From: Candidatus Micrarchaeota archaeon | GTDB lineage: Archaea; Micrarchaeota; Micrarchaeia; Norongarragalinales; Norongarragalinaceae | Direction: 5' to 3' | DNA: 64,000 bases | NCBI GenBank assembly: GCA_016207165.1 | Contig: JACQQD010000005.1 | Coordinates: forward strand, 98,736-162,735 | In this document: piece after piece, positions 1 to 64,000 of the stretch | How the letters are laid out: every line of letters starts with the position of its first letter | Numbering within the stretch: position 1 is the first letter of the stretch | Made by a program: the position numbers and the translations under genes | Notes under the pieces: model-generated | The model's database searches: none | What the model was told of the DNA's origin: nothing | Seen by the model: only the letters and a program-made list of their open reading frames with translations

Positions 1-220
1 CCTGCGGAAAGGCGGTTACCGCACGCCCAAAAGCGTGTTGATTGTTTACGCCAAAGACCAAGGCATTCACAAAGCCGCAAGAAACCTGCCCGGTGTGGAC
101 GTGGTTTCCGTCAAGGAGCTCAACGCGGAATTGTTGGCTCCCGGCGGTCAAGCCGGCCGGCTGATTGTCTGGACGCAAGACGCCTTGGATGAATTGCAGC
201 AGGCGAAACTCTTCGAGTGA
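1..220 (+). CDS. rpl4: 50S ribosomal protein uL4 (L4), C-terminal fragment running off the window start
   Basis: ORF tail ...[29 protein letters not shown]...[12 protein letters not shown] resembles the uL4 C-terminus; followed by L23-L2-S19 in canonical order. Confidence 0.85.
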
Positions 221-474
221 TTTGCATGGCCGTGAAATACGCATTGACGACGGAAAAGGCGGTGGCCCGCATCGACAAAGACAACGAGTTGGTCTTCGTC
301 GTGGACGAGAAGGCCACCAAGCCGGAAATCAAAAGCGAACTGGAGGCGTCCTATCAGGAGAAAATCCGTTCGGTCCGCACCCTCCACGACATGCACGGAA
401 AAAAGAAGGCCATTGTGTTGTTTGAACGAAAAGGCGCGGCCGCGGACTTGGCCGCCAAACTCAAAGTGATTTAG
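217..474 (+). CDS. rpl23: 50S ribosomal protein uL23 (L23)
   Basis: 85 aa, ...[10 protein letters not shown]...[15 protein letters not shown]...; canonical position; ATGA overlap with L4 stop. Confidence 0.9.
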
Positions 475-476
475 AC

Positions 477-1214
477 ATGGGCACACGCTTGATTCCCCAA
501 CGCCGAGGCAAGGGCGGTCCGACGTTCCGCACCCCCAAGCACCGCTTCTTTGGCGCCGCCCAGTACCTCGCCCCCACGCCAGAAACGCTCAACGGCGAAG
601 TCATCGGTCTTTTGTCCAGTCCCGCGCATTCCGCGGTCATGGCCGACGTCTTGCTGGAAAACGGCGGGCGCATGGCGTATTTGGCTCCCGAAGGCCTGCG
701 CAAAGGCGCCTTGGTTTCCGTGGGCCCGCAGGCGAAAATCCAAGTCGGTAACGTGCTTCCCATTGGACAAATTCCCGAAGGCGTGTACGTCTTCAACGTG
801 GAACTCATGCCGGGCGATGGGGGCCGCATGACGCGCGCCTCGGGTTCTTCGGCTCTGGTGGTGGGTCACGACGAGGACACCGGTCAAACGGTGGTCCGGT
901 TGTCGTCCAAGCGCCTCAAGACGCTCTCTCCGGAGTGCCGCGCCACCATCGGCGTTTCCAGCGCTGGGGGCCGAAAGGAAAAGCCCTTCCAGAAAGCGGG
1001 CAATCATTTTTATGCCATGAAGGCGCGAAACAAGTACTGGCCCATTGTGCGGGGAACGGCCAAGAGCGCGTACGACCACCCCCATGGTGGCCGAAGCTTT
1101 GGCAAGTCTTCGTCCGTAGCCCGCAACACGCCGCCGGGCCGCAAAGTCGGCCACATCGCTTCCCGGCGCACGGGACGGCGGCGCGGACGCATTCGCGTAC
1201 AACAGGATGAATAG
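477..1214 (+). CDS. rpl2: 50S ribosomal protein uL2 (L2)
   Basis: 245 aa, MGTRLIPQRRGKGGPTFR...GGRSFGKSS...; uL2 signature. Confidence 0.95.
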   Translation: MGTRLIPQRRGKGGPTFRTPKHRFFGAAQYLAPTPETLNGEVIGLLSSPAHSAVMADVLLENGGRMAYLAPEGLRKGALVSVGPQAKIQVGNVLPIGQIPEGVYVFNVELMPGDGGRMTRASGSSALVVGHDEDTGQTVVRLSSKRLKTLSPECRATIGVSSAGGRKEKPFQKAGNHFYAMKARNKYWPIVRGTAKSAYDHPHGGRSFGKSSSVARNTPPGRKVGHIASRRTGRRRGRIRVQQDE

Positions 1215-1216
1215 TT

Positions 1217-1603
1217 ATGGTTCGAGTCACCACATACCACGGTAAAAACCTGGAACAGCTCCAGGCGCTCTCCTTGGAGGAGTTCGTCGAGCTGTTGCCT
1301 TCCAAGCCGAAGCGCACCATGAAGCGCATGGGCATGCAAGCCAAGCGGTTCCTCAAGTCATTCCGCAAGAAATCCAAGAAGAAGGCGCCCATCAAGACGC
1401 ACTTCCGCGACATGGTCGTCTTGCCGGAGATGGTGGGCCACCGCTTCCAAGTCTACAACGGGAAACAGTACGTCGACGTGTCCGTGGAATTGGCCATGCT
1501 GGGCCACCGCCTCGGCGAGTTTTCCAACCCCGTGCAGATGGTCAAGCACTCCGGTCCGGGCATCGGCGCCACGCGCGGAAGCAAGGCCGTGGAACTGAAG
1601 TGA
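1217..1603 (+). CDS. rps19: 30S ribosomal protein uS19 (S19)
   Basis: 128 aa, ...HFRDMVVLPEMVGHRFQVYNGKQYVDV...; canonical S19 motif. Confidence 0.95.
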   Translation: MVRVTTYHGKNLEQLQALSLEEFVELLPSKPKRTMKRMGMQAKRFLKSFRKKSKKKAPIKTHFRDMVVLPEMVGHRFQVYNGKQYVDVSVELAMLGHRLGEFSNPVQMVKHSGPGIGATRGSKAVELK

Positions 1604-1610
1604 TTTTTGA

Positions 1611-2306
1611 ATGGGTTTGTACAAGTATTCATTGAAGCCCGCCGCCGCGGTTGGAAAAGCCCAAGGCCATGATTGGGACGCGTCCTACAAGGACCTTACC
1701 CAGGTCTGCCGGGCCATCCGGGGCTTGCCGGTCAAGAAAGCCTTCCATGTCATGCAAGACGCCATCAACCAAACGCGTGCCATTCAATACGTGCGTTTTG
1801 CCAAGGGCGCCGGCCACCGCTCCAACCTCGGCGGAAAACAGGGACGCTACCCCAAGAAGGAATGCCGTCTCATGACCAAACTCCTTCGAAACGCCGTGAA
1901 CAACGCCGTCCAAAACGGGCTGGACGAATCCTCCTTGGTGGTAAAACACGCGTCGGCCAACAAGCAGAACGTTTTTCGAAGATACCGCCAATTCTGGGTC
2001 TCCGGCACGGTGCTGGGCTACGGCAAGCACGCGACGTGGGCCAACTACGTCACCGCCCGAGCCGAAATCGTGTTGCGCGGAAAGACGGCGTCTGAAGAAA
2101 AAACGGAGAAGCCAAAGAAAGCCAAAACCAAGAAAGCCACGGAGAAACAATCCGAACCCAGGGCATCCCCGGAAAAAAACGTTCAGGACGCCGAGGAAAA
2201 AACCGGTTCCAAACCCGAAAAATCCGCCAAGCCCCAAACCCAAAAACCGCCGTCCAAGATTGAAACTCCCGCTTTTCAAGAGAACGTCGCGGAAGAAAAG
2301 AAGTGA
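1611..2306 (+). CDS. rpl22: 50S ribosomal protein uL22 (L22) with long Lys/Glu-rich C-terminal extension
   Basis: N-terminal 150 aa match uL22 (...GRYPKKECRLMTKLLRNAVNNAVQNGLD...); C-terminal ~80 aa low-complexity KKAKTKKATEK... Confidence 0.9.
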   Translation: MGLYKYSLKPAAAVGKAQGHDWDASYKDLTQVCRAIRGLPVKKAFHVMQDAINQTRAIQYVRFAKGAGHRSNLGGKQGRYPKKECRLMTKLLRNAVNNAVQNGLDESSLVVKHASANKQNVFRRYRQFWVSGTVLGYGKHATWANYVTARAEIVLRGKTASEEKTEKPKKAKTKKATEKQSEPRASPEKNVQDAEEKTGSKPEKSAKPQTQKPPSKIETPAFQENVAEEKK

Positions 2307-2312
2307 CACGAA

Positions 2313-3137
2313 ATGGCCATTGAAAAGAAATTCATCCAACAAGCGCTGGCCGACCTCCAGATCAAGACCCTGCTGAACAAGGAATTGGACAAGGCGGGCG
2401 TCTCGGAAATTCTCATCCAAAAAACGCCGATTGCCACCCGCATCACCGTACGCGTGCGTCGGCCGGGCCTCGTGGTGGGAAAGAAAGGAAAAGCCATCAA
2501 GGAACTCTGTGAACTGCTGGAGCGCCGCTTTGCCATCGAGAACCCGCAGTTTGAAGTCATTGAAGTGGCGCAACCCAGTTTGGACGCCCGGCTGATGGCC
2601 GAAAAAATCGGCCGCCGCCTGGAAATGCGTCCCAACGCCAAGCCCATCATGCGCATGGCCTTGAGAGAAATCATGGACGCTGGCGCCTTGGGCGCCGAGC
2701 TGCAGGCCGCCGGAAAAATCGTGGGCAAAGGCGGCAAAGCCAAGACGTTGCGCATGCGCGCCGGTTACCTCAAAAAGTCCGGTGAGCCTACCAAATGGGT
2801 GCGCAAAGGCCACTTCGTCGCGTACCTGAAGGCCGGGGCGGTGGGCATCAGCGTCAAAATCGTGCCCCCCGACGCCGTGTTTCCCGACTCCATCAAAATT
2901 CCCGCGACCATCCCCGAAAAAGTGCCGGTTCAACCCGTGGAAGAAACCGTGGCCGCCGAAGCCAACGCGGTTGACGCCCTCGAGGCAAAGCCGGACGCCG
3001 AGGAAAAACCCAAGAAAACCCGCAAGGCGCCCAAACCCAAGAAACAAAAAGCGCTGGAGCCTGCCGAAGCAGCCGTCCCCGTTCCGCCTGCTTCAGATTC
3101 CCAATCGCCTGTCAGCGAAGAAAAAATCGGTGAATGA
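2313..3137 (+). CDS. rps3: 30S ribosomal protein uS3 (S3), KH domain, Pro/Lys-rich C-terminal tail
   Basis: 274 aa; KH motif ...VRRPGLVVGKKGKAIKEL...; tail EEKPKKTRKAPKPKKQK. Confidence 0.93.
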   Translation: MAIEKKFIQQALADLQIKTLLNKELDKAGVSEILIQKTPIATRITVRVRRPGLVVGKKGKAIKELCELLERRFAIENPQFEVIEVAQPSLDARLMAEKIGRRLEMRPNAKPIMRMALREIMDAGALGAELQAAGKIVGKGGKAKTLRMRAGYLKKSGEPTKWVRKGHFVAYLKAGAVGISVKIVPPDAVFPDSIKIPATIPEKVPVQPVEETVAAEANAVDALEAKPDAEEKPKKTRKAPKPKKQKALEPAEAAVPVPPASDSQSPVSEEKIGE

Positions 3138-3391
3138 CCATGGCACTGATTTCCAAGAAGAAGCTCAAGGACATGACGGTGGACGACTTGAAGGCGGAGC
3201 TTTTGAAGGTCCGCTCCGAGTACCGCGTCGAATCCGGGTCGCGCGCGACCACGGGCAAACCCAACAACCCCGGACGCTACAAACAATTGCGGCGCCTCAA
3301 CGCGCGGCTGTTGACCCTGTTGAGGCAAAAAGGCGTAAAAATTGGAACCGAAGGCCGAACGGCGTCGACGGAGCGCTCAGAAGCTATTTAA
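3134..3391 (+). CDS. rpl29: 50S ribosomal protein uL29 (L29)
   Basis: 85 aa, ...MTVDDLKAELLKVRSEYR...; ATGA overlap with S3. Confidence 0.9.
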   Translation: MTMALISKKKLKDMTVDDLKAELLKVRSEYRVESGSRATTGKPNNPGRYKQLRRLNARLLTLLRQKGVKIGTEGRTASTERSEAI

Positions 3392-3445
3392 ACCGAAGGC
3401 GGTAGAATGTACTTCCGCGAAAACGAGGATTGAATTCAAAAACAA

Positions 3446-3748
3446 ATGTCAGAGATTTGTCCGACGTGTGGCTTGCCCAAGGAAATCTGCGCCTGCCAGA
3501 CGATCGAAAAGCAAACGACAACCAAAATCAAGGTGTACACCACCAAGAAGCGTTTCAACAAGTTGGTCACCATGGTGGAAGGCCTCCAAGGTGAAGAGCT
3601 GGACGTGGCCGCCAAGGAGCTGAAACGCAAATTGGCGTGCGGCGGAAACGCAAAAGACGGCGTGGTCGTCTTGCAGGGAGATCACCTGAAAAAGACCATA
3701 GAGTACCTGGTGAAACTGGGTTACCCCCGGGACATCATCAAAACGTAA
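3446..3748 (+). CDS. sui1: translation initiation factor SUI1 (aSUI1/eIF1 family)
   Basis: 100 aa; N-terminal CPTCGLPKEICAC zinc ribbon plus SUI1 fold ...KRFNKLVTMVEGL...GGNAKDGVVVLQGDH...; sits at the L29/S17 junction as in many archaea. Confidence 0.85.
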   Translation: MSEICPTCGLPKEICACQTIEKQTTTKIKVYTTKKRFNKLVTMVEGLQGEELDVAAKELKRKLACGGNAKDGVVVLQGDHLKKTIEYLVKLGYPRDIIKT

Positions 3749-3842
3749 GCGGGATTGTTTGCCTGCGCGGGCGTGAAAGCGAAAAGAAAAAGCATTTTCG
3801 CATAACGCGCCGCCCGCAAGAAGCCCGCAACAAAAAAAGTGC

Positions 3843-3851
3843 GCATCGCGC
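3843..3851 (+). promoter_or_regulatory. putative TATA-like element (attaaaaac) about 25 nt upstream of the rps17 start; internal promoter, leaderless transcript
   Basis: 125-nt spacer between sui1 and rps17 with A/T box at archaeal TATA spacing. Confidence 0.3.
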
Positions 3852-3874
3852 ATTAAAAACGAACAGAATGAACC

Positions 3875-4144
3875 ATGTCTGAAAAACAAAAGCAGCCCCT
3901 CCGCATCCGGGGCGCCATCGTCGAAGGCGTCGTGGTCAGCACCCGCCCCAAGAAAACCGCCATCATCCAAATCGCGTACACCAAATCCGTTCCCAAGTAC
4001 GAGCGCCTCGAAAAACGCAAATCCCGCATCGCCGTCCACGTGCCGGACGGCATGAACGTGCAGGTCGGCCAACGCGTGCAGGCCGGCGAAACCCGCAAAA
4101 TCAGCAAGACCAAGTCGTTCTTGCTGATCAAAGTATTGCCATGA
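3875..4144 (+). CDS. rps17: 30S ribosomal protein uS17 (S17)
   Basis: 89 aa, ...GVVVSTRPKKTAIIQIAYTK... Confidence 0.9.
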   Translation: MSEKQKQPLRIRGAIVEGVVVSTRPKKTAIIQIAYTKSVPKYERLEKRKSRIAVHVPDGMNVQVGQRVQAGETRKISKTKSFLLIKVLP

Positions 4145-4148
4145 GTGT

Positions 4149-4550
4149 TTGAACATGCTTGGACTCTCCGCGAAAATCACCAAGGGCATCATCACCGGCA
4201 CCCGGCTTTGGTGCGACGACAACTCGGGCGCCAAGATCGTGCAAGTCATCGGCGTCAAGGGCTTCCGCGCCCGCCTTCGAAGGTACCCGCGGGCCGGCGT
4301 CGGCGACATCGTGTTTGTCTCCGTCAAGAAAGGCAAGCCTGACATCATCAAGAAAAAAGAAAAGGCCGTTATCATCCGCCAACGCCGCGAGTTCCGCCGC
4401 GGCACGCAGCGCGTCAAGTTCGAGGACAACGCGTGTATTTTAATCGACGACGCGGGCCTGCCCAAGGGCACGGAAATCAAGGGCTGTGTTGCCAGAGAAA
4501 TCGCGGACCGCTTCCCCAAAGTCGTCGGCATCGCCTCCAGCGTGGTCTAA
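4149..4550 (+). CDS. rpl14: 50S ribosomal protein uL14 (L14)
   Basis: 133 aa, ...CDDNSGAKIVQVIGVKG...DIVFVSVKKG... Confidence 0.95.
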   Translation: MNMLGLSAKITKGIITGTRLWCDDNSGAKIVQVIGVKGFRARLRRYPRAGVGDIVFVSVKKGKPDIIKKKEKAVIIRQRREFRRGTQRVKFEDNACILIDDAGLPKGTEIKGCVAREIADRFPKVVGIASSVV

Positions 4551-4877
4551 ATGTCAAGCCAACCAAGAAAACAGCGAAAAGCGTTGTATACCGCTTCCCT
4601 CCACCAACGCCAAGCCATGGTGCACGCGCACCTAAGCCGGGACTTGCGCGCCCAAAAGAAAAAACGGGCGCTGCCGGTTCGAAAAGGGGACACCGTCAAA
4701 GTCGTGCGCGGCAAGTTCCGCGGACGCAGCGGGAAAGTCACGCACGTCAACCTCAAGAAGACGTTCATCTCCGTTGAAGGCATGGTCCTCAAGAAGCAAT
4801 CCGGCAAGGAAGTGCTTGCCAAGATTCACCCGTCCAACCTCGTCATCACCGCGCTCTCGGAGCGAAAAGGAGAATAA
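4551..4877 (+). CDS. rpl24: 50S ribosomal protein uL24 (L24), KOW
   Basis: 108 aa, ...VRKGDTVKVVRGKFRGRSGKV... Confidence 0.9.
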   Translation: MSSQPRKQRKALYTASLHQRQAMVHAHLSRDLRAQKKKRALPVRKGDTVKVVRGKFRGRSGKVTHVNLKKTFISVEGMVLKKQSGKEVLAKIHPSNLVITALSERKGE

Positions 4878-4883
4878 TTACTT

Positions 4884-5597
4884 ATGGCATCCCATGGATC
4901 AAGCCGACACGTCAAGCGCCTCAACGCCCCCAACGCCGCCGGCATTGCCCGCAAGTCCTCCAAATGGTTCAGGAAGCCGGACGCTGGCGCGCACAACGCC
5001 CGCGAGTCGCTGAGCCTGGGCACTTTATTGGTGGAACGCCTGCGCGTCTGCGAGAACCAACGCGAAGCCAAGAAGCTCTGCGGCGCAGGCCTGGTGCGGG
5101 TGGACGGCCGGCCCGTGAAAAAGCCTTCCTTTTCCGTCGGCCTCATGGACATCATCTCGATTCCCAAGCTTTCCCTGAACGTCGTCTTGGTTTTCAAGCA
5201 CGACGTTCTGCAACCCCTGCCCCTGGATTCAAAGCATGCGGCGACGAAGCTCTGCCGCGTCGTGGGCAAAACCAAGGTTTTGGGAGGCCAAGTCCAGTTG
5301 GGCTTGCATGACGGACGCACGCTTTTAGTCCCGCCAACCGACGCCAGCATCTCGCCCGGCGACACCCTCCAGGTCTCGGTTCCCAACCAGAAAATTCAAG
5401 GCGTGCTGAAACTGGTCAAAGGCGCCACGGCCTTGGTGGTCCGCGGACGCCACGCCGGACAAGTCGCCTCCGTGGAAGAACTCATGCCTCAAATGGGCAA
5501 AAAGAAACCCGAAGCCAAGCTGACGGCCAACGGCGAGTCCCTCATCACGCTGAAGGACTACGTGTTCGTGGTCCAACCCGGGTTCTCGGTGACCTAA
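4884..5597 (+). CDS. rps4e: 30S ribosomal protein eS4 (S4e)
   Basis: 237 aa, MASHGSSRHVKRLNAP...; archaea/eukaryote-specific. Confidence 0.9.
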   Translation: MASHGSSRHVKRLNAPNAAGIARKSSKWFRKPDAGAHNARESLSLGTLLVERLRVCENQREAKKLCGAGLVRVDGRPVKKPSFSVGLMDIISIPKLSLNVVLVFKHDVLQPLPLDSKHAATKLCRVVGKTKVLGGQVQLGLHDGRTLLVPPTDASISPGDTLQVSVPNQKIQGVLKLVKGATALVVRGRHAGQVASVEELMPQMGKKKPEAKLTANGESLITLKDYVFVVQPGFSVT

Positions 5598-5601
5598 ATT
5601 C

Positions 5602-6099
5602 ATGAAGCACGTCCACCTCGAAAAAGTCACGGTCAACATCGGCGTCGGCCAAGGCGGACAGGCCTTGGAGAACGCGCGCGAGCTGTTGACGCGCCTGACG
5701 CAGCGCAAGCCCGCCAACACCTTGTCCCGCACCCGCAACCCCACGTTCGGGCTGCGGAAAGGAGAGGCCATCGGCGCCAAGGTCACGCTGCGCGGAAAAC
5801 CCGCCGCCGAATTCATCAAAAAAGCATTGACGGCCCGGGAGCAGACCATCAAGGCCACCAGTTTTGACTCGACCGGCAACGTCTCGTTTGGCGTTCCCGA
5901 ATACATTGATTTTCCGGGCATGAAGTACGACCCGGCCATCGGCATTATCGGCTTTGACGTGTGCGTGACGCTCTCCAAGCCCGGTTTGCGCGTCAAGCAC
6001 CGCAAAATCGCTTCGCGAAAACTCCCCCGAAAACAGCGCGTGACCCGGGACGAAGCCATCGCCTTCATGAAAGACCAATTCTCGGTGAACTTCGCGTGA
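5602..6099 (+). CDS. rpl5: 50S ribosomal protein uL5 (L5)
   Basis: 165 aa, ...[11 protein letters not shown]...[19 protein letters not shown]... Confidence 0.93.
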
Positions 6100-6254
6100 G
6101 CCTGAAACTGGAAACCAAGTACAAAAAGCGCATCATGCGCCGATGCCGTTTCTGCGGTGGCACCAAGGGCCTTATCCGGAAATACGGCCTCTACGTGTGC
6201 CGCAAGTGTTTCCGCGAACGCGCCGAGGAAATCGGATTCAAGAAATACTCGTGA
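6096..6254 (+). CDS. rps14: 30S ribosomal protein uS14 type Z (zinc-binding), GTG start overlapping the rpl5 stop
   Basis: 52 aa [52 protein letters not shown]; CxxC...CxxC. Confidence 0.85.
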
Positions 6255-6260
6255 GATTGC

Positions 6261-6644
6261 ATGGATTTGCTGGCTAACGCATTGAACCAAATCAAGATTG
6301 CCGAACGAAAGGGACTGCGCACGGTACGCATCGAGCCCACCAACAAACTGGTGCGCGACGTTCTCAACGTGCTGAAAAGCGCGGGCTACATTGCCGACGC
6401 CGAGTTTAGCGACGACGCGCGCGGCGGCCGCTTCGTCGTCACGCTCAACGGCGCGATTAACGAATGCGGCGTCATCAAACCGCGTTTCCCCGTTGGGAAA
6501 AAGACGTGGGAAAAATTCGAGCAGCGCTTCTTGCCCTCCAAGGACATCGGTGTCCTCATCGTGACTACGCCCCAAGGCGTGGTCACGCACAACGCCGCCA
6601 AGGAGAAACTCGTGGGCGGACGCCTTTTGGCGTACGCGTTTTAG
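6261..6644 (+). CDS. rps8: 30S ribosomal protein uS8 (S8)
   Basis: 127 aa, ...LANALNQIKIAERKG... Confidence 0.93.
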   Translation: MDLLANALNQIKIAERKGLRTVRIEPTNKLVRDVLNVLKSAGYIADAEFSDDARGGRFVVTLNGAINECGVIKPRFPVGKKTWEKFEQRFLPSKDIGVLIVTTPQGVVTHNAAKEKLVGGRLLAYAF

Positions 6645-6653
6645 TGAATTCTT

Positions 6654-7157
6654 ATGAAGTTACCCGACGGCGTCAACGTTTCCGTGGACCAAGGCACCAT
6701 TTCCGTCAAGGGTCCGAAAGGCCAGCTGTCGCGCGTCTTTGACCCCCAACGAATCATTGTGGACGTCCAGGGAACGGACGTGACTGTTTCGCCCAACGCC
6801 AAGAAAGCCACCCGCGAACTGAAGTCCCTGGCCGGCACTTTCCAGTCCCACATCGCCAACATGGCGCAAGGCGTGGTCCACGGCTTTGAAGTCAAACTCC
6901 AGCTGGTCTACTCGCATTTCCCCGTCAGCCTTGAAGTCAAGGGGCAGACGGTGGCCATCAAGAACTTCCTCGGGGAGAAAAACCCGCGGCACGCCAAAGT
7001 CGTTGGTTCAACCCAAGTCGACGTCAAGTCCCAGTCCATCACGGTTTCAGGCATCGACAAGGAAGCCGTGGGCCAGACGGCCGCGAACCTGATTTCCGCC
7101 ACGGGCGTCGGGCACCGGGACGAGCGCGTCTTCCAGGACGGCATTTACTACGCGTGA
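6654..7157 (+). CDS. rpl6: 50S ribosomal protein uL6 (L6)
   Basis: 167 aa; duplicated L6 alpha/beta domains. Confidence 0.9.
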   Translation: MKLPDGVNVSVDQGTISVKGPKGQLSRVFDPQRIIVDVQGTDVTVSPNAKKATRELKSLAGTFQSHIANMAQGVVHGFEVKLQLVYSHFPVSLEVKGQTVAIKNFLGEKNPRHAKVVGSTQVDVKSQSITVSGIDKEAVGQTAANLISATGVGHRDERVFQDGIYYA

Positions 7158-7158
7158 T

Positions 7159-7497
7159 TTGCATTCCATGATCAAAAAACACCCCTCATTCGTGCGGCAG
7201 AACAAGCGCTACAAAAAGCGCGTCCACGCCACCGGCTGGAGAAAACCCCGGGGCATCGACAACAAGCAACGCATTTCGCGCAAGAGCACGGGCGCGTTAC
7301 CGAAGATCGGCTACGGCGTCCCAAAAATTGAACGCCACCACCACCCCCACGCCGGAAAGGAAGTGTTGGTGCAAAACGCTTCGGATTTGTCCCGCGTGAC
7401 CACCCAAGCCGTGCGCTTTTCGGGTACCCTCGGCCGCAAGAAATACGACGCCCTCAAAAAAATCGCTGAAGAACGAAAACTCAAGGTGCTCAACTAA
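7159..7497 (+). CDS. rpl32e: 50S ribosomal protein eL32 (L32e)
   Basis: 112 aa, ...HPSFVRQNKRYKKRVHATGWRKPRGIDNK... Confidence 0.9.
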   Translation: MHSMIKKHPSFVRQNKRYKKRVHATGWRKPRGIDNKQRISRKSTGALPKIGYGVPKIERHHHPHAGKEVLVQNASDLSRVTTQAVRFSGTLGRKKYDALKKIAEERKLKVLN

Positions 7498-7501
7498 AAC
7501 C

Positions 7502-7939
7502 ATGTCCATGCAAACCGTCCGCCGCATCGCCTCCCGCCTCTTGGGCGTCGGAAAGAGCCGCATCCGCATCTTGGACGAGGAAAAAGCCCAAAAAGCCATC
7601 ACGTCCGACGACGTGCGCGACCTTTTCTCCCAAGGCGCGTTGGTGGTCGTACCCGCGAAAGCCAACAGCCGCGCCAAAGCCCGCTTCAAGCAATCCCGCA
7701 AAGTCGCCGGACGCCGCCGCGGACCCGGATCCACGCGCGGCGCGTACTACGCCAAACATCCCCGAAAGACGCGCTGGATGGCGCAAGTCCGCTCCCAGCG
7801 CGCGTTTCTCTCTGCCGTGAAAGGCCAACTCAAGGACGGCGCGTACGCCCAACTCTACCGGAAAGTCAAAGGCAACGCCTTCCGAAGCCGTAAAATCCTC
7901 AAGCAACACATCGATGAAAACAAGTTGTGGGCATCATGA
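7502..7939 (+). CDS. rpl19e: 50S ribosomal protein eL19 (L19e)
   Basis: 145 aa, MSMQTVRRIASRLLGVGKSRIRILDEE... Confidence 0.9.
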   Translation: MSMQTVRRIASRLLGVGKSRIRILDEEKAQKAITSDDVRDLFSQGALVVVPAKANSRAKARFKQSRKVAGRRRGPGSTRGAYYAKHPRKTRWMAQVRSQRAFLSAVKGQLKDGAYAQLYRKVKGNAFRSRKILKQHIDENKLWAS

Positions 7940-8439
7940 CGAAAGCAACCGGACCCCTGTTCCAAGTGCATTTCCGCCGCCGCCGCGAGGGCCGCACCGA
8001 CTACCAAAAAAGGCTCGCGCTTTTGAAAAGCGGCAAGCCCAGGTTGGTGGTGCGCAAGACGAACCGTTACGTCATCGTCCAGCTCGTCACGTTTTCGCCG
8101 CAAGGCGACCGCGTCATCGCGTCCGCCACGTCCAAGGACCTCAACGCATTTAACTTCACCGGGAAATGCAACACGCCGTCGGCGTACCTGACCGGACTCT
8201 TGGTTGGAACCCGCGCCAAGGCCAAGGGCGTCAAGGACTTCGTGCTGGACATCGGCCTTCACGCCCCCACGCAGGGAAGCCTGGTTTTCGCCGGCCTCAA
8301 GGGCGCCGTGGACGCCGGCCTGACGGCGCCGCACTCCAACGAGCGCTTCCCGGATGAAGCACGCATGAACGGCGAACACATTCAACTCAAGGAAGCCGTT
8401 TTAAGCGCGAAGCAAAAGATTCTAGGCGGTGCAACATGA
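7936..8439 (+). CDS. rpl18: 50S ribosomal protein uL18 (L18); ATG 7936 (ATGA overlap with rpl19e) preferred over upstream ATG 7927
   Basis: MTKATGPLFQVHFRRRREGRTDYQKRLALLKSGKPRLVVRKTNRYVIVQLV... Confidence 0.9.
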   Translation: MTKATGPLFQVHFRRRREGRTDYQKRLALLKSGKPRLVVRKTNRYVIVQLVTFSPQGDRVIASATSKDLNAFNFTGKCNTPSAYLTGLLVGTRAKAKGVKDFVLDIGLHAPTQGSLVFAGLKGAVDAGLTAPHSNERFPDEARMNGEHIQLKEAVLSAKQKILGGAT

Positions 8440-9104
8440 AATTCCGCGGCCGATTCGGCAAAGAACAACGAAAAAAAGACGACAAGCACTTGGAGTCCTG
8501 GGTGCCCAAAACCAGCCTCGGAAAGAGCGTGCGCGCCGGCGAAATCAATTCGTATGACGCGCTCTTGGCCACACAAAAACCCATTCTCGAACCGGAAATC
8601 ATCGATGTCCTGCTTCCCGACCTCATCGAGGACGTCCTGGAAATCCGCAGCACCCAACGCATGACGTCCTACGGCCGCAAACAACAAATGCGTGCCGTGG
8701 TCCTCGTCGGCAACAAGAAAGGAGTGTTGGGCGTCGGCATCGGCAAAGCCGCGGAAGTGCGCGACGCGATTGCCGAAGGCGTCAAGGACGCCAAAAAACA
8801 CTTGATTTGCGTGCCGTTTGGCTCCGGGTCCTGGGAAGACATTGCCGGACTTCAAAATTCGCTGCCCACGCAAGTCATTGGCAAAAGCGGCTCGACGACC
8901 ATCGTCATCAAGCCCGCGCCCCGCGGCGTGGGACTGGTGGCCGGAAAAGTCTCCAAGCAAGTCCTGGAGTTGGCCGGACTCAAGGACGCGTGGACGTTCA
9001 CCAAGGGCCGCACCCGAAACGTGTTGAACGTCGTGTTGGCGACCATGGACGCCCTGGATACGCTCAACCACCAAAAGAAAGGCGTGAAAGTCTCGGCATC
9101 CTGA
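8436..9104 (+). CDS. rps5: 30S ribosomal protein uS5 (S5)
   Basis: 222 aa, ...VVLVGNKKGVLGVGIGKAAEVRDAI... Confidence 0.93.
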   Translation: MKFRGRFGKEQRKKDDKHLESWVPKTSLGKSVRAGEINSYDALLATQKPILEPEIIDVLLPDLIEDVLEIRSTQRMTSYGRKQQMRAVVLVGNKKGVLGVGIGKAAEVRDAIAEGVKDAKKHLICVPFGSGSWEDIAGLQNSLPTQVIGKSGSTTIVIKPAPRGVGLVAGKVSKQVLELAGLKDAWTFTKGRTRNVLNVVLATMDALDTLNHQKKGVKVSAS

Positions 9105-9114
9105 AAGAGCAAAC

Positions 9115-9459
9115 GTGATTCATTCCATGTTGGTTTTGGTACTGGTTCGCGGACTGCGCAACGTGCGCATGCCCGTCAAAGACGCCTTGGCGCAATTGGG
9201 TTTGACGCGCCGCTACCACGCGGTACTGGTTGACGACTCCCAAAACGTCCAAGGCATTCTTAAGAAAGCCGAGCACCTCGTGGCCTGGGGCCCGGCTTCC
9301 GAAAAGACGGTTTCCGCATTGAAAAACAAGGGCCTTGCCCCGTACCGCTTGCACGCGCCCAAAAACGGTTTGCCGCCCGTCAAGCGCCGCTTCCCCCATG
9401 GCGCGTACGGCAACTGGAGCGAAGGCATCAACGCCCTGATTGAAGGCATGGTGGCATAA
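9115..9459 (+). CDS. rpl30: 50S ribosomal protein uL30 (L30)
   Basis: 114 aa, ...LVLVRGLRNVRMPVKDALAQLGLTRRYHAVLV... Confidence 0.88.
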   Translation: MIHSMLVLVLVRGLRNVRMPVKDALAQLGLTRRYHAVLVDDSQNVQGILKKAEHLVAWGPASEKTVSALKNKGLAPYRLHAPKNGLPPVKRRFPHGAYGNWSEGINALIEGMVA

Positions 9460-9465
9460 CGATTT

Positions 9466-9885
9466 ATGGCTCGACGCATCCGATCCCGAAAATTCCGGCA
9501 CCGCGGCAACCGCACCCACGGCGGCGGCAACACGAAGAACCGCCGCGGCAAAGGCAACAAAGGCGGCGTGGGCCGCGCCGGCTACCACAAGCACCGACGG
9601 CTCTACTTCATCAAGTTCGAGGGAAGCACCAAGCGCGACAAGGGACTTCACGGCTTTACCAACCCCGCCAAGAAAGTCTACGCCACCATTTCCCTGGACC
9701 AACTCCAGGACGCCATCGGGAAATTCCCCCAAAACGACCAAGGCGTCTACCAAGTCGTGATCCCCCAGACGAAAGTGCTTTCCGGCGGACAACTTTCCGC
9801 GAAAGCCCACGTCAAGGCCTACGGCTTCTCGGCGAAAGCCAAGGAAAAAATCGAGAAAGCCGGCGGCACGACGGCCACCTCCTGA
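9466..9885 (+). CDS. rpl15: 50S ribosomal protein uL15 (L15)
   Basis: 139 aa, MARRIRSRKFRHRGNRTHGGGNTKNRRGKG... Confidence 0.93.
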   Translation: MARRIRSRKFRHRGNRTHGGGNTKNRRGKGNKGGVGRAGYHKHRRLYFIKFEGSTKRDKGLHGFTNPAKKVYATISLDQLQDAIGKFPQNDQGVYQVVIPQTKVLSGGQLSAKAHVKAYGFSAKAKEKIEKAGGTTATS

Positions 9886-9945
9886 CTTTTTTCCCTTTGC
9901 GCCCCTCCGCCGGTTCCACAACCTTTTTATTAAAACCTTCGCTGA

Positions 9946-11400
9946 ATGGATAGGAAACTCATTATGGGATTACTGGATATTTTTCGCCCCATAGCCCGCG
10001 TTCTGCCGGAAGTCCAAAAACCGGACCGCGCCCCGCCCCTAAAAGACAAATTGCTTTGGACTCTGGCCGGGCTTTTGATCTTCTTTTTATTGGGCCAGAT
10101 TTTCCCGATTGGTTCTGACCCCAGCCAAATCCAGCAGACGTTCGCGCGGCTGGACATTTTGTTGGGTTCGTCCACGGGGTCGCTCATTACCGCCGGCATC
10201 GGCCCCATCGTCTTGGCCTCCATCTTCCTGCAGTTGGCCGTCGGCTCCAAGCTCTTGAACATCGACTTGTCGGTTCCCGAAAACAAGCAGTTCTTTCAAG
10301 GCCTGCAAAAGATTTTGGCCATTGCCCTGAGTTTCTTTGAAGCCGGCATCTTCGCGTTCTCCGGCTACATCCCCATTTCTTCCACGCATTTGTTCGGAAG
10401 CCTTTTCGCCACCCAGTTCATCGTCATGACGCAAATCGCGTTGGGCGCCATCCTCTTGATTTACTTGGACGAAGTCGTGCAAAAATACGGCATCGGCTCC
10501 GGCATTTCGCTTTTCATCGCCGCCGGCGTGTCGAAAGCCGTGTTCGTCGGCGCTTTCAGCTTCATCGCCTTGGGTGCCACCGGCGAGCCGGCGGGCCTGA
10601 TTCCCCGCTTTTTCTGGAACCTCATCAACCCCGCGGGCTCGGTGTCCACCGCGTTTTGGTCCTTGATTCCCGTCCTGTTTACCATCGTCATTTTCTTGAT
10701 CACCGTCTACGCGGAAGGCATGAAAATCGAACTGCCTTTAGCCTACGGCCGGGCCCGGGGTCTCGGAGCGCGTTACCCCATCAAGTTCTTGTACGTCTCC
10801 AACATCCCCGTGATCTTGGCTTCCGCCATTTTGTTGAACATCCAATTGTTGGGAGCGTTCACGGCCGCCCCCATTCCCGACCAGCCTGGACTCAAGGCAG
10901 GAATTTTTGGCACCTACCAAGGCAACCAGCCCGTCGACGGCTTCTCGTACTACATCAACGCCTTACCCAACCCCTTGTTGTTGGGCGGATACGAGCAGTA
11001 CCTCCAATTCATTTTGCAACCCCAGGAAATTCTACACGCCTTGACCTACGGCATTGCCTTGATTGTCTTGTGCGTGATTTTCGGGTGGTTTTGGATCGAG
11101 TCCACCGGAATGGGGCCCTCCGATGTCGCCAAGCAATTGGAGCGCTCCGGACTTCAAATCCCAGGCTTCCGGCAAGACCCCCGCATCACGCAAGGAATCC
11201 TCGAGCGCTACATCCCAATGATCACGATTTTGGGAAGCCTGTTCGTGGGCCTTCTGGCGTGGTTTGCCGACATTACCGGGGCGCTGGGCACCGGCACCGG
11301 AATTCTTCTCACCGTAGGCATCGTCTACCGCTTCTACGAGGATTTGGCCCGGCAACAACTCTTTGAAATGTATCCCGTGCTCAAAAGCATCGTCCAGTGA
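9946..11400 (+). CDS. secY: preprotein translocase subunit SecY (Sec61alpha)
   Basis: 484 aa, 10 predicted TM segments; follows rpl15 as in all archaea; start could be the downstream ATG 9964. Confidence 0.93.
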   Translation: MDRKLIMGLLDIFRPIARVLPEVQKPDRAPPLKDKLLWTLAGLLIFFLLGQIFPIGSDPSQIQQTFARLDILLGSSTGSLITAGIGPIVLASIFLQLAVGSKLLNIDLSVPENKQFFQGLQKILAIALSFFEAGIFAFSGYIPISSTHLFGSLFATQFIVMTQIALGAILLIYLDEVVQKYGIGSGISLFIAAGVSKAVFVGAFSFIALGATGEPAGLIPRFFWNLINPAGSVSTAFWSLIPVLFTIVIFLITVYAEGMKIELPLAYGRARGLGARYPIKFLYVSNIPVILASAILLNIQLLGAFTAAPIPDQPGLKAGIFGTYQGNQPVDGFSYYINALPNPLLLGGYEQYLQFILQPQEILHALTYGIALIVLCVIFGWFWIESTGMGPSDVAKQLERSGLQIPGFRQDPRITQGILERYIPMITILGSLFVGLLAWFADITGALGTGTGILLTVGIVYRFYEDLARQQLFEMYPVLKSIVQ

Positions 11401-11407
11401 TTCCGAA

Positions 11408-11911
11408 ATGGTTGAAGCCCTTCACGTGGTTTTGGTCCTCGCCGTGGCCTACTCCCTTTTTTCCCTCCTCCTCCAATTCACGTTGGGCAACCGCGTCCGC
11501 GTCAAGGGCATCCAAAAAGAAATGGCCGACCTCCAAAAAAAAATCCAGAAGGCCTCGGAATCCAAAGACGAAAAAGAAGTCAAGAAACTCCAGGAAACCC
11601 AGTCCCACATGACCGGCTTGATGTTCGAGTCCATGAAGTACCAATTCAAACCCCTGTTGGTCGTCTTGCCAGTGTTCATCGCATTGTTTGGAGGCTTCGG
11701 CTTCAACGGGTTCTTGATGGATTGGTACTCCGGCTTCCGAATCGTCCTGCCCTTTGACTTGCACTTGCCCGCGCTTTTCAGCTTCAACATCCTGACCGAC
11801 GGCGTCTACGGCGTGCGCGGCTTCTTCCTGGTCGGCGTCTTGTTCTCCGGCTTGCTCATCCAGCTCGTCTTGTCTCCACTCATCGAAAGGTTTTTCAACA
11901 AACAGCCGTAG
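11408..11911 (+). CDS. DUF106/EMC3/TMCO1-family membrane protein (archaeal YidC/Oxa1-like insertase)
   Basis: 3 TM segments plus coiled-coil (...MADLQKKIQKASESKDEKEVKKLQETQ...); conserved position after secY; upstream in-frame ATG 11363 overlaps secY, so 11408 preferred. Confidence 0.7.
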   Translation: MVEALHVVLVLAVAYSLFSLLLQFTLGNRVRVKGIQKEMADLQKKIQKASESKDEKEVKKLQETQSHMTGLMFESMKYQFKPLLVVLPVFIALFGGFGFNGFLMDWYSGFRIVLPFDLHLPALFSFNILTDGVYGVRGFFLVGVLFSGLLIQLVLSPLIERFFNKQP

Positions 11912-11935
11912 GAATTCTTGGAAAGGTGACTATTC

Positions 11936-12256
11936 ATGAAACGCTCCGTTTACCGACTCAAGAAACGCCAACGCAAGACGCCTTCCGGCAACCATTCCCA
12001 AATCCGGAAAAACAAGAAGCCCACTCCCGCCACCTGCGCTTTGTGCCGCCAGCGCCTCAACGCCGTCTTGAACCATTCCCGCGCCTTGATCAGAAAAACC
12101 GCGGCCACCGCCCGCCGTCCCCAACGCGTGTTCGGCGGCGTTCTGTGCGCCAACTGCACGCGCCACGTCGTCAAAACCAAAACCCGTCTAGCCCACGGCG
12201 CCGACGAGAAAGCCGTGCCGTTGACCCTGCTCAAATACGTCCGCATGCTCAAGTAG
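11936..12256 (+). CDS. rpl34e: 50S ribosomal protein eL34 (L34e), C4 zinc ribbon
   Basis: 106 aa, ...CALCRQ...CANC...; basic; position after DUF106. Confidence 0.8.
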   Translation: MKRSVYRLKKRQRKTPSGNHSQIRKNKKPTPATCALCRQRLNAVLNHSRALIRKTAATARRPQRVFGGVLCANCTRHVVKTKTRLAHGADEKAVPLTLLKYVRMLK

Positions 12257-12290
12257 GAATCTTTTAAACCCCGCATTCCTGTACTGGGTA

Positions 12291-12863
12291 ATGCGCATCG
12301 CCATTTCCAGCCTTTCCGGCTGCGGCAACTCCACGGTCTCCCGCATCGTGGCCAAAAAACTTGGACTTGAGTTCATCAACTACACGTTCCGCAACCTAGC
12401 CCGCGACACCAACGTCCTTTTTGAAACCATTCAATCCGAGTCCCTGAAAACCCCGAACTACGACTACGAGGTCGACCGCCGACAAATCGCCTTGATCCAA
12501 CAACATGACCACTGCGTGGTCGGAAGCCGCCTGGCGGTGTGGCTGGACGACGAAAAAATCCGCAAAAAAATCGCGGTCAAAGCCCCCGACTTCGACTTCA
12601 AAGTCTGGATTTACGCGCCATTAAAAGAAAGAGCGGCGCGCATCGCCCGCCGCGAGCACGCCCCCGTTCCCCAAGTGCTATCCGCCACGAAACTCCGCGA
12701 CGCGCAAAACGAGTTGCGGTACCGGAAATTGTATGGCATTGACGTGGAACGATTCCCCAAAGCCGTGGACCTCACCATCAACACGGAACGCTTTTCCGCC
12801 GAACAAGTCGCCGCTTTGATCATTTCCTCGGCAAGGAAAGTCAAATCCCTGAAATCCCGTTAG
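12291..12863 (+). CDS. cmk: cytidylate kinase (archaeal type)
   Basis: 190 aa; degenerate P-loop ISSLSGCGNST; lid ...RIARRE...; conserved rpl34e-cmk-rpl14e neighbourhood. Confidence 0.75.
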   Translation: MRIAISSLSGCGNSTVSRIVAKKLGLEFINYTFRNLARDTNVLFETIQSESLKTPNYDYEVDRRQIALIQQHDHCVVGSRLAVWLDDEKIRKKIAVKAPDFDFKVWIYAPLKERAARIARREHAPVPQVLSATKLRDAQNELRYRKLYGIDVERFPKAVDLTINTERFSAEQVAALIISSARKVKSLKSR

Positions 12864-12925
12864 ACCAAAGCCTTGAAAAACCCCTTTTCCCACCGTTTCA
12901 TTCCTCAATTTTAAGGTGATTACTC

Positions 12926-13093
12926 ATGGCTGCCATCGACATTGGACGCAAATGCGTCAAGCTCCGCGGACGGAAAACCGGCGAGACGGTGACGGTTTCA
13001 AAAAAAATCGACTCCAACTTCGTGGAAGTCACCGACTCGAAAGGAAAAACCAAGCGCTGCAACATCCGGCATTTGGAACCGTTGCCGGCGTGA
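12926..13093 (+). CDS. rpl14e: 50S ribosomal protein eL14 (L14e), minimal 55-aa KOW-only form (below the ORF-track length cutoff)
   Basis: MAAIDIGRKCVKLRGRKTGETVTVSKKIDSNFVEVTDSKGKTKRCNIRHLEPLPA resembles archaeal L14e (IEVGRICVKTRGREAGKKCVIV...NILHLEP); conserved position after cmk. Confidence 0.75.
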   Translation: MAAIDIGRKCVKLRGRKTGETVTVSKKIDSNFVEVTDSKGKTKRCNIRHLEPLPA

Positions 13094-13136
13094 GACGGAA
13101 ACTTGATTAATTCGTCCCGCTCTTTTACGGTGTGCC

Positions 13137-14135
13137 ATGAGCATCGCCCCGTTTGAACACCGTCGATTTCGCATCAACGGAATCAACGAAGAACGCTATC
13201 CCACGATCAAACGTGATTTAAACGGCATCATTTCCACGCCGGGCCGCGTCCGCACCGAGTTGGAAGAAAAGCTCACCAGCGAATACGTTTATCCCGCCAT
13301 TTTCAAGCCCATCCCTCACCCTCCAGACCTGGTAGGTTACCCGCGTCACGGCACAGACCGGCCCTTCCGAGCCATGCATTTTGCGGCGCTGGCCGATTTC
13401 ATGCGAGCGCTTCAACGAGAGCCTCCCACCGGAAAACTTGAAAAACCCGGGTCCTGGCTTTCCGGATTCCGCCAACAAGTCCTCGCCATGGTCGAGGAAT
13501 TGGCGGCGCTTTCCATGGATTTCCGCATCCGCCGGACGCCTCATGCCACCCTGGGCGCGTCGCTTGTTCAATCCCGCAACCTGGCCGAGACCGCCCACCA
13601 CAACCACGTGGCCCACGCCAACGTATGGGGCCGGTTGTGCCAAGGCATCACCCGTGTGACGCTTCGAGATGGGGAAGCCCAGCGCGAATCCATCGGCATC
13701 CACGCCTCGCAGATCGGATTGGTTCCCCTTACCGTGAGTCAAATCGCCCAGCACTACCTTGGCTTTGCCCTTCCCAAGACTCGTCTTTCCCGCGGTAACC
13801 GCGACGCGCGTTTCATTCCCGACGCGACTTCCTTTTCGTTCGGCAGGCAAGACGTCGCCCACTGGACGGGTTCTCACTTGTCTGCCGTGGAACTGGGGCA
13901 AAACAAGGAGAAGTTCGAGAAACTGGATGCCGACTTGAACGCCCACGTGGCGGCGCTGAAAGCTGCCGCTTCATTTGACTTGGGTGACCGCGTCCACCTC
14001 CATTACGGCTTGTACCTGGCCCAACAACTCACCGATGAAAAAAAGCGTGCGGAGTGTCTCCAAAGGCAAGTCCGTCGCGTACTTACCGTACTTTCCGAAA
14101 AATTGCCGGAGTCATATCGCAATCCCCGAAAGTAA
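13137..14135 (+). CDS. hypothetical protein (332 aa, no recognisable domain) inserted between rpl14e and cbf5
   Basis: long ORF with period-3 GC3 bias; no motif I can assign; an antisense ORF 13218..13946 also exists. Confidence 0.55.
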   Translation: MSIAPFEHRRFRINGINEERYPTIKRDLNGIISTPGRVRTELEEKLTSEYVYPAIFKPIPHPPDLVGYPRHGTDRPFRAMHFAALADFMRALQREPPTGKLEKPGSWLSGFRQQVLAMVEELAALSMDFRIRRTPHATLGASLVQSRNLAETAHHNHVAHANVWGRLCQGITRVTLRDGEAQRESIGIHASQIGLVPLTVSQIAQHYLGFALPKTRLSRGNRDARFIPDATSFSFGRQDVAHWTGSHLSAVELGQNKEKFEKLDADLNAHVAALKAAASFDLGDRVHLHYGLYLAQQLTDEKKRAECLQRQVRRVLTVLSEKLPESYRNPRK

Positions 14136-14185
14136 CCCGACGAAATAGTCGGGGTTTGCTATAACTGACGTAATTCTCTGTAAAT

Positions 14186-15214
14186 TTGGTTAAGCGTGAT
14201 GTCCGCCATTTTTTCCACGACTCGATTCTTCTTGGCCTTCATTTAAATCCTCGGAAGAAAATAATTCAACTCCGCGATGATTATATGATTACCCTTCACT
14301 CGGAAGAATCCACCTGGGGAAAGACCATGGATGAGAAGACCGTCGACGAAATCCTCCCCTATTCTTTGGTGGTCATCGACAAGCCCTGCGGCCCCTCCTC
14401 GCATGAAGTCTCCGCCTACGTGAAAAAGATTTTGGGCGTGACCAAGACCGGCCACTCCGGAACGCTTGATCCGGAAGTCTCCGGCGTCCTGCCGGTTTTG
14501 TTGGGCGAGGCGACGAAAGCCGCCGGTTTTTTGCTTCGCGAACGCAAGACGTACGTGGCCGTCATGAAACTCCGAGACCCGCAAACCGACGAACAGCTCG
14601 AAGACGCGTTCCAACGCTTCCGCGGCAAAATCTACCAGAAGCCCCCGAAAAAGTCGGCGGTCAAGCGGGAACTGCGCATCCGCGAGGTTTACTCGCTGAA
14701 ACTGCTTCAAAACGCCGGCCAATTCGTTGTTTTTGAATCCGAAGTCCAGGCTGGCACCTACATCCGAAAACTCTGCTACGATTTAGGCGAATACCTTGGG
14801 TGCGGAGGGTTGATGGCCGAACTCCGCCGCATCAATGCCGCCGGCTTTCCTGAAAACCAAGCCCACCCCCTCCAGCACTTGTCCGACGCCGTGTGGCTGT
14901 GGAAGGAGAAAGGCGACGACTCCGAAATCAAGAAAATCCTGGTGCCCATCGAAAACGCCATCCAACTCAAAAAAGTCGTGGTCTCCGATGGAGCCATCAA
15001 ACCCATTACTACCGGCGCCAACTTGGCCATTCCCGGCATTTTGTCTTTGGACGAAGGTATCCGGAAAGACGAACCCGTCCAAATTTTGTCCGGCAAAGGC
15101 GAACTGCTTTGCTTTGCCAAAGCCCTCAAGGACTCGGAAGAAATCCAATCCAAAAAGAAGGGCATCGCCTTTGACATCGAACGCGTGATTCGAGCGCACA
15201 ACGCGTACGGTTGA
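14186..15214 (+). CDS. cbf5: tRNA/rRNA pseudouridine synthase Cbf5 (TruB catalytic domain + PUA)
   Basis: ...LVVIDKPCGPSSHEVSAYVKKILGVTKTGHSGTLDPEVSGVLPVLL... (catalytic Asp motif GTLDP); N-terminus MVKRDVRH resembles Pyrococcus Cbf5 MARDEVRR; alternative starts 14285 and 14327. Confidence 0.88.
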   Translation: MVKRDVRHFFHDSILLGLHLNPRKKIIQLRDDYMITLHSEESTWGKTMDEKTVDEILPYSLVVIDKPCGPSSHEVSAYVKKILGVTKTGHSGTLDPEVSGVLPVLLGEATKAAGFLLRERKTYVAVMKLRDPQTDEQLEDAFQRFRGKIYQKPPKKSAVKRELRIREVYSLKLLQNAGQFVVFESEVQAGTYIRKLCYDLGEYLGCGGLMAELRRINAAGFPENQAHPLQHLSDAVWLWKEKGDDSEIKKILVPIENAIQLKKVVVSDGAIKPITTGANLAIPGILSLDEGIRKDEPVQILSGKGELLCFAKALKDSEEIQSKKKGIAFDIERVIRAHNAYG

Positions 15215-15273
15215 TTTTGAATCAACCGCGCGTTTTAATACCTCGGGCTCGACAACTGGTTTGAGGGTATGAA

Positions 15274-15492
15274 ATGGCTGAAATTACGCTCAACGACATG
15301 TACGCGGAACTAAAATGCCTGCACCAGGATGTGGAATACCTCAAGCGCCGCATGGACGAAAAAGAAGGAAAACCCGCCGACGATGAACCTCTTTCCGATT
15401 CGGAAGTCAAGCGCATGGAGGAGTTGATTGAGAAATCCATTAAGACCGGGCGCATCGTTTCCGAAGAAGAACTCTTTTCCTCCTTGAAGTGA
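15274..15492 (+). CDS. putative antitoxin (small acidic coiled-coil protein) of a type II TA pair
   Basis: 72 aa, 7-nt gap to downstream RelE/ParE-like ORF; possible RHH-like N-terminus MAEITLNDMYAELK. Confidence 0.5.
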   Translation: MAEITLNDMYAELKCLHQDVEYLKRRMDEKEGKPADDEPLSDSEVKRMEELIEKSIKTGRIVSEEELFSSLK

Positions 15493-15498
15493 ACTCCC

Positions 15499-15861
15499 GT
15501 GGAGTATTCGCTTTTCTCCACGGCCTTCTTCAAAACCCAGTTTGACTCTTTGCCCATCGACGAACGCCGGAAAATCCGCGACCGGCTTTTGCTGGCTAAA
15601 GCCAACCCGTTCCGCAACAAGGCCATCCACTCCAACCGCTTCAAGCGCTTGTTCCGAATCCGCTTGGACGTCCAAGGCGTTTCCATACGCTTGGTTTACG
15701 CGGTACTGGGCTCGAAAATCGTTGTGGCCGGCTTCATCCCCCGGGACAACGATTACCGGGATTTGGACTCGCTTCTCTCCAAAATGCAGCGGGAACTTGA
15801 AACCCAGACTGAGGCTGGCTTTTCTTTGGAGCCACCCGATTCAAAGCACGAAAAGGCCTAG
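15499..15861 (+). CDS. RelE/ParE-superfamily toxin (mRNA interferase-like)
   Basis: 120 aa; FFKTQFDSLPIDERRKIRDRLLLAKANPF...RFKRLFRIRLDVQGVSIRLVYAVLGSKIVVAGFIPRDNDY matches the RelE/ParE pattern (L..NP...k.l.g.l.g.yRiRvgdyRiiY). Confidence 0.7.
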   Translation: MEYSLFSTAFFKTQFDSLPIDERRKIRDRLLLAKANPFRNKAIHSNRFKRLFRIRLDVQGVSIRLVYAVLGSKIVVAGFIPRDNDYRDLDSLLSKMQRELETQTEAGFSLEPPDSKHEKA

Positions 15862-15882
15862 TACGCCCCCCGCGTAAAAGCG

Positions 15883-15889
15883 TTTAAAT
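15883..15889 (+). promoter_or_regulatory. TATA box (tttaaat) with purine-rich BRE-like aaaagcg upstream, ~24 nt before the ATG of the murein-hydrolase gene (leaderless)
   Basis: consensus archaeal TATA at canonical spacing. Confidence 0.45.
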
Positions 15890-15912
15890 CCCGATTCCGC
15901 CTCTTTTTGTTC

Positions 15913-18900
15913 ATGCGTGCCGTCTTTTCCCTTTCCATACTCGTCCTGCTTGTTTCGGCTTTCTCTATTTCCGCGGCAGGCAACTTGCTTGTCTTAAACA
16001 AGCAAGCCATTGCTTTTCAGCCTCCCTCGGATTGCTCGGGCAACCTGGCGTTGGAAGCCAGCATGGCCTGCGCCGCCAAAAACTCGGTTTTGGCGTCAGA
16101 CGGCCTGCGCTTGGATGTCCACGTGGGCTCCGATTTCGTCCAAAAATTGTCGGGCGCCAACACGCGTCTGACGTGGTTCACCGGCGAGGGCCCGGTAATC
16201 TCGGATGCCCTCTCGTTTCCTTTGACCGGCGAAGGCTTCAGCGTCATTCATTTCGACGGCCGCCAGCTTCACGTCTACGCGAGTACCTCGGACACGGAAG
16301 CCGCTGCGGCGCTCGGCCAATATCTTTTTGATGAACGGAAGAATTTGGCGTTCAACAAGGATTGCCGCCTCTCCGTTTCCAGTAACGGCGACGCCATTGC
16401 CTTCAAGAAGTGCGTGCCGACCAACCTGCCTACCAAATCCTCTTTTCAAACTCAGTCATTGGGCTCCCAAGCGTACGATGACTTTTTCGTCTACGATGCC
16501 GCGCAAGGCGGCGTTTCAGCGGGAGCTTTGCCGGAGTTGGGTGACTGTAGCAAGGTTGCGTTCTCCAAATGGCCCACGCCTTCCAAGGAAGTCATCGACA
16601 AGTTCAACGTGGCCGGACTTGGAGGTTACGATTCCGGTCATCGCACGCACAAGGGCATCGACATTTCCATTGCGGAGAACGACCCCGTCTACTCCGTTCT
16701 GCCCGGAAAAATCCTCGACATTTACTCGGCGTGTCCGGCTTACTCAACCCCCGCCGACTACGGTTGCGGCGGCGGCTTCGGAAACTTGGTGAAAGTCGTC
16801 CACGGAACGTGTACCTACGACGGACAGAAAAGCTACTTCATGACGCAATACAACCATTTGGCCAAGGCGGCCGACGGCCTCAAGATTGGAGACGGCGTTG
16901 CCGCTGGCCAGAAAATCGCGTTGGGCGGCAGCTCGGGAAGGTCCACAGGCCCCCACTTGCATTTCGGGGCCGCGTTAATCGACTCGCTGAAAACCGGTCA
17001 ATCCACGGATTCGGACTCCAACGTCGTGTTGAACCCATCGCCGGCCTTAACCGTGGCCTCGTTGCCTGCAGGCTCCGTTCCCGGCCCCGTTCAAGCGCGC
17101 CCGCAATCCATTTTGGATTTTGCGGAAGAAGGTAAAATCAAGACTTCAGTCAAAAACGGCGAAACCGGGATCCTAGCCATCACGCCTTCCGTCAACGGCC
17201 AATGCAGTCAACCGCCCCAAACACCCTATCTACTTGGGCAAGCCCAGGAACTTTCGTCCCCCATTTGCGTCTATTACCAGCTTAGCGCGGAGCACGCGGC
17301 GGCCGTGCAAGACATCGCCTTTGCCGGTTATAGCGAACGTTCCGGCAGTTACTTTACCGTCCGATCCGCCATTCCAAAGGACTCCTCCATCCAGTACCCG
17401 GAAGACTATGAATCGCAAGTCAACATCGGGAAACCACTTTCCGCTTCGGGCCAGCCATCCGCCGGTGTCGCCGTCGCCGCACTGCCTGTGCTTAAACCCG
17501 GTGACTCGTATCCGGGAGGCCTGCACTTGAACATGTATTTGCGCACGGAATTAATTTCTCCTTCAACGGAAGTCAGTGCGAATGCCAAGGCCCCGGGAAT
17601 TTCCCGCGTGAAAGTCGGTGAAATCAACGTCGGCCTCCTGAAAAGCAATTACATCAAGAACGTTCCAGGCTCGCTTCAAGGCAAGACCTTCGTCATCGAT
17701 CCCGGCCATGGCGGGCCGGACGGGTTGGGTTCCTACGTGGGCGCCGACGAGAAAACCACGCCCCGCCACGAACGCACCATCACGCTGGCTGTTTCCAAAG
17801 AACTCCGAGAGCTTCTCTCTGGCGCCGGCGCCAAGGTGGTCATGACGCGCGAAACCGACGTGGACGTCGATTTGTCAGACCGGGCGGACCTGGCGGACAG
17901 CCAGAACGCGGATGCGTTCGTCAGCGTCCACGTCAACTGCGACCGGGAAAAAGCGATTCGAGAAACGCAGGGAATCACCCAGTTTGCCGGCATCAAGAAA
18001 ACCGATCCTGAACTTTGCTCTGCGGGCGTGATCTATCCCAAAGTGGGAGGCGCGCAAGAGAAAAACAGCATTGGGTTGGCGCAAGCCATTGCCAAGTCCA
18101 TGTCCCTGGATTCCCTTCCGTCGTTTGGCGTGTACTTTGACGGCCCCGGTTCGACGTTCGTGGGCACGTATTACGCCGGAAAAATCTACAAGCCCACGCC
18201 GTTAGGCGTCCTTCGCGGCACTACCAAGACGGCGGTGCTGGTGGAAATGGGGCCCATCGACGACGATCGGCTGGATGACTCCAATTACCAGCAGCAATTG
18301 GCGCAACAGATTTACGGTGGGATTCTTCAGAAGTTTGGTACAAGTTCCACGCCGACTTCGGGTGCTTTCAATGTCCAATTGCATGCATGCACACAGGGGC
18401 AGGTCAACAACGGGGATTATTCGCTGACTTTTGAAGAACTTGACCCACTGATTACCGAAGCCTCCCAAAAGTATGGCGTTGAAAAGGCGCTCATCAAGGC
18501 CATCATTTCCCAGGAAAGCGGCCGCCGCCCCTGTGTCATTTCCTTTTACAAGGACTGCTGTTTTGGCTTGATGCAATTGAATCGGCTCAACGGCGATGAA
18601 ACCGGCTATAGTTTGGCGACCAGCACCGCCGGCGTCTTGCAACAGCAAACCGGGTTTGCTTGTTTTGATAAGCCCCTGGATCCCCGCAACAACATCATGT
18701 GTGGCGCCAAGCACTTGGCGGATTTGGTGCGTTTTTATGGCAACAAGTATCCTGGTCAGGACTCCATTAAAATCGTGGCCGCGGCCTACAACGCCGGCGG
18801 CGGAAACGTGGAAAAGTACGGCGGCGTGCCCCCGTTTGGCGAAACGCAAAACTACGTCGTTGAAGTCCGCAAGTTTTACGACCAGTACCGCACGGCGTAA
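15913..18900 (+). CDS. secreted multidomain peptidoglycan hydrolase: signal peptide + M23/LytM endopeptidase + Amidase_3 (MurNAc-L-Ala amidase) + C-terminal SLT lytic transglycosylase
   Basis: signal MRAVFSLSILVLLVSAFS; M23 motifs HKGIDIS...D...YNHL...GSSGRSTGPHLHFG; Amidase_3 KTFVIDPGHGGPDG...ADAFVSVHVNC; SLT ...LIKAIISQESGRRP...FGLMQLN...AAAYNAGGGNV; track ORF starts at TTG 15907, ATG 15913 preferred. Confidence 0.8.
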   Translation: MRAVFSLSILVLLVSAFSISAAGNLLVLNKQAIAFQPPSDCSGNLALEASMACAAKNSVLASDGLRLDVHVGSDFVQKLSGANTRLTWFTGEGPVISDALSFPLTGEGFSVIHFDGRQLHVYASTSDTEAAAALGQYLFDERKNLAFNKDCRLSVSSNGDAIAFKKCVPTNLPTKSSFQTQSLGSQAYDDFFVYDAAQGGVSAGALPELGDCSKVAFSKWPTPSKEVIDKFNVAGLGGYDSGHRTHKGIDISIAENDPVYSVLPGKILDIYSACPAYSTPADYGCGGGFGNLVKVVHGTCTYDGQKSYFMTQYNHLAKAADGLKIGDGVAAGQKIALGGSSGRSTGPHLHFGAALIDSLKTGQSTDSDSNVVLNPSPALTVASLPAGSVPGPVQARPQSILDFAEEGKIKTSVKNGETGILAITPSVNGQCSQPPQTPYLLGQAQELSSPICVYYQLSAEHAAAVQDIAFAGYSERSGSYFTVRSAIPKDSSIQYPEDYESQVNIGKPLSASGQPSAGVAVAALPVLKPGDSYPGGLHLNMYLRTELISPSTEVSANAKAPGISRVKVGEINVGLLKSNYIKNVPGSLQGKTFVIDPGHGGPDGLGSYVGADEKTTPRHERTITLAVSKELRELLSGAGAKVVMTRETDVDVDLSDRADLADSQNADAFVSVHVNCDREKAIRETQGITQFAGIKKTDPELCSAGVIYPKVGGAQEKNSIGLAQAIAKSMSLDSLPSFGVYFDGPGSTFVGTYYAGKIYKPTPLGVLRGTTKTAVLVEMGPIDDDRLDDSNYQQQLAQQIYGGILQKFGTSSTPTSGAFNVQLHACTQGQVNNGDYSLTFEELDPLITEASQKYGVEKALIKAIISQESGRRPCVISFYKDCCFGLMQLNRLNGDETGYSLATSTAGVLQQQTGFACFDKPLDPRNNIMCGAKHLADLVRFYGNKYPGQDSIKIVAAAYNAGGGNVEKYGGVPPFGETQNYVVEVRKFYDQYRTA

Positions 18901-18982
18901 CCCCCCGAATCCTTTTTAAACCCGTTTGGGCATGGTTAGTAGCCTGGAAGCTCAGTTAGCGGTTTTGTTTTCCGGAGATTCG

Positions 18983-18990
18983 TTTAAATA
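18983..18990 (+). promoter_or_regulatory. TATA box (tttaaata) 30 nt upstream of the tRNA-Ser 5' end
   Basis: consensus archaeal TATA at canonical distance from the mature tRNA 5' end. Confidence 0.45.
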
Positions 18991-19020
18991 CGATCGATTC
19001 AAAGAATTTGTTCTTTGAAT

Positions 19021-19249
19021 GCCGGGATGGCAGAACGGTAATGCGCAACCCTGGAAACCCGATTCCTGTCAAGGAGGGACCTCAGGAGCATGCGATGGTT
19101 GGAAGGCAACCATCGCTTCGCTGAATAGGTCGTCATCGGGCCGTTAAGGTTGTGGGCGCAAGCCCTTCTGAGTTCGAAACGAAGAAACGCCTCGAAAGGG
19201 GTTGCGATTGACGGAGTCAATTGCTTCGCTGAAAATCTCAGTCCCGGCG
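19021..19249 (+). tRNA. tRNA-Ser(GGA) precursor with two introns: canonical 37/38 intron (19057-19146, 90 nt, contains a 10-bp hairpin) and a T-loop 59/60 intron (19179-19235, 57 nt)
   Basis: hand-folded: acceptor GCCGGGA/TCCCGGC + G73; D-arm GCA-GAACGGTAA-TGC; anticodon stem CAACC/GGTTG with loop CUGGAA|intron|A; variable arm GGGC-GCAA-GCCC (class II); T-arm CTGAG-TTCGAA|intron|T-CTCAG; followed by TTTTTGTTTT. Confidence 0.6.
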
Positions 19250-19273
19250 TTTTTGTTTTAAAAAGTTGATTCA

Positions 19274-19921
19274 ATGGCTGCCCGAGAAGAAGAACAGGAA
19301 GAAAAAAAGGAGAAGGCCAAGTTCGGCCGCGCGCAGGCAGGCAAAACCGAGGCCAAGGAAAAGCCGAAGGCAAGGCTCCAGCAAAAAATCGACGTCAAGA
19401 AGACGGGCAAAGAAAAAGAGCATTTCCGGGGCATCGTGCGCATCGTCGGCAAAGACCTCAAAGGCCATGTCACCGTGAAAAACGCGTTGCGCCAAGTGCC
19501 GGGCATCGGCCACAACCTGGCGGCTTCCTTGATTCGGGGCGTCATGAAGAACGCGGATTTTGCTTCCGACGAGTTGGTCGGCAACTTGTCGGATGAACAA
19601 CTCTCCCAATTCGAGGTCGTCATCAAGGACCCCCAGAAATTCGGGGTTCCCGCATACCTTTTGAATCGACCGTTGGACCCGGAGACCGGAAAACCGGTGC
19701 ACCGCGTCATGGCGGAACTGACTTTTTCGGTGCGCCAGGACATCAACAAGGAAAAAGACTTGCGTTCGTATCGTGGCTGGCGCCACCAAATGGGCCAGAA
19801 AGTCCGCGGCCAGCGCACCCGCTCGACTGGAAGAACCGGCATGAGCGTGGGCGTGTTGAAGAAGGCGGCGGCCAAGAAGGGCGCCGTACCGGCGGAAGGC
19901 GCCAAGGAAGAAAAGAAGTGA
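19274..19921 (+). CDS. rps13: 30S ribosomal protein uS13 (S13) with Lys/Glu-rich N-terminal extension
   Basis: 215 aa; core ...[33 protein letters not shown]...; N-terminal 45 aa [11 protein letters not shown]... Confidence 0.9.
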
Positions 19922-19925
19922 TGGC

Positions 19926-20552
19926 ATGGGCGACCCTAAGAGAAACCGCAAGCAATTCGAGGGCCCCAAGCGGTTGTGGGACAAGAAGCGCATCGACGAA
20001 GAAAAGGCGTTGCGCGAGGAATTCGGCCTCAAAAACGCGCGCGAGCTTTGGAAGATGCAGACGATTCTGCGCCGCATCCGGCGCGAAGCCAGGCGGCTGT
20101 TGTCGAAAAAAGGCGCGGACTTGGACCGGCGCACCAATCAACTCATGGGCCGCGCCAAGCGCTTCCTCATTTCCAATCCTGCCGCGACGGTGGACGACGT
20201 GTTGTTGCTGACGCCCCGCGACATTTTGTCCCGGCGCTTGCAGACCATCGTCGTCCGCAAGCACTTGGCCCGCACCAACCGCCAAGCCCGCCAATTCATC
20301 GTGCACGGCCACATTTCCGTCCAGGGCCAGCGCGTCACCGCCCCGTCGTACTTGGTGAGCTTCCAAGAGGAAGACCAAATCAATTGGTACAAGCACCCGT
20401 TGCAGACCGCGCCAGCGACTTCGGACCAAAGCGCCACCGAAGAAAACGGCGAAAAACAAAAGACGGCCAAGGCCACGCCCGTGCAAGACGTTCAACCCAC
20501 ACCTACCGGGGACGAAGCCGAGCCGGCTGAACCCGAAGCGGAGGCGGCTTGA
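19926..20552 (+). CDS. rps4: 30S ribosomal protein uS4 (S4) with acidic C-terminal tail
   Basis: 208 aa; ...[12 protein letters not shown]...S4 domain...; tail [12 protein letters not shown]. Confidence 0.9.
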
Positions 20553-21034
20553 TCATGGCAGACGACGAACAGAGAACGCCAAGCGGCCCGCCGCGCCGAC
20601 GCGGCCCATTCCACCACCGCGACGACCAGCCGAGAAAAGTCTTGCCCAAGGAAGGAAAATGGGGCATTGCGTACCTGTATTCCTCGAAGAACGACACGAT
20701 CATTACTGTCACGGATTTAAGCGGAGCCGAAACCATTGCGAAAGCCTCTGGAGGCATGGTCGTGAAAAGCTCGCGCGAGAAGGGCTCGCCGTACGCCGCC
20801 ATGCAGTCCGCGTTTCTCGTCGCCAACAAGGCCAAGGAGCGGGGCTTGTCCGGCATCCACATCCGTGTGCGCGCCCCCGGCGGCCACGGGTCCAAGACTC
20901 CGGGTTCCGGTGCCCAAGCGGCGATTCGCGCCTTGGCGCGCAGCGGCTTGCGCGTGGGACGGATTGAAGACGTGACTCCCATTCCAACGGATTCGACGAA
21001 GCGTCCGGGCGGAAAACGAGGTCGGCGCGTGTGA
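20549..21034 (+). CDS. rps11: 30S ribosomal protein uS11 (S11)
   Basis: 161 aa, ...[33 protein letters not shown]...[11 protein letters not shown]... Confidence 0.93.
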
Positions 21035-21693
21035 ACATTCAACTCTTGGATGAAAAGGAGCGGAAAGCCTGGTTTTTGGTCTCCGGCGCCTCCACGTCCT
21101 TGCTTAACGCACTGCGGCGCGCGGTTATCTCCGAGTTGCCGGCGTTCGCCATCGAGGAAGTCCAGTTCTACGAAAACACGTCGCCCATGTTCAACGAGTA
21201 CGTGGCCGCCCGCCTGGGCTTGGTGCCGTTGACGTTTGAAGAGTCTTCGTCGACGTCGCAGGTGTCCTTGTCGTTGGACGCCGAGGCCGTCGAGGAACCC
21301 AAGACCGTGTACAGCGGTGACTTGATTTCCCAGGACGAGGCCATCAAGCCCTCGTTTCTGCACGTTCCCATCATGAAACTGGGCAAGGGCCAGCGTCTCC
21401 GATTTGAAGCCATTGCCGTGGTGGGCACCGGAAAAAAGCACGCCAAGTTCCAGTCGGCGTTGGCGAGCTTTTCATCCGTCCAGGAGTACTTGGATGAGGA
21501 AAAAGAGCGCAAGGCCGGTGAAGTCGGTGCTTCCCGGCACGCCTTTGCCGGTAAATTGCCTGGGGACGTCAAGAAAAACGAGTCCGTTTTTTATGTGGAG
21601 ACCTTCAACAACGTGGCCGCCCGGGAACAATTGTACCGGGCCGTGCGGGTGGTGGAGGCCCAATTGGATCGCGTCGTGGAGCTAGTCAAATGA
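21031..21693 (+). CDS. rpoD: DNA-directed RNA polymerase subunit D (Rpo3)
   Basis: 220 aa, ...[43 protein letters not shown]...; canonical S13-S4-S11-rpoD order. Confidence 0.85.
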
Positions 21694-21977
21694 GGGTGCG
21701 CGTGATTCCCAACGCCAAAACGCCCGCGCTTTTGTGGCGCGAAAGCGGATGGGTGTTGCGGGTGCGCGCCAAGCCCATGGACGGGAAAGCCAACGCGGAA
21801 GCGGAAAAACTGCTTTCGACGCTGGCGAAATGCCGCGTGCGCGTGGTCTCCGGCCAAAAAAGCCGGGTCAAAGTCGTTGCCGCGGAAGGAATTACGGAAA
21901 AGAATTTACATGAACGCGTGTGTGCAGGGGTGGCGGAGCTTGGTCAAACGTGCAGGATTGAGGTTCCTGTTCCCTAG
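21690..21977 (+). CDS. DUF167 (YggU/UPF0235) family protein; 3' end overlaps the tRNA-Leu 5' exon by 54 nt
   Basis: 95 aa, ...LRVRAKPMDGKANAEAEKLLSTLAKCRVRVVSGQKSRVKVV... matches DUF167 pattern (P.dGkAN..l...la......v.i..G..sr.K.v.i). Confidence 0.7.
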   Translation: MRVRVIPNAKTPALLWRESGWVLRVRAKPMDGKANAEAEKLLSTLAKCRVRVVSGQKSRVKVVAAEGITEKNLHERVCAGVAELGQTCRIEVPVP

Positions 21978-22059
21978 TGGATGCCTGGGTTCGAATCTCG
22001 AGCGAAGCGGTTGCTGTTTGTCAACGATCGCCGCCTCCGCGAAAATCCCAGCCCCTGCA
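21924..22059 (+). tRNA. tRNA-Leu(GAG) precursor with a ~50-nt non-canonical intron in the T-loop (59/60; 21997-22046)
   Basis: hand-folded: acceptor GCAGGGG/CCCCTGC + A73; D-arm GCG-GAGCTTGGTCAAA-CGT; anticodon arm CAGGA-UUGAGGU-TCCTG (GAG); variable arm; T-arm CTGGG-TTCGAAT|intron|CCCAG. Confidence 0.7.
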
Positions 22060-22076
22060 CTTTTTGGTGACTTGAA

Positions 22077-22427
22077 ATGAAAGGCCGAGAAAGTTTGACT
22101 CGAAAAAGGCTGCTGAACGCCCTGCGCAAAGCCGGCGTCCAGCGTCCAGTCTGGAAGCGCGTGCGCGAAATTTTGTCGGGCGCCAGCCGTCGCGAGCCCA
22201 GCGTCAACTTGTACCGCCTCAGCCGGCTCACGAAAAAAGGCGACGTCGTCGTCGTGCCCGGAAAACTCTTGGGCGTGGGCTCATTAAGCCACCCGCTCAC
22301 CGTCGCCTACGTGGACGCGTCCAAGCCGGCGCTCTTGGGCCTCAAGCAAAGCCAAAGCCAGGCCGTGCCGTTGGAAGCCTTTTTGAAGGACCACGCCAAC
22401 GAGAAACACATCAAGATCGTGATTTGA
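22077..22427 (+). CDS. rpl18e: 50S ribosomal protein eL18 (L18e)
   Basis: 116 aa, ...KKGDVVVVPGKLLGVGSLSHPLTVAY... Confidence 0.85.
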   Translation: MKGRESLTRKRLLNALRKAGVQRPVWKRVREILSGASRREPSVNLYRLSRLTKKGDVVVVPGKLLGVGSLSHPLTVAYVDASKPALLGLKQSQSQAVPLEAFLKDHANEKHIKIVI

Positions 22428-22428
22428 T

Positions 22429-22866
22429 ATGCTAGTCATTGACGCCAAAGGTGCCATTGCGGGGCGGTTATCCGCTTTCGTCGCCAAAAAACTCCTTGAG
22501 CACGAAGACGTCGTCATCGTCAACGCCGAAAAAGCCGTGATTTCAGGCAAGCCCCGCGAAGTCGTCGACGTCTACCGCCGGCGCCTGACAATGACGGACA
22601 AGGCCAACCCCGAACTGGGCGCCAAGTGGCCGCGCCGGCCGGACTTGATGCTGCGCCGCATCATCCGCGGCATGCTGCCCAAGCGCGCGTACCGCCAAGC
22701 CACGGCACTCAAGCGCTTGCGCGTGCACATGGGCCAACCCGCTGGAGTCGAAAACGGCCAAGCGTTTGGAAACCAGGCTCGGGATTTGTCGGACCGCTTC
22801 ATTGAATTGGGCCAAGTATGCGCGGAACTGGGTTGGACCCCGCACACGCTTCCGGCCGCGAAGTGA
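22429..22866 (+). CDS. rpl13: 50S ribosomal protein uL13 (L13)
   Basis: 145 aa, MLVIDAKGAIAGRLSAFVAKKLLEHEDVVIVNAEKAVISG... Confidence 0.9.
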   Translation: MLVIDAKGAIAGRLSAFVAKKLLEHEDVVIVNAEKAVISGKPREVVDVYRRRLTMTDKANPELGAKWPRRPDLMLRRIIRGMLPKRAYRQATALKRLRVHMGQPAGVENGQAFGNQARDLSDRFIELGQVCAELGWTPHTLPAAK

Positions 22867-22874
22867 TACGGATT

Positions 22875-23291
22875 ATGGTTGTTAAAAAGAAGAAGAAAGC
22901 CAAAAAAACGGGTGTGGTGCGTGGCAAGCGAAAGGAAGCCACGGCCCGCGCCAAAGTCACGCCGGGCACCGGCCGCATCTATTTCAACGGGTCGGGCCTC
23001 AACGCATTGTCCTCGCCGTACGTGCGCCTGGTCATCCAGGAACCGTTGCGGTACGTCGACGCGTCCAAGTACGACGTGTTCCTCAACGTGCAGGGCGGGG
23101 GAGTCATGGGACAAGCCCAAGCCGCCCGAGTCGCCATCGCCAACGCCTTGGTCCAAGAAGAAGGCGACGCGTTAAAGGAAAAAATGATGAAGGAAGACCG
23201 CTCGCTCTTGGTGGAAGACAGCCGACGAGTGGAACCCAAAAAGTTCCGCGGCCCCAAAGCCCGCGCGCGGTTTACCAAGTCATACAGGTGA
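22875..23291 (+). CDS. rps9: 30S ribosomal protein uS9 (S9); ATG 22875 preferred over the longer track ORF starting 22818
   Basis: MVVKKKKKAKKTGVVRGKRKEATARAKVTPGTGRIYFNG...FRGPKARARFTKSYR. Confidence 0.9.
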   Translation: MVVKKKKKAKKTGVVRGKRKEATARAKVTPGTGRIYFNGSGLNALSSPYVRLVIQEPLRYVDASKYDVFLNVQGGGVMGQAQAARVAIANALVQEEGDALKEKMMKEDRSLLVEDSRRVEPKKFRGPKARARFTKSYR

Positions 23292-23296
23292 TGTGA

Positions 23297-23512
23297 ATGC
23301 TTATTCCAGTACGCTGTTTTACGTGCGGCAACCCCGTGAGCGAGTGGCACGACGAATTCAAGAAGCGCACCAAGTCCCACGAGGAAGGGGGACAAGCCGA
23401 AGACGCGGCCAAAGTCCTCACCGACTTGGGCGTCGAACGCGTGTGCTGCCGCCGAGTCATGCTTTCCAACGTGGACCTCATCGACGAAATCCTGCCGTAC
23501 GGCCGCTACTAA
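23297..23512 (+). CDS. rpoN: DNA-directed RNA polymerase subunit N (Rpo10)
   Basis: 71 aa, MLIPVRCFTCGNPVSEW...RVCCRRVMLSNVDLIDEIL; zinc-ribbon CFTC...CC. Confidence 0.9.
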   Translation: MLIPVRCFTCGNPVSEWHDEFKKRTKSHEEGGQAEDAAKVLTDLGVERVCCRRVMLSNVDLIDEILPYGRY

Positions 23513-23599
23513 CCCGCCCCCGGGGGTTTCAAGGACTTTCTTTTTCATGTCCAGCCCAGGGCTCGTTAAACGGCAAAGCCAGCAAGTAAAACGATGAAG

Positions 23600-23725
23600 T
23601 GGGGGATCTGCGATTCGAACGCAGGACACCAGCTCTTCTGCCTTAGCCCATGGGTTGACGTCAAACGACAACCACTTCGCTTAAGGTCCCAAAGCTGGTA
23701 GGATGCCAGGCTACCCCAATCCCCC
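23600..23725 (-). tRNA. intron-containing tRNA, anticodon UGG (Pro) preferred, UUG (Gln) possible; ~53-nt intron at 37/38
   Basis: minus strand GGGGGAU...acceptor 7 bp + A73; D-arm GGGU-AGCCUGGC-AUCC; anticodon stem with loop containing UUUGGG; T-arm CUGCG-UUCGAAU-CGCAG. Confidence 0.6.
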
Positions 23726-23805
23726 GGATTAAGCAAAAAACAGAATCGGGATATTTTTTTTGGGTGATTCGCTCTTAAAAGCCCCTTCTTGGGCACTTGC
23801 CTTTT

Positions 23806-25290
23806 TCACTGGGGCGCGTTGGGCTTCATTTTCTTGAAGTACCACAGTGTCCCGCCCAACGCGAGAATCAGCACGAGCACGCCGCCGATGATGACGAAGT
23901 CCACGTCGTTTCCTTTCGGTGGAAGCGTTCCCGCCCGGTTGGCCAGTTGCGAGGCTTGCGTTTGAACGGCTTCAAATCCGGCTTGTCCAGCGGCGGCGCC
24001 CGACGTGCCCAAAACGGATATGGACGACGTGAGGTTGGCGTTGAGTCCATCCAGTTCTTTCTTCATTTCCTGGACGCGGGCATCGGATTCCCCGTATTTG
24101 CGCTGGGCTTCCGTGACGTTGGCGTCTGCGGCGGCGATGGCCGATACGGCGAGCCGAAATTGCGTGGAAGCGGACTCGAAAGCCAAAACCAATGCGTCCA
24201 GTTCCGCGTACTTGGCGTCAAAGCTTTCCGTCGCGCCGCTTTGCTGGACGGTTTGCAGTTCCTGTTTCAAGGCGTCTTTCTTGGCGGTGATTGCCGTGAG
24301 GTTCACGCTGCCGCCAGCGCTGTACTCGGCGGTGAGGTTGGCGATGCGGGCCTCGATTTTCGTGGTTTTTTCCGCGCGAAGGGCTCCAGCCGCTCCTTTT
24401 TGCGCGCCTTCCAGGCGGGCGACCGTCTCCGTGAAGACGACGTCGACGAGTTGGTCTGCGGAGCGCAACGCCTTGTTGGAGAACGTGTTTTGGATTACGG
24501 AAAGCGCGGTGCTGGCGTTCGCGACAAAATCGCACGTGTGCGGCGTTCCGGACTTGTAGAACGTGGCTTTCAGGATGAACGAGAAATCGCCGCTGGCGTT
24601 CAACGTGGCGTACGCTGAAGACACCGTCGTGTACTCGCGGCTAAGCGTGGCCGCGCTGTCGCGCAGCACGCCGACGGATGCCAGGATGGCGTCGCGGTTG
24701 CCTTGCGCCACGGTTTCGTTGAACGTGCCGGCTTTCTCCGCGAATTGGTCGTAAGCCGCCGCGTAAGCGGGAAACGAGTTGTTGATTTGCTGGATGGCTT
24801 GGTATTCGGATTTGTACGTGTCGCTTTTGCCTTCCTCTCCATTGGATCGCTCAATCAGGTAGTACAAGCCGATGTTGGCTTTCCCGATGCGGATCGTGCG
24901 GCGGGTAATGCTTTCCACAAACGTGTCGGCTCCAATGCGGCAGTCGCCGAGGACTTCGCGGATGATGGCTTCATTGGTGGACGCGGTGGCCGCGTGCTGG
25001 GCGAAGTCTTGGTCGTCAAAGAGCTTTTGCGCGTACGCGTCCAGGATGGGCTTCAATTGCGTTTTTTCTTTGACTGGCTCGAATGTGCCGTCGGCGGGTT
25101 TCAGTACCACGGACGGCGTGCCGTCGATTTTAAGCACGCTGTACGTCGTGCCCCCAACGCCGATTTCGTCAATGACCTTGCTTTCGCCGGTCTTGACGTA
25201 GTGCTCGGAAACTTGCACGGCGGTTAAGCCGAACGCGGTGGCGGATGCGAAAACCAATATTAAAAGTGCTGAATTGAGTCGGATGTCCAT
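23806..25290 (-). CDS. secreted surface protein: signal peptide, Ala/Thr/Gln-rich coiled-coil region with multiple N-x-S/T sequons, C-terminal TM anchor + KKMK
   Basis: MDIRLNSALLILVFASATAFG signal; ...DFVIIGGVLVLILALGGTLWYFKKMK C-terminal anchor; track ORF extends to TTG 25347 abutting tRNA-Tyr. Confidence 0.6.
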   Translation of the reverse strand: MDIRLNSALLILVFASATAFGLTAVQVSEHYVKTGESKVIDEIGVGGTTYSVLKIDGTPSVVLKPADGTFEPVKEKTQLKPILDAYAQKLFDDQDFAQHAATASTNEAIIREVLGDCRIGADTFVESITRRTIRIGKANIGLYYLIERSNGEEGKSDTYKSEYQAIQQINNSFPAYAAAYDQFAEKAGTFNETVAQGNRDAILASVGVLRDSAATLSREYTTVSSAYATLNASGDFSFILKATFYKSGTPHTCDFVANASTALSVIQNTFSNKALRSADQLVDVVFTETVARLEGAQKGAAGALRAEKTTKIEARIANLTAEYSAGGSVNLTAITAKKDALKQELQTVQQSGATESFDAKYAELDALVLAFESASTQFRLAVSAIAAADANVTEAQRKYGESDARVQEMKKELDGLNANLTSSISVLGTSGAAAGQAGFEAVQTQASQLANRAGTLPPKGNDVDFVIIGGVLVLILALGGTLWYFKKMKPNAPQ

Positions 25291-25348
25291 AAGGCTTAAT
25301 AAAACGGGGAATCCCTTATAATGCTTGCGCAAATTGCGGTTGCGCAAT

Positions 25349-25497
25349 CCCGCTGTAGCTCAACCTGGCAGAGCACCTGACTGTAGGACTGCGGACCGTT
25401 TTTGTAGGTACGTTTTCCGGTTACAGCCTGCTCTGTCTTTAGAGACAGATTCCTGAAAGAAATCAGGGTGTTGCCAGTTCAAATCTGGCCAGCGGGA
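25349..25497 (+). tRNA. tRNA-Tyr(GUA) precursor with ~75-nt canonical 37/38 intron (25387-25461)
   Basis: acceptor CCCGCTG/CAGCGGG + A73; D-arm GCTC-AACCTGGCA-GAGC; anticodon stem CCTGA/TCAGG with loop CUGUAG|intron; variable GTGTT; T-arm GCCAG-TTCAAAT-CTGGC. Confidence 0.75.
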
Positions 25498-25507
25498 CTT
25501 TCTCTTT

Positions 25508-27189
25508 TTATGGACTTTTGGGTCCGAATTTTTGTATGGCTTTGGTTACGCCTTGTTCTACTGACGTCACCAAATCCTCTTTGGTCAAGTATTCCATGGC
25601 GGCCGAGTGCAAGATTTTGTTCTTGACCCGCGGGTTGGTCACCGCCAAGTACACGTCGCCGCCGGCTTTCTTGCGGCTTTCCACGATGCCATCCAAGATG
25701 GCAACCGCGGAAGAGTCCATGTAGTCCACGTCCAGCAAGTCCAACACCAATACCTTGCATGTTTCCCTCGGCGTTTCGTCCGAGATTCTTTCCAGCCGGT
25801 ACGCTGAACCAAAGAACAGGGGGCCGCTGACGCGGTAGGTGCGCGCGATGCCGGACACGTCCGGCGCCAGAGTCGAGATTGTGACGGCCGGTGCCGGCGC
25901 GGGTACCAACTTGATTTCCACGTTCTCGCTCATTTTCTTGATGAAGACCAGACCCGCCAACGTGAATCCGATGAGGATGGCGGTCGTCAATTCCAGAAAC
26001 ACGGTGGCCGTCACCGTGGCCAGAAAGACGAGTACGTCGCTTTTGCTGTCGGACAAAAAGTGCTTCAACGCGTCAAAGTCCATGAGGTGGACGGCTGTAA
26101 ACGTCAAGATGCCGGCCAGAACCGCCATGGGAATGAATTGGGCCAGCGGCGCTAACGCCAACAGCACCAATACCAAGAGCCCCGAATGCACTACCGCGGA
26201 GAGCCGCGTTTTGGCGCCGTTTTTAACGTTGGTTGCCGAACGCACGATGACGCCGGTGGCCGCAATGCCGCTGAAAAACGGCACCACGGCATTGGCCATT
26301 CCCTGTCCAACGAGCTCCTTGCTGGAGTTGTGTTTGGTGCCCGTCATGCCATCCAAGGACACGGCGGACACTAGGCTTTCGATGCTGGCAAGCAATGCGA
26401 TGGCCAATGCGGAAGGAAAAAGTTCGTTTAGTTGCGAGAGTGGAAAGTCAGGCACCGCAAAACCCGGGAGACTGGATGGAATGGTGCCGATGTGCGCCAC
26501 GTCCAAGAAAAAATCACGGAAACCCCGGTGGCGGTCACCAGCGCCACAAAGGAAGCGGGAATTTTGTGCGTGAGCCTTGGAATTCCCCAAAGCACGGCCA
26601 AGGTCGTCGCCGACAAAGCCAACGCCGCGAGACTGGCTTGGTTGAGGTGGGAAATCAGTGCAGCCATTTGCGCCAGGGCACCCTCGGCGCTCACAGCTAC
26701 TCCCGACAAGTTGCCCAGTTGTCCTAAAATGATCAGCAAGCCGATGCCGGTCGTGAATCCCACCACTACAGTGTATGGAATGAATTTCACCACCCGGCCG
26801 ATGCCGGAAATGCCCATGGCTATCTGCAGGATGCCTGCCAAAAACCCGGCCATCAACAGTCCTTGGACGCCGAACTTTGCCGCCACGCTATACAACAACA
26901 CGGTCATGGCCGCTGCCGGTCCCGCGACTCCCAATTCCGTGCCGCCGAACACGGCGACAATGGCTCCGCCAATGATGGCGGTGTAAAGACCGTACGCCGG
27001 CGGCACTCCGGAGGCCACGGCGAGAGCCAGACAAAGAGGAATCGCCACCACGGTCACAATGGTGCCAGCGATCACGTCGTGCTTCCAGTGGCGCAGCGAG
27101 AGTTTGGCGGGACGGAAGAGCCCCAGCAAGCCGGAAAGCAATTTCCGGCTGACATAAACGGCCATAGCGGGTCTTAACGGGAGGTGCAT
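25508..27189 (-). pseudogene. SulP-family sulfate/anion permease with C-terminal STAS domain, interrupted by a frameshift in an A6/T6 homopolymer near 26508-26513
   Basis: two overlapping ORFs (26428..27189 N-terminal TM part; 25508..26590 C-terminal TM + STAS ...VLVLDLLDVDYMDSSAVAILDGIVESRKKAGG...); adding one T restores ...GVSVIFFLDVAHIGTIPSSLPGF... Confidence 0.7.
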
Positions 27190-27331
27190 GGCAGCGGAAA
27201 ACCGCCGTCAAAACAAGATTCCGTATTTTTCCGTTAGGATACTCCTCTTTTTAAGCGCATTTGGTGGACTGGTTTTCTGCGGGCCCACCCAAATCCATTA
27301 AAAACGGTTGCCCCACAAGCATTTCTCTTGC

Positions 27332-27403
27332 GCCTTGATGGTGTAGCGGTTAGCATTCGGGCTTGTCGAGCCCGCGACCCGGGTTCGATTCCCGGTCAAG
27401 GCG
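27332..27403 (+). tRNA. tRNA-Asp(GUC), no intron
   Basis: GCCTTGA...acceptor; anticodon arm CGGGC-UUGUCGA-GCCCG; T-arm CCGGG-TTCGATT-CCCGG; G73. Confidence 0.85.
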
Positions 27404-27683
27404 TATCGCATTTTTCTGGATGGGGTTGGCGTTTTTGCTCCCGCTGTCGCTGGCCATGTCGCCGCTGCCCTTGTAAGCGCAATTCTTTTTAACGCGCGCC
27501 GCTCCAAGGGGGTTCATCCGTTTCAGTCACAAGAGGCTGAAGAGTCAAACCTATGAATGAAGGCATGCTGACCGCCGTTTTGGCGGGTCTGGTCCTCGTC
27601 GTCGCCCTTGGGGGCGCTGGCTTGGAGTGGCTGGGCCTGGGCGCCGCCGGGTTGTTCTTTTTGGGCAACCAGGGTGGCGGCCA

Positions 27684-28268
27684 CTAAGGCTTGACGGCGA
27701 CAAATCCCTGCACGTCATCGGCCCAGCGGATGCCTTGAAACCCCGCGTGCGAGAGGCGTTCCTGGACGCCGCGCGCCACGTTTTTCCCGCCTTTTTTTCC
27801 AGGGCTTCCCACGTAGTGAAACAGTTTTCCCCTGCGCTTAAGCACGCGGAACAGTTCCCGGTAAAACGCTTCGGCGTACAGTTCTCCGGCCAAGGAAAGC
27901 CGGGGCGGGTCATGCGAGACGGCGTGGAATGACGCGTCCGGCAACGTCTTGACGAATTCGGCCGCATCCCCCAAAAAGCGTTGGATGTTTTCGTTGTTGA
28001 AAAGCCGCATGGAATCCGGGTTTTTCTTCGAGATGTCCACCACGTCCGCATCGATTTCAATGGTCGTCACGAGCGCACCTTTTTTGGACATTTCAATGGC
28101 GCAATACCCCAGGCCCGTGCACACGTCTAGTGCCTTCATTCCGGGGTGAACGCCCAAGCGCTTGACTTTGTCTTCGGCGTCTTTTAGCGGCGACTTGTTT
28201 TTGGTTTGGTGCATGCGGATGCCGTCGATTTCCAGGGTGCCGTCCACCAGCTTGTAATGCGAAGGCAT
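27684..28268 (-). CDS. class I SAM-dependent methyltransferase (small amino-methyltransferase-like; DPPR motif IV)
   Basis: 194 aa; motif I ...ALDVCTGLGYCAIEM...; motif IV ...FHAVSHDPPRL... Confidence 0.6.
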   Translation of the reverse strand: MPSHYKLVDGTLEIDGIRMHQTKNKSPLKDAEDKVKRLGVHPGMKALDVCTGLGYCAIEMSKKGALVTTIEIDADVVDISKKNPDSMRLFNNENIQRFLGDAAEFVKTLPDASFHAVSHDPPRLSLAGELYAEAFYRELFRVLKRRGKLFHYVGSPGKKGGKNVARGVQERLSHAGFQGIRWADDVQGFVAVKP

Positions 28269-28544
28269 GCACTGCTTTGTGGAGGGCGCAAAGAAAAACC
28301 CCCATGTGTTAAAATAACAACGGTTTTGTTCTATTTAGAAAAGTATTTATTTTTGGCGTGCGTTCCGTTTCGGGGGGAAGGAAAACAAGTGGATGAATGG
28401 ACGCCAGCCTTGGCGGTGCTGGTGCTATTGGCCGTCGTTTCGGACGTGGTGTTCGGAGCCGGAGGGTGGGCACTGATTCCGGTTTTGGGCGTCCTGGTGC
28501 CGGTCATGTTTTTGACCGTGGACTCCGCCGAGGCATTTTGAGGT

Positions 28545-29651
28545 TCACGCCGTGACGCGCAGGGCTTGATTCAGCGTCTGGTCCACCAACCCGTCGGGAA
28601 GCCGTTCTTCCAGTTTCTCCAAGTGCCGCGCGTCGGTGCGCGTGGCCGGATGCCGGCTGACCAGGCTCTGGCAACAATCCAGATACGGCTGGCGCGACAA
28701 ATCGTATGTACCGATTTTTTCCGCGATGCCGATGATTTCCTTTTTGTCGTACGTCAACAACGGCCGAAGCATGGGTAATTTCACGGCATCCTGTATTGAC
28801 CCTAAGTTTGACAACGTCTGCGACGAGACTTGGGCGAGGTTTTCGCCGGTGGCAATGCCTTCCGCGTTTTCTTGGACCGCAATTTGTTGGGCCACGCGTG
28901 CCATGAACCGCCGGAAAACGGGGAGAGCGAATCGTTCCGGAACATCCAAGGCCGCCAAGGTGAACTCGTTGTACGGCACCAGGTAAACGGTGTTGGCCAG
29001 CGTCCACGGCTTGAGCTGGCGGGCGAGGTTGAGGATTTTGAGCGACTTTTCCTCCACGTTTTCACGGTGCGGGTGGAAGTGCACGTACACGTTCTTGATG
29101 CCGCGCTTGGCCATGAGCCACGCGGCCACCGGCGAGTCAAACCCACCGCTTAAAAGTGTGACCACCTTTCCGGAGACGCCCACCGGCAAACCCCCGAGTC
29201 CCGCGTGCTTTCCGCCGTACGCTACCGCCTTGTCTCTGAGCACGTCGACGTGTACCACGGCTTTGGGGTTTTTCACAGCCAACGCCACGCCCCGTTTTTC
29301 CAGGCGGCGCGTGAGTTGGCGCACGATTTCCGGGGACTGAAATTCAAACGACTTGTCGGAGCGGTTTACTTCCACTTTGACGGGGCCGCCCGCGCTTTCG
29401 GCCAGGCGCGCCACGGCGTCTTCCATGCCGGACAAACTCCGCTTTGCGTCGAGGCACTCGGCAAACCATGACACGCCAAAGACTTTCTCGATTTTCGGTA
29501 ACGCGGACGCGTCGGCATCCAGAAAGAACCGGTGTTCGACGAGTTTGGCTTTGACGTCCGTGGCGTTCTCCAGGTTGCGCTGCAGCTGCCGCTGGAACAC
29601 GGGCCTGTTTCGGCCCTTGGTGAACAGTTCTCCGTAGTGGACGACGATCAT
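28545..29651 (-). CDS. thiI: tRNA 4-thiouridine synthase ThiI (THUMP + PP-loop ATP pyrophosphatase)
   Basis: 368 aa; PP-loop ...VVTLLSGGFDSPVAAWLM...; N-terminal THUMP region. Confidence 0.85.
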   Translation of the reverse strand: MIVVHYGELFTKGRNRPVFQRQLQRNLENATDVKAKLVEHRFFLDADASALPKIEKVFGVSWFAECLDAKRSLSGMEDAVARLAESAGGPVKVEVNRSDKSFEFQSPEIVRQLTRRLEKRGVALAVKNPKAVVHVDVLRDKAVAYGGKHAGLGGLPVGVSGKVVTLLSGGFDSPVAAWLMAKRGIKNVYVHFHPHRENVEEKSLKILNLARQLKPWTLANTVYLVPYNEFTLAALDVPERFALPVFRRFMARVAQQIAVQENAEGIATGENLAQVSSQTLSNLGSIQDAVKLPMLRPLLTYDKKEIIGIAEKIGTYDLSRQPYLDCCQSLVSRHPATRTDARHLEKLEERLPDGLVDQTLNQALRVTA

Positions 29652-29743
29652 TTCTTCTCACCGGGTGTGAGGCGGACTAAGCGCCAGGGGGCGGAGCCCC
29701 CGGGGCTTAGGTGCAACAGTTCTCCGTAGTGGACAACGATCAT
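29623..29743. repeat. short hairpin insertion (29652-29714) flanked by a 29-bp direct duplication of the thiI start region (aacagttctccgtagtggacRacgatcat at 29623-29651 and 29715-29743)
   Basis: direct inspection; the inserted core gaggcggacTaagcgccagggggcggagcccccggggctt shares its ends with a second element at 39399-39476. Confidence 0.6.
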
Positions 29744-29800
29744 GAGGCCCCTTGTGGTCTGGAAAGGGTTTATAGGCTTTCATCGGCACCCAAAAATCCT

Positions 29801-30808
29801 ATGGCCATCGTGTTGGGGTTGACGGGAGAGAATTGTGCGGGTAAGGGGACCGTCGCCGAATACTTGGAACGAAAAGGATTCCACTATTACTCCTTGTCCG
29901 ACGTCATCCGCGAGGAACTCGCGGCGGAAGGCGCGGAGATCACGCGCGAGGCCCTCATTGAAAAAGGCAATCTGTTGCGGGAGACGCAGGGTTCCGACGT
30001 TCTGGCCCGCAAAACCATGGACAAGCTCTCCCACGAGAGGAACTTTGTCGTTGACTCGTTTCGCAACCCCCACGAAGTCAAGGCGTTCAAGAACAAAAAC
30101 AAGAACTTTTTCTTGTTGTACGTCACCGCTTTGCCGGAAGTACGCTTTGAGCGCATGAAGGCCCGCGGCCGCGAGTCGGACCCCAAGACGTTTGACGCGT
30201 TTGAGCGCATCGAAAAAAAAGAGCGGGAAAGCGCGTCGGAACAGCACCAAAGCATTTCCGCTTGCATCGGGCTTGCCGACCGCACCATTGAAAACAACGC
30301 CGACTTTTCGGCGTTGTACGACGCCGTGGACCGAACGCTCGCCGATCTTTCCAAGGAGTTTTCGGTGGACCGGCCATCTTGGGACGAGTACTTCATGGGC
30401 ATCGCAAAGATGGCGTCCACGAGGTCCAACTGCATCAAGCGCAAGGTGGCCGCGGTCATCGTCAAGGACAAGCGCATCATTTCCACGGGCTACAACGGCA
30501 CCCCCCGGGGAACGAGGAATTGCAACGAAGGGGGTTGTCCGCGCTGCAACAACTTCTCGCCGTCCGGCGCTTCCCTGGAGGAATGCTTGTGCTCGCACGC
30601 GGAGGAGAACGCCATCGTCCAAAGCTCGTACCACGGCGTGTCCATTGCCGGGTCCACGATTTACTCGACGTTTTCGCCTTGCCTATTGTGCGCGAAAATG
30701 ATCGTCAATGCGGGAATTCGGGAAGTCGTGTACGTAGCCGAATACAGCGTGTCGGATACCGCGAAAAAAATGTTGCAGGAAGCCGGCGTGCAGCTGAGGA
30801 AAGTCTAG
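29801..30808 (+). CDS. fusion of N-terminal P-loop nucleotide/nucleoside kinase domain and C-terminal dCMP/cytidine deaminase (zinc CDA fold)
   Basis: MAIVLGLTGENCAGKGTVAEYL Walker A at the N-terminus; deaminase motifs ...CIKRKVAAVIVKD...TGYNG...HAEENAI...YSTFSPCLLCAKMIVNAGI...; track ORF begins at GTG 29711 inside the duplicated repeat, ATG 29801 preferred. Confidence 0.7.
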   Translation: MAIVLGLTGENCAGKGTVAEYLERKGFHYYSLSDVIREELAAEGAEITREALIEKGNLLRETQGSDVLARKTMDKLSHERNFVVDSFRNPHEVKAFKNKNKNFFLLYVTALPEVRFERMKARGRESDPKTFDAFERIEKKERESASEQHQSISACIGLADRTIENNADFSALYDAVDRTLADLSKEFSVDRPSWDEYFMGIAKMASTRSNCIKRKVAAVIVKDKRIISTGYNGTPRGTRNCNEGGCPRCNNFSPSGASLEECLCSHAEENAIVQSSYHGVSIAGSTIYSTFSPCLLCAKMIVNAGIREVVYVAEYSVSDTAKKMLQEAGVQLRKV

Positions 30809-30835
30809 TTTCTACTCGTCCGGTGGCCTTTAATT

Positions 30836-31822
30836 CTACCGCGTCAGCACGATTTTTCCGAACCCCTTTCCTTCCGACAATTGCTGGAAGGCTTTTTTCG
30901 CTTCGGAGAGCGGGTACGTCGACTCGATGACCGGTTCAATGGCGCCTTCTTCCGCCCAGCGGATGACTTGCTTGAATTCCTCGAGGGTTCCTTGTTTGGA
31001 GCCGATGAACCGGATTTGGTTGGAGTACAGCCAGCGAAGGGGCACCACGACGTCCGGCCCGGAGACCGCTCCGCATGTCACGATGGCGCCGCCCTTCCGC
31101 ACGGACGGCATGGACGCGTTCCACGTCGCGGGGCCCACCAATTCCACCACGACGTCCACGCCTCGTCCTTGAGTTAATTCCCGCACGCGTTCGGATACGT
31201 CTTCGGTTTTGTAGTCAATCACGGGCACGCCAAAGCGTTTCTCCGCGTGGCCTTTTTTTTCCGTGGACGCGGTGGTGATCACTTTGCATTCCAGGTGCTT
31301 TGCGATTTGGATGGCGTAGGAGCCCACGGAACTGGCGGCGCCCCAAACCAACACACTTTGTCCGGCTTTCAACTCGGCGCGCTTGAGCATGTGGTACGCG
31401 GTGACGGCGGCCACGGACAAGCTCCCCGCTTTTTGGGGGTCCAGCGTGGTGGGAACCGCGTTTGGCTTCGGCACGCTGACGTATTCGGCGTGCGTGCCGT
31501 CGCGTTGCGCGCCCAGCGTGGTCGTCACGTCGCAGGAGCTGGTCAATCCCCGAAGGCACGCGTCGCATTTTCCGCAGAACGTGGACGAGAACAAAGCGAC
31601 GCGCGCGCCGGTTTCCTCCAGGATTCCGGCGCCGTCGGACCCCAGCACGCGCGGGTATTGGGTTTTGTAGGAGGGGTGTCCGCGGGCAATCCACAAGTCC
31701 AAGTGGTTCAGGGCCGAGGCGTCCAGTTTGACGAGGACTTCCCCGTTTTGGGGCTTCGGTTCGGGCAAATCCATGTAGCCGCAGTTTTCCAATCCTGGGG
31801 CTTTGGCGGCAAACGCTTTCAT
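30836..31822 (-). CDS. medium-chain dehydrogenase/reductase (quinone oxidoreductase-like, NADPH-dependent)
   Basis: ...VLGSDGAGILEETG...GQSVLVWGAASSVGSYAIQIAK... Rossmann GxxSxxG; longer track ORF to 31969, start at MKAFAAK preferred. Confidence 0.65.
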   Translation of the reverse strand: MKAFAAKAPGLENCGYMDLPEPKPQNGEVLVKLDASALNHLDLWIARGHPSYKTQYPRVLGSDGAGILEETGARVALFSSTFCGKCDACLRGLTSSCDVTTTLGAQRDGTHAEYVSVPKPNAVPTTLDPQKAGSLSVAAVTAYHMLKRAELKAGQSVLVWGAASSVGSYAIQIAKHLECKVITTASTEKKGHAEKRFGVPVIDYKTEDVSERVRELTQGRGVDVVVELVGPATWNASMPSVRKGGAIVTCGAVSGPDVVVPLRWLYSNQIRFIGSKQGTLEEFKQVIRWAEEGAIEPVIESTYPLSEAKKAFQQLSEGKGFGKIVLTR

Positions 31823-31975
31823 GAACGCAACGTGCCCCGCAGGGTTTTTCTTTGTTGCGCGGTTTTTCGCCCCAATGCTTTTATCCATTAAGCGCGCAAT
31901 GTAATTGGTTGCGTTTTCTTTCGGTTTTGTGACTAACCGGCAAATGGTTGTTTCCGTTTTTTTTCCCACGCGGCG

Positions 31976-32761
31976 TCAGGGGGTTTTGGTTGGGGCCGTA
32001 AACTTCTTTTTCTTGCCCGTCAGCTTGACGGCCAGCTGGTAAGCGGATTCGGCAAGGTTTTCCGCGAGTTCGTGGACCTGGTTTTCCGCGATGCGTTCGT
32101 CGTCCAATTCGGTTTGTTCGTCGGAGGGCCCCGTGTAGTAACACATGCAGTGCTTGGGGATGGTCCAACCCATGTTGGACATGGTAATGGCCATCAGGCC
32201 GGCGGTGTTTTGCGCCCCGTCCTCGTGGCCGATGACGACGAATCCGGCGACTTTGTCCTGGATGAGGTTCACGCCGAACACGCTTTGCATGTTCTCGATG
32301 CAGTTCATCCGCTCGATGATTTTCTTGAACAACGCGGAATACATGCCCCACCGGACCGGCGTGGCCCAAATGACGACGTCGTTCTCCAACAGCGCCCGGT
32401 ACACGTTTTTCATGGCGTCGTCCTGGCGGGCAATGGAGGTTTTGCAGGGAAAAATGCATTCGGTTTGTCCCCGCGAATAATACCCAGCACACTCGTAGAT
32501 GTTCAGTGTTTTGGCGTCAATCAGACTCGTCTCGGCACCCAAGGCGCCCAGCTTATCCATGACTTCGGAAAGAATTTTCTTGGAGTGCGAGGACTTGCCG
32601 CCGTACTCGGGCCGAGACGACGTGGAGATGCCGACGGCTTTGACGTGGTCGGCGGGCGTAAAGTTGAAGATGGCGTCCATGAGCGAAGGCGACATGATTT
32701 TGGAGTTGACGCCCTTGGCTTCCAATGCGTCCAACGTCTGCTGGTGCAAGGGAATCGGCAT
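31976..32761 (-). CDS. flavodoxin-like NAD(P)H-dependent FMN reductase family protein (possible iron-sulfur flavoprotein)
   Basis: 261 aa; ...VKAVGISTSSRPEYGGKS... FMN-binding loop; Cys cluster CAGYYSRGQTECIFPC. Confidence 0.55.
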   Translation of the reverse strand: MPIPLHQQTLDALEAKGVNSKIMSPSLMDAIFNFTPADHVKAVGISTSSRPEYGGKSSHSKKILSEVMDKLGALGAETSLIDAKTLNIYECAGYYSRGQTECIFPCKTSIARQDDAMKNVYRALLENDVVIWATPVRWGMYSALFKKIIERMNCIENMQSVFGVNLIQDKVAGFVVIGHEDGAQNTAGLMAITMSNMGWTIPKHCMCYYTGPSDEQTELDDERIAENQVHELAENLAESAYQLAVKLTGKKKKFTAPTKTP

Positions 32762-33241
32762 TTATTTTTTCCCTCCGGCTTTGGGTGCCAACAGGGCCCC
32801 GGCGTCGCCGGGTTTTCCCCGAGTCAAAAAGACGTGCACGTCCCGCAACATGGCTTTGAAGGCCTGTCGTGTGGAGTCGTGGCCTGAAAACACGCGTTGG
32901 AGTTCCTTGAGTGTTTTTGCCGTCAAGGCGTCTTTGAGGTCCGACACTTTCAGGGGTTGTTCCAAGACAAATCCGGATTTCGCCATGTCCCACGCCACGC
33001 CTTGGGCTTCTTCCTTGACGGCGTCGGATTGCAGGAAGCTGGAGTTGACCACGCGGTACAAAAGCATTCCGTGTTCGTGGGGCTTGCGGTAGGGGTGTTC
33101 CTTGATTTGAAGCGAAATGGAGACTCCCGGTTTTTTTTGGAGCCGGTACTCGATCATGCTGCCCATGAACTGGGAGGAAAAACCAATGCCAGCCAAGTGG
33201 TCGTGGACGCGTTGGATGTCTTGTAGGACGCTGGCCGGCAT
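32762..33241 (-). CDS. hypothetical protein (159 aa), co-oriented and abutting the flavoprotein gene
   Basis: ORF only; no motif recognised. Confidence 0.4.
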   Translation of the reverse strand: MPASVLQDIQRVHDHLAGIGFSSQFMGSMIEYRLQKKPGVSISLQIKEHPYRKPHEHGMLLYRVVNSSFLQSDAVKEEAQGVAWDMAKSGFVLEQPLKVSDLKDALTAKTLKELQRVFSGHDSTRQAFKAMLRDVHVFLTRGKPGDAGALLAPKAGGKK

Positions 33242-33333
33242 ACGCGTTTTTCAACGGTTCCCGACGTTTTATAGGTTTGGCCCCGTGGAAAACGCAAGGG
33301 GTATTAAACGAGTTTTTTCAGCAGTTCTGGTGC

Positions 33334-34506
33334 ATGACGGTTTACGACGTCCTGATCATTGGCGCGGGGCCAGCCGGCGGCTCCACGGCGTTCCACGCCG
33401 CCAAAAACGGGCTTAAGACGCTGGTGCTGGAAGAGCATAAGGCCATCGGCGAACCGGTGCACTGCGGCGAGTGCCTCAGCGAACTGGCGATCCGCCGCAT
33501 GGGGTGGAGCTTGCCGGATGAGGTAGTCGCCTTGGACGTGCAAGGCGTGCGCGTCCTGTTTCCAGGCGACACGCAAACCAAGTTGTCGGAACCCGGCTAC
33601 GTCTTGGACAAGCACCTCTTTGAGCAGTGGATCATGGCCCAGGCGCAATCCCATGGCGCCCAGCTGCAGTTGTCCAAGAAAGTCGTCTCCCTTTCCAAAG
33701 CCAGCGGCGTGTGGACGGTGGCGTGCGCGGACAACACGTCTTACCAAGCCCACGTTTTGGTGGATGCTTCCGGCGTGGCGGCAATCGTGTCGCGGCTGTT
33801 GGGCCTCAATGAACGCTTCCAAAGCGTGATTGGCATGCAATACGAAATGCTGGACATTCCCACGGACGGGTACCTGGATTTCTACATTTGGCCGGACTTG
33901 GCGCCGCACGGCTATTTGTGGATGATTCCCAAGAACGACGGCCGCGCCAACGTGGGGCTGGTGACCAACCAGAACACGAAAGCCAAACCCTTTCTAGACG
34001 AATTCGTCCGCAAGATGGGCTGGCAGGACAAGAAAGTCGTCAAGACTTTTGGCGGACTCATTCCCTCTTCGGGTCCCTTGAAAAACACGGTGGCTGACGG
34101 CTTGATGTTGGTGGGGGATGCCGCCGGCTTTACGTCGCCACTTTTTGAAGGGGGCACGCACTTGGGCCTCATGTCGGGCCGCTTTGCCGCGCAAGTGGCC
34201 CAAGAGGCGCTGGAGAAAAACGACGTGTCCCTGGCGGCCTTGAAAAAATACGACGCCTTGTGGCAGGCCGAGTTTCCCGATTACAACAAGCTCATTCAAG
34301 GCAAGATGGCCCTCTACGATTTTTCCGACGAGGAATTGAGTGCGTTGGGTGGCTTGATGCCGCCTGAATTGGCCCACTTGGGTTTTTCGCCGAAAGCCAA
34401 GTTCGCCGTCGACGTGTTGACGAGGAAACCCGGTTTACTGAAAAAGAACCTGTTCTCAGCGCTCAAGGCGTTTGGGTACTCGAGGGCAGAATACTACGGA
34501 TGGTAG
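33334..34506 (+). CDS. geranylgeranyl reductase family FAD-dependent oxidoreductase (archaeal lipid/prenyl saturase-like)
   Basis: MTVYDVLIIGAGPAGGSTAFHAAKNGLKTLVLEE dinucleotide-binding motif; ...GDAAGFTSPLFEGG...; ~390 aa typical of GGR. Confidence 0.7.
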   Translation: MTVYDVLIIGAGPAGGSTAFHAAKNGLKTLVLEEHKAIGEPVHCGECLSELAIRRMGWSLPDEVVALDVQGVRVLFPGDTQTKLSEPGYVLDKHLFEQWIMAQAQSHGAQLQLSKKVVSLSKASGVWTVACADNTSYQAHVLVDASGVAAIVSRLLGLNERFQSVIGMQYEMLDIPTDGYLDFYIWPDLAPHGYLWMIPKNDGRANVGLVTNQNTKAKPFLDEFVRKMGWQDKKVVKTFGGLIPSSGPLKNTVADGLMLVGDAAGFTSPLFEGGTHLGLMSGRFAAQVAQEALEKNDVSLAALKKYDALWQAEFPDYNKLIQGKMALYDFSDEELSALGGLMPPELAHLGFSPKAKFAVDVLTRKPGLLKKNLFSALKAFGYSRAEYYGW

Positions 34507-34509
34507 CCG

Positions 34510-34878
34510 ATGGAAGCCCTGCTCCGCGATTTGAAGCCACTTTTCGAGGAAACCATTGCCCCGGAACGGCTTTCCAAGGGAACGCGAATCGCCATCAACT
34601 CGGACCACAACCGTTTTTTCCGGACGTCGGAACTGGACGGTTTTGCTACCTCCACGCCGGAGACCAAATCCGGGGTCACCCTTTGCGGCAAGCTGCGGAG
34701 AGGATTTTCCGCCGACGACGTCAAGGTGGTTTTTCAACGCCATCAGGCGGCCCTGGTTTCGGGTCCCCATGAAACGTCGGCGTATCACCACGACGGCTAC
34801 GTCGGCATTCAAGTGACCGGCCCCCGCCGGCACGACCGGTTGTATCAACGTCTCCACGAATCGTGGTACTCCCGTTGA
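34510..34878 (+). CDS. hypothetical protein (122 aa)
   Basis: ORF only, 4 nt downstream of GGR-like gene. Confidence 0.3.
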   Translation: MEALLRDLKPLFEETIAPERLSKGTRIAINSDHNRFFRTSELDGFATSTPETKSGVTLCGKLRRGFSADDVKVVFQRHQAALVSGPHETSAYHHDGYVGIQVTGPRRHDRLYQRLHESWYSR

Positions 34879-34987
34879 TTTTTGGGCGCCACGCATCCCT
34901 CGTGGGCACTTCGTCGTCCGTCGGCTGGGTCTTGGTTTTTATTCCTTTTCGTGGTCAAGCACTCTCTGGAGTTGGATGTTCGTGGGC

Positions 34988-36922
34988 ATGAACTTGACGC
35001 ACAAAATCATTTCCGAGCACCTCGTCGACGGCCAAATGGTGGTGGGCGAGGAAATCGGCATCAAAGTGGACCAGACCCTCACCCAGGATGCCACGGGCAC
35101 CATGTCGTTTTTGCAGTTTGAAGCTCTGGGCCTGCCCCGCGTCCAAACCGAAGTGGCCGTTTCCTACGTCGACCACAACATGCTTCAGACGAGTTTCGAG
35201 AACGCCGACGACCACCGGTACTTGCAAAGCGTGGCCCAAAAGTACGGCGTGTACTTTTCACGCCCCGGAAACGGCATCTGCCACCAAGTGCACTTGGAGC
35301 GCTTTTCCGTTCCTGGCAAATTCATGCTGGGTTCCGACTCGCATACCCCCACGTGCGGCGGCATGGGGATGCTTGCCATTGGGGCCGGCGGCTTGGATGT
35401 CGCTGTAGCCATGGGCGGCGGACCGTTTTACACCAAAATGCCGAAAGTCCTGGGCATCCAGTTGAAAGGCAAGCTCCAACGCCACGTGGCCGCCAAAGAC
35501 ATCATCCTGGAGGTACTCCGACGGCTGACTGTCAAGGGAGGCGTGGGGAAAGTCATCGAGTACTACGGCGAAGGCGTCAAGTCGCTGGACGTGTACCAGC
35601 GCTCCACCATCACCAACATGGGCGCGGAACTGGGTTCCACCACTTCGATTTTTCCGACGGACGAAAAAACGCGGGAGTTCCTCAAGCGCCAAGGTCGTGA
35701 AGACGCCTACCAGGAAGTTGGCCCCGACGCCGATGCGACGTACGATGAGCATCTTGAAATCGACTTGAACACCTTGGAGCCCCTTATCGCCAAGCCGCAA
35801 AGCCCGGACAACGTTGTTCCGGTTCGGGAAGTAGAAGGCTTGGCCGTCCAGCAGGTGCTCGTCGGCTCCTGCACGAATTCCTCTTTGAAGGACCTCATGA
35901 CTGTAGCGACGTATTTGAAGGGCAAGAAAGTGCATTCCGACGTCTCCATGGCCCTCTCACCGGGCTCCAAACAGGTCTTCCAGGAAATCGCGCGCAACGG
36001 CGCTTTGGCGGATTTCATCAACGCCGGCGTCCGCGTTCTGGAAAGCGCGTGCGGTCCCTGCATCGGCATGGGACAAGCTCCTGGAAGTGACATGGTTTCC
36101 CTGCGAACATTCAACCGCAACTTCGCCGGACGCTCCGGCACCAAGAACGACAAAGTGTACTTGTGTTCGCCGGAGGTCGCCGTCGCGTCAGCCATCACCG
36201 GCAAAGTCACGGACCCCCGAAGCCTTCCGGACCTCGCCATCCACGTGCCCACCGAGATTGTGATTGACGACTCCATGATTCTGGCGCCGTCGGACGACCC
36301 CGACTCCGTGGAAGTCTTGCGCGGCCCCAACATCAAGCCCGTGCCCCTCAAGGAGCCCGTAACCAATGCGTTGGATGGCGTGGTGCTCATCAAGACGGGC
36401 GACAACGTCACCACGGACCACATCATGCCTGCCGGCGCCAAAATCCTTCCCTTGCGCTCCAACGTGCCCGCGATTTCCGAATTCGTGTTCTGCAACGTGG
36501 ACGCCGATTTCGTCAAACGCGCCAAGGAAAACCACGGCGGTTTCATCGTCGGCGGCGAAAACTACGGACAGGGGTCCTCCCGCGAGCACGCGGCCCTGGC
36601 GCCGATGTACTTGGGTGTCAAGGCCGTGTTCGCCAAGAACTTCGCCCGCATCCACAAGGACAATTTGGTGAACTTCGGCATCGTTCCCCTTGAAATTGAC
36701 GGGAGCACGTACGACGACCTCCAGCAAGGGCACGTGTTGTCCATGGAGGGCGTGCGCGAGGCCCTAGAGTTGGGGTCCACCAGCGTGGAATTGGCCAACT
36801 CGTCAAGCAAGAAGAAATACGCCGCGAAACTCAACTTGACGCCGCGCCAGCGCCACATCATCCTGGCGGGCGGCACACTGAACTGGACGCGGGCAAACGC
36901 GCCCCAAGCCAGCCTGGCGTGA
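34988..36922 (+). CDS. acn: aconitate hydratase (aconitase family; Fe-S ligand motifs ...GSCTNSS... and ...ACGPCIGMGQ...)
   Basis: ~645 aa; ...SDSHTPTCGGMGMLAIGAGGLD...; swivel domain ...GENYGQGSSREHAA... Confidence 0.75.
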   Translation: MNLTHKIISEHLVDGQMVVGEEIGIKVDQTLTQDATGTMSFLQFEALGLPRVQTEVAVSYVDHNMLQTSFENADDHRYLQSVAQKYGVYFSRPGNGICHQVHLERFSVPGKFMLGSDSHTPTCGGMGMLAIGAGGLDVAVAMGGGPFYTKMPKVLGIQLKGKLQRHVAAKDIILEVLRRLTVKGGVGKVIEYYGEGVKSLDVYQRSTITNMGAELGSTTSIFPTDEKTREFLKRQGREDAYQEVGPDADATYDEHLEIDLNTLEPLIAKPQSPDNVVPVREVEGLAVQQVLVGSCTNSSLKDLMTVATYLKGKKVHSDVSMALSPGSKQVFQEIARNGALADFINAGVRVLESACGPCIGMGQAPGSDMVSLRTFNRNFAGRSGTKNDKVYLCSPEVAVASAITGKVTDPRSLPDLAIHVPTEIVIDDSMILAPSDDPDSVEVLRGPNIKPVPLKEPVTNALDGVVLIKTGDNVTTDHIMPAGAKILPLRSNVPAISEFVFCNVDADFVKRAKENHGGFIVGGENYGQGSSREHAALAPMYLGVKAVFAKNFARIHKDNLVNFGIVPLEIDGSTYDDLQQGHVLSMEGVREALELGSTSVELANSSSKKKYAAKLNLTPRQRHIILAGGTLNWTRANAPQASLA

Positions 36923-36976
36923 CGGGCGGTTCACGGTTAAAGCAAAGCAACGGTTAGGGAGTGTGGGATTGAACGC

Positions 36977-38179
36977 ATGGCTGAAAAAATAACGGTGAAC
37001 AACGGCATTCTGAACGTTCCGGACCACCCCATCATTCCCCTCATTGAGGGCGACGGCGTGGGCGTGGACATTACGCCGGTCATGACGACCGTCGTTGACG
37101 CGGCCGTGGCCAAGGCTTCCGGCGGCAAGAAGAAAATTGAATGGAAGCCGATTCTGGCCGGCGAGAAAGCCATTGCCAAGACCAATGAACTGTTGCCCCA
37201 GGAAAGCATTGACGCCATCCAGGAGTACGTCGTCTCCATCAAGGGTCCCCTGACCACGCCGGTTGGCGGCGGGTTCCGGAGCCTGAACGTAACGCTTCGC
37301 CAGGTGCTGGACTTGTACGCGTGCGTGCGGCCCGTCAAGTGGTATCCCGGCATTCCCAACCCCATGAAGCAACCGGAGAAGTTGAACGTCAAAATCTTCC
37401 GCGAGAACACGGAAGACGTGTACGCTGGCATCGAGTGGGATGCCGGCAGTGCCGAAGCCAACAAGCTCATTGAATTTGTCGCCTCCATGGGAAAGAAAAT
37501 CCGGCCCAACTCGGCGGTGGGCATCAAACCCATCTCGGAATTCGGCTCCAAGCGCATCGTTCGCGCGGCCATTCACAACGCCATGAAGTACGGCTTGAGC
37601 AAGGTCACTTTGGTGCACAAGGGCAACATCATGAAGTTCACCGAAGGCGGATTCCGGAAGTGGGGCTACGAGGCCGCCAAGGAGTTTTCCAACACGGTTA
37701 CGGAAGAGGAAGTCGCCAAAGGCGCGTCCGCGGAAGGAAAAATCATCGTCAACGACCGCATTGCTGACTCCATGTTCCAACAACTTTTGCTCCGCCCCGA
37801 TGAATACCAGGTGTTGGCGACCATGAACCTCAACGGCGACTACTTGTCGGACGCCGCCGCGGCGCAAACCGGGGGCCTGGGCATCGCGCCGGGCGCCAAC
37901 ATCAACTACCAGACCGGCGTCGCGTTGTTTGAAGCCACGCACGGAACCGCTCCGAAGTACGCGGGCCAGGACAAAGTCAACCCCGGTTCGCTGTTGTTGT
38001 CCGCCGTCATGATGCTGCGCTACATGGACTGGAAAACAGCCGCCGACTTGGTGGAAAACGCGTTCCAGAAAACCATCGACCAGAAAATCGTTACCTACGA
38101 TCTTTCCCGGCAGATGGAAGGCGCCCAAGAAGTTCGGTGCTCGGAATTCGGGGACGCCATCATCCGGAACATGGATTGA
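36977..38179 (+). CDS. icd: NADP-dependent isocitrate dehydrogenase (prokaryotic homodimeric type)
   Basis: 400 aa; ...[15 protein letters not shown]...[18 protein letters not shown]... Confidence 0.85.
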
Positions 38180-38183
38180 TCGT

Positions 38184-39398
38184 ATGGCTCAACGCGCAAT
38201 CCGTGAAATCGACGCCAAAAACATTTTGGTCCACGCCGGCGTGGCGAAATGGCACGGCGTCTTGGTGGACGGGCAAACGGACTGGAAGACGCTTTCCAAA
38301 GACCACCCGTGGCTGTTGAAGGAAAAGCTGGTGGTCAAGCCCGACCAATGCTTTGGCCAACGAGGCAAGCACGGCTTGGTTTTGTTGAACGCCGATTTGA
38401 AGGGCGTCGAGCAATTCGTGCGGAAAAACATGAACCGGGTCGTTGAATTAAACGGCGTGAAAGGCCCCTTGACGCACTTCTTGATCGAGCCGTTTGTCCC
38501 GCATCAAGCCGAGTACTACGCCGCCATCCAGACCGAGAAAGACCACGACGTGGTTTTTTTCTCCTTGAAAGGCGGCGTGGACGTGGAGGAAAACTGGGAC
38601 CGCATCCAACCATTCAAAGTCGGAGTCCTTGACGACTTGGATTCGGTGTCCTTTGGCTTGCCCAAGATGCCGGAGCGCGACGCGGTCCACGCGTTTCTCA
38701 AGAAACTCTACCGCGTCTTTGCCGAGAACGACTTTTCGTTTTTGGAGTTGAACCCTTTTTGCATGGTGGACGGAAAGCCGGTGCTGCTGGATGCCGTGGC
38801 GCGGCTGGACGACACGGCGGCCTTCAAAGGCAAGTGGAACGTCGAGTTCCCGGCGCCTTTTGGCCGGACGTTGTCCAAGGAGGAAGCCTACATCAAGTCG
38901 TTGGACGAGAAAACCGGTGCGTCATTGAAGCTGACCGTCTTGAACCCGAAGGGAAAAATCTGGACGCTGGTCGCCGGCGGCGGAGCGTCCGTGGTGTACG
39001 CCGACACCATCGTCGACTTGGGCTTCCAAAAAGAGCTGGCCAACTACGGAGAGTATTCCGGCAATCCCAACGACGAAGAAACCTACCTTTACACCAAAAC
39101 CGTGCTGGAATTGTTGGTCAAAGGAAACGGGCAGATTCTTTTGATTGGCGGCGGCATCGCCAACTTCACCGACGTGGCCAAGACCTTCAAAGGCATCATC
39201 CAGGCGCTGAGCGAATTTGCGCCGGCGCTCAAGAAAAAAGGCGTGAAAATATACGTTCGCCGCGGGGGTCCCAACTACCAGCAAGGCTTGGAACACATGC
39301 GGCAACTGGGCGAGAAAACGGGTTTGTCCATCCAAGTCTTTGGCCCGGAAACGCATATGACGAAGATCGTTCCCATGGCGCTTGAGGAGCTGAAATGA
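38184..39398 (+). CDS. aclB: ATP-citrate lyase small subunit AclB-like (ATP-grasp, succinyl-CoA synthetase beta-like)
   Basis: 404 aa; ...EIDAKNIL...VVKPDQCFGQRGKHGLV...; CoA-ligase fold; immediately upstream of aclA-like gene. Confidence 0.75.
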   Translation: MAQRAIREIDAKNILVHAGVAKWHGVLVDGQTDWKTLSKDHPWLLKEKLVVKPDQCFGQRGKHGLVLLNADLKGVEQFVRKNMNRVVELNGVKGPLTHFLIEPFVPHQAEYYAAIQTEKDHDVVFFSLKGGVDVEENWDRIQPFKVGVLDDLDSVSFGLPKMPERDAVHAFLKKLYRVFAENDFSFLELNPFCMVDGKPVLLDAVARLDDTAAFKGKWNVEFPAPFGRTLSKEEAYIKSLDEKTGASLKLTVLNPKGKIWTLVAGGGASVVYADTIVDLGFQKELANYGEYSGNPNDEETYLYTKTVLELLVKGNGQILLIGGGIANFTDVAKTFKGIIQALSEFAPALKKKGVKIYVRRGGPNYQQGLEHMRQLGEKTGLSIQVFGPETHMTKIVPMALEELK

Positions 39399-39521
39399 AT
39401 GCGTTTACATGAGTTTAGGGAAAGGGGCGAGGCGGAGCAAGCGCCAGGGGAAAACCGTAGGTTTGCCCCGGGGCTTGCATGCACGAAGATCGTTCCCATG
39501 GCGCTTGAGGAGCTGAAGTGA
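39352..39521. repeat. second copy of the hairpin insertion (39399-39476) flanked by a ~40-45-bp direct duplication of the aclB 3' end/aclA start region (gcatRtgacgaagatcgttcccatggcgcttgaggagctgaaRtga)
   Basis: direct inspection: 39352-39397 and 39475-39521 nearly identical; core ...gaggcggagCaagcgccagggg-aaaaccgtaggtttg-ccccggggcttgcatgc. Confidence 0.6.
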
Positions 39522-41335
39522 AAAAGTTTATGACTCTTTTCGACGAAAACACGCAGGCCATCATCTTCGGCATGCAAGCCCAAGTCGTCCAACGCATGCT
39601 GGATTTCGACTTCATGTGCGGCCGGAAAACCCCGTCGGTGGCCGCCGTGGTCAACCCTTCGGACACTCGGATGCTGGCCGTCTTTTTCGGTTCCAAGCAA
39701 GTCTTGGTTCCTGTGTACGCGTCCACGAAAGAAGCCTTTCAAAAACATCCCGTTGCCTCGGTGTTCATCAACTTTGCTTCGTTCCGCTCCGCGTTTGACA
39801 CCACGTGGGATGCCTTGGATTTGCCGCAAGTTTTGTCCGTGGCCGTGATTGCCGAAGGCATGCCTGAGCGCGACACCCGGAGGCTTGCGGCGAAAGCCAA
39901 AAAACTTTCCAAGCCCTTCATCGGCCCGGCCACCGTCGGCGGCCTGACGGCGGGTTGCTTCAAGATTGGCAACACCGGCGGTGCCGTGGACGCCATGATC
40001 GACGCGAAACTCTACCGCTCCGGCTCCGTGGGATTCGTTTCCAAGTCCGGCGGCATGTCCAACGAATTGTTCAACCTGCTTTCCCACCACACCGACGGCG
40101 TCTGCGAAGGCATCGCCATCGGCGGCGACCGCTTCCCCGGCACCACGCTTTACGACCACGTGCAACGGTTCGAGAAGGATCCCAAAATCAAGCTCATCGT
40201 CGTCTTGGGTGAATTGGGGGGAACCGACGAGTACGACATCGCCGACGCGGTGGCGAAAAAGAAGATCAAAAAGCCGGTGGTGGCCTGGGTCACCGGCACC
40301 TGCGCGGCGCTTTTTGCCACCGAAGTCCAATTCGGCCATGCGGGCGCCAAGAGCGGTTCCAAGAAGGAAAGTGCGCAAGAAAAAAACGAGGCCCTAAAAA
40401 AAGCGGGGGTCTTCGTTCCGAAAAGCTACGACGACTTCGGTGAACTCATCCAAAAAGTATTCGAGAAGCACGTGGGAAAAATTCCCGCGGAAACGCAAAA
40501 CCCCCCCGTCATTCCGGAAGACTTTTCCGTGGCGGTAAAGAAAAACCGAGTCCGCCGGCCCGCCTCCATCGTGTCCAGCATCTCGGATGACCGCGGCGAA
40601 GACGTGCTGTACCACGGCGAGACCCTGACTTCCCTTCTGGAAAGAAAAGCCAGCCTGGGGGACGTCATCGCTTTGTTGTGGTTCAAAAAGAAGCTTCCCG
40701 CCTGGGCCACTGAGTTTATGGAAATGACGCTCAAAATCACGGCCGACCACGGGCCCGCTGTTTCCGGGGCGCACAACGCCATCGTCGCCTCGCGCGCCGG
40801 CAAGGACTTGGTTTCGTGCCTGGCTTCGGGTTTGTTGACCATCGGCCCCCGTTTTGGAGGCGCCATTGACGATGCGGCCCGCTACTGGCAAGCGGCCGTC
40901 TCTCAAGGACAGGCGCCCAAGGCGTTCGTGGATGAAATGAAAGCCAAGAACGTCTTGATTCCCGGCATTGGCCACCGCGTCAAATCCATCCAAAACCCCG
41001 ACGCCCGCGTGGCCGCGCTCAAGGCCTACGCCCAAAAGCATTTCCCGTCCACCCAGCACCTGCAATTCGCCTTGGACGTCGAGAAACTGACCACCCAGAA
41101 GAAAGGCAACCTGATTCTCAACGTGGACGGCTGCATTGCCGCCTTGTTTCTGGACCTTTTCGATTCCTGCCCCGAGTTTTCCGGCGAGGAAAAAAGACAG
41201 CTGGTGGACATTGGGGTCCTGAATGCCTTTTTTGCTTTGGGGCGAAGCATTGGCATGATTGGGCACGCCATCGACCAAAAACGCCTGCAACAGCCCTTGT
41301 ACCGGCACGACTGGGACGACGTGCTGTACCTCTAA
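39518..41335 (+). CDS. aclA: ATP-citrate lyase large subunit AclA-like (succinyl-CoA synthetase alpha-like CoA-binding + citrate-synthase-like domain)
   Basis: 605 aa; ...SKSGGMSNELFNLLS...VQFGHAGAK... (phospho-His loop); C-terminal ...IPGIGHRVKS... citrate synthase-like; start GTG 39518 or ATG 39530. Confidence 0.8.
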   Translation: MKKFMTLFDENTQAIIFGMQAQVVQRMLDFDFMCGRKTPSVAAVVNPSDTRMLAVFFGSKQVLVPVYASTKEAFQKHPVASVFINFASFRSAFDTTWDALDLPQVLSVAVIAEGMPERDTRRLAAKAKKLSKPFIGPATVGGLTAGCFKIGNTGGAVDAMIDAKLYRSGSVGFVSKSGGMSNELFNLLSHHTDGVCEGIAIGGDRFPGTTLYDHVQRFEKDPKIKLIVVLGELGGTDEYDIADAVAKKKIKKPVVAWVTGTCAALFATEVQFGHAGAKSGSKKESAQEKNEALKKAGVFVPKSYDDFGELIQKVFEKHVGKIPAETQNPPVIPEDFSVAVKKNRVRRPASIVSSISDDRGEDVLYHGETLTSLLERKASLGDVIALLWFKKKLPAWATEFMEMTLKITADHGPAVSGAHNAIVASRAGKDLVSCLASGLLTIGPRFGGAIDDAARYWQAAVSQGQAPKAFVDEMKAKNVLIPGIGHRVKSIQNPDARVAALKAYAQKHFPSTQHLQFALDVEKLTTQKKGNLILNVDGCIAALFLDLFDSCPEFSGEEKRQLVDIGVLNAFFALGRSIGMIGHAIDQKRLQQPLYRHDWDDVLYL

Positions 41336-41562
41336 ATCCTAGGCCCACTCGGAAAAAAAGTTTCCATTCATCGACGGTCTCATCTACGTTCTTGCCGTTC
41401 AATTGGATTAGCCTCTTTTGTCGGGTAGTGGGCTTCGGTTCTGATGGTTCAAGGACAAGCCCCCTCCGAGGCGATACCTTTAAAAGGGTTTTGTGCTATA
41501 AGGAGTAATCCGGTCGGAACCTTCTTGGTTTAGTGGTCGCCTTGGCGAATTTTAGCGGTGGG

Positions 41563-41805
41563 ATGGGTACGGATACAATCAAAACGGTCAACAACTTTTT
41601 AGTGCCTAAAGCCCAGAAGGCATCCGTTGATGACGTCAAGAAACTCTGTGACCAATTCCGCATCACGGCCCAACAACTGCCCCGCGTCCTTTCTTCAGAC
41701 CCCGGCGTGTCCGGTTTAAGCGTGCAGGAAGGCGACGTGGTGAAGTTCACGCGCAAAAGCTGGGTCACCGGAAAACCCGAGGACTATTACCGTTTGGTGA
41801 TCTAG
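41563..41805 (+). CDS. rpoH: DNA-directed RNA polymerase subunit H (Rpo5)
   Basis: ...DPGVSGLSVQEGDVVKFTRKSWVTGKPEDYYRLVI; conserved position before rpoB; track ORF from GTG 41533. Confidence 0.85.
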   Translation: MGTDTIKTVNNFLVPKAQKASVDDVKKLCDQFRITAQQLPRVLSSDPGVSGLSVQEGDVVKFTRKSWVTGKPEDYYRLVI

Positions 41806-41810
41806 GGTAA

Positions 41811-43277
41811 ATGGTGTACCTCGAACTCACGGAAAGCTACCTGCGCCAGAAAAGCCTGGTCCAGCAGAACTTGGACTCCTACAACCGCTTTCTTGAAGAA
41901 AAAATGCAGGAAATCGTGGAAGCCCAAGGGCAAATCGAGCCCCAAGTGGAAGGCTACCTCATCAAACTCGGCAAGATTCGCGCCGAAAAACCCATGGTCA
42001 CCGAAGCCGACGGTTCCCGTCGCCCCCTGCTTCCCATGGAGGCCCGCATGCGCGACTTGTCCTACACGGCGCCCTTGTTTTTGGAAATGACGCAGGTCGT
42101 CAACGGCGTTGAAAAGCGTCCGGAAGACGTGTTCATCGGCGAATTGCCCGTCATGCTGAAAAGCAAGTTGTGCTACCTGCACGGCAAAAACCACTCGGAA
42201 TTGGAGTTGGCCGGCGAGGACGCCAAGGACTCGGGCGGGTACTTCATCATCAACGGCACCGAAAAAAGTTTGATGACGCTGGAAGACTTGGCGCCCAACC
42301 GCATCATGGTCTCCCGCGAAAAAGACAAGGAAGTCGTGCAAGGCAAGATTTTTTCCACCCGCACGGGTTTCCGCGGACGCTGTACCGTGGACCGCTCCCG
42401 CGAAGGCAAGCTCACCGTGACGTTGCCTTCCTACAACAAGTCCCTGGAACTCATCTTGGTGTTGTACGCCTTGGGCTTGGACTCCGAGGAGAAAGTCGTC
42501 TCCGCTTTCGGAAAAGAAAAGGAAGTCCACAACGATTTGCTTTTGAATTTCGAACTCAACCCCGTCAAAAACAAGAAAGACGCCCTGGAGACCATCGGCA
42601 AACGCGCGGCGCCCGGCCAACCCGTCGACTACCAGCTCAAACGCGCCGAATTGTTGTTGGACCGCTACTTGTTGCCGCACATCGGCGTGACGCAAAAAGA
42701 CCGCCTCAGCAAGGCGTACTTCTTGTCCCGCATGTCGGAACGCGTGATTTTGGTTGCGCACAAGAAACGCGCGGTGGAAGACAAGGACCACTACGCCAAC
42801 AAACGCCTCAAGATCGCCGGCAAACTCATGGAGGAACTCTTCCGCTACGCCTTCGGATTTCTCGTCAAGGACGTCGCCTACCAAATCGAGCGCGCCAACG
42901 TCCGAGGACGTCGGATGAGCATGTTCGCCTTGGTCCGTCCCGACGCGTTAACCGACCGCATCAAGTACGCCATGGCCACCGGCAACTGGGTGGGAGGCCA
43001 CACCGGCGTGTCCCAACCCATGGACCGCTACAACTTCATTTCCGCCGCTTCATTCTTAAAGCGCGTCACGTCGCCTTTGGCCAAAAAACACCCGCACTAC
43101 AAGGCCCGCGACCTGAACGGCACGCACTGGGGGCGCCTGGATCCCAACGAGACGCCGGAAGGCCCCAACTGCGGCCTGGTCAAAAACCTCGCGCTGTACT
43201 GCGAAGTCACCACCGGAATTAAAGAACAAGCCGTTGAAGCCACGCTGAAGAAAATGGGGTTGACCATGCGCGTATGA
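41811..43277 (+). CDS. rpoB2: DNA-directed RNA polymerase subunit B'' (Rpo2 N-terminal half; split rpoB)
   Basis: 488 aa; ends 43277 with ATGA overlap into B'. Confidence 0.93.
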   Translation: MVYLELTESYLRQKSLVQQNLDSYNRFLEEKMQEIVEAQGQIEPQVEGYLIKLGKIRAEKPMVTEADGSRRPLLPMEARMRDLSYTAPLFLEMTQVVNGVEKRPEDVFIGELPVMLKSKLCYLHGKNHSELELAGEDAKDSGGYFIINGTEKSLMTLEDLAPNRIMVSREKDKEVVQGKIFSTRTGFRGRCTVDRSREGKLTVTLPSYNKSLELILVLYALGLDSEEKVVSAFGKEKEVHNDLLLNFELNPVKNKKDALETIGKRAAPGQPVDYQLKRAELLLDRYLLPHIGVTQKDRLSKAYFLSRMSERVILVAHKKRAVEDKDHYANKRLKIAGKLMEELFRYAFGFLVKDVAYQIERANVRGRRMSMFALVRPDALTDRIKYAMATGNWVGGHTGVSQPMDRYNFISAASFLKRVTSPLAKKHPHYKARDLNGTHWGRLDPNETPEGPNCGLVKNLALYCEVTTGIKEQAVEATLKKMGLTMRV

Positions 43278-53704: not shown

Positions 53705-54704
53705 TTTTCTTCTCCTTCATCTGCTCCTGGGTTTTCTGCGTCACCAAAAAGAAGACGTCGTTAAACGACGGCTCCTGCACGTCCAAGAACTCGACGCTTT
53801 CCTTGGTGGTCTTCAAGAACGCGTACACGGCGGCAATGACTTTTCTCGGCTCTTTCGCCGAAATCAGGAGCCCCTTTGGGTCCTGCACCACCGAGGAAAC
53901 CAGTTGGCTTTGCTTTAACCGAGTGGCCAGGGTTTTCAACACCAACGGGTCGCCCGGCTTGGTGGTCACGCGAATCAACTCATCCGGCACGAATTGTTGG
54001 CGGAGCGCTTGGACGGATCCCAAGGCCTTGACTTGGCCCTCGTGCAAAATCGCCACGCGGTCGCACAAACTCTCGGCCTCGAACATGTAATGCGTGGTGA
54101 ACACCACCGTCGTTTTCGTCCGCTGTAACGCCTTGATCAAGTCCCAAATGCTTTGGCGGGTGGTGGGGTCCAAGCCCACCGTCGGCTCGTCGACCAACAA
54201 AATCGGCGGTTGCGCCAAAAGCGCGAGCCACAAATTCAACCGCCTTTTTTGGCCTCCGGACAATTGTTTGGCGTAATGGTTTTCAAATCCGGTCAACCCC
54301 ACGGCTTTTCCGATGATTTCGTCCTGGTCCGCGATGTCAGCTCCGCTAAGTCCCATGAGCTTGCCGAAGTAGTCCACGTTCTCGCGCACGGTCAACTCCT
54401 CGTAAAACGAGTCGTACTGCGTGGCAAACCCGATGTCAAGCCTCCCGCGGTTCGGCGGCTTTCCCAGGATGGACAATTCCCCGGATTGCATGGAGCGAAG
54501 CCCCGTACACAAGTTCAAGAACGTGGACTTGCCGCAACCCGACGGCCCAAGCAGTCCCAGAATCTCGTTTTGCTCGACGTCCAAGGAAAAATCGCGGAGA
54601 ACGCTTTGGTCCCGGAAGGAAAAACCGATTTGGTTCGCGGAAATCACGGGGGCCATGGCGCGTCCACCATTAGGAGGCGCGCCAATAAAAACCGGTTTTT
54701 TCAA
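53697..54704 (-). CDS. ABC transporter ATP-binding protein
   Basis: Walker A GPSGCGKST; signature LSGGQKRRL; Walker B ILLVDEPTVGLD; overlaps permease start by 8 nt. Confidence 0.85.
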   Translation of the reverse strand: MKKPVFIGAPPNGGRAMAPVISANQIGFSFRDQSVLRDFSLDVEQNEILGLLGPSGCGKSTFLNLCTGLRSMQSGELSILGKPPNRGRLDIGFATQYDSFYEELTVRENVDYFGKLMGLSGADIADQDEIIGKAVGLTGFENHYAKQLSGGQKRRLNLWLALLAQPPILLVDEPTVGLDPTTRQSIWDLIKALQRTKTTVVFTTHYMFEAESLCDRVAILHEGQVKALGSVQALRQQFVPDELIRVTTKPGDPLVLKTLATRLKQSQLVSSVVQDPKGLLISAKEPRKVIAAVYAFLKTTKESVEFLDVQEPSFNDVFFLVTQKTQEQMKEKKNG

Positions 54705-54715
54705 ACAAACCCATC

Positions 54716-55624
54716 ATGCGTCACGCCTTACTGTTCATTCTGGCCATTCTGGCCGTTTCGCTGTTCTTTTCCGGGTGCCTGGAAAACGTGCTCCGCCCCG
54801 AACCCCTCGACACTCCAAAGACCGCGTCCGCCCCCAATTCACTCGCGGCAAGCCCCTTGCATTCCCCAACGCCTGTACCCAGTCCCACTTCAACGCCCGC
54901 CGTGCCTTCGGCAACAACGCCCGCCATTTTAGAGCCCTTTACGCCTTCTCCAACCGCCGCACCTCCTATCCGAGTCACAACGCCTCTGGCGATCTCCCCG
55001 TCGCCTCCCGCATCACTTGGCGCGTCTGCGACTCCCGCGGCCCTCCGCTTGGCGTTGCCGGTTTCCGAAGTCGTGTTGAAGTCCGGCGACCGCGTGGAAC
55101 TTGACCACGGCGTGACCGTCGAACTGGTGTTGATCAACGTCTTGACCGTTGACGGCGTGACCCAGCGCTCCGTTTCCCTCTTGGAATACCCCACCGGTTC
55201 TCGCCCCCAAAGCCCCACGTCCGTTCACTTGCTTTCCGGCCAAACCCAAGACTTTTCCAGCACCCGTGTTGGAGTGCTTCGCATCAGCGACCAAAATGCG
55301 GCGTTGTCCATGTACGCCAAGCCAACGTTGACCCCTTCAGCCAGCCCGGTTCCCACGCCCCTATTCTTGGAAGCCATGGCCGCAGGCCAAACCGTGACGG
55401 CCCCCAACGGCTACGAAGTCACCTTGTCCTCCATTTACTTGAACCAAACCAACTCTACGGCTACTTTCCTGATTCATGATCAAGGAGGCCGGCTCCTGGA
55501 TTCGGCGGTCCTTTTCGAACACGGCTCCTACCAAAAAAACGACCTTAAAATCGATTTGGCGTTGATACTCAGCGGCTTGGGTCCCACGAACTTCGCGCAA
55601 GTCACCCTGACGAAAATCCCGTGA
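54716..55624 (+). CDS. secreted lipoprotein with Pro/Ser/Thr-rich linker (lipobox FFSGC)
   Basis: MRHALLFILAILAVSLFFSGC signal; PT-rich low-complexity region; divergent from ABC operon. Confidence 0.55.
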   Translation: MRHALLFILAILAVSLFFSGCLENVLRPEPLDTPKTASAPNSLAASPLHSPTPVPSPTSTPAVPSATTPAILEPFTPSPTAAPPIRVTTPLAISPSPPASLGASATPAALRLALPVSEVVLKSGDRVELDHGVTVELVLINVLTVDGVTQRSVSLLEYPTGSRPQSPTSVHLLSGQTQDFSSTRVGVLRISDQNAALSMYAKPTLTPSASPVPTPLFLEAMAAGQTVTAPNGYEVTLSSIYLNQTNSTATFLIHDQGGRLLDSAVLFEHGSYQKNDLKIDLALILSGLGPTNFAQVTLTKIP

Positions 55625-55683
55625 TGCGTTTCGCACTCGTGGACCAGGAACCCTTTTTATCCGCCTTTCCCCTTTGAATTTCC

Positions 55684-56253
55684 ATGCGCATCAACCCCTG
55701 GCACACGTTCTTCACTCTCTTGTTTTTCGCGCTTCTGTACTCGTTTGCCAACGCCCCCGAAGAACTCGCCGTCCTTTTGGTGGTGGCCTACCTCTTGGCA
55801 AGACTGACGTTTTTTCCCATCAAGCGCTTTTTCTTCAGGAAAGCCGTGGCCTTTGACATGGGAGGGGTGGTGACGAAAGGCGACTTTTACACCGAGGAAC
55901 TTGTGGAAATGGAGGGAACCCGCGACTTGGTCGAGCGCCTCAAAGTCGGCCACAAAGTGGCCTTGTTGACGAACAACAACGCCCTGGCTTTCGGGGCTTT
56001 TGACCGAAAATTCGGGTTGAGCCAGTTGTTTGACGTGGTCATCGTCTCCGGAAAAGAAGGCGCCAAGAAACCCGACGAAGCTTTGTTCAAGATCGCGTTG
56101 AGAAAACTCCACGTGCGCTCCCACGACTTGTACTTCTTGGATGACGCGCCGGCCAACGTGGAAGCCGCGAAAAAGCTGGGCATCCACGGCATCGTGTTTA
56201 AAGACGCCACACAAGCGGAAGCCGAACTCAAAAAGGCGGGCCTGAGGTTCTGA
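55684..56253 (+). CDS. HAD-superfamily hydrolase with N-terminal TM segment
   Basis: motif I AFDMGGVV; ...LTNNN...; motif ...KKPD...; motif IV YFLDDAPANVEAAKKLG. Confidence 0.65.
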   Translation: MRINPWHTFFTLLFFALLYSFANAPEELAVLLVVAYLLARLTFFPIKRFFFRKAVAFDMGGVVTKGDFYTEELVEMEGTRDLVERLKVGHKVALLTNNNALAFGAFDRKFGLSQLFDVVIVSGKEGAKKPDEALFKIALRKLHVRSHDLYFLDDAPANVEAAKKLGIHGIVFKDATQAEAELKKAGLRF

Positions 56254-56501
56254 CGTATGAACAAAAAAATCGAAATTCACTTGGTCCGATTGAAAATTCT
56301 CCAGGAGCAAACCGAAATGTTCCAAAAAGGCCAACGGTATCTTTCCGAGGAAGAGGCACTGGCTTGCTACCGCGAGGCCAAGCTTTAAAAACCGTTTTTG
56401 CCATTCAAGTTAACGCTTCTTTTGCATTCCGATGCAAACCGATGGGGAGAAGGATCCGGTTCAACGCTGGATAGAGAACCATCATTCACGTGATTTCAAT
56501 T

Positions 56502-56807
56502 ATGGACATCGATCGATCCATTCGCTTGGCCGTGGACTCCGGAAAGGTTACCCTCGGCAGCCAAAAAAGCATCAAGCATGCGCTCAACGGCGACGCGAAG
56601 CTGTTGGTGTTGGCGGAAAACTGCCCGGAAACGGTAGCGGACGACGTCAAAGAGTACTGCAAGCTGTCGGAAATCCGCGTGGTGCGGTTTCCCGGCACCA
56701 GCGTCAAATTGGGCACGGTGTGCGGCAAACCGTTCCCCGTGAGCGTGTTGAGCGTGATTGAGGAAGGGGATTCCGACATTTTGAACGTGGAATCTCCAGA
56801 GGGTTAA
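56502..56807 (+). CDS. rpl30e: 50S ribosomal protein eL30 (L30e)
   Basis: MDIDRSIRLAVDSGKVTLGSQKSIKHALNGDAKLLVLAENCPETV...; L7Ae/L30e fold; position before nusA-S12-S7. Confidence 0.85.
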   Translation: MDIDRSIRLAVDSGKVTLGSQKSIKHALNGDAKLLVLAENCPETVADDVKEYCKLSEIRVVRFPGTSVKLGTVCGKPFPVSVLSVIEEGDSDILNVESPEG

Positions 56808-56811
56808 CGCA

Positions 56812-57225
56812 ATGCGCACGCTTTCGACAGCCGACTTCCAGTTGCTGAACCTGTTGGAGGACAAGACCGGTGTGAGGGCTTTGGACGTGTTCCAAGCCGA
56901 ATCCGCTTTGGTTTTCGTCGTTCCGTCCGGCAGCGCCGGAAAAGTGTTGGGCAAGCAGGGGTCCAACCGGCTTCGCTTGGAGCGCTTCGTGGGAAAATCC
57001 GTGGACGTGGTGGAACAGTCCGAAACCCTGGAGGGGTTTGCGAGAAACTGCTTCCGCCCCGCGGAAATTCGGCAAGTGGATGTGAAGGAACAAGGAAAAA
57101 AAGTCATCGTGAAAGTGGACGCTTCGCAGCGGGGGTTGGCCATTGGCCGAAGCGGTGAGCGCATCAAGCGCGCCCGCCTGCTGTTGAAGCGGTACTTTGA
57201 CGTCGACGACGTAAAACTGGTGTGA
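56812..57225 (+). CDS. nusA: archaeal NusA-like transcription termination factor (KH domains)
   Basis: 137 aa; ...GKVLGKQGSNRLRLERFVGK...; ...LAIGRSGERIKRARLLLKRYF... Confidence 0.8.
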   Translation: MRTLSTADFQLLNLLEDKTGVRALDVFQAESALVFVVPSGSAGKVLGKQGSNRLRLERFVGKSVDVVEQSETLEGFARNCFRPAEIRQVDVKEQGKKVIVKVDASQRGLAIGRSGERIKRARLLLKRYFDVDDVKLV

Positions 57226-57231
57226 ACATAT

Positions 57232-57660
57232 ATGGCTCGAGGAGAATTCGCTTCAAGAAAACTCAAGAAAGACCGCAAACGCCACCGACGGCTTGAAAAA
57301 GCGTGGAAGCGGCGCGCGTACGGCATCAAGGACCGCTACGACCCGTTGGAAGGCGCGCCCCAAGCCAGGGGCTTGGTCATCAAAAAGGAAGGCAAGGAAC
57401 AGAAACAGCCTCACTCCGGCATCGTCAAGTGCGTTCGCGTGCAGCTCGCCAAAAACGGCCGGAAAGTCTCGGCGCACGTGCCCCGCGACAAGGCCATCAC
57501 CAAGATTGACGAGCACGACGAAGTCGTCATCGAAGGACTTGGGGGAAGCCAGCGCGGCCAAATGGGTTCGATTCCCGGCGTGCGTTTCCGCGTCGTGTCG
57601 GTCAACGGCGTGTCGCTGGAAGAACTGCGTACTGGCCGAAAGGAGAAGCCGAAGAGGTAG
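57232..57660 (+). CDS. rps12: 30S ribosomal protein uS12 (S12)
   Basis: 142 aa, ...PHSGIVKCVRVQLAKNGRKVSAHVP... Confidence 0.93.
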   Translation: MARGEFASRKLKKDRKRHRRLEKAWKRRAYGIKDRYDPLEGAPQARGLVIKKEGKEQKQPHSGIVKCVRVQLAKNGRKVSAHVPRDKAITKIDEHDEVVIEGLGGSQRGQMGSIPGVRFRVVSVNGVSLEELRTGRKEKPKR

Positions 57661-57666
57661 ACGTTC

Positions 57667-58272
57667 ATGGAATTGAAATTGTTCGGAAAATACGCGTACG
57701 ACGGCGTGACGGTGAAAGACCGAAGCATGCAGCGCTATTTGAGCCTCAAGCCCGTGGTTTTGCCGCATACGTTTGCAAGGCACGCCAACCAGCCGTTCGC
57801 CAAGGCGCAAGTCAACATCGTCGAACGCTTGGCCAACAAGCTCATGCGCGGCGGAACCGGCGAAAAGATTTCCGGCAAGATTATCCGCACGCACGGAAAA
57901 CTCCAAGGCAAGAAAACCAAGGTCATCAAGGCCATTGAAACCGCGTTTGACGCCATCGCCAAGAAAACCGGCAAGAACCCCATCCAAGTCTTGGTGGACG
58001 CATTGGAAAACGTCGCGCCCCGGGAAGACATCACCCGCGTGCGCTTCGGCGGCGTGGCCTACCAAGTGGCTGTCGACATTTCCGCGCAACGCCGCCTGGA
58101 TTTGGCTCTGCACAATTTGGCCATTGCCGCGGTCTTGGCTTCGTTTGACAAAAAAGACACGTTGAGCGACGCGTTGACCAACGAAATCATTCTGGCTTCG
58201 CAGAACAACCCCGACAGCTACTCCGTCAAGCGCAAAAACGAAATCGAGCGCATGGCGCGCAGTGCCAGGTAG
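57667..58272 (+). CDS. rps7: 30S ribosomal protein uS7 (S7)
   Basis: 201 aa, ...VNIVERLANKLMRGG... Confidence 0.93.
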   Translation: MELKLFGKYAYDGVTVKDRSMQRYLSLKPVVLPHTFARHANQPFAKAQVNIVERLANKLMRGGTGEKISGKIIRTHGKLQGKKTKVIKAIETAFDAIAKKTGKNPIQVLVDALENVAPREDITRVRFGGVAYQVAVDISAQRRLDLALHNLAIAAVLASFDKKDTLSDALTNEIILASQNNPDSYSVKRKNEIERMARSAR

Positions 58273-58279
58273 TCAAGCC

Positions 58280-58474
58280 ATGCCTAAGAAACGCCTTCAC
58301 CTCTCCTCCACGGACAAGACGTTTCTTGGAGTGTGCGGTGGCCTGGCCGAATACTTGAATGCAGATCCCACCGTCGTCCGGCTGGTCTGGGTTATCGTGA
58401 CGTTGTTTACCGGCATCGTGCCCGGCATCCTGGCGTACTTTTTGGCTTGGGCCGTGATGCCTAAGAAGGGTTGA
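58280..58474 (+). CDS. PspC-domain small membrane protein inserted between rps7 and fusA
   Basis: MPKKRLHLSSTDKTFLGVCGGLAEYLNADPTVVRLVWVIVTLFTGIVPGILAYFLAWAVMP matches PspC pattern (KrL.RS..dK.i.GVCgGlAeY...dp..vRl). Confidence 0.65.
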   Translation: MPKKRLHLSSTDKTFLGVCGGLAEYLNADPTVVRLVWVIVTLFTGIVPGILAYFLAWAVMPKKG

Positions 58475-58483
58475 TGGGTATAT

Positions 58484-60673
58484 ATGGCTCGGAAAGAAGT
58501 CGTCGTGGAAGAAGTCGCCCGTCTCATGAGCAACCCCAAGAACATCCGCAACATGGGCATCGTGGCGCACGTGGACCACGGCAAGACGACTTTAAGCGAT
58601 TCGTTGGTTGCGCGGGCAGGACTGATTTCCAAGGAATTGGCTGGCGAGCAGCGCGTGCTGGATTTTGATCCCCAGGAACAAGCCCGCGGCATCACGATTA
58701 AGGCCGCCAACATTTCCCTGGGGTTCACCCACGTCGACGGCCAGGAATACTTGATCAACCTCATCGACACCCCGGGCCACGTGGATTTCGGCGGCCACGT
58801 CACGCGCGCCATGCGGGCCGTGGACGGAGCGGTGGTCGTTGTCGACTCCGTGGAAGGCATCATGCCGCAAACCGAGACGGTACTGCGCCAAGCGCTGAAA
58901 GAAAAAGTGCGGCCCGTTTTGTTCATCAACAAGATTGACCGCCTCATGAACGAACTCAAGCTGGATGCCAAAGGCATGCAAGACAAGTTTTTGAAAGTCA
59001 TGATGGGCGTCAACAAGCTCATCGAACAGTACGGCCCCGAGGAATTCAAGAAGGACTGGATGATTGAAGTCCAGAAAGGAAACGTGGCGTTCGGCTCCGG
59101 TTTTCACAAGTGGGCCCTCTCCGCGGGCACCATGAAGAAATTCGGCATCAGCTTTAAAGACATGTACGACTTGTGCGTCGCCGAAAACCACAAGGAACTC
59201 CAAACCAAGGCGCCCTTGGACGAAGTCATTTTGGGCATGGTCGTGGAACATCTTCCCTCCCCTGACCAAGCGCAAAAATACCGCATTCCCGTCATCTGGC
59301 ACGGCGACAAAGAAAGCGTTCACGGCAAAGCCATGCTGACGTGTGACCCGCAGGGCCCAGCCACGTTCATGATTACCGCCATCCAAGTGGACCCGCACGC
59401 CGGCGACGTCGCCGTGGGCCGCATCTACTCCGGCAAGCTCAAGAAAGGCTCGGAACTGTATTTGGCCTCCCAGTTCAAGTCGGAAAAAATCCAGGGCGTC
59501 GCCATCTACATGGGTCCCGACCGCGTGCTGGTCAATGAAGCCATGCCCGGAAACATCGTGGCCCTGGTCGGCCTCAAGGAGCAATACGCCGGTGAAACCC
59601 TTTCCGAAGGCGAGATGACGGCATTCGAGCAAATCAAGCACCATTCTGAGCCGGTGGTCACCAAGAGCATCGAAGCCAAGAACCCCCGAGACTTGGCCAA
59701 ACTCGTCGACGTGTTGCGCAAAATCGGTAAAGAGGATCCCACCCTTCGGGTGGAAATCAACCACGAGACCGGCGAGCACCTCATGTCCGGCATGGGCGAA
59801 TTGCATTTGGAAATCATCGAGTACAAGATCAAAAACGAGCGGGGCGTCGACATCACCACCTCGCCGCCCATCGTCGTGTACCACGAGACGATTGTCAGCG
59901 AAGGGCCGGAACTGGAAGGAAAATCGCCCAACAAGCACAACAAGTTCAAGTTGTACGTACAGCCCCTGGAGAAAAGCGTCCAGGAGGCCTTCGTGGAAGG
60001 CAAGATCACCGCCTCCATGAAAGGAAAGGACTTGGCGGACCGCCTCATCGAAGCCGGCCTTCCCCGCGACGAAGCCAAAAAGGTGCTGAAGATCTCCGGC
60101 GAAAACATTTTCATCGACGCCACCAAAGGCGTCCAGTACCTCCAGGACATCCGCGAACTCGTGGTGGAAGCCTTCGAGCAAGCCATGAAAAGCGGCCCGC
60201 TGGCCAAGGAAAATTGCGTCGGCGTCAAGGTATTGTTGACGGACGCCAACATCCACGTCGACCCCGCCCACCGCGGACCCGCGCAAATCATTCCCGCCAT
60301 CCGCCGGCCGATTTACGCCTCCATGCTGCACGCCGGCTGCGTCCTACAGGAACCCAAGCAGAAGCTCTTCGTCAGTACTCCGACCGATTACATGAGCGGC
60401 ATCATCAACTTGATTCAAGGCCGCCGAGGCCAAGTGTTGAACATGACTCAAGAGGGAGAAGCCATGCAGATCGACTCGAAAGTGCCTGTTTCAGCCATGT
60501 TCGGCTTCGCCTCCGAAATCCGGGGCGCCTCCCAAGGCCGGGCCGCGTGGTACTACGAGTACGCGGGCTACGAGCAGTTGCCCAAGTCGCTTCAAAACCA
60601 AGTCATCACGGAAATCAGGAAGCGCAAGGGCGAGCCGGAGACGCCGCCGACGGCCAGAGACTTCGTGGACTGA
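58484..60673 (+). CDS. fusA: elongation factor 2 (aEF-2)
   Basis: 729 aa; ...NMGIVAHVDHGKTTLSDSL...; diphthamide-loop region present. Confidence 0.95.
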   Translation: MARKEVVVEEVARLMSNPKNIRNMGIVAHVDHGKTTLSDSLVARAGLISKELAGEQRVLDFDPQEQARGITIKAANISLGFTHVDGQEYLINLIDTPGHVDFGGHVTRAMRAVDGAVVVVDSVEGIMPQTETVLRQALKEKVRPVLFINKIDRLMNELKLDAKGMQDKFLKVMMGVNKLIEQYGPEEFKKDWMIEVQKGNVAFGSGFHKWALSAGTMKKFGISFKDMYDLCVAENHKELQTKAPLDEVILGMVVEHLPSPDQAQKYRIPVIWHGDKESVHGKAMLTCDPQGPATFMITAIQVDPHAGDVAVGRIYSGKLKKGSELYLASQFKSEKIQGVAIYMGPDRVLVNEAMPGNIVALVGLKEQYAGETLSEGEMTAFEQIKHHSEPVVTKSIEAKNPRDLAKLVDVLRKIGKEDPTLRVEINHETGEHLMSGMGELHLEIIEYKIKNERGVDITTSPPIVVYHETIVSEGPELEGKSPNKHNKFKLYVQPLEKSVQEAFVEGKITASMKGKDLADRLIEAGLPRDEAKKVLKISGENIFIDATKGVQYLQDIRELVVEAFEQAMKSGPLAKENCVGVKVLLTDANIHVDPAHRGPAQIIPAIRRPIYASMLHAGCVLQEPKQKLFVSTPTDYMSGIINLIQGRRGQVLNMTQEGEAMQIDSKVPVSAMFGFASEIRGASQGRAAWYYEYAGYEQLPKSLQNQVITEIRKRKGEPETPPTARDFVD

Positions 60674-60679
60674 AAAGGG

Positions 60680-60707
60680 TTTTTTCCTTTTCGGTTTCTT
60701 TTTTTCA
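60680..60707. terminator. bidirectional T-rich terminator (GGGTTTTTTCCTTTTCGGTTTCTTTTTTT) between fusA (+) and a convergent hypothetical gene (-)
   Basis: poly-T tracts typical of archaeal intrinsic termination. Confidence 0.5.
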
Positions 60708-60734
60708 ATTCGTCCTGTGCAACGCCTTTGCCGC

Positions 60735-61586
60735 TTAAAACCCGCGGGTTCTCACTTCCGAGGCAATGACTCCCAGTTCCCAAGACGGCCCAAAACTGCA
60801 CATGACGTCCCGCGCTTTTTCTCCTCGGTCGCGCGCAATGAGGTGGATGCCGCTTTCGCTGCGGAACAACTCGCGGGCGTCGTCGTCTTCCAAGTCAACG
60901 CGTTGGCCTTGGGGAATGCCGAAGCGCGCGTCCGGCAAAAACCAGCGGTTTTCCGGCGGAACATTTTTTCCAGGGTTGTCCAAACCCAGGGACGGAAAAT
61001 CGTAGACGCACTTGACGTTCGTTTCGTCGGATACCGCGACGTAGACGGTGTTGCCGCGGCCGGAAGCCATTGCGAAAAAAGGTTTTCCTTGTTCGTCAAA
61101 GCCGTGTTCCAACACGAGTACGGCATTTCGTTCGTTGCGGAATGCTTCAGGCACAGGGAACTTGTACGTCGTGCCGGTCTCCGGGTCTTTGAAGGCCACG
61201 AAGCGTCCGCCTTCTTTCTTGTTGGCTTCCACGAACGATTTTCCGGGCTTGACGTACGCCACCAGCGTTCCGGTCCACACCGGAAACACGTTCTTGAGGG
61301 GATCCTGCGTGGCCGTGTCCGAACTCAACACGTGCCGGGGTTTGTCGCGTTTGGGCGGGTACTGCCACAAGTCCTCCAACAATTCGTCGACGTGCTTGTT
61401 GGAAAAAAGCGTGTACCCCATTTGGTTGGCCCTGAACAGGGCTTCTTCCATGGATAGCCTCTTTTGGCGCGCCATGGCGAACACCGTCGGCTCAAGTGCA
61501 GGCTTTTTTGGCGTTTCGCCGAGGACCTCTTTTTTGAACCAATCCGCGATTTTTTCCATGGCCTGCTTTTCCCAACGAATTTCCAT
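60735..61586 (-). CDS. hypothetical protein (~283 aa) inserted between fusA and tuf
   Basis: ORF only; divergent from 61656 ORF with shared TATA-containing spacer (ggctttaaacg). Confidence 0.45.
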   Translation of the reverse strand: MEIRWEKQAMEKIADWFKKEVLGETPKKPALEPTVFAMARQKRLSMEEALFRANQMGYTLFSNKHVDELLEDLWQYPPKRDKPRHVLSSDTATQDPLKNVFPVWTGTLVAYVKPGKSFVEANKKEGGRFVAFKDPETGTTYKFPVPEAFRNERNAVLVLEHGFDEQGKPFFAMASGRGNTVYVAVSDETNVKCVYDFPSLGLDNPGKNVPPENRWFLPDARFGIPQGQRVDLEDDDARELFRSESGIHLIARDRGEKARDVMCSFGPSWELGVIASEVRTRGF

Positions 61587-61655
61587 GACGCCCTGCACCT
61601 ACTTAAGCCCGCGTTTGCGAAGGCTTTAAACGAAGTTTCGCCGTTGTCTTTCCGT

Positions 61656-62351
61656 ATGGACCATCTTGCTTCCTCCATCCGCGGCAAACTTTCAGACCTC
61701 GGCTTGTTCCGATCCCCCAATTCCAGCAATCCAGCGCGCGGCGGCACGCTGGCGCTTCTTTCCAAGCATCACTTGGCCATCCAGGAAGCCGGTGGCCCCT
61801 TTCAGTTGAACAACGACTTGCGCCGCAACTTGCGGGACCGCGGCGTGGTACTCACTGAAGAAAGCGGTCAGACTTACTTGTACTTGCACGGGCTATCCCT
61901 CTTGAAGGGAGCGTCTTTCAAGGAGGCGAGAACCGATTTTCTTTCAAACGCGTTGAGGCTGAAGGAACTGTTGGCCGCGTCCGGCCTAGAAGCGCACGTG
62001 CACGCGTCGACGTACCGCACCACGGAAGAAAACGAGTTGTCCTCGTTGATGGGACGCCACTTCGACGGCTTCTGGAAGGCGTTGACCCGGTACGCCCGCC
62101 ATTTCACCGGAGTGCACTCTCTGGTCTTGCGCGTCCAAGTCCCCTCCGAATCGGCCCCGGCCTTAGAGCAGGCCCTCCGAAGCTGGAGGGACACCGCGTC
62201 GCTTAAAAACCGTCAACGCGACCTGGGCCTCCACACGCTCTTGTCGTGCCTGGTTTCCACGCCCACGCGTGTGTCCGAGCGCCGCGGAGACGTTCACGTG
62301 CAAGTCACGCCGCGCCGGAGGCGTTTTCGGCGAAGGGGCGCGTCCGCCTAG
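61656..62351 (+). CDS. hypothetical protein (~231 aa), Arg-rich C-terminus
   Basis: ORF only; track ORF from 61464 overlaps the opposite gene, so internal ATG 61656 preferred. Confidence 0.4.
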   Translation: MDHLASSIRGKLSDLGLFRSPNSSNPARGGTLALLSKHHLAIQEAGGPFQLNNDLRRNLRDRGVVLTEESGQTYLYLHGLSLLKGASFKEARTDFLSNALRLKELLAASGLEAHVHASTYRTTEENELSSLMGRHFDGFWKALTRYARHFTGVHSLVLRVQVPSESAPALEQALRSWRDTASLKNRQRDLGLHTLLSCLVSTPTRVSERRGDVHVQVTPRRRRFRRRGASA

Positions 62352-62495
62352 GAAAACCTTTAAAAGAGGTTGAAACACCACTTTAGATACGTCAGCTGAC
62401 AGGCTTACCATGGCTGCTTTTGCGTGGATTTGAACCGCTTTTCAGGCGCTTAATTCCGCGGTTGGAAACAATTTGTTTAAATGGAGGAATGAAGA

Positions 62496-63767
62496 ATGGC
62501 TGCGAAACCACACTTGAACTTGATTTTTGCGGGTCACGTCGACCACGGCAAATCCACGCTGGTCGGCCGCGTGCTTTACGACACCGGCGCGTTAAGCGAA
62601 AACGACTTGCGCAAGCTCAAGGAAGAGGCGGCCAAAGTCGGCAAACAAACGTTTGAATTCGCGTTCGCCATGGACTCCCTGAAAGAGGAACGCGAGCGCG
62701 GCGTGACCATCGACATTGCGCACAAGGACTTCAACACGCAGAAGTATTACTTCACCATCATTGACGCGCCCGGCCACAAAGACTTCGTCAAGAACATGAT
62801 TACCGGCGCGTCGCAGGCCGACGCCGCCGTTTTGGTTTGTAGCGCAAAAGAAGGCGTGCAGGCGCAGACCATCGAGCACGCCTTTTTGTTGAAAGTGTTG
62901 GGCGTGGGACAGTTCATCGTCGCCATCAACAAGATGGATTCCGTGAACTACGACCAAGCCAAATACAAGGAAACCGTGGACGCGCTGACGGCCAAAATCA
63001 AGCCCATGGGTTACCCCGTGGACAAAATCTCGTTCATCCCCACGTCGGCGTACATGGGCGACAACATCGCCAAGAAATCCGCCAAGACGCCGTGGTACAA
63101 CGGCCCCTGCCTCGTGGAGGCCTTTGACAACCTCATTGAACCCAAAAAGCCGTTGGACAAGCCGCTGCGCTTGCCCATCCAGGAAGTCTTCACCATCACG
63201 GGCCAGGGAACGGTTCCGGTGGGCCGCGTGGAAGCCGGCGTCATGAAGCCGGGCCAAGCCATCATCATCATGCCGGAAGGCGTGGCGGGCGAAGTCAAGA
63301 GCATTGAAATGCACCACCAGCAACTCGCTGAGGCTGTACCCGGTGACAACGTCGGCTTTGCGCTTAAAAACGTGGACAAGAAAGCCATCAAGCGGGGAAG
63401 CGTGGTCGGCGACCCCGCCAAGCCGCCGACGGTGGCCGAGGAATTCAAGGCCCAAATCGTTGTGCTGAACCACCCCACCGCCATCGGCAAAAACTACACG
63501 CCCGTCTTCCACTTGCACACCGCCCAGTTGGCGTGCACGATCACGGAAATTTTGGAAAAGAAGGACCCCAAGACGGGCCAGACGGCGCAAGCCAACCCCG
63601 ACTTTTTGAAGACCGGTGACGTGGCGATCGTCAAGATCAAGCCGACCCGTCCTGTTGTCGCGGAGAAATACCAGGACTTTCCGGCGTTGGGCCGGTTTGC
63701 CATGCGCGACATGGGCCAGACGGTGGCCGCCGGCGTGATTTTGGAAGTCACGCCGCGCAAGGCTTAA
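62496..63767 (+). CDS. tuf: elongation factor 1-alpha (aEF-1alpha/EF-Tu)
   Basis: [29 protein letters not shown]...; TATA-like tttaaat ~20 nt upstream (leaderless). Confidence 0.95.
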
Positions 63768-63834
63768 AAGCGGTTGACGGCACTCTAGGGGATACTCCCC
63801 ATTTACATTTTATTTTTTCAAAGGGTTTTTTTTC

Positions 63835-64000
63835 ATGACGAAGGCGCGCATCAAGCTGGAAAGCAAGGACGTCAAGGAGCTAGACGAAGTCTGCGTCAGC
63901 ATCAAGGACATTTCCAGCAAGGCGGGACTTCCCATGAAGGGACCCGTTCCGTTACCGACCAAGAGGCTCCGCATTTCCACGCGGAAAACCCCGTGCGGCG
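63835..64000 (+). CDS. rps10: 30S ribosomal protein uS10 (S10), N-terminal fragment running off the window
   Basis: MTKARIKLESKDVKELDEVCVSIKDISSKAGLPMKGPVPLPTKRLRISTRKTP...; conserved tuf-rps10 linkage; start coordinate +/-2. Confidence 0.8.
   Translation, partial: MTKARIKLESKDVKELDEVCVSIKDISSKAGLPMKGPVPLPTKRLRISTRKTPCG

Follow-up and report, generated by a model that had tools for sequence, protein, structure and literature searches.

The gene for tRNA 4-thiouridine synthase, thiI, occupies positions 28545–29651 on the minus strand of the 64-kb stretch of DNA analysed here (the window). Its 368-aa product is a 100% match to a Micrarchaeota ThiI in NCBI, and the assignment of its true start to the ATG at 29651 is supported by the finding that the ThiI homologues of Micrarchaeota all start M-I/L-x-x-HYGE(L/I)FTKG. 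The initial annotation had described a 29-bp direct repeat with one mismatch at the start of this gene, placed around a 63-bp insert containing a hairpin, and this description held, coordinates included. The repeat, AACAGTTCTCCGTAGTGGAC[G/A]ACGATCAT, is present at 29623–29651 and at 29715–29743 with a spacing of 92 nt, and the 63-bp insert between the two copies (29652–29714), which includes CTAAGCGCCAGGGGGCGGAGCCCCCGGGGCTTAG, holds a strong hairpin (folding of the whole insert gives −33.9 kcal/mol, z −2.65, for the plus strand and −30.9 kcal/mol, z −3.41, for the minus strand). Read on the plus strand, the insert comprises a variable 5′ segment (29652–29660), a conserved core at 29661–29710 that consists of a G-rich 5′ tail (GGGTGTGAGGCGGA) and an interrupted 13-bp stem-loop (29677–29710), and a 4-nt tail, GTGC. 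The downstream repeat copy (29623–29651, minus strand) contains the genuine thiI codons 1–9 plus 2 nt and agrees at the single mismatch position with a relative, L001, while the promoter-proximal, upstream copy (29715–29743, minus strand) has the derived base there, a synonymous change of GTC to GTT. A separate Logan assembly (L002) reproduces the arrangement base for base, and it is therefore not an assembly artefact.

The upstream repeat copy is the source of an ATG that opens an upstream ORF of 31 codons (29743–29648, minus strand), as had been claimed. This ORF runs through the antisense element, has the product MIVVHYGELLHLSPGGSAPWRLVRLTPGEKK, and ends at a TGA that overlaps the thiI ATG at 29651 as ATGA, such that the stop/start overlap reads AAATGATC. 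In a minus-strand fold of the thiI mRNA, a small hairpin (CUCAC-ACCCG-GUGAG, 29657–29671) sequesters a Shine-Dalgarno-like GGUGA (29662–29658) located 6 nt upstream of the thiI AUG. We infer that this motif acts as a ribosome-binding site for thiI; the 3′ end of the 16S rRNA of a related Micrarchaeon reads ...GATCACCTCCA.

A palindromic TATA box, TTTATAGG/CCTATAAA, can be read at 29769–29776, 25 nt upstream of the upstream-copy ATG on the minus strand and 26 nt upstream of an ATG at 29801 on the plus strand. With this spacing, transcripts in either direction would have no leader or almost none, with promoter function being inferred from the known TATA-to-start spacing of archaea. The ATG at 29801 is most likely the true start of a gene encoding a nucleoside kinase/dCMP-deaminase fusion of 335 aa (29801–30808, plus strand), a length shared by the homologues annotated in L001, L002 and L053. 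The ORF caller's start for this gene, which the initial annotation had reported as a GTG in the duplicate, did not hold: the GTG at 29711 is a mechanical ORF start only, an artefact of the caller. Gene callers mis-start genes beside inserts in other instances as well, including a GTG at 39518 in the window and a 372-aa ThiI call in a relative.

A family of hairpin elements in Micrarchaeota

The feature at thiI (copy A) is one copy of a family of small non-coding hairpin insertion elements that so far is found only in Micrarchaeota, which are tiny DPANN archaea. The conserved module is about 45–50 nt long and consists of a G-rich single-stranded 5′ tail (consensus GGGGGCGAGGCGGA) followed by an interrupted 13-bp stem of 6 + 2 + 5 bp, with a 1×1 mismatch, a bulged A and a loop of variable length. 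Conservation of the stem at the level of structure is shown by pairing and covariation: pairing holds in 93.8% of the cells of the stem alignment, covariation is seen at the two outer pairs (CG4/AU2/GC2/GU1 and UA8/CG2), and the covariation score of the real alignment was reached by 0 of 500 shuffles.

With covariance model R1, the thiI core scores 64.4 bits (E 2.7e-12), and thirteen matches above 30 bits among the fetched loci correspond to about 12 distinct copies. The search for further copies added a second one in the window and about 12 distinct others from genomes and metagenomes of other Micrarchaeota. When 185,579 species genomes were scanned for the exact hairpin pattern, matches were confined to Micrarchaeota/Anstonellales, and the core was seen again in many independent assemblies from NCBI, ENA, JGI and Logan. 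A metagenome pattern scan gave 35 matches, about two thirds of which fell in an unrelated, eukaryote-like coding sequence and were set aside. A viral origin was rejected: viral contigs were scanned twice for the pattern, and the outcome was either no match or matches by chance to coding sequence of phages. Numbers of the element are low, with two copies in the 64 kb of the window and, in the closest relative, none over about 24 kb. Searched against Rfam 15, the window has only two tRNAs above the gathering threshold; a search at a permissive threshold also left the element without a family, its best scores (13.5 and 21.7 bits) falling short of the 64 and 58.6 required. Among the 30 largest of the 65 window ORFs we detected no domain of a transposase, integrase, reverse transcriptase or Cas1, nor was an HUH/RAYT domain found among 30 window ORFs. 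A search of the full-text literature found no account of the element, and the family appears to be undescribed.

Copies of the element occur in three settings, namely at gene ends, where they are flanked by target duplications of about 19–52 bp, inside the introns of tRNA genes (Lys, Asp and Gly) in either orientation, and in intergenic DNA. In most copies the 3′ boundary is sharp (hairpin + 0–4 nt) and the 5′ sequence varies in length and composition. No terminal inverted repeats were found at the insert ends of copies A and B or of those in L026, L039 and L053.

Insertion sites, upstream reading frames and tRNA introns

The copy that the initial annotation had noted at 39399–39476 is real; it aligns with the thiI copy, with compensatory changes in the stem (CT/AG versus GC/GC). 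This second copy (copy B) lies between the ATP-citrate-lyase genes aclB and aclA, where an 84-bp insert (39399–39482, plus strand) carries a family-1 core (39421–39478; 64.7 bits with R1) in sense orientation. The insert is flanked by a 39-bp duplication (39360–39398 and 39483–39521, plus strand) that extends to about 52 bp. The upstream repeat is the working 3′ end of aclB including its stop codon, and the downstream repeat, immediately 5′ of the aclA start ATG at 39530, represents the aclB end in its ancestral form, with GAGGAG and TGA. Directly behind the aclB stop, at TGAATG, an ORF of 40 codons (39399–39521, plus strand) opens that is closed by the ancestral TGA. The aclB/aclA junction is without an insert in L050, L051 and L059, and the relative L050 shows ...AAGTGATTCGCATGACG. 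A different hairpin insert (family-2) is present at the aclA start in L052, where it gives rise to a 34-codon ORF ending TGA-A-ATG.

Comparison with a relative whose sites are empty shows that the hairpin insert at thiI is a genuine insertion. An insertion-free orthologous locus was found in L001, the ThiI of which is 86% identical: there, ATGATCGTCGTTCAC... is present only once, 23 nt downstream of a TATA box (TATAAA), and this same relative has an empty site at aclB/aclA. Nor is the arrangement due to chance: leaving aside a 102-nt tandem repeat, no other short-range direct repeats in the window match each other as closely as the two pairs that flank the elements (97% and 92% identity, with all other pairs at or below 89%), and these two repeat pairs surround the only two matches to the covariance model (64 bits each, next best 11.8). 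Across loci the inserts are homologous and the flanking repeats differ. Duplications measure 29 nt (up to about 33 nt) at copy A, 39–52 nt at copy B, 37 nt at L026, 37–57 nt at L039, 19 nt at L005b, 46 nt at L053 and 44 nt at L063, and long direct repeats are otherwise rare in element-bearing loci. At the copies in L003, L004 and L035 we sought a flanking duplication and found none. The mobile-insertion reading put forward in the initial annotation is thus supported by the further copies, the empty site and the alignment of the two window copies, with the qualification that the element is not a classical transposon-derived miniature inverted-repeat element (MITE).

Related elements are found in two further lineages, L053 and L063, at the same place in thiI (+33) and in the same orientation as the window copy; between these orthologous copies the outer stem has changed on both sides. 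The upstream ORFs of the window, L053 (34 aa) and L063 (38 aa) are all open and all end on the thiI ATG as ATGA, and the ATG-to-ATG spacings (92, 101 and 113 nt) are each 2 mod 3 despite the different insert lengths. The stop-start overlap expected of a coupled gene pair is therefore present at all three thiI sites, and in L052 as TGA-A-ATG. Overlaps of the ATGA type are known to couple translation in archaea by termination-reinitiation (PMC6728339, PMC10666635). The translational-coupling geometry that had been claimed thus held, and the three open, in-register upstream ORFs lend it comparative support; that the upstream ORF is translated and coupled to thiI is inferred and not shown, there being no expression or ribosome data for this organism.

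Empty thiI sites are found in close relatives of both filled lineages (L001 and L058). The filled lineages are only 55% identical in ThiI and the repeat copies are nearly identical within each genome, with four lineage-specific substitutions common to both copies; the first 33 nt of thiI, third codon positions included, are identical in L053 and L063. Because distant lineages are filled at the same site and the repeats are near-identical within each genome, a simple picture of recent, random insertion is incomplete. Two histories would fit the filled sites at one position: site-specific insertion that happened repeatedly, or an old insertion homogenised by gene conversion.

The element is also found inside genuine bulge-helix-bulge (BHB) introns of tRNA-Lys, tRNA-Asp and tRNA-Gly genes, making up most of the three introns, and all three tRNAs fold canonically after in silico splicing. 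Only these tRNA copies met the test for a BHB motif (L006, H = TTCA/TGAG with h 5 and h′ 4; L032, H = TTCG/CGAA, of hBH type; L005, H = CTTC/GGAG). Orthologous tRNA-Asp genes of other Micrarchaeota are without the intron. Traces of a target duplication within the three tRNA introns did not reach significance (p 0.13–0.99), and we therefore make no claim of duplication remnants there.

Proposed history and rival explanations

The explanation that we consider likely overall is insertion of the Micrarchaeota hairpin element at thiI, with an inferred coupled re-initiation of translation. Comparison shows that in this lineage the element inserted, in antisense orientation, within the opening codons of thiI and that the first 29 nt (up to about 33 nt) of the gene are duplicated on either side. 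Transcription of thiI would proceed from the TATA box about 25 nt upstream, a placement inferred from spacing that gives an mRNA with little or no leader, and the first AUG of such an mRNA would therefore lie in the promoter-proximal duplicate. Ribosomes are predicted to translate the 31-codon ORF through the hairpin, to terminate at the UGA overlapping the real thiI AUG (AUGA) and to re-initiate there, probably aided by the GGUGA motif 6 nt upstream, which translation of the upstream ORF would release from the small hairpin. On this reading, it would be the long duplication that renders the insertion harmless. The same logic would apply to copy B, where the duplicate retains the aclB stop together with the ribosome-binding site and start of aclA.

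How the element inserts can be proposed only tentatively. We infer, with low confidence, that copying into the target begins at the 3′ end of the element, through target-primed or template-switching synthesis, and that insertion is unlike cut-and-paste by a DDE transposase. This proposal rests on the sharp 3′ and variable 5′ boundaries, the absence of terminal inverted repeats, and microhomology at the junction: the sequence to the left of the upstream repeat is similar to the terminal part of the 3′ arm, a weak signal across five loci (summed p about 0.008), and in L005b the two share 8 identical nt.

A referee might object that the arrangement at thiI is an old, conserved cis-regulatory leader, with the upstream ORF and hairpin serving as an attenuator or protein-binding RNA, that was lost in some lineages. 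In favour of this notion, three lineages share position and orientation, the outer stem is altered on both sides between L053 and L063, the upstream ORF is preserved, and the identity of these two lineages over the start of thiI extends to third codon positions. We nevertheless regard it as unlikely, for the core is also found at the acl junction, at gene 3′ ends, in tRNA introns and in intergenic DNA, in both orientations with respect to transcription, the thiI site is empty in near relatives of both filled lineages, and the four lineage-specific substitutions present in both repeats argue against one old duplication without gene conversion. A domesticated insertion at thiI remains compatible with our main explanation. 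We hold it very unlikely that the insert plus one repeat constitutes an archaeal BHB intron in the thiI (and acl) mRNA, excised by the tRNA splicing endonuclease such that in-register splicing within the repeats restores the ancestral mRNA. The same element does sit in real BHB introns of three tRNA genes, the epsilon2 endonuclease of Micrarchaeum cuts relaxed motifs including hBH introns at 59/60 (PMC3239211), and the GATC palindrome in ATGATC is a weak in-register candidate in copy A and L053 (H 4 bp, h 2, h′ 2–3). However, our scan ranks both true introns of a control tRNA at the top (h 5, h′ 3–4), whereas the best in-register candidate on the mRNA strand of A, B, L053 and L052 reaches only h 2 and h′ 2–3, values that occur at background level, and excision of the segment would leave no need for the upstream ORFs to stay open and keep their frame. 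Splicing of the mRNA copies was accordingly rejected, as the scan around these four sites gave nothing matching the tRNA controls.

Also very unlikely is mobilisation as a classical MITE, by a DDE transposase that makes long, variable duplications such as those of IS1634 and IS1549. Duplications of this kind are a hallmark of these two elements and the IS1634 family is reported to be diverse in archaea (PMC2266710), and L052 has a gene for an rve-family integrase about 8 kb away from its family-2 insert. Against this reading, no copy has terminal inverted repeats, the boundary is sharp on the 3′ side only, no transposase is encoded among the 30 largest window ORFs, and most members of the IS1634 family make duplications of 5–6 bp (PMC2266710). 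Finally, a local tandem duplication or assembly artefact without any link to a dispersed element might be entertained, given that the window has two copies only and that metagenome-assembled genomes may hold misjoins; recovery of the exact arrangement from a second assembler, presence of the core in many assemblies, and homologous inserts within differing flanks all but exclude it. We further ruled out a CRISPR-like mini-array or off-target integration by Cas1, because the 'spacers', of 55–140 nt, are mutually homologous and the repeats vary in length. A diversity-generating retroelement was likewise rejected: no reverse transcriptase domain is present among the 30 largest window ORFs, and the repeats are 29–39 nt with a single transition each, where about 100 nt or more, with differences at template adenines, would be expected.

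Insertion of a hairpin element thus remains the preferred reading, and it suggests how a compact genome might tolerate such an event, in that the duplication would save both gene ends and selection would then retain a small ORF that stops on the real start. The origin of non-canonical archaeal tRNA introns is an open question. That one recognisable sequence occurs both as a DNA insertion, with duplications and empty sites, and as most of three tRNA introns offers a lead on it, and makes intron gain by mobile-element insertion directly testable. A bolder reading, which we put forward as a possibility only, is that the element represents an undescribed kind of archaeal mobile DNA that inserts by target-primed or template-switching synthesis, duplicates 20–50 nt of its target, revisits favoured sites such as the thiI start and the aclB/aclA junction, and creates new BHB introns on landing in tRNA genes. 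If true, it would be a direct, still-active source of tRNA intron gain and of new mRNA upstream ORFs in Micrarchaeota.

Comparison with known systems

Like the bacterial REP/BIME, ERIC, Correia and Rickettsia palindromic elements (PMC3184786), the Micrarchaeota element is a short, GC-rich, non-coding stem-loop dispersed over gene boundaries. In REP sequences, as in this family, the hairpin is preceded on its 5′ side by a conserved motif that is single-stranded, and Rickettsia palindromic elements are read through by ORFs, as is the thiI copy. In contrast to REP-type repeats, the element is archaeal (DPANN), low in copy number, found also in tRNA introns, and flanked by target duplications of about 19–52 bp that are absent from REP, and no RAYT-type gene was seen (30 window ORFs). 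Mycobacterial interspersed repetitive units (MIRU; Supply et al. 1997) are reportedly intergenic operon units with small ORFs that overlap flanking stop and start codons in a translational-coupling geometry. Unlike the thiI element, MIRUs are tandem repeats with neither hairpin cores nor duplicated flanking gene ends.

With MITEs, including a MITE-like C/D-box sRNA element of Pyrobaculum calidifontis (PMC6009581), the element has in common that it is small, non-autonomous, multi-copy, insertion-like and associated with target duplications; as expected of MITEs, it is non-coding, present at several dispersed loci and absent from the matching sites of relatives. It differs in having no terminal inverted repeats or C/D boxes, a variable 5′ end, and a duplication that is long and variable (about 19–52 nt) and not short and fixed, and it is on these grounds not a classical transposon-derived MITE. 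The target duplications of IS1634 and IS1549 are likewise unusually long and variable (PMC2266710), but these elements are 1.5–2 kb in size with inverted ends and a DDE transposase, whereas ours is a 50-nt hairpin with neither, its inserts of 63–84 bp having no ORF of their own. Target-primed insertion of SINEs and LINEs, and template switching at microhomology, leave sharp 3′ and variable 5′ ends, variable duplications and partial homology at the 3′ junction. The likeness is one of pattern only, and no reverse transcriptase or poly-A-like tail was seen.

A parallel to the tRNA copies is the 'transposition' of tRNA introns in Thermoproteales and the disrupted tRNA genes of ARMAN-2 (PMC3239211, which cites and extends the work on tRNA introns of Fujishima et al.; reviewed in PMC4090602). 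There, as here, related sequences are found in the introns of different tRNAs, at positions 37/38 and 59/60, and the host lineage likewise has a splicing endonuclease of broad specificity; our search of the tRNA-intron literature found no description of the element. In contrast to these systems, the Micrarchaeota element lies in both orientations within introns and is present outside tRNA genes with clear target duplications, and this occurrence of the same sequence outside tRNAs points to insertion at the level of DNA.

A hairpin insertion at the start of thiI

The thiI gene runs from 29651 to 28545 on the minus strand, and its product matches an NCBI protein from Candidatus Micrarchaeota archaeon at 100% identity. 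The initial annotation had described a 29-bp duplication with one mismatch (29623-29651 and 29715-29743) around a 63-bp insert (29652-29714; copy A), and a second ATG in the upstream repeat (29743) that starts a 31-codon ORF ending in a TGA that overlaps the true thiI ATG; both descriptions held. Because all Micrarchaeota homologues of ThiI begin M-I/L-x-x-HYGE(L/I)FTKG, ATG 29651 is the true start. The initial annotation also noted that the ORF caller starts the kinase-deaminase gene at a GTG inside the duplicate. GTG 29711 is only a mechanical ORF start; homologues of this protein have 335 aa, matching a start at ATG 29801. Overall, the feature is real and the initial interpretation of it is supported.

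The insert is predicted to fold at -33.9 kcal/mol on the plus strand and -30.9 on the minus strand, and was equalled by 2 of 200 and 0 of 200 shuffles, respectively. When short-range direct repeats were compared across the whole window, setting aside one 102-nt tandem repeat, the thiI pair (97%) was followed by a 39-bp pair at 39360/39483 (92%), with all others at or below 89%. The thiI arrangement is identical in the Logan assembly of SRR12113385. A palindromic TATA box (29769-29776) is common to thiI and the divergent kinase/dCMP-deaminase gene, lying upstream of both ATG 29743 (by 25 nt) and ATG 29801 (by 26 nt); in the thiI locus of the closest relative (L001) a TATAAA lies 23 nt ahead of the thiI ATG. 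Given how far a TATA box normally lies from the transcription start in archaea, we infer that the thiI and kinase-deaminase mRNAs are leaderless or nearly so.

The 39-bp pair flanks a second copy of the element (copy B, 39399-39482) between two ATP-citrate-lyase-like genes, aclB and aclA. The two copies have in common the core GAGGCGGA-NN-AAGCGCCAGGGG-loop-CCCCGGGGCTT-NN, and at the stem base both sides differ between them (CT/AG in copy A vs GC/GC in copy B). With mismatches the flanking duplication of copy B reaches ~52 bp; the upstream repeat retains the aclB stop, the downstream repeat retains GAGGAG and the region ahead of the aclA ATG, and a 40-codon ORF spans between the aclB stop and the aclA region. 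The mechanical aclA start is GTG 39518 (39518-39532); judging from the closest relative (L050), the true start is likely to be ATG 39530 (MTLF...).

Insertion-free orthologous loci were found for both sites. The closest relative, ERR14788029, is 86% identical in both ThiI and AclB and has neither insert: its thiI has one single start region, its aclB/aclA junction reads ...AAGTGATTCGCATGACG, and a search of its fetched loci with R1, a covariance model built from the alignment of this hairpin family (family 1), found no copy. The acl junctions of two other fetched loci (L051 and L059) are empty too.

The surrounding window is assigned to DPANN/Micrarchaeota from protein matches and an intron-bearing tRNA at 25349-25497, and its gene content is housekeeping (SecY, Cbf5, RNA polymerase, EF-2 and EF-1alpha). 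No transposase, integrase, reverse transcriptase or Cas1 domain was found among the 30 largest of its 65 candidate ORFs. The tRNA gene (plus strand; GTA anticodon, Tyr-like) is detected by Rfam and missed by ARAGORN, and its ~78-nt intron carries a small hairpin that is distinct from the family-1 element. Nearby, a sulfate permease (SulP and STAS) is split into minus-strand ORFs at 25508-26590 and 26428-27189, which overlap by ~160 nt in different frames and may represent a frameshift, a pseudogene or a sequencing error. A 745-aa ORF (49761-51998) without a Pfam match contains two 102-nt tandem units, 73% identical, at 49899-50102.

Structure and dispersal of the family

Alignment of 10 distinct copies defines a G-rich 5' tail (GGGGGCGAGGCGGA) and an interrupted 13-pair stem. 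Stem cells are paired in 93.8% of cases, vs 30-65% when partners are slid by 1-3 columns; the outer two pairs covary (CG4/AU2/GC2/GU1 and UA8/CG2), and no shuffle matched the observed covariation score. The 3' end is sharp, the 5' side varies in length and sequence, and there are no inverted termini. No Rfam family resembles the element. Within the window R1 finds only copies A and B, at 64 bits each, with the next best match at 11.8.

When 185,579 species, each represented by one genome, were scanned for the exact pattern, four loci were returned, all in Micrarchaeota/Anstonellales. A metagenome scan gave ~9 further true loci; pattern scans of viral contigs found none. About 24 metagenome matches (L007-L041) were discarded, in which the pattern GAGGCGGANNAAGCGCCAGGGG fits a conserved eukaryote-like coding sequence (...CCCAGAGGCGGAAGAAGCGCCAGGGGATGAG...) unrelated to the element.

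Five copies sit at gene boundaries between long direct duplications of local sequence, 19 to ~52 nt in length: copy A (29 nt, thiI start), copy B (39-52 nt, running from the aclB end across intergenic DNA to just before the aclA start), L026 (~37 nt, a gene's C-terminal codons and stop), L039 (37-57 nt) and L005b (a perfect 19 nt, a gene's final four codons and stop). At four other loci, copies next to or near genes have no detectable duplication: immediately 3' of a tRNA-Glu discriminator base (L012), 4 nt from a stop codon (L003), as two copies in tandem (L004), and between a kaiC-like gene and a TATA-like box (L035). Overall, the copies have mixed orientation relative to transcription, which is evidence against the family as a whole having a strand-specific RNA function.

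Several of these loci have further peculiarities. In L012 (1041-1190) the discriminator base of a complete tRNA-Glu(TTC) adjoins the element, on whose far side the tRNA 3' end recurs in inverted form (10/11 nt; GTCGGAGCATA ... TATGCTCGAC). The element-bearing genomes of L003 and L035 contain, respectively, a 107-nt intergenic unit repeated 155 nt apart (5403-5664) and a perfect 51-nt intergenic tandem duplication (6551-6652). Loops of the family-1 hairpins in L005 (2698-2840) and L039 (1533-1625) contain extra palindromic inserts of ~100 and ~50 nt, the former similar to a palindrome beside the tRNA-Gly gene (L005 400-460).

Three copies lie in tRNA introns: sense in tRNA-Lys(TTT) (L006; 96-nt intron at 59/60), and antisense in tRNA-Asp(GTC) (L032; 81 nt at 59/60) and tRNA-Gly(TCC) (L005; 81 nt at 37/38). 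ARAGORN called all three canonical after splicing in silico, and a scan of the L006 gene for bulge-helix-bulge (BHB) motifs ranked both real introns top. The Micrarchaeum epsilon2 endonuclease cuts relaxed hBH introns at 59/60 (PMC3239211). In both antisense cases the 5' splice site is one nucleotide from the sharp end of the element, and tRNA-Asp is intron-free in the window, L001 and L051. That the element created these introns is possible, resting only on this coincidence of boundaries and on the intron-free orthologues; decayed target duplications were not detectable within the three introns.

Recurrence at the thiI and acl sites

We compared thiI and aclB loci fetched from more distant Micrarchaeota. 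In five contigs of one species (L053-L057; 55% ThiI identity to the window), a 46-nt duplication (-13 to +33) at the thiI start surrounds a diverged family-1 element of 55 nt that scores 35.5 bits and, like copy A, is antisense. L063, whose ThiI is 84% identical to that of L053, has the orthologous arrangement; its duplication measures 44 nt and its loop is longer. The upstream repeat stops at the same point (...TTYACC, +33) in each of the three filled lineages, and each upstream ORF is open and ends in ATGA, with 31, 34 and 38 codons and ATG-to-ATG spacings of 92, 101 and 113, all 2 mod 3. Between L053 and L063 the flanks are ~90% identical and conservation extends to the inner stem and the 5'-tail block, the outer stem has changed on both sides, and the frame is kept across a 12-nt loop indel.

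Empty thiI sites occur in close relatives of filled lineages (L001 and, at 76%, L058) and in L061 and L062. The repeats are near-identical within each filled genome (28/29, 30/33 and 33/33), even though ThiI identity between filled lineages is only 55%, and four lineage-specific substitutions are common to both repeats in each genome. The site may be a repeatedly re-invaded hot spot, or an old insertion that gene conversion homogenises and that is lost when its repeats recombine. GAACTGTTYACC, common to filled alleles and different in empty ones, hints at target specificity. L053 (10001-10033) and L063 (1501-1533), two species, show no difference over the first 33 nt of thiI, third codon positions included, and the next 27 nt have 5 differences. 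L058 (10001-10093) has no hairpin and carries a 93-nt A-rich leader in frame with thiI, so that the called protein is 30 aa longer at its N terminus; the leader could be either a decayed remnant or an insertion of unrelated origin.

At the aclB/aclA junction of another fetched locus (L052) lies a different hairpin insert (family 2; reverse complement GGAGGAGGCC...AAAACTGGGGGGAACCTTGGTTCCCCGCGGTTCC). The aclA start is duplicated around it over 23 nt, and the insertion gives a 34-codon ORF that ends TGA-A-ATG. Family 2 also adjoins tRNA-Pro genes in L001 and L005, with 20-22-nt duplicated tRNA 3' ends. Long-duplication hairpin inserts are therefore a recurrent feature of these genomes. The family-2 core is GGGG(G)AACC..GGTTCCCC with a purine-rich GGAGG tail (L052 11225-11353; L001 13367-13475; L005 2464-2624).

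Proposed mechanism and alternatives

The geometry of the thiI upstream ORF is shown; its use is inferred. The first AUG would now be supplied by the promoter-proximal repeat, and ribosomes would translate the upstream ORF through the antisense hairpin, stopping on the thiI AUG. Archaeal termination-reinitiation at ATGA overlaps has been demonstrated (PMC6728339), and requires an overlap or a very short stop-start distance (PMC10666635). A GGUGA complementary to the 3' end of a related Micrarchaeon's 16S rRNA lies 6 nt upstream of the thiI AUG, within a small predicted hairpin (CUCAC-ACCCG-GUGAG); ribosomes passing along the upstream ORF would open this hairpin. The best evidence that coupling matters, its use remaining an inference, is that frame and openness are kept in three lineages despite differing insert lengths.

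As to insertion, sequence left of the upstream repeat tends to be similar to the end of the 3' arm (summed p ~0.008, five loci), with an 8-nt identity in L005b that includes a stop codon. We infer, with low confidence, that synthesis may be primed at the element 3' end and return to the target behind its point of departure; such copying could be template switching or target-primed copying.

An artefact or a purely local duplication is refuted: the element is an insertion of a dispersed family. An mRNA intron is unlikely, as scanning found no convincing BHB motif. A conserved regulatory leader would leave the family's other locations and the empty sites unexplained, although secondary domestication at thiI remains possible. 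An IS1634-like MITE is likewise improbable, since inverted ends are absent from the element and no transposase is present among the 30 largest of the 65 window ORFs. DDE cut-and-paste or a fixed-ruler integrase fits poorly, given the lack of inverted termini, the sharp 3' and variable 5' ends, the 19 to ~52-nt duplications and the resemblance to the 3' arm.

We found no description of the element in the full-text literature searched. It falls in the general class of small non-autonomous hairpin repeats. It differs from all described families available for comparison: it is so far confined to Micrarchaeota, lacks inverted ends, makes long and variable target duplications, is seen repeatedly at the same gene starts, where the upstream ORFs are, on our reading, kept under selection, and is present in tRNA introns.

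Follow-up and report, generated by a model that had tools for sequence, protein, structure and literature searches.

Whether a gene that joins a P-loop nucleotide kinase-like domain to a zinc-dependent deaminase serves antiviral defence or ordinary nucleotide metabolism is the question raised by a locus on contig JACQQD010000005.1 of Candidatus Micrarchaeota archaeon, which we analyzed within a stretch of 64,000 nucleotides (nt) (here termed the window). The AvcD/DcdV anti-phage dCTP deaminases have the same domain order, with a P-loop kinase-like and a zinc deaminase domain in one polypeptide, and a first, sequence-only reading of the window had proposed a defence role for the gene on account of this architecture.

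The open reading frame (ORF) is intact and ends at position 30808. Its opening codon is a GTG at 29711; we placed the start at the ATG at 29801 instead, because all orthologs (333 to 348 amino acids) start at the equivalent methionine, which gives a protein of 335 amino acids. The AF2 model of this protein has a mean pLDDT of 92.8, and the protein consists of an adenylate-kinase/UPF0200-like P-loop domain (residues 1 to 185) and a zinc dCMP deaminase domain (residues 189 to 335). Both halves are matched by Pfam far beyond chance, so the fusion itself is real, and the three motifs quoted for it by the sequence-only reading are present at residues 6 to 17, 266 to 272, and 292 to 300. No paralogs of the kinase or the deaminase half were found elsewhere in the window, and a look-up of the public 217-amino-acid gene model P0044 returned no record. 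The gene and its likely promoter element are as follows:

29801 to 30808, plus strand: coding sequence of the kinase-like/dCMP deaminase fusion, 335 amino acids, stop codon included (ORF list, Pfam).
29769 to 29774, plus strand: TTTATA, located 26 nt ahead of the ATG and probably an archaeal TATA box (reading of the sequence).

In two relatives, L082 and L084, GGGTTTATAGG/GGGTTTAAAGC is found at the same distance from the start, and the remaining intergenic region has diverged; TTTATA is likely to be the promoter element of the fusion gene, and its spacing from the ATG would imply a leaderless or near-leaderless mRNA. The upstream region extends over 149 nt to the divergently oriented thiI gene. 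A 29-nt duplication of the thiI 5' end (29623 to 29651 and 29715 to 29743) lies on either side of a 63-nt GC-rich insert, and this single duplication is what had been described as a mobile-element-like repeat; further copies of the duplication or the insert were not found in the window, and the duplication is missing from the relatives. In the AvcID subtype, AvcD is controlled by an inhibitory RNA, AvcI, which is encoded in cis directly 5' of the gene and in the same orientation. We considered the 149 nt as an AvcI-like RNA or a mobile element and rejected both, since the insert is single copy, the region is unconserved in L082 and L084, and its predicted folding is unexceptional (z of −0.74 versus shuffled sequences); nothing equivalent to AvcI was seen, which may count against a defence role, although AvcI homologs share no sequence with one another and one could go unrecognized.

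The deaminase domain and its motifs map as follows:

30365 to 30805, plus strand: zinc dCMP deaminase domain, residues 189 to 335 (Pfam PF00383, PDB matches, Foldseek).
30485 to 30511, plus strand: TGYNGTPRG, the allosteric-site motif for dCTP as activator and dTTP as inhibitor (family alignment; definition in PMC12088426).
30518 to 30550, plus strand: NCNEGGCPRCN, a cysteine cluster and probable second (structural) zinc site (C241 at least 90% conserved in the family alignment).
30596 to 30616, plus strand: HAEENAI, residues 266 to 272, with the His that binds zinc and the Glu that shuttles protons in catalysis (family alignment, HxE motif).
30674 to 30700, plus strand: SPCLLCAKM, residues 292 to 300, the PCxxC zinc-binding motif (family alignment; motif definition in PMC12088426).

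The Pfam family dCMP_cyt_deam_1 (PF00383) matched residues 193 to 312 with an E value of 1.6e-24, and PDB searches matched this half to the dCMP deaminases of Streptococcus mutans, cyanophage S-TIM5, phage T4, and human. Foldseek comparison of the AF2 model with 2HVW, 4P9C, 1VQ2, and 2W4L gave TMt values of 0.70 to 0.90 (probability, 1.00), with matches at a TMt of 0.87 to 0.90 and an rmsd of 2.0 to 3.1 among them, and the half is 65 to 72% identical to standalone deaminases of Victivallales/Acidobacteriota. In a family alignment of 38 members (33 to 78% pairwise identity, fungal members included), E268 and the first residue of GYNG (G230, residues 230 to 233) are invariant, and Y231, G233, H266, P293, C294, and C297 are at least 90% conserved. 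HxE and PCxxC are the zinc catalytic motifs of dCMP deaminases, and G(Y/W)N(A/G) is their dCTP/dTTP allosteric-site motif (PMC12088426). The ComEB equivalog model TIGR02571 scored 114.8 bits, under its cutoff of 219.45, which makes this a domain of the dCMP deaminase family, yet no ComEB equivalog. Clusters of the NCNEGGCPRCN type also occur in the fungal enzyme and in a Pontibacillus dCMP deaminase, and we presume their role in zinc binding from knowledge of the T4 and S. mutans enzymes. On the basis of the motifs and the predicted fold, we infer that dCMP is the substrate and that the reaction is under allosteric control.

The N-terminal half contains the following features:

29801 to 30355, plus strand: P-loop domain resembling nucleoside monophosphate (NMP) kinases, of the UPF0200/adenylate-kinase type, residues 1 to 185 (Pfam, NCBIfam, PDB profile search, Foldseek).
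29816 to 29851, plus strand: Walker A motif/P-loop GLTGENCAGKGT, residues 6 to 17, with G6, G9, G14, and K15 (all invariant in the family alignment).
29891 to 29911, plus strand: SLSDVIR, the equivalent of the NMP-binding segment, with R37 (SLSDxxR in most family members).
30143 to 30184, plus strand: LID-like segment RFERMKARGRESDP, with R115, R118, and the Arg residues that follow (conservation in the family alignment).

Pfam matched residues 6 to 138 to AAA_18, AAA_17, and ADK (E values of 3e-12 to 1e-5), with marginal matches only to DNMK and CoaE, and NCBIfam PRK08356 scored 86.8 bits (cutoff, 189). The best match in the PDB profile search was SSO1041 (3h0k/3lw7; E value of 3e-32, residues 3 to 180), and Foldseek aligned the model with 3lw7, in which SSO1041 is AMP bound, at a TMt of 0.85 and an rmsd of 2.6. 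Dephospho-CoA kinase (CoaE), AK1, and UMP-CMP kinase followed at lower TM in the profile and Foldseek results. The kinase half falls among core-type kinases, nearest to UPF0200/SSO1041 AdkA-like proteins, an outcome that the sequence-only reading itself had set against defence. Some public records name Micrarchaeota homologs dephospho-CoA kinase; we rejected this identity for the fusion protein, as the CoaE match (E value of 0.055) is far under the cutoff and TIGR00152 reached 15.9 bits versus a cutoff of 65.55. A literature search on UPF0200, SSO1041, and PRK08356 found no papers.

The motif set of an NMP kinase is present in the family alignment: the Walker A GxxxxGK, the NMP-site Arg, and the LID Arg residues, with R115 and R118 at least 90% conserved. 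We take SLSDVIR with R37 to be the adenylate kinase NMP site, a mapping of residue to function made from general knowledge of adenylate kinases. Judged by these motifs, the chances that the N-terminal domain works as a nucleoside monophosphate phosphotransferase seem to us about even. The sequence-only reading had offered a bifunctional housekeeping or salvage enzyme as its alternative, and this suits the data better than defence does. In the salvage version, the N-terminal domain would be a deoxycytidine kinase that phosphorylates scavenged deoxycytidine to dCMP for the deaminase to turn into dUMP. Fusions of consecutive steps are common, and such an enzyme would suit a host-dependent DPANN archaeon, as DPANN archaea are generally regarded as dependent on scavenged nucleotides. 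The domain is, however, NMP-kinase-like (GKGT P-loop, SDxxR, short LID, and AMP-bound SSO1041, AK1, and UMP-CMP kinase as structural matches) and unlike dCK/dGK. The same fusion is found in fungi and in free-living Acidobacteriota with large genomes (chromosomes of 5.7 to 6.4 Mb), so that it is not a salvage adaptation specific to DPANN archaea. We regard deoxycytidine salvage as improbable.

The distribution of the family also bears on the premise that archaeal housekeeping dCMP deaminases usually stand alone, which fails for Micrarchaeota: more than 100 homolog clusters from this phylum are fusions of 333 to 348 amino acids with 61 to 91% identity, and the fusion of about 335 amino acids is conserved in every Micrarchaeota homolog among the matches listed. 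Fusions of the same length occur in Omnitrophota, Myxococcota, Acidobacteriota, Gemmatimonadota, Spirochaetes, and Elusimicrobia (48 to 59% identity) and in Woesearchaeota (38 to 45% identity), and 657 homolog clusters (at the 50% identity level) were found at an E value of ≤1e-30. The archaeal-bacterial identities of about 50 to 59% imply horizontal transfer at some time. Fungal deoxycytidylate deaminases are full-length homologs throughout the kingdom: 120 of them cover 95 to 98% of a chytrid query, and the Candida tropicalis enzyme aligned by BLASTP over residues 1 to 329 with residues 3 to 334 of the archaeal protein (34% identity; E value of 2e-57). This conservation as a fusion across Micrarchaeota, many bacterial phyla, and fungi is a second outcome that the sequence-only reading had set against its defence proposal. 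A literature search on dCMP deaminase in Micrarchaeota found nothing relevant.

The genes around the fusion gene, which had been described as an accessory block, are genes of core metabolism and translation. Its neighbors are tRNA-Asp, an S-adenosylmethionine (SAM) methyltransferase, thiI, an alcohol dehydrogenase (ADH), an FMN reductase, and a geranylgeranyl reductase, together with aconitase, IDH, ATP-citrate lyase, and ribosomal protein L13. No defence proteins were found among the neighbors in the window, bar one generic methyltransferase-fold match. The order methyltransferase-thiI-fusion gene-ADH-FMN reductase is kept in the relatives L084 and L082, whose orthologs of the fusion protein are 91% and 78% identical to it, respectively; the corresponding values are 86% and 55% for ThiI, 75% and 54% for the methyltransferase, and 67% and 65% for ADH. 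Set beside the 91% of the fusion protein, ribosomal protein L13 has 83% identity and aconitase 91%; the fusion protein evolves as slowly as aconitase. A second lineage keeps the order CTP synthase-aIF5B-fusion gene-PCNA. Among 80 genome loci, synteny with the window neighbors was not found beyond close relatives, so that gene order is conserved within genus- or family-level lineages and not phylum-wide. Small variable genes are found nearby in relatives: a hicA gene in L082, a 219-amino-acid insert in L084, and a MazE-like gene in L096. The neighbors of the bacterial homologs showed no recurrent genes and no defence genes, in an analysis whose single-linkage cluster was contaminated by spurious high-GC ORFs.

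We conclude, with a probability of roughly 0.8, that this is a housekeeping gene for a long-form dCMP deaminase, whose product dUMP goes into thymidylate synthesis, because its family evolves slowly, is part of the core genome, and also includes proteins of many bacteria and the ordinary dCMP deaminase of fungi. For the window itself, it would be an ordinary core nucleotide-metabolism gene. The C-terminal domain would act as a classical allosteric zinc dCMP deaminase and provide thymidylate synthase with its substrate by turning dCMP into dUMP, which would keep the dCTP and dTTP pools in balance. Phosphate transfer to or from a pyrimidine deoxynucleotide may be the function of the N-terminal domain; dCDP <-> dCMP would then be the best candidate reaction, supplying dCMP to the fused deaminase. 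This choice of substrate, a pyrimidine deoxynucleotide with dCDP/dCMP as the leading candidate, is a tentative suggestion drawn from the motifs, and we think it unlikely to be right in this form.

The opposing explanation is an AvcD/DcdV-type anti-phage enzyme that is inactive until infection and then deaminates dCTP and dCMP, starving viral replication. The homology behind it is genuine. A profile of the family aligned by hhalign with the profile of named anti-phage enzymes over 335 columns, across both domains and the linker (probability, 100; E value of 2.2e-52), and the fusion protein matched an anti-phage dCTP deaminase in BLASTP with an E value of 3e-23; AvcD homologs have, moreover, been reported in archaea and eukaryotes. 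Among NCBIfam models, the best match by E value was NF041025 (antiphage_deaminase), yet at 162.9 bits versus a cutoff of 400. The PADLOC dCTPase model, which the sequence-only reading had named as a check, matched as well (E value of 9.4e-65, 217.7 bits); real members score 479 to 585 bits, the family of 335-amino-acid proteins 134 to 232 bits, and Bacillus subtilis ComEB still 93 bits (E value of 5e-27), so that the match is non-diagnostic. Such matches are a false-positive trap for defence finders, and automatic censuses could report an anti-phage system in Micrarchaeota and several bacterial phyla from which it is probably absent.

Length and phylogeny both set the fusion protein apart from these enzymes. 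Tal et al. give a size of >350 amino acids for defensive dCTP deaminases, with validated members of 532 and 576 amino acids, and a defence score of >0.33 as the criterion of genomic context, meaning a setting in defence islands or mobile elements with a sparse distribution that resembles horizontal transfer. The 335 amino acids found here fall below that size, and seven named or close defence members have 501 to 626. The fusion protein is 26% identical to the named Pantoea anti-phage member, versus the much higher identity of its deaminase half to standalone dCMP deaminases. In neighbor-joining trees (Kimura distances, small samples), the defence clade was separate from the fusion protein with bootstrap values of 93 (deaminase half) and 99 (full length), and Micrarchaeota and fungi formed groups with bootstrap values of 67 and 100, respectively. 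The slow evolution, the core-gene context, and the conserved synteny in relatives also argue against defence. The proposed architecture has held up as true homology, and the defence role has not; we consider that role very improbable.

Among known systems, the standalone DCTD/ComEB enzymes (S. mutans 2HVW, phage T4 Cd, human DCTD, cyanophage S-TIM5) share the deaminase fold, HxE/PCxxC, and G(Y/W)N(A/G) with the fusion protein, and they lack the N-terminal kinase-like domain. The UPF0200/SSO1041 "adenylate kinase-related protein" (3LW7, 3H0K) and PRK08356 match the N-terminal half but are standalone proteins of about 180 to 195 amino acids. Collinear full-length homology is found with the fungal long-form Dcd1-type enzymes (C. 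tropicalis, Trichoderma reesei, and Batrachochytrium dendrobatidis), which have about 320 to 360 amino acids, an N-terminal GxxxxGK[ST], NCN[DE]GGCxRCN, GYNG, HAE, and PCxxC and are annotated as ordinary dCMP deaminases throughout the kingdom. Saccharomyces cerevisiae Dcd1 is, as we understand it, the biochemically characterized member of this group; our comparison was made without its sequence. To our knowledge, no role has been assigned to the kinase-like half of the fungal enzyme. The fungal N-terminal domains differ from that of the archaeal protein in that the SLSDxxR segment of the NMP site is lost or degenerate, and inserts are present; the fungal proteins form a clade of their own.

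The degenerate fungal NMP site, next to a retained GxxxxGK[ST], implies that the N-terminal domain may do without kinase activity, and the housekeeping deaminase could instead carry a nucleotide-binding module for regulation or oligomerization that senses ATP or dNTP. AvcD and the Escherichia coli dCTP deaminase cannot function without their P-loop domain even though it has no Walker A lysine, an observation that points to nucleotide binding or structure as its task, and SSO1041, the closest solved relative, has no assigned activity. Retention of the full NMP kinase catalytic set in prokaryotic members at 33 to 78% identity is, however, hard to square with pure binding, and the deaminase domain has an allosteric site of its own in GYNG. 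On balance, a non-kinase P-loop appears somewhat unlikely, and the prokaryotic housekeeping members, with their complete kinase site, would be the easiest place to learn what the kinase-like half does.

The AvcD/DcdV enzymes and the fusion family share [AS]DxxIxN, IDSIRxPxE, HAE, and PCxxC, and the AvcD/DcdV enzymes are long, divergent relatives of the same fusion, with a common fused origin. A sequence search of the PDB returned separate deaminase and kinase structures only and no solved structure of the AvcD type. AvcD/DcdV enzymes have an insert of 60 to 90 amino acids before HAE and a C-terminal extension, and some of them have an insert of about 110 amino acids in the kinase domain; the fusion protein lacks all three. 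In the seven anti-phage proteins compared, the P-loop is degenerate, with the Walker A lysine absent or shifted, the NMP-site Arg is lost, and the LID Arg is unconserved, whereas the fusion protein keeps the lysine as K15 and both arginine sites; their allosteric motif is GxN[D/E], versus GYNG here. AvcD/DcdV loci lie on plasmids and beside integrases, transposases, and restriction-modification genes, in contrast to the core-gene surroundings of the fusion gene. It is possible, though we would not favor it, that the prokaryotic family of about 335 amino acids is a bifunctional enzyme that channels dCMP (a kinase acting on dCDP/dCTP <-> dCMP) and also the housekeeping ancestor of the AvcD-type enzymes, which would have lost the P-loop lysine and the NMP site and gained inserts; if so, the indispensability of the "kinase" domain in the defence enzymes would follow from this descent. 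The defence dCTP deaminases and a widespread housekeeping enzyme have a common fused ancestor, which would be a clear example of metabolic and immune functions that diverged from one architecture.

An open reading frame on the plus strand, listed from an opening GTG at 29711, ends at 30808. All close homologues (333 to 348 amino acids [aa]) start with a Met equivalent to the ATG at 29801, and the gene is therefore placed at 29801 to 30808, the limits already given by the sequence-only reading. This start is further supported by a TTTATA sequence that fits an archaeal promoter and is a putative one; its spacing to the ATG is the same in two relatives, while the intergenic regions are otherwise unrelated.

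29769-29774, plus strand: TTTATA, 26 nt 5' of the ATG at 29801
29801-30808, plus strand: gene for the 335-aa kinase-like/deaminase protein

Pfam matched dCMP_cyt_deam_1 to residues 193 to 312 (E = 1.6e-24) and AAA_18, AAA_17, and ADK to residues 6 to 138 (E = 3e-12 to 1e-5) of the 335-aa protein, so that the fusion of a kinase-like domain and a deaminase, noticed earlier from motifs that are indeed present, is real and far beyond chance. The public NCBI gene model P0044 (30155 to 30808; "cytidine deaminase," 217 aa) covers only residues 119 to 335, and the kinase half is thus absent from the deposited annotation of the genome.

A profile search of the PDB retrieved the dCMP deaminases of S. 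mutans, human, T4, and a cyanophage (E = 2e-46 to 2e-34) and, for residues 3 to 180, SSO1041 of S. solfataricus (E = 3e-32), a UPF0200 protein labelled "adenylate kinase-related protein"; matches to dephospho-CoA kinase, AK1, and UMP kinase were far weaker. An AlphaFold2 model (mean pLDDT, 92.8) was built on A1, an alignment of 38 sequences of the 335-aa family, and Foldseek superposed its C-terminal half on dCMP deaminases (TMt, 0.87 to 0.90) and the N-terminal one on SSO1041 in complex with AMP (TMt, 0.85). Neither search found a full-length structure of the AvcD type (anti-phage dCTP deaminase). Across A1, G6, G9, G14, K15, and E268 are invariant, and R115, R118, Y231, G233, H266, P293, C294, and C297 are conserved in at least 90% of the sequences.

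We propose, with a probability of about 0.8, that the protein is a housekeeping long-form dCMP deaminase, whose C-terminal domain would convert dCMP to dUMP for thymidylate synthesis. Judged by motif, this activity would be under dCTP/dTTP allosteric control, for which G(Y/W)N(A/G) marks the site in dCMP deaminases (PMC12088426). The N-terminal domain has retained all features required of an NMP kinase and experiences strong purifying selection, and on these grounds the odds that it is catalytically active appear about even. Beside this retention, the main alternative, a non-catalytic nucleotide-sensing module, seems rather improbable. Should the domain be active, its substrate is a guess: it is conceivable, though doubtful, that it equilibrates dCDP and dCMP and so would feed the fused deaminase from ribonucleotide reductase products, which would fit the joint depletion of dCTP, dCDP, and dCMP by the defence relatives (Tal et al.).

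The best 120 homologues are 61 to 91% identical and nearly all equal in length, and those with a taxon name are nearly all Micrarchaeota (Bilamarchaeum, Anstonellaceae, Norongarragalinales, and others). When a single genome of each species was scanned, the ∼335-aa fusion was found at 48 to 59% identity in Omnitrophota, Myxococcota, Acidobacteriota/Bryobacterales, Gemmatimonadota, Spirochaetes, Elusimicrobia, and Methylomirabilis and at 38 to 45% in Woesearchaeota; the C-terminal half is 65 to 73% identical to standalone deaminases of Victivallales/Lentisphaerae and Acidobacteriota. At one Woesearchaeota locus (L067), the fusion gene is directly followed by a gene (9074 to 9676) for a standalone paralog of its kinase half (200 aa; MIVGVTGPICAGKG...). 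When 1.84 billion cluster representatives were searched exhaustively with HMMER, 657 clusters matched at E ≤ 1e-30; dozens of them are full-length fusions of 325 to 370 aa with 35 to 52% identity, and some come from chytrid fungi. A search from the Batrachochytrium protein revealed the full-length architecture kingdom-wide in fungal "deoxycytidylate deaminase" (Chytridiomycota, Mucoromycota, and Ascomycota, including Candida, Cyberlindnera, Trichoderma, and Sclerotinia); in the Candida tropicalis enzyme, residues 1 to 329 align with residues 3 to 334 of the window protein (34% identity; E = 2e-57). The architecture is already known, since public fungal annotations call such proteins deoxycytidylate deaminase, and Hsueh et al. 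noted it in archaea and eukaryotes. Homologues carry varied public names ("deaminase," "AAA family ATPase," "dCMP deaminase," and "dephospho-CoA kinase"); we found no curated prokaryotic family naming the fusion, and no NCBIfam model reaches its cutoff with the window protein.

The sequence-only reading had favoured a defence role, citing an accessory block and a mobile-element-like repeat. The neighbours are of another kind. Upstream lie genes for ribosomal protein L13, a 513-aa protein without assigned function, an intron-containing tRNA, a frameshifted SulP permease, tRNA-Asp, a small SAM methyltransferase, and divergent thiI; downstream are a zinc alcohol-dehydrogenase-family (ADH) gene, an FMN reductase gene, a hypothetical gene, and genes for geranylgeranyl reductase, aconitase, isocitrate dehydrogenase, and two ATP-citrate-lyase subunits. 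PADLOC models matched none of ten neighbours except for a partial, generic methyltransferase-fold match: the 194-aa SAM methyltransferase (27684 to 28268, minus strand), which is kept in synteny, aligned with positions 277 to 395 of the 492 in "mad2" (E = 1.9e-18), probably by the shared fold only.

The order methyltransferase-thiI-deaminase-ADH-FMN reductase is kept in the relatives L082/L083 (ortholog 78% identical) and L084 (91%). In a second lineage, Bilamarchaeum dharawalense has CTP synthase-aIF5B-x-deaminase-PCNA in common with a 798-kb contig, and a bacterial Terriglobales locus has adenosine deaminase, peptidase, and respiratory genes; no neighbours are conserved across the more distant loci. 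Small variable genes occur beside orthologs (a 219-aa gene between thiI and the deaminase gene, L084 7267 to 7926; a HicA toxin gene, L082 10350 to 10577; a MazE-like gene, L096 3034 to 3309), and the flanks tolerate small insertions while the core order is kept. The deaminase gene is among the slowest evolving in the syntenic block: its protein is 91% and 78% identical to the orthologs, compared with 86 and 55% for ThiI, 75 and 54% for the methyltransferase, 67 and 65% for ADH, and 89 and 80% for FMN reductase (single figures: L13, 83%; aconitase, 91%). Context and rate are the opposite of what a defence gene that is sparse, mobile, and fast evolving would show.

The repeat consists of two direct copies of 29 nt (29623 to 29651 and 29715 to 29743; 28/29 identical). 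One is the beginning of thiI itself (minus strand, first 29 nt), and the other lies 92 nt upstream of it. Read on the thiI strand, this second copy starts a 31-codon ORF (MIVVHYGELLHLSPGGSAPWRLVRLTPGEKK) with its TGA overlapping the thiI ATG (ATGA). The 63-nt GC-rich segment between the copies occurs once in the window, repeat and segment are absent from L082 and L084, and the region folds no better than shuffled sequence. The repeat reflects a duplication or insertion local to the thiI leader; no link to a mobile element or to the deaminase gene was found.

Three further features of the surroundings were recorded. The SulP sulfate permease (25508 to 27189, minus strand) consists of two overlapping ORFs (N-part, 26428 to 27189; C-part with STAS, 25508 to 26590), a split that points to a frameshift, from either pseudogene decay or a sequencing error. 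A tRNA gene flanks the permease on each side, and in L084 the permease does not occupy this position. The Rfam tRNA at 25349 to 25497 (plus strand) spans 149 nt against a 71-position model, implying an intron of ∼75 nt; ARAGORN reported no tRNA there. The cluster at 34976 to 41332 (plus strand; aconitase, isocitrate dehydrogenase, and ATP-citrate-lyase-type subunits with citrate-binding/ATP-grasp and CoA-ligase/citrate-synthase domains) hints at citrate-cleavage or partial TCA capability in this DPANN-type archaeon.

Kinship with defensive dCTP deaminases, also proposed earlier, held as homology and failed as family membership. The PADLOC dCTPase model (PDLC02373) matched the window protein at profile positions 155 to 494 of 630 (E = 9.4e-65; 217.7 bits), the best NCBIfam match by E value was antiphage_deaminase NF041025 (162.9 bits; cutoff, 400), and tblastn against plasmids recovered proteins named "anti-phage dCTP deaminase" by NCBI. 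Seven such proteins (A2; 501 to 626 aa) were compared; they adjoin integrases, transposases, R-M methyltransferases, or ImmA/IrrE genes or sit on small mobilisable plasmids, and one of them, from E. coli H10407 p58, had been tested by Hsueh et al. The profiles of A1 and A2 aligned with a probability of 100 (E = 2.2e-52) over 335 columns spanning both domains and the linker, and the fusion, on this alignment, has a common origin in both families.

Despite this homology, a defence function for the window protein is very improbable. The criteria of Tal et al. were a length of >350 aa and a defence score of >0.33; the protein has 335 aa. On PDLC02373, real members score 479 to 585 bits and the 335-aa family 134 to 232; a standalone Victivallales deaminase (117 bits; E = 2.2e-34) and B. 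subtilis ComEB (93 bits; E = 4.9e-27) score as well (calibration sequences included L092:504-1070 and L070:8001-8438). Since a housekeeping ComEB still scores, the model is not diagnostic, and its matches should be filtered by length and score before they are taken for defence systems. In neighbour-joining trees of a few dozen sequences, the defence proteins split from everything else with bootstrap values of 93 (deaminase half) and 99 (full length); within the remainder, Micrarchaeota (67) and fungi (100) form clades. For S. cerevisiae Dcd1 and V. cholerae AvcD, properties were taken from annotation, Tal et al., Hsueh et al., and general knowledge. The Pantoea anti-phage protein is 26% identical to the window protein and carries inserts of ∼110 aa in the kinase domain and ∼60 aa before HAE. 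Unlike the 335-aa family, the seven defence proteins show degeneration of the P-loop (GSGC, GTEL, GAGG), where no lysine aligns with that of Walker A. They are also without the SLSDxxR arginine and those of the LID, carry GxN[D/E] in place of the G(Y/W)N(A/G) of dCMP deaminases, and possess a C-terminal extension.

Follow-up and report, generated by a model that had tools for sequence, protein, structure and literature searches.

The archaeal ATP-citrate lyase (ACL) of Methanothrix (Methanosaeta) concilii (ACLY-A/ACLY-B; 6HXI, 6ZNW) has the same two-subunit architecture as the ACL encoded in the window (the whole stretch of DNA analysed here, 64 kb of a 204-kb contig), gives the best PDB scores with end-to-end alignments (459 and 770 bits), and shares its catalytic residues, including the Asp mutated in 6ZNW; its host is a methanogen, whereas the window host is a DPANN archaeon. 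Eukaryotic ACLs (fused human ACLY; plant and fungal ACLA/ACLB) are also similar, the window AclA being about 52-60% identical to them, but they export mitochondrial acetyl units in a compartmentalised cell, and the window host has no such compartment. Eukaryotic ACL genes are not known to lie in a cassette with aconitase and isocitrate dehydrogenase (IDH). The AclBA of Chlorobium limicola/tepidum (6HXJ), the classical ACL of the reductive TCA cycle, shares the reaction and the two-subunit domain architecture, but at 178 and 399 bits it lies much further away than the archaeal type (459 and 770 bits), and it operates within a demonstrated autotrophic cycle together with 2-oxoglutarate:ferredoxin oxidoreductase (OGOR), PFOR and fumarate reductase (FRD), none of which was found in the 64-kb window. 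The citryl-CoA synthetase/citryl-CoA lyase system (CCS/CCL; 6HXQ, 6HXP) of Hydrogenobacter thermophilus has homologous domains and likewise cleaves citrate via citryl-CoA, but its CCL is a separate protein whereas the window lyase is fused, and its scores are 65, 84 and 64 bits. The ACL of Desulfobacter postgatei resembles the window system in a possible reaction direction, as a precedent for citrate formation in an oxidative pathway; D. postgatei itself reduces sulfate, is a bacterium and has a complete cycle.

The window comes from a groundwater Candidatus Micrarchaeota (DPANN) MAG and is archaeal: among its features are a tRNA with an intron, a split rpoB and a protein identical to one named Candidatus Micrarchaeota. 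Reading of its ORFs gave four intact plus-strand genes, acn, icd, aclB and aclA, between 34976 and 41335, in agreement with the co-linear block described in an earlier sequence-only reading of this DNA. The acn start given there, 34988, is the second ATG in frame; the ORF begins at 34976. The features are as follows.

34936..34948, plus strand: TATA-like box (GGTTTTTATTCCTTTTCGTG region), ~30-40 nt before the start of acn, read from the sequence
34976..36922, plus strand: acn, single-polypeptide aconitate hydratase of the TIGR01342/NF005558 type, 648 aa (NCBIfam)
36977..38179, plus strand: icd, homodimeric E. coli/B. subtilis-type NADP-dependent isocitrate dehydrogenase, 400 aa (TIGR00183)
38184..39398, plus strand: aclB, ACL beta subunit (equivalent of M. 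concilii ACLY-A), ATP-grasp plus citrate-binding, 404 aa (Pfam, PDB)
39360..39517, plus strand: window-specific direct repeat plus spacer at the aclB-aclA junction
39518..41335, plus strand: aclA, ACL alpha subunit (equivalent of M. concilii ACLY-B) (Pfam, PDB)

The genes are separated by 54, 4 and 119 nt, respectively, and strand and spacing suggest that they probably form one transcription unit, for which the TATA-like box is a putative archaeal promoter. The motif of this box, TTTTATTC(C/T)TTT, is common to the window and the related locus L001 but not to L002. Acn scored 977 bits against the aconitate hydratase model NF005558 (cut-off 612) and 958 bits against TIGR01342, and alignment to mitochondrial aconitase (1ACO) showed conservation of both Fe-S ligand motifs, GSCTNSS and ACGPCIG. 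Icd reached 615 bits against the prokaryotic NADP-IDH model TIGR00183 (cut-off 567). With B. subtilis IDH (1HQS) it gave 523 bits and with E. coli IDH 502, and the alignment shows that Icd retains a 20-residue stretch and a Y-D-x-x-R motif, which we take to be the NADP determinants Lys344, Tyr345, Val351, Tyr391 and Arg395 of E. coli IDH.

The products of aclB and aclA are a true heteromeric ACL in which all the catalytic residues checked are kept. AclB matched the Pfam ATP-grasp domain of ATP-citrate synthase (PF24948, 211 bits) and the ACL citrate-binding domain (PF16114, 283 bits), and scored 459 bits against 6HXI_A, about 370 against human ACLY and 178 against C. limicola AclB, versus 65 for the CCS large subunit and 25-32 for the beta subunit of succinyl-CoA synthetase (SCS); its motifs GGGASV, ANFTD and VRRGGPNY are invariant in 11 homologues. 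AclA, of 605 aa from the GTG at 39518 or 601 aa from the ATG at 39530 (the start used by NCBI), contains the Pfam domains CoA_binding, Ligase_CoA and a C-terminal citrate-synthase domain, laid out as a CoA-binding part, a CoA-ligase part with the phospho-His loop QFGHAGAK (its His is residue 274 in the 605-aa form), and a fused module homologous to citryl-CoA lyase and citrate synthase (CS). Pfam and alignment thus confirm the ATP-grasp subunit of 404 aa and the GHAGAK-bearing subunit of 605 aa with a citrate-synthase-like C-terminus that had been read from the ORFs. AclA scored 770 bits against 6HXI_B, 740 against human ACLY and 399 against C. limicola AclA, versus 113 for SCS-alpha, 84 for the CCS small subunit, 64 for CCL and 38 for CS. 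The catalytic residues of human ACLY that were checked all have counterparts: E599, H760, H900 and H975 align to E113, H274, H411 and H486 of AclA, and R976, D1026, R1065 and R1085 to R487, D537, R576 and R596.

At 119 nt, the gap between aclB and aclA is unusually long, which counts against co-transcription. A perfect 35-nt direct repeat (39360-39394 and 39483-39517, 123 nt apart) places a copy of the last 12 aclB codons immediately before the aclA GTG, and a GC-rich spacer of about 85 nt separates the two copies. The repeat was not found in L001 or L002, where the aclB-aclA gap is about 20-30 nt. The spacer occurs once within the window, and its fold z-score of -2.15 is not compelling. An independent Logan contig (L005) begins at ~39488, within the second repeat copy.

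The enzyme belongs to the archaeal/eukaryote-like ACL group and not to the Chlorobium-type enzymes of the reductive TCA cycle (rTCA). A bootstrapped NJ tree placed it in a Micrarchaeota sub-clade (97-100% support), and the eukaryotic two-subunit ACLs nest in a neighbouring clade that contains Micrarchaeota (95-98%), although the link between the two has 21% support only. Eukaryotic ACLA/B have been reported to branch with DPANN (PMC11976288). The statement that ACL is rare in archaea is outdated, the best matches including Micrarchaeota, Diapherotrites, Odinarchaeia, Promethearchaeota and Thermoplasmata. The gene itself was catalogued before: MBI4360689.1, "ATP citrate synthase [Candidatus Micrarchaeota archaeon]", is 100% identical to the window AclA, and MBI4360688.1, the number just below and so presumably the adjacent aclB, was already entered as the Micrarchaeota ACL in a 2022 preprint.

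The gene arrangement is also usual for an ACL of this type. The order acn-icd-aclB-aclA recurs in archaea and bacteria alike, in 8 of 10 further loci that were examined (L001, L002, L006, L007 and L010, DPANN/archaeal; L011, archaeal; L012, from Chloroflexi, with one extra gene; and L003, a Bacillota MAG), and this recurrence in related loci of two domains makes the cluster more than chance. All eight loci have an aconitase in the corresponding position, with 55-79% identity to the window Acn. Of 80 metagenome loci, 66 have aclBA next to a gene of the aconitase and/or IDH family, and only 2 of the loci viewed fully on both sides have neither neighbour. The IDH slot is occupied by two non-orthologous NADP-IDH families (TIGR00183 versus NF006156/TIGR00127), a replacement in which the function is conserved and the family swapped, and which we count in favour of functional coupling of the cassette; elsewhere the slot is taken by an aconitase-family gene of the two-subunit type or by another Iso_dh-family gene. 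The operon-like grouping with aconitase and NADP-IDH is real, but to call it noteworthy was an overstatement, since this linkage is the standard layout of the ACL clade.

With regard to metabolism, we lean towards the view that the cassette is a self-contained "citrate node" in a heterotroph whose TCA cycle is branched or incomplete, rather than part of an autotrophic CO2-fixing cycle; both the absence of autotrophy and the direction of flux are inferred. Each step is reversible: ACL (citrate + ATP + CoA <-> acetyl-CoA + oxaloacetate + ADP + Pi), aconitase (citrate <-> isocitrate) and NADP-IDH (isocitrate + NADP+ <-> 2-oxoglutarate + CO2 + NADPH).

Clusters of CS, aconitase and IDH serve 2-oxoglutarate synthesis, and the cassette resembles them, its genes covering the first three steps of the oxidative TCA cycle. 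ACL might be an ATP-conserving substitute for CS, the cassette running oxidatively toward 2-oxoglutarate (acetyl-CoA + oxaloacetate + ADP + Pi -> citrate + CoA + ATP -> isocitrate -> 2-oxoglutarate + NADPH), which we regard as unlikely but by no means far-fetched. With ACL in place of CS, an energy-limited archaeon with a small genome would keep the thioester energy as ATP, and the cassette would make 2-oxoglutarate and glutamate or feed an oxidative TCA cycle. ACL is freely reversible, and in D. postgatei it works in the citrate-forming direction (Moller et al. 1987, cited in PMC12137691). Neither the window nor any of the loci fetched showed a CS. In L009 two to three genes separate the ACL genes from PEP carboxylase, a source of oxaloacetate; an AMP-forming acetyl-CoA synthetase adjoins the cassette in L011, and the related Micrarchaeota locus L006 has an NAD-type E1/E2/E3 2-oxoacid dehydrogenase complex (PDH-type, a source of acetyl-CoA) beside it. 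Against this, citrate formation requires high oxaloacetate and a low ATP/ADP ratio, and the eukaryotic ACLs, the closest characterised relatives, are known for cleavage. CS is moreover present in acid-mine Micrarchaeota (PMC5864196) and in the phylum-level table of the preprint for Micrarchaeota.

That the cassette provides citrate cleavage for a complete rTCA, and that this Micrarchaeota fixes CO2 autotrophically, as the sequence-only reading proposed, appears improbable. ACL is a classical rTCA marker, and aconitase and NADP-IDH are the two preceding steps; the preprint, listing MBI4360688.1, describes Micrarchaeota as "theoretically capable of complete rTCA", and some Micrarchaeota carry a two-subunit OFOR and SDH/FRD (PMC5864196). 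However, the enzyme set of the preprint is pooled from different MAGs (prefixes MBU, RLG, MBI50, HII and EET), and no single genome is shown there as complete. The Pfam-scanned ORFs of the 64-kb window contained no OGOR, PFOR, FRD or CS, tblastn across the whole window found no POR, PDH, PEPCK, PEPC, ACS or CS-like sequence, and tblastn in the 80 metagenome loci gave no match to POR, PDH, PEPC, PEPCK or ACS. Because OGOR, PFOR, FRD and CS were not found in the window, nor beside the cassette in the 80 metagenome loci, an autotrophic rTCA is unsupported; OGOR, PFOR, FRD, CS and hydrogenases could lie elsewhere in the genome, beyond the window. The eukaryote-like clade of the enzyme, and the PEPCK and irreversible dehydrogenase complex beside the cassette in L006, also speak against an rTCA. 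Micrarchaeota have been described as amino-acid-auxotrophic heterotrophs with PDH and respiration, and those studied are without most amino-acid and nucleotide biosynthesis (PMC5864196), which is hard to square with autotrophy.

Finally, the chance that the two ORFs are an SCS-like ligase with a citrate-synthase-like domain, or a CCS/CCL pair, is negligible: the best named NCBIfam matches are SCS alpha, SCS beta and citryl-CoA lyase, but all lie far under their cut-offs and come first because NCBIfam has no ACL model, and this identity is effectively refuted by the ACL-specific Pfam domains, by solved ACL structures at 370-770 bits (versus 25-113 for SCS, CCS, CCL and CS), by the fusion of the lyase to the alpha subunit and by the catalytic residues. 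The refuting case named in the sequence-only reading, grouping of the ORFs with SCS plus a separate CS, is accordingly not what the comparisons show.

Within the non-autotrophic citrate node that we prefer, net cleavage is slightly favoured, holding a little over half of the probability of that reading. Some of the contexts above, namely PEP carboxylase and acetyl-CoA synthetase, are no less compatible with citrate formation, and where PDH is already a source of acetyl-CoA, as in L006, it is not obvious why ACL would be needed to supply it. Citrate cleavage for acetyl-CoA supply, put forward earlier as a second option, is plausible. Its input would be 2-oxoglutarate from scavenged glutamate, or imported citrate; the acetyl-CoA would go to mevalonate and isoprenoid lipids, and the oxaloacetate to aspartate or PEP. 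The three consecutive enzymes would in this way tie the 2-oxoglutarate/glutamate pool of this archaeon to acetyl-CoA and oxaloacetate.

[quoted passage not shown]

Genes of the cassette (window coordinates, strand, product and profile matches)
34976-36922, +, acn: 648 aa; NF005558 aconitate hydratase equivalog, 977 bits against a cut-off of 612
36977-38179, +, icd: 400 aa; TIGR00183 prokaryotic NADP-IDH equivalog, 615 bits against a cut-off of 567
38184-39398, +, aclB: 404 aa; PF24948, 211 bits (cut-off 83), and PF16114, 283 bits (cut-off 26.8)
39518 (GTG) or 39530 (ATG) to 41335, +, aclA: 605 or 601 aa; CoA-binding (PF02629) and CoA-ligase (PF00549) domains, then a C-terminal citrate-synthase domain by Pfam

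The coordinates and lengths that the sequence-only reading had assigned to these ORFs were correct, its start at 34988 being the second in-frame ATG of acn. The aconitase retains the three-cysteine cluster motifs, and the IDH retains the Y-D-x-x-R motif together with a second conserved stretch, the determinants of NADP specificity in the E. coli enzyme.

The same reading had named the last two genes as an ACL, and this identity was borne out when AclB (beta subunit) and AclA (alpha subunit) were compared with all PDB sequences.

Bit scores of the window subunits against solved structures
Methanothrix concilii ACL: beta 459; alpha 770
Human ACLY (fused eukaryotic ACL): beta ~370; alpha 740
Chlorobium limicola ACL: beta 178; alpha 399
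Citryl-CoA synthetase (CCS): large subunit against beta 65; small subunit against alpha 84
Succinyl-CoA synthetase (SCS): beta 25-32; alpha ~113
Citryl-CoA lyase (CCL): beta not applicable; alpha 64
Citrate synthase (CS): beta not applicable; alpha 38 or less

Both subunits are closer to characterised ACLs than to any other family, AclB with 459 and ~370 bits against 25-65 for SCS and CCS, and AclA with 770 and 740 bits against 38-113 for SCS, CCS, CCL and CS; the two ORFs thus do not cluster with succinyl-CoA synthetase plus a separate citrate synthase. AclB combines an ACL-type ATP-grasp with the ACL citrate-binding domain and aligns end to end with chain A of the M. concilii structure 6HXI, and its citrate-binding motifs GGGASV, ANFTD and VRRGGPNY are invariant in an alignment of 11 AclB sequences. 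AclA carries the CoA-binding and CoA-ligase domains and the phospho-histidine loop QFGHAGAK, in which His274 aligns with human His760, and residues 397-596 match PF00285, i.e., a citrate-synthase-homology module fused at the C-terminus. All eight human ACLY residues considered (E599, H760, H900, H975, R976, D1026, R1065 and R1085) are conserved in AclA, in the same order as E113, H274, H411, H486, R487, D537, R576 and R596; they include the His/His/Asp triad of the lyase module (H411, H486 and D537, human H900, H975 and D1026), and the M. concilii structures 6ZNW and 6HXI differ at exactly the Asp aligned to D537. The roles given to these residues, e.g., H760 as the phospho-histidine, follow earlier work on ACLY and citrate synthase. 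A CCS/CCL system was rejected, because its lyase is a separate polypeptide and its small subunit has no lyase domain, whereas the lyase module of the window is fused within the 605-aa AclA, and the CCS and CCL structures scored only 64-84 bits. We therefore regard the assignment of AclBA to the heteromeric AclA/AclB type of ATP-citrate lyase (EC 2.3.3.8) as a solid prediction from sequence and structure comparison. The role of the citrate-synthase-homology module of ACLY is itself debated, and one paper argues that it is allosteric rather than catalytic (PMC10115795).

The common strand and the spacing of the four genes (gaps of 54, 4 and 119 nt) suggest that they are co-transcribed. A TATA-like box 30-40 nt upstream of acn is common to the window and L001 only, the latter a close Micrarchaeota relative, and a second TATA-like box (TTTAAAA) precedes rpoH, so that the cassette and the RNA polymerase operon are probably separate units; scans for bacterial promoters and terminators were left unused because the host is archaeal. 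The aclB-aclA junction (39360-39517, +) contains a 35-nt perfect direct repeat, in frame and 123 nt apart, in which the last 12 aclB codons are duplicated directly before the GTG of aclA, and in the second copy the stop codon that ends the repeated aclB codons overlaps the aclA start (GTGA). This repeat is not present in the relatives L001 and L002, and the independently assembled Logan contig L005 begins inside its second copy. Neither copy number, fold nor Rfam supported the ~85-nt spacer as a mobile mini-element or a structured RNA: it occurs once in the window, its fold z-score is -2.15, and the Rfam search returned no match for it.

The cassette lies just upstream of rpoH in what is essentially an archaeal information-processing region, containing ribosomal proteins, secY, rpoH/B''/B'/A, rps12, rps7, EF-2 and EF-1alpha. 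Archaeal marks are an intron-containing tRNA and the order rpoH, then split rpoB (B'' 41811-43277; B' 43274-45082), directly downstream. The window AclA is 100% identical to MBI4360689.1, annotated as 'ATP citrate synthase [Candidatus Micrarchaeota archaeon]' and encoded on a 204-kb contig, and groundwater Micrarchaeota MAGs supplied the nearest genome loci. The tRNA (25349-25497, +) was found by Rfam but not by ARAGORN, and its 149-nt span implies an intron of ~75 nt; it is flanked by a 513-aa ORF without Pfam match and a broken sulfate permease gene. The latter, of the SulP family (25508-27189, -), is split over two overlapping frames, ORF 26428-27189 covering profile positions 2-203 and ORF 25508-26590 positions 217-380 plus STAS, and reflects either a pseudogene with a frameshift or a misassembly. 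Three ORFs of 745, 513 and 332 aa (49761-51998, +; 23806-25347, -; 13137-14135, +) had no Pfam match at E <= 0.001, and their coding scores are positive (0.14-0.37 per codon), the 332-aa ORF being the weakest. Between the geranylgeranyl reductase (GGR) gene and acn, ORF 34510-34878 (+) was dismissed as a non-gene (no Pfam match, low coding score), and ORF 34456-34896 (-), also without Pfam match, was likewise treated as a non-gene.

The RNA polymerase gene rpoA (45079-48543, +) is a single 1154-aa ORF with Rpb1 domains 1-5, i.e., an unsplit 'A-type', and is likewise one long ORF in L001 (16919-20569). The A'/A'' split is typical of Eury- and Crenarchaeota, the gene is unsplit in Thaum- and Korarchaeota, and a secondary fusion occurs in Pacearchaeota, in a data set from which Micrarchaeota are absent (PMC5484517). 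Between cbf5/truB and the rps13-rps4-rpoD block, a 997-aa ORF (15907-18900, +) combines three bacterial-type peptidoglycan hydrolase domains, Peptidase_M23 (247-354), Amidase_3 (596-807) and an SLT lytic transglycosylase (848-975), and may be a weapon or tool directed against bacterial cell walls. The ORF at 29711-30808 (+), a few kb away from the cassette, joins a nucleoside/nucleotide-kinase-like AAA domain to a dCMP/cytidine deaminase domain, and this fusion recurs in L006 (1143-2144), a distant Micrarchaeota locus.

Comparison with related loci showed that, besides the window, eight of ten other loci have an aconitase-family gene and an NADP-IDH gene immediately before aclB-aclA and in the same orientation. 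The close Micrarchaeota relatives L001 and L002 keep the order GGR-acn-icd-aclB-aclA-rpoH at 66-79% identity, and the four-gene order recurs in the distant Micrarchaeota L006 and L010, among ribosomal genes of an archaeal contig (L007), on a 785-kb archaeal contig (L011), in a Bacillota MAG (L003) and, with one inserted gene, in a Chloroflexi MAG (L012); an Asgard locus (L008) has the order aclB-aclA-icd. We also scanned JGI metagenomes with an AclB alignment, which yielded 571 relatives, and classified the best 80 of these loci.

Gene arrangements at the best 80 of 571 metagenome loci
acn-icd-aclB-aclA: 18 of 80; full cassette
icd-aclB-aclA: 10 of 80; in 9 the contig ends just upstream
acn-aclB-aclA: 18 of 80; icd not between
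acn-aclB-aclA with a downstream Iso_dh-family gene: 9 of 80; one cut upstream
aclB-aclA with a downstream aconitase/IPM-dehydratase large-subunit gene: 11 of 80
aclBA alone: 12 of 80; full view of both sides in only 2
aclB only: 2 of 80; contigs incomplete

An aconitase-family or IDH-family neighbour was thus present in 66 of the best 80 of 571 loci (18 full and 48 partial or permuted cassettes), and the block of aconitase, IDH and ACL, which the sequence-only reading had singled out as noteworthy, turns out to be the rule. The genes filling it differ. Two non-orthologous NADP-IDH families occupy the IDH slot, the E. coli type (TIGR00183) in the window, L001, L002 and L006-L010, including DPANN loci, the Asgard locus and L009, and the eukaryote type (NF006156/TIGR00127) in L003, L011 and L012; in other metagenome loci the gene downstream of aclA is instead either an aconitase-family gene of the two-subunit type or a divergent member of the Iso_dh family, and bacterial versions carry an IclR-family regulator between acn and icd. 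That the function is kept while the family is swapped speaks clearly for selection to keep the three activities linked. A link to lipid synthesis through the upstream GGR gene (33277-34506) was rejected as a conserved feature, because this gene is syntenic only in L001 and L002 and not in L006, L007, L010 or L011.

Two variants of the ACL genes were observed. In a CPR bacterium (Candidatus Woesebacteria; L004 10001-12954), a divergent aclB-aclA pair that shares 36-37% identity with the window pair and retains the lyase domain is surrounded by PP2C phosphatase, YdjC, CofD and glycosyltransferase genes, with no aconitase or IDH. A family with duplicated AclA comprises L009 (8001-11087) and the proteins P0003-P0014, P0018, P0020 and P0022; its members, mostly ~1000-1040 aa long (P0020, 866 aa), contain a full AclA and, after it, an incomplete second copy, which in most of them spans residues ~142-605 and so includes the CoA-ligase and lyase modules but not the CoA-binding domain of the N-terminus. 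L009 has a separate aclB upstream of the duplicated aclA and icd and PEP carboxylase genes downstream. We know of no description of this architecture.

In a bootstrapped neighbour-joining tree of 120 AclA homologues, which is distance-based, lacks a distant outgroup and serves as a rough check only, the window fell into a Micrarchaeota sub-clade (97-100% support), three eukaryotic two-subunit sequences were placed inside a neighbouring clade with Micrarchaeota-labelled sequences (95-98%), and the join of the two received 21% support. The eukaryotic two-subunit ACLA/B clade has been reported to branch with DPANN (PMC11976288). A supplementary table lists MBI4360688.1 as a groundwater 'Candidatus Micrarchaeota' ACL (bioRxiv 10.1101/2022.10.25.513756); this accession is one number below that of the window AclA and is presumably the adjacent aclB. 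The NCBI annotation of aclA, the citation of the adjacent-numbered accession as a Micrarchaeota ACL and the DPANN-eukaryote relationship were therefore already known. The present analysis adds that ACL, aconitase and NADP-IDH are linked in a cassette which is conserved across domains and in whose slots non-orthologous enzymes replace one another; a literature search in open-access papers found no description of the four-gene cassette.

ACL, aconitase and NADP-IDH would catalyse consecutive reversible steps between 2-oxoglutarate plus CO2 and acetyl-CoA plus oxaloacetate. Eukaryotic ACLs are known for cleaving citrate, and because they are the closest characterised relatives of the window enzyme we slightly favour a non-cyclic cleavage of citrate, by which acetyl-CoA and oxaloacetate might be obtained from glutamate, 2-oxoglutarate or citrate, over citrate formation. 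The opposite direction, in which ACL replaces citrate synthase and ATP-conserving citrate formation feeds the synthesis of 2-oxoglutarate, seems to us possible but rather unlikely. It has a biochemical precedent in the ATP-yielding citrate synthesis by the ACL of Desulfobacter postgatei (Moller et al. 1987, as cited in PMC12137691), and it fits the PEP carboxylase near the L009 ACL genes and the acetyl-CoA synthetase near the L011 cassette. An AclA lyase-domain probe for citrate synthase (tblastn against the window and all loci) returned only self and ACL matches, and an anaplerotic carboxylase was not found in the 64-kb window.

Next to citrate cleavage for acetyl-CoA supply, the sequence-only reading had considered a reductive TCA (rTCA) route for autotrophic CO2 fixation. 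The cassette would then cleave citrate as one arm of a full reverse cycle, and its Micrarchaeota host would be at least facultatively autotrophic; this we consider very improbable. No other enzyme needed by the cycle was seen within the window, and its Pfam-scanned ORFs include no 2-oxoglutarate:ferredoxin oxidoreductase, pyruvate:ferredoxin oxidoreductase or fumarate reductase. Queries taken from related loci (POR, ACS, PDH E1/E2/E3, PEPCK and PEPC) gave only self-hits and ACL matches in tblastn searches of the window and all loci, and no POR, PDH, PEPC, PEPCK or ACS match lay within 8 kb on either side of aclBA in the best 80 of 571 loci. Of the loci fetched individually, one (L011) encodes a 2-oxoacid:ferredoxin oxidoreductase of the POR type, ~4 kb downstream of aclA. 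Beside the L006 cassette stand genes for an NAD-type 2-oxoacid dehydrogenase complex, lipoyl synthase and PEPCK, which also speaks against autotrophy, as does the position of the window ACL in a eukaryote-like clade rather than with the Chlorobium type. The Micrarchaeota described so far live as auxotrophic heterotrophs that respire and possess PDH and a near-complete oxidative TCA cycle (PMC5864196). Micrarchaeota have been called 'theoretically capable of complete rTCA' (bioRxiv 10.1101/2022.10.25.513756), but the other enzymes in that table come from different MAGs, so that completeness is not demonstrated for any one genome. The gene content examined here thus does not support an autotrophic rTCA cycle for the cassette.

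If such a cycle did operate, a DPANN archaeon with a reduced genome would act as a primary producer, and DPANN could no longer be seen as obligate heterotrophic symbionts; the evidence points away from this. The refilling of slots by non-orthologous enzymes argues for a strong functional coupling of ACL, aconitase and NADP-IDH as a module, and the cassette is a compact target for testing the direction of ACL in energy-limited anaerobes. The eukaryotic two-subunit enzyme has some of its closest prokaryotic relatives in the Micrarchaeota ACLs, whose native gene context may therefore inform the origin of the eukaryotic cytosolic route to acetyl-CoA.

Follow-up and report, generated by a model that had tools for sequence, protein, structure and literature searches.

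A small hairpin element framed by long target duplications at the aclB/aclA junction of a Micrarchaeota archaeon

The aclB/aclA junction and the thiI start

The window, that is, the whole 64-kb stretch of DNA that was analyzed, from a Micrarchaeia (DPANN) archaeon, carries the two genes of ATP-citrate lyase side by side, with a short hairpin-bearing insert between them that is framed by a direct repeat (Table 1). Both genes are intact. The aclB product has the Pfam domains Citrate_bind, Citrate_synth_N, and ATP-grasp_2 and matches a protein of Candidatus Micrarchaeota at 100% identity, and AclA shows CoA_binding, Ligase_CoA, and Citrate_synt, the exact 601-aa product being also called in a Logan contig (L065). 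The C-terminus of AclB (...EELK*) aligns with ...KELK* of a relative, and the N-terminus of AclA (MTLFDENTQA) lines up with its counterparts in L001 and L002, which places the start of aclA at an ATG instead of the GTG overlapping the aclB stop. A reading made from the letters alone (hereafter the sequence-only reading) supposed an originally coupled aclB stop and aclA start; the ancestral genes were adjacent with a short spacer and without overlap, of about 8 nt in this lineage and 5 nt in a relative of 86% identity.

Table 1. Features of the acl and thiI sites (window coordinates).
Feature	Position	Strand	Remarks
aclB (ATP-citrate lyase beta subunit), intact	38184..39398	+	stop TGA 39396-39398
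acl direct repeat copy 1, functional aclB 3′ end	39360..39399	+	39/40 vs copy 2
acl inserted element, 83 nt	39400..39482	+	missing in relatives L001 and L002
Conserved single-stranded motif GGGGC-GAGGCGGA	39424..39436	+	from 13-copy alignment and folds
Imperfect hairpin of acl element	39437..39478	+	GC-AAGC-G-CC-A-GGGG / loop / CCCC-GG-GCTT-GC
Right-end tail ATGC of acl element	39479..39482	+	GTGC in thiI copy, GATGC in L067 rpoB copy
acl direct repeat copy 2, orphan aclB tail	39483..39522	+	continuous with aclA leader
Insertion-created 40-codon ORF	39399..39521	+	ATG straight after aclB stop (TGAATG)
aclA (ATP-citrate lyase alpha subunit), intact	39530..41335	+	ATG 39530
thiI (tRNA 4-thiouridine synthase), intact	28545..29651	-	Pfam ThiI, ThiI_fer, THUMP
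thiI repeat copy 1, first 29 nt of functional thiI	29623..29651	+	ends exactly at start codon (CAT)
thiI-site element, second copy, 63 nt	29652..29714	+	antisense to thiI; CT..AG stem-base subfamily
thiI repeat copy 2, orphan old start	29715..29743	+	beside native TATA-like box
Core GAGGCGGA, acl / thiI	39429..39436 / 29669..29676		exact in both
Core AAGCGCCAGGGG, acl / thiI	39439..39450 / 29679..29690		exact in both
Core CCCCGGGGCTT, acl / thiI	39466..39476 / 29698..29708		exact in both

The flank duplication had been put at about 45 bp; the direct repeat is real, its length is 40 nt, and the additional 5′ ‘gcat’ shows weak similarity only. Its first copy contains the final 37 nt of aclB plus the stop, with identity extending 1 nt beyond the stop. 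The single mismatch between the copies (A39395/G39518) gives a synonymous AAA in the first copy and AAG TGA in the second, the latter being the ancestral state as in L001. The insert, formerly measured as 78 bp, comprises 83 nt. It opens with a left-end motif (A)ATGCGTT from 39398/39399, continues through about 30 nt of head sequence, and ends in the core and an imperfect hairpin (MFE -28.1 kcal/mol, z = -3.2), whose loop forms a small stem of its own (AAACC-GTA-GGTTT) and whose 3′ neighbor sequence is GCATGCACGAAG. The 40-codon open reading frame (ORF) created by the insertion crosses the element in frame and terminates at what used to be the stop of aclB, 8 nt upstream of aclA, an in-frame passage with a chance expectation of about 1 in 10.

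A second copy lies at the start of thiI between repeats that are 28/29 identical; the outer repeat starts a 31-codon upstream ORF, the TGA of which overlaps the new thiI ATG (ATGA). The match between the two inserts that had been seen by eye proved to be exact over the core GAGGCGGA-NN-AAGCGCCAGGGG-loop-CCCCGGGGCTT, and the 12-mer AAGCGCCAGGGG occurs exactly twice in the 64 kb, once in each copy. The two copies give covariance-model matches of 70.7 bits (39409-39482, acl) and 67 bits (29649-29714, thiI).

These two sites are the only high-identity local direct repeats in the window, and their flanks align with Smith-Waterman scores of 38 and 27.5, where shuffled sequences give at most 13.5. 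The thiI structure is reproduced base for base in the Logan assembly of SRR12113385, and its element is identical in the independent assembly L063. The Logan contig of SRR12113383 breaks within acl repeat copy 2, which is the behavior of a k-mer graph at a true 38-nt repeat. An assembly artefact, for which only the general risk of metagenome-assembled genomes can be cited, has a negligible chance of being the explanation, given that an independent assembly agrees, that the acl repeat copies differ by one base, and that unrelated projects have yielded assemblies with the same architecture.

The 86%-identical relative (L001, L064) has neither insert, and both sites are empty also in a relative of 68% identity. 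These empty sites and the dispersal of the family described below bear out the earlier suggestion that one small palindromic element was inserted twice, independently, and each time with a target duplication of unusual length (40 nt at acl, 29 nt at thiI). The comparison shows that the 83-bp element was inserted at the aclB/aclA boundary after the split from the 86% relative, with a 40-bp target duplication. As this duplication takes in the stop of aclB together with its last 37 nt, aclB is completed by the upstream repeat copy, while aclA retains its native leader through the downstream one; neither gene is damaged, which holds likewise at thiI. The same junction has been independently struck by a sister element in another lineage.

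A dispersed family of hairpin elements

Members of the family share a T.ATTCG-like left end, a head of 13-38 nt, GGGGGC-GAGGCGGA, a 14-bp hairpin, and a short tail; they are non-coding and about 60 nt in size, ranging from 63 to 165 nt across copies. The motif GGGGC-GAGGCGGA is invariant or nearly so across 13 copies and is unpaired in every fold. The hairpin comprises 14 pairs (93.9% paired) and two invariant one-base bulges (G and A), and its stem base covaries (CG/AU/GC/GU and UA/CG). Changes on both sides of a pair were counted in 17 cells, compared to 5.3 +/- 1.9 in shuffles (0/500), and two G-U pairs are valid solely on the GAGGCGGA strand. In the five flanked copies inspected, the left end (ATGCGTTT / T.ATTCG) is not complementary to the right end (hairpin and RTGC), and thus none of them has terminal inverted repeats.

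No intrinsic terminator is present within 39200-39700, the hairpin being without a T-run, and features of C/D-box or H/ACA sRNA, SRP RNA, RNase P RNA, and 5S rRNA were absent by eye as well as by Rfam. Rfam searches of the window and related loci returned only tRNA and rRNA at the gathering threshold and microRNA-type noise by E-value. Two viral-contig scans gave no hit except one chance match inside a GC-rich coding region, blastn against plasmid and phage records found nothing, and a literature search found no paper describing the element. The element is thus a small insertion element that is non-autonomous, codes for nothing itself, and represents an uncatalogued type.

When a covariance model based on 13 copies is run, the window yields the acl and thiI sites and no other, and the loci examined yield 15 hits. 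Scores lie between 57 and 80 bits, apart from a degenerate copy with 43.5 bits. The same ~60-nt element is present in at least 4 other Micrarchaeia genomes and in metagenome contigs: a genome scan gave 24 hits, 5 of which are Micrarchaeia contigs, and a metagenome scan added L031, L032, L046, L052, and L059. About 24 of the 35 metagenome-scan hits were discarded as unrelated conserved coding sequence that shares 20 specified bases and lacks the hairpin. The acl element is identical at 71/83 positions to a copy at the rpoB end in L067, and the genome bearing this copy has an AclB only 66% identical. The family is shared across Micrarchaeia orders and is more conserved than the genes of its hosts.

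Six flanked copies of the acl/thiI family have repeats of 29, 40, ~36, 35, 19, and 49 nt, those of sister inserts, recognized by a shared left-end motif or apical hairpin, measure 17-34 nt, and an additional case shows a duplication of 86 nt. Nearly all flanked copies lie at the ends of genes, whether at start codons, at stop codons (L057; rpoB and aconitase in L067), or at the 3′ ends of tRNAs, with one in an intergenic region (L059), and other copies reside in tRNA introns; these positions do not support the specific targeting of translation-initiation regions that had been suggested from the first two sites. The left end adjoins the outer boundary of the functional gene in 9/11 gene-associated cases, several of these junctions being 0-1 nt from a start or stop codon, and sequence inspection of 11 left junctions revealed no shared target motif. 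The common factor of the sites is gene or transcript ends generally. This bias may be partly survivorship, because a long duplication rebuilds the interrupted gene end; the duplication is presumably what lets the elements survive, at gene or tRNA ends only, in a 91%-coding genome. The junctions are ragged, with filler of 4-17 nt, both orientations relative to transcription occur, and three sites have an ORF, bridging or upstream, that is joined to its neighbor by TGAATG or ATGA.

Five of the 13 copies lie within or beside tRNA genes, either inside introns at the T-loop or at position 37/38, or just 3′ of the gene. A bulge-helix-bulge, or its relaxed helix-bulge-helix form, was found for the intra-tRNA copies in L021, L052, and L010, partly by hand. 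In the case of the L010 copy, its repeat begins with GGGCTTAC, the 3′ arm end of the element itself, and its loop contains a third partial copy of the target.

Several readings of this architecture were tried and set aside. A variable loop acting as a bridge-RNA-like guide was rejected as a general rule, the longest common substrings of element and target giving p = 0.81, 0.05, 0.41, 0.97, and 0.02 against random windows. A constant duplication of ~35 bp, extended through degenerate sequence, rests on extensions that are individually non-significant (p = 0.07-1.0). A LINE-like series of 5′ truncations conflicts with the shared left-end T.ATTCG, which makes the differences in head length internal. 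A diversity-generating retroelement needs repeats of ~100 nt differing at adenines and a nearby reverse transcriptase, whereas here the repeats are 29-40 nt long and differ by one transition, housekeeping genes are the targets, and no reverse transcriptase was found. In a CRISPR mini-array the repeats would not be the local target, different at each site, with the ‘spacer’ as the conserved part, and no cas gene was seen; the attL/attR sites of an integrated element are likewise at odds with repeats that vary by site around a constant insert.

Routes of insertion

We consider it an even call that the element was copied in by template switching or target-primed synthesis, rather than moved by classical cut-and-paste transposition. 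The donor would be another copy of the element, as DNA or RNA; a growing strand would depart from the target, copy the element end to end, and re-enter 17-50 nt behind the position where it had left, and this stretch would be copied twice. The hairpin would then ride passively in the acl transcript, and translation coupling may be kept by the 40-codon bridging ORF at acl and the ATGA-coupled upstream ORF at thiI. A template-switch scar, which the sequence-only reading had offered as its alternative, therefore remains a live mechanism. Variable duplication lengths (17-49 nt, with one case of 86 nt) favor such copying over a transposase with a fixed stagger, as do unlike ends without terminal inverted repeats, filler at the junctions, and the L010 copy with its element-derived repeat start and third partial target copy; the polarity of insertion follows from the empty sites in relatives and the ancestral AAG in repeat copy 2. 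On the contrary, the invariant unpaired bases (GAGGCGGA, the bulged G and A) and the recognizable ends resemble features of protein recognition, which would fit a dedicated transposase or integrase, and IS1634/IS1549 show that a DDE enzyme is able to give variable repeats. Moreover, neither junction microhomology nor the ‘extensions’ of the repeats reach significance in individual cases, and copying explains neither the repeated choice of one donor nor junctions at codon boundaries.

The closest competitor, possible though doubtful, has the non-autonomous element mobilized by a dedicated transposase or integrase from elsewhere in the genome, which would cut the strands 17-50 bp apart and leave gap repair to duplicate the target; the element would then be an archaeal case like IS1634/IS1549 or IS1202, for which these families provide a precedent of long repeats. 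Conserved ends (left T.ATTCG; right hairpin and RTGC tail), invariant unpaired bases, and family-wide conservation above that of host genes all speak for such an enzyme. Against it stand the missing terminal inverted repeats, the unfixed duplication length, the filler, and the bias of orientation relative to gene boundaries. No candidate enzyme lies beside any copy checked, the nearest thing being an rve-family ORF 8 kb from the L066 site. The 17 ORFs of the window and 8 near the L019 and L055 copies include no transposase, integrase, or reverse transcriptase, nor any IS1634/IS1202-family DDE transposase in these 25 ORFs (64 kb of the source genome and two other loci); this absence means little, because the Micrarchaeia DNA surveyed amounts to only ~210 kb.

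SINE-like retroposition seems improbable. Here a small stable RNA, for example from tRNA precursors, would be the template, a reverse transcriptase would jump between RNA ends, and the chimeric cDNA would recombine via the duplicated stretch. In its favor, one junction falls on natural RNA ends: that of thiI coincides with the ATG, at a distance of 25 nt from TATAAA, as would suit a leaderless mRNA, and that of L010 comes just behind the T-run of tRNA-Pro. Further arguments are the defined ends of the element on both sides, duplication lengths that vary, 5/13 copies being tRNA-linked, and the strand-specific G-U pairs. However, the 25 ORFs scanned include no reverse transcriptase, the two orientations would require RNAs from both strands with the same ends, and junctions at stop codons are not known RNA 3′ ends.

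A somewhat smaller probability is given to the hairpin being a useful cis-regulatory RNA of the host, such as a processing site, stabilizer, attenuator, or protein-binding site, a view that concerns function and is compatible with any model of origin. It draws on the strong conservation of sequence and structure, the location within transcription units, and the three sites with TGAATG or ATGA ORFs, but both orientations occur, close relatives function without the element at the same junctions, copies sit in tRNA introns and trailers, there is no T-run, and 64 kb contain two copies only.

Off-target integration by a Cas1-type integrase (a CRISPR adaptation complex or casposase) is very unlikely. 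Four duplications of 29-40 bp fall within the range of CRISPR repeat lengths, and casposons integrate where tRNA genes (a tRNA-Pro gene among them) and protein genes have their 3′ ends; yet the insert is one conserved element of ~60-165 nt in place of varied spacers, it has no terminal inverted repeats, the duplications of 17-49 bp differ from the one length that a ruler mechanism yields, and no cas genes were seen. Still less credible is a bulge-helix-bulge intron in mRNA that is spliced to restore the ancestral message: the same element does occur inside genuine tRNA introns and Micrarchaeia endonucleases accept relaxed motifs, but the flanks are direct repeats that are not complementary, the folds show no bulge-helix-bulge at the acl and thiI boundaries, and neither gene requires splicing to be intact.

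Implications and comparison with known systems

The hairpin elements form an undescribed repeat family in Micrarchaeia, whose genomes are small and gene-dense and whose mobile DNA has been little studied. Long target duplications offer a simple rule for how gene ends can be entered without loss of the gene, and the rule predicts precise, reversible excision between the repeats. Given that one element is both a fresh insertion with repeats and the body of tRNA introns, the origin of archaeal tRNA introns becomes directly testable. On a bolder view, which we regard as unlikely, the elements would be a new class of archaeal mobile DNA, without a transposase of their own, that is copied from a template into transcript or gene ends, either by a reverse transcriptase or polymerase jumping between nucleic-acid ends or by template switching of replication provoked by the hairpin, and that becomes a bulge-helix-bulge intron upon landing in tRNA genes. 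If true, it would provide a concrete source for the many non-canonical tRNA introns of Micrarchaeia. Several junctions lie exactly on a start codon, a stop codon, or a terminator; should a census confirm this, the insertion process would seem to be one that senses the ends of transcripts, and we know of no such mechanism in prokaryotes. Annotation is affected as well, through spurious small ORFs, shifted start calls (aconitase and aquaporin in related loci), and contigs broken by k-mer assembly.

The MITEs of bacteria and archaea (miniature inverted-repeat transposable elements) are similarly small, non-coding, and dispersed, with target duplications and presence/absence polymorphism between relatives, but the present element has unlike ends without terminal inverted repeats, variable duplications of 17-49 bp against fixed ones of 2-10 bp, and no known parent insertion sequence. 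Long target repeats are shared with IS1202 (27-28 bp) and with IS1634/IS1549, where they vary from 8 to 514 bp without a mechanistic model and where the IS1634 family occurs preferentially among Euryarchaeota; those elements are 1.5-2 kb long, encode a transposase, and have inverted repeats, in contrast to a 60-165-nt hairpin with no linked transposase. The imperfect GC-rich hairpin with unpaired bases, the 5′ single-stranded motif, and the asymmetric ends recall REP/REPIN and other IS200/IS605-derived elements. These, however, insert without target duplication beside a fixed tetranucleotide, are bacterial, mostly extragenic, and high in copy number, and rely on a Y1 transposase, none of which turned up in the present analysis.

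A SINE or non-LTR element likewise has defined ends, variable target duplications, tRNA association, and junction microhomology, whereas here there is no reverse transcriptase found, no tail, and no sign of an RNA intermediate; to our knowledge, retroposition of the SINE type is not known in archaea. The MITE-like C/D-box sRNA element of Pyrobaculum calidifontis, which has multiplied within its genome, is also a small structured archaeal element, with conserved flanking inverted repeats and C/D boxes, neither of which the present one has. The host lineage has an endonuclease of broad specificity, and disrupted tRNAs occur in ARMAN-2. Transposed tRNA introns of the Thermoproteales place one short sequence as intron in various tRNAs. 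The element described here resembles both in that the same sequence appears in different tRNAs, at position 37/38 and in the T-loop, and it differs from both in that an identical element is found at protein-gene junctions with long direct repeats, a signature of insertion at the DNA level that, as far as we know, has not been reported for tRNA introns.

The aclB/aclA junction and the thiI start

The small hairpin element lying between aclB and aclA and at the start of thiI is a non-autonomous insertion element of an uncatalogued Micrarchaeia family. At the acl junction, an 83-nt insert containing GGGGC-GAGGCGGA-GC-AAGCGCCAGGGG-loop-CCCCGGGGCTT-GC-ATGC is enclosed by a direct repeat (one mismatch) that spans the final 37 nt of aclB, its TGA and one further base, and the element core recurs at 29669-29710 between two copies of the first 29 nt of thiI (minus strand, 28/29 identical). 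The 12-mer AAGCGCCAGGGG has exactly two occurrences in the 64-kb window, which, besides these two, has no high-identity local direct repeats. The flanks align with scores of 38 and 27.5, against at most 13.5 in any shuffle. The sequence-only reading, which described a hairpin with long flanking duplications at both sites, is thus confirmed with slightly corrected coordinates. Its coupled aclB stop and aclA start did not survive as an overlap: aclA begins at ATG 39530 (MTLFDENTQA, aligned to MTLFNQDTQA of a relative), and therefore the genes were ancestrally adjacent, not overlapping.

Both inserts are derived and real. In a relative from sample ERR14788029, with AclB and ThiI each 86% identical to those of the window, the aclA ATG comes 5 nt after the aclB stop with no insert (locus L001) and the thiI start is free of the element (locus L064); the acl junction is likewise empty in a 68% relative, and the ancestral AAG TGA is preserved in the second acl repeat copy. 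An assembly artefact had been named as a possible refutation, however the thiI arrangement is exactly matched in the Logan assembly of SRR12113385, and a Logan contig of SRR12113383 begins inside the second acl repeat copy, the expected k-mer graph break at a true 38-nt repeat.

The window belongs to Micrarchaeia (DPANN), judged by an intron-bearing tRNA, ribosomal protein L32e, a split RNA polymerase B subunit and a protein matching a Candidatus Micrarchaeota genome at 100%. It also carries a 997-aa ORF with bacterial-type cell-wall hydrolase domains (Amidase_3, SLT, Peptidase_M23) in an archaeal genome, and the 86% relative has an ORF with YkuD, SLT and M23 domains. A 745-aa ORF without Pfam hit holds a 102-nt tandem duplication (73% identical). 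The N-terminal part of the window's rpoB is free of the intein-splicing domains carried by the RNA polymerase B and A' genes of another compared locus, L067.

A conserved hairpin family

The family spans MICRARCHAEIA. A scan for the exact pattern of the hairpin arms, with one genome per species, returned 24 loci, five of them on Micrarchaeia contigs (Anstonellales, Norongarragalinales and two unclassified genomes), and the 5' motif, absent from the search pattern, was nonetheless present in all five. A metagenome scan including this motif gave five more distinct copies, many of its matches being unrelated coding sequence. Across 13 aligned distinct copies, GAGGCG.A, AGCGCCAGGGG and CCC..G.GCTT are invariant, and the consensus folds into a 14-bp hairpin with two invariant one-base bulges and 93.9% of cells paired. 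The stem base covaries (CT..AG, AT..AT, GC..GC, GT..AT), as does the stem top; 17 cells are changed on both sides versus 5.3 +/- 1.9 after shuffling (0/500 shuffles), and folding energy is -24 to -28 kcal/mol (z about -3 to -4). The acl and thiI copies fall in different compensatory subfamilies, each common to other genomes, and the acl copy is 71/83 identical, head and loop included, to one in a genome whose AclB is just 66% identical. Rfam, viral contigs, and plasmid and phage records gave no match, and full-text searches of the literature turned up no description.

What occurred at both sites is the insertion of a member of this dispersed family with duplication of the target, and in this sense the earlier suggestion of a mobile element holds. 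A classical MITE, a REP element, an intron at the acl site and a CRISPR array were each rejected, as was a terminator, no T-run following the acl hairpin.

Target duplications at gene boundaries

Long target duplications are the rule for element copies, six of which, recognised by the covariance model, are repeat-flanked; sister elements, defined by the left-end motif T.ATTCG or the apical hairpin GGGGAAACCGTAGGTTGCCCC, are likewise repeat-flanked.

Positions of genes, element copies and sister elements (L-numbers are compared loci)
Feature	Position	Direct repeat	Setting
aconitase	window 34976-36922		operon gene
isocitrate dehydrogenase	window 36977-38179		operon gene
aclB	window 38184-39398		operon gene
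aclA	window 39530-41335		operon gene
aclB copy	repeats at 39360-39399, 39483-39522	40 nt	aclB end
thiI copy	repeats at 29623-29651, 29715-29743	29 nt	thiI start
L046/L057 copy		about 36 nt	last codons and stop of 135-aa ORF
L059 copy		35/35 nt	intergenic
L010 copy		19 nt	over stop of ORF 2837-3646
L067 copy	17893-18093	49/49 nt	over rpoB end
sister, L010	2464-2624	20 nt, T-run included	after tRNA-Pro 3' end
sister, 86% relative	L064 13367-13470	17 nt	after tRNA-Pro 3' end
sister, L010		18 nt	gene start
sister, L067	3529-3649	23 nt	aconitase start
sister, L067	5510-5702	34 nt	aconitase stop
sister, L066	11213-11335	23 nt of aclA start	aclB/aclA junction, 82-nt insert
L010 tRNA copy			inside canonical 37/38 intron of tRNA-Gly
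L021 copy			inside T-loop intron of tRNA-Lys
L052 copy			inside T-loop intron of tRNA-Asp
L032 copy			directly after tRNA-Glu 3' end, behind discriminator base
L019 copy			directly after tRNA-His 3' end, behind discriminator base
997-aa ORF	window 15907-18900		
YkuD+SLT+M23 ORF	L064 18203-20214		
tandem duplication	window 49899-50102		745-aa ORF
tRNA-Pro	window 23599-23725		
tRNA-Tyr	window 25349-25498		
RNA polymerase B and A'	L067 13096-16140		
237-aa ORF	L067 8157-8870		between aclB and aclA
aquaporin ORF	L055 288-1127		
array	L005 5424-5664	86 nt	intergenic
array	L006 6455-6654		intergenic

Six repeat-flanked inserts lie in 22 kb of one genome (L010 and L067), three of them within 18 kb of L067. 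Of the 12 repeats, 10 contain or touch a start codon, stop codon or tRNA 3' end, and in 9 of 11 gene-associated cases the element's left end points to the outer edge of the functional gene copy. Several of these junctions lie 0-1 nt from the codon: the thiI ATG, the L066 aclA ATG, the L067 aconitase TGA, the window aclB (TGA+1) and the L067 rpoB (-1). The L066 host is a different Micrarchaeia genome (AclB 67% identical), in which the repeat, with 2 mismatches, begins exactly at the aclA ATG and the sister has the opposite orientation; the acl junction was thus struck independently in two lineages by related elements. The window's own tRNA-Pro is free of the sister insert found in the 86% relative. 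The proposed targeting of translation initiation is not supported, because repeats are also found at stop codons, at tRNA 3' ends and, in L059, between genes.

The long duplications probably enable the element to sit in gene ends, and aclB and aclA are both intact. A 40-codon ORF (39399-39521) opens immediately behind the aclB stop (TGAATG), crosses the element in frame and stops at the old aclB stop, 8 nt upstream of aclA. At thiI, a 31-codon ORF begins at the old ATG and closes with a TGA overlapping the new ATG (ATGA), for which the element provides GGTGA 6 nt ahead. In L067, the new aconitase start is joined through an ATGA overlap to an upstream ORF, the called start being shifted into the insert. 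Such ORFs may preserve translational coupling; as each arrangement has a chance expectation of roughly 1-in-10, and the frame is not kept by the L057 insert, they are treated as selection on survivors rather than as a property of the element.

Among other arrangements, the genome that is the source of L010 has, in L067, a 237-aa ORF without Pfam hit, with its ATG placed directly behind the aclB stop (TGAATG) like that in the window. In L055, an aquaporin ORF has the element in frame ahead of its MIP domain and behind a TATA-like box; the element is there a leader hairpin on the 5' side or else a translated extension of the N-terminus, and reads ..PGG..PWRL.RL.., the same frame as the thiI upstream ORF. 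The L005 array has its direct repeat around a 69-nt insert, each repeat containing a degenerate antisense element copy; the L006 array, two tandem copies behind a TATA-like box with a T-run at the end, may represent a small-RNA gene that is transcribed.

Five of the 13 distinct copies are associated with tRNA genes, and no long direct repeats were seen at these five. In the three intron cases the element makes up the body of the intron, and the tRNA-Asp intron of L052 is essentially the element itself; a relaxed helix-bulge-helix motif arises there from the T stem, a 3-nt bulge and a 4-bp helix (UUCG/CGAA). For L021, pairing of UCAAA/UUUGA allows a bulge-helix-bulge to be drawn. The T-loop sequence pairs with the intron end in both loci. 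ARMAN-2, a Micrarchaeia relative, has an endonuclease cutting relaxed motifs and many T-loop introns. The window's tRNA-Tyr and tRNA-Pro have introns of 75 and 53 nt, respectively, without the element (ARAGORN, introns allowed).

Route of insertion

In the leading model, the element would be copied in at the target by template switching or target-primed synthesis, a mechanism to which we give about an even chance. The element has no terminal inverted repeats and its two ends differ, duplication length varies (17-49 nt, plus 86 nt in L005), and filler is present at junctions. The L010 repeat opens with the sequence that ends the 3' arm of the element itself (GGGCTTAC), and a further partial target copy is found in the loop of this element copy. 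Together with the regularity of boundary and orientation, these features fit copy-in and disfavour a standard transposase. The template-switch scar put forward earlier is plausible as a mechanism. Taken as a set, the tests for junction microhomology, degenerate repeat extensions and loop-to-target matches, which count against copy-in, did not reach significance. The acl repeat contains CCCATGGCGCTTG, 12/13 of a perfect complement to the element 5' arm (p about 0.05), and CCCATGGCGCTT in the duplicated aclB tail (39372-39383 and 39495-39506) is one base off that complement, so that the 5' arm could pair with either acl repeat copy in RNA.

An RNA route of insertion would explain the junction at the thiI ATG, 25 nt behind TATAAA, and that after a tRNA terminator. 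Against this route, no reverse transcriptase was seen in the about 210 kb of Micrarchaeia DNA examined, nor was any mobilising enzyme found there.

Insertion by a transposase recognising protein-binding sites on the element, disfavoured by its ends, variable duplications and filler, draws on the invariant unpaired bases and defined ends, which resemble such sites and speak against copy-in. Long duplications are also known from insertion sequences: the DDE transposase of IS1634/IS1549 can yield target repeats of 8-514 bp, and those of IS1202 measure 27-28 bp.
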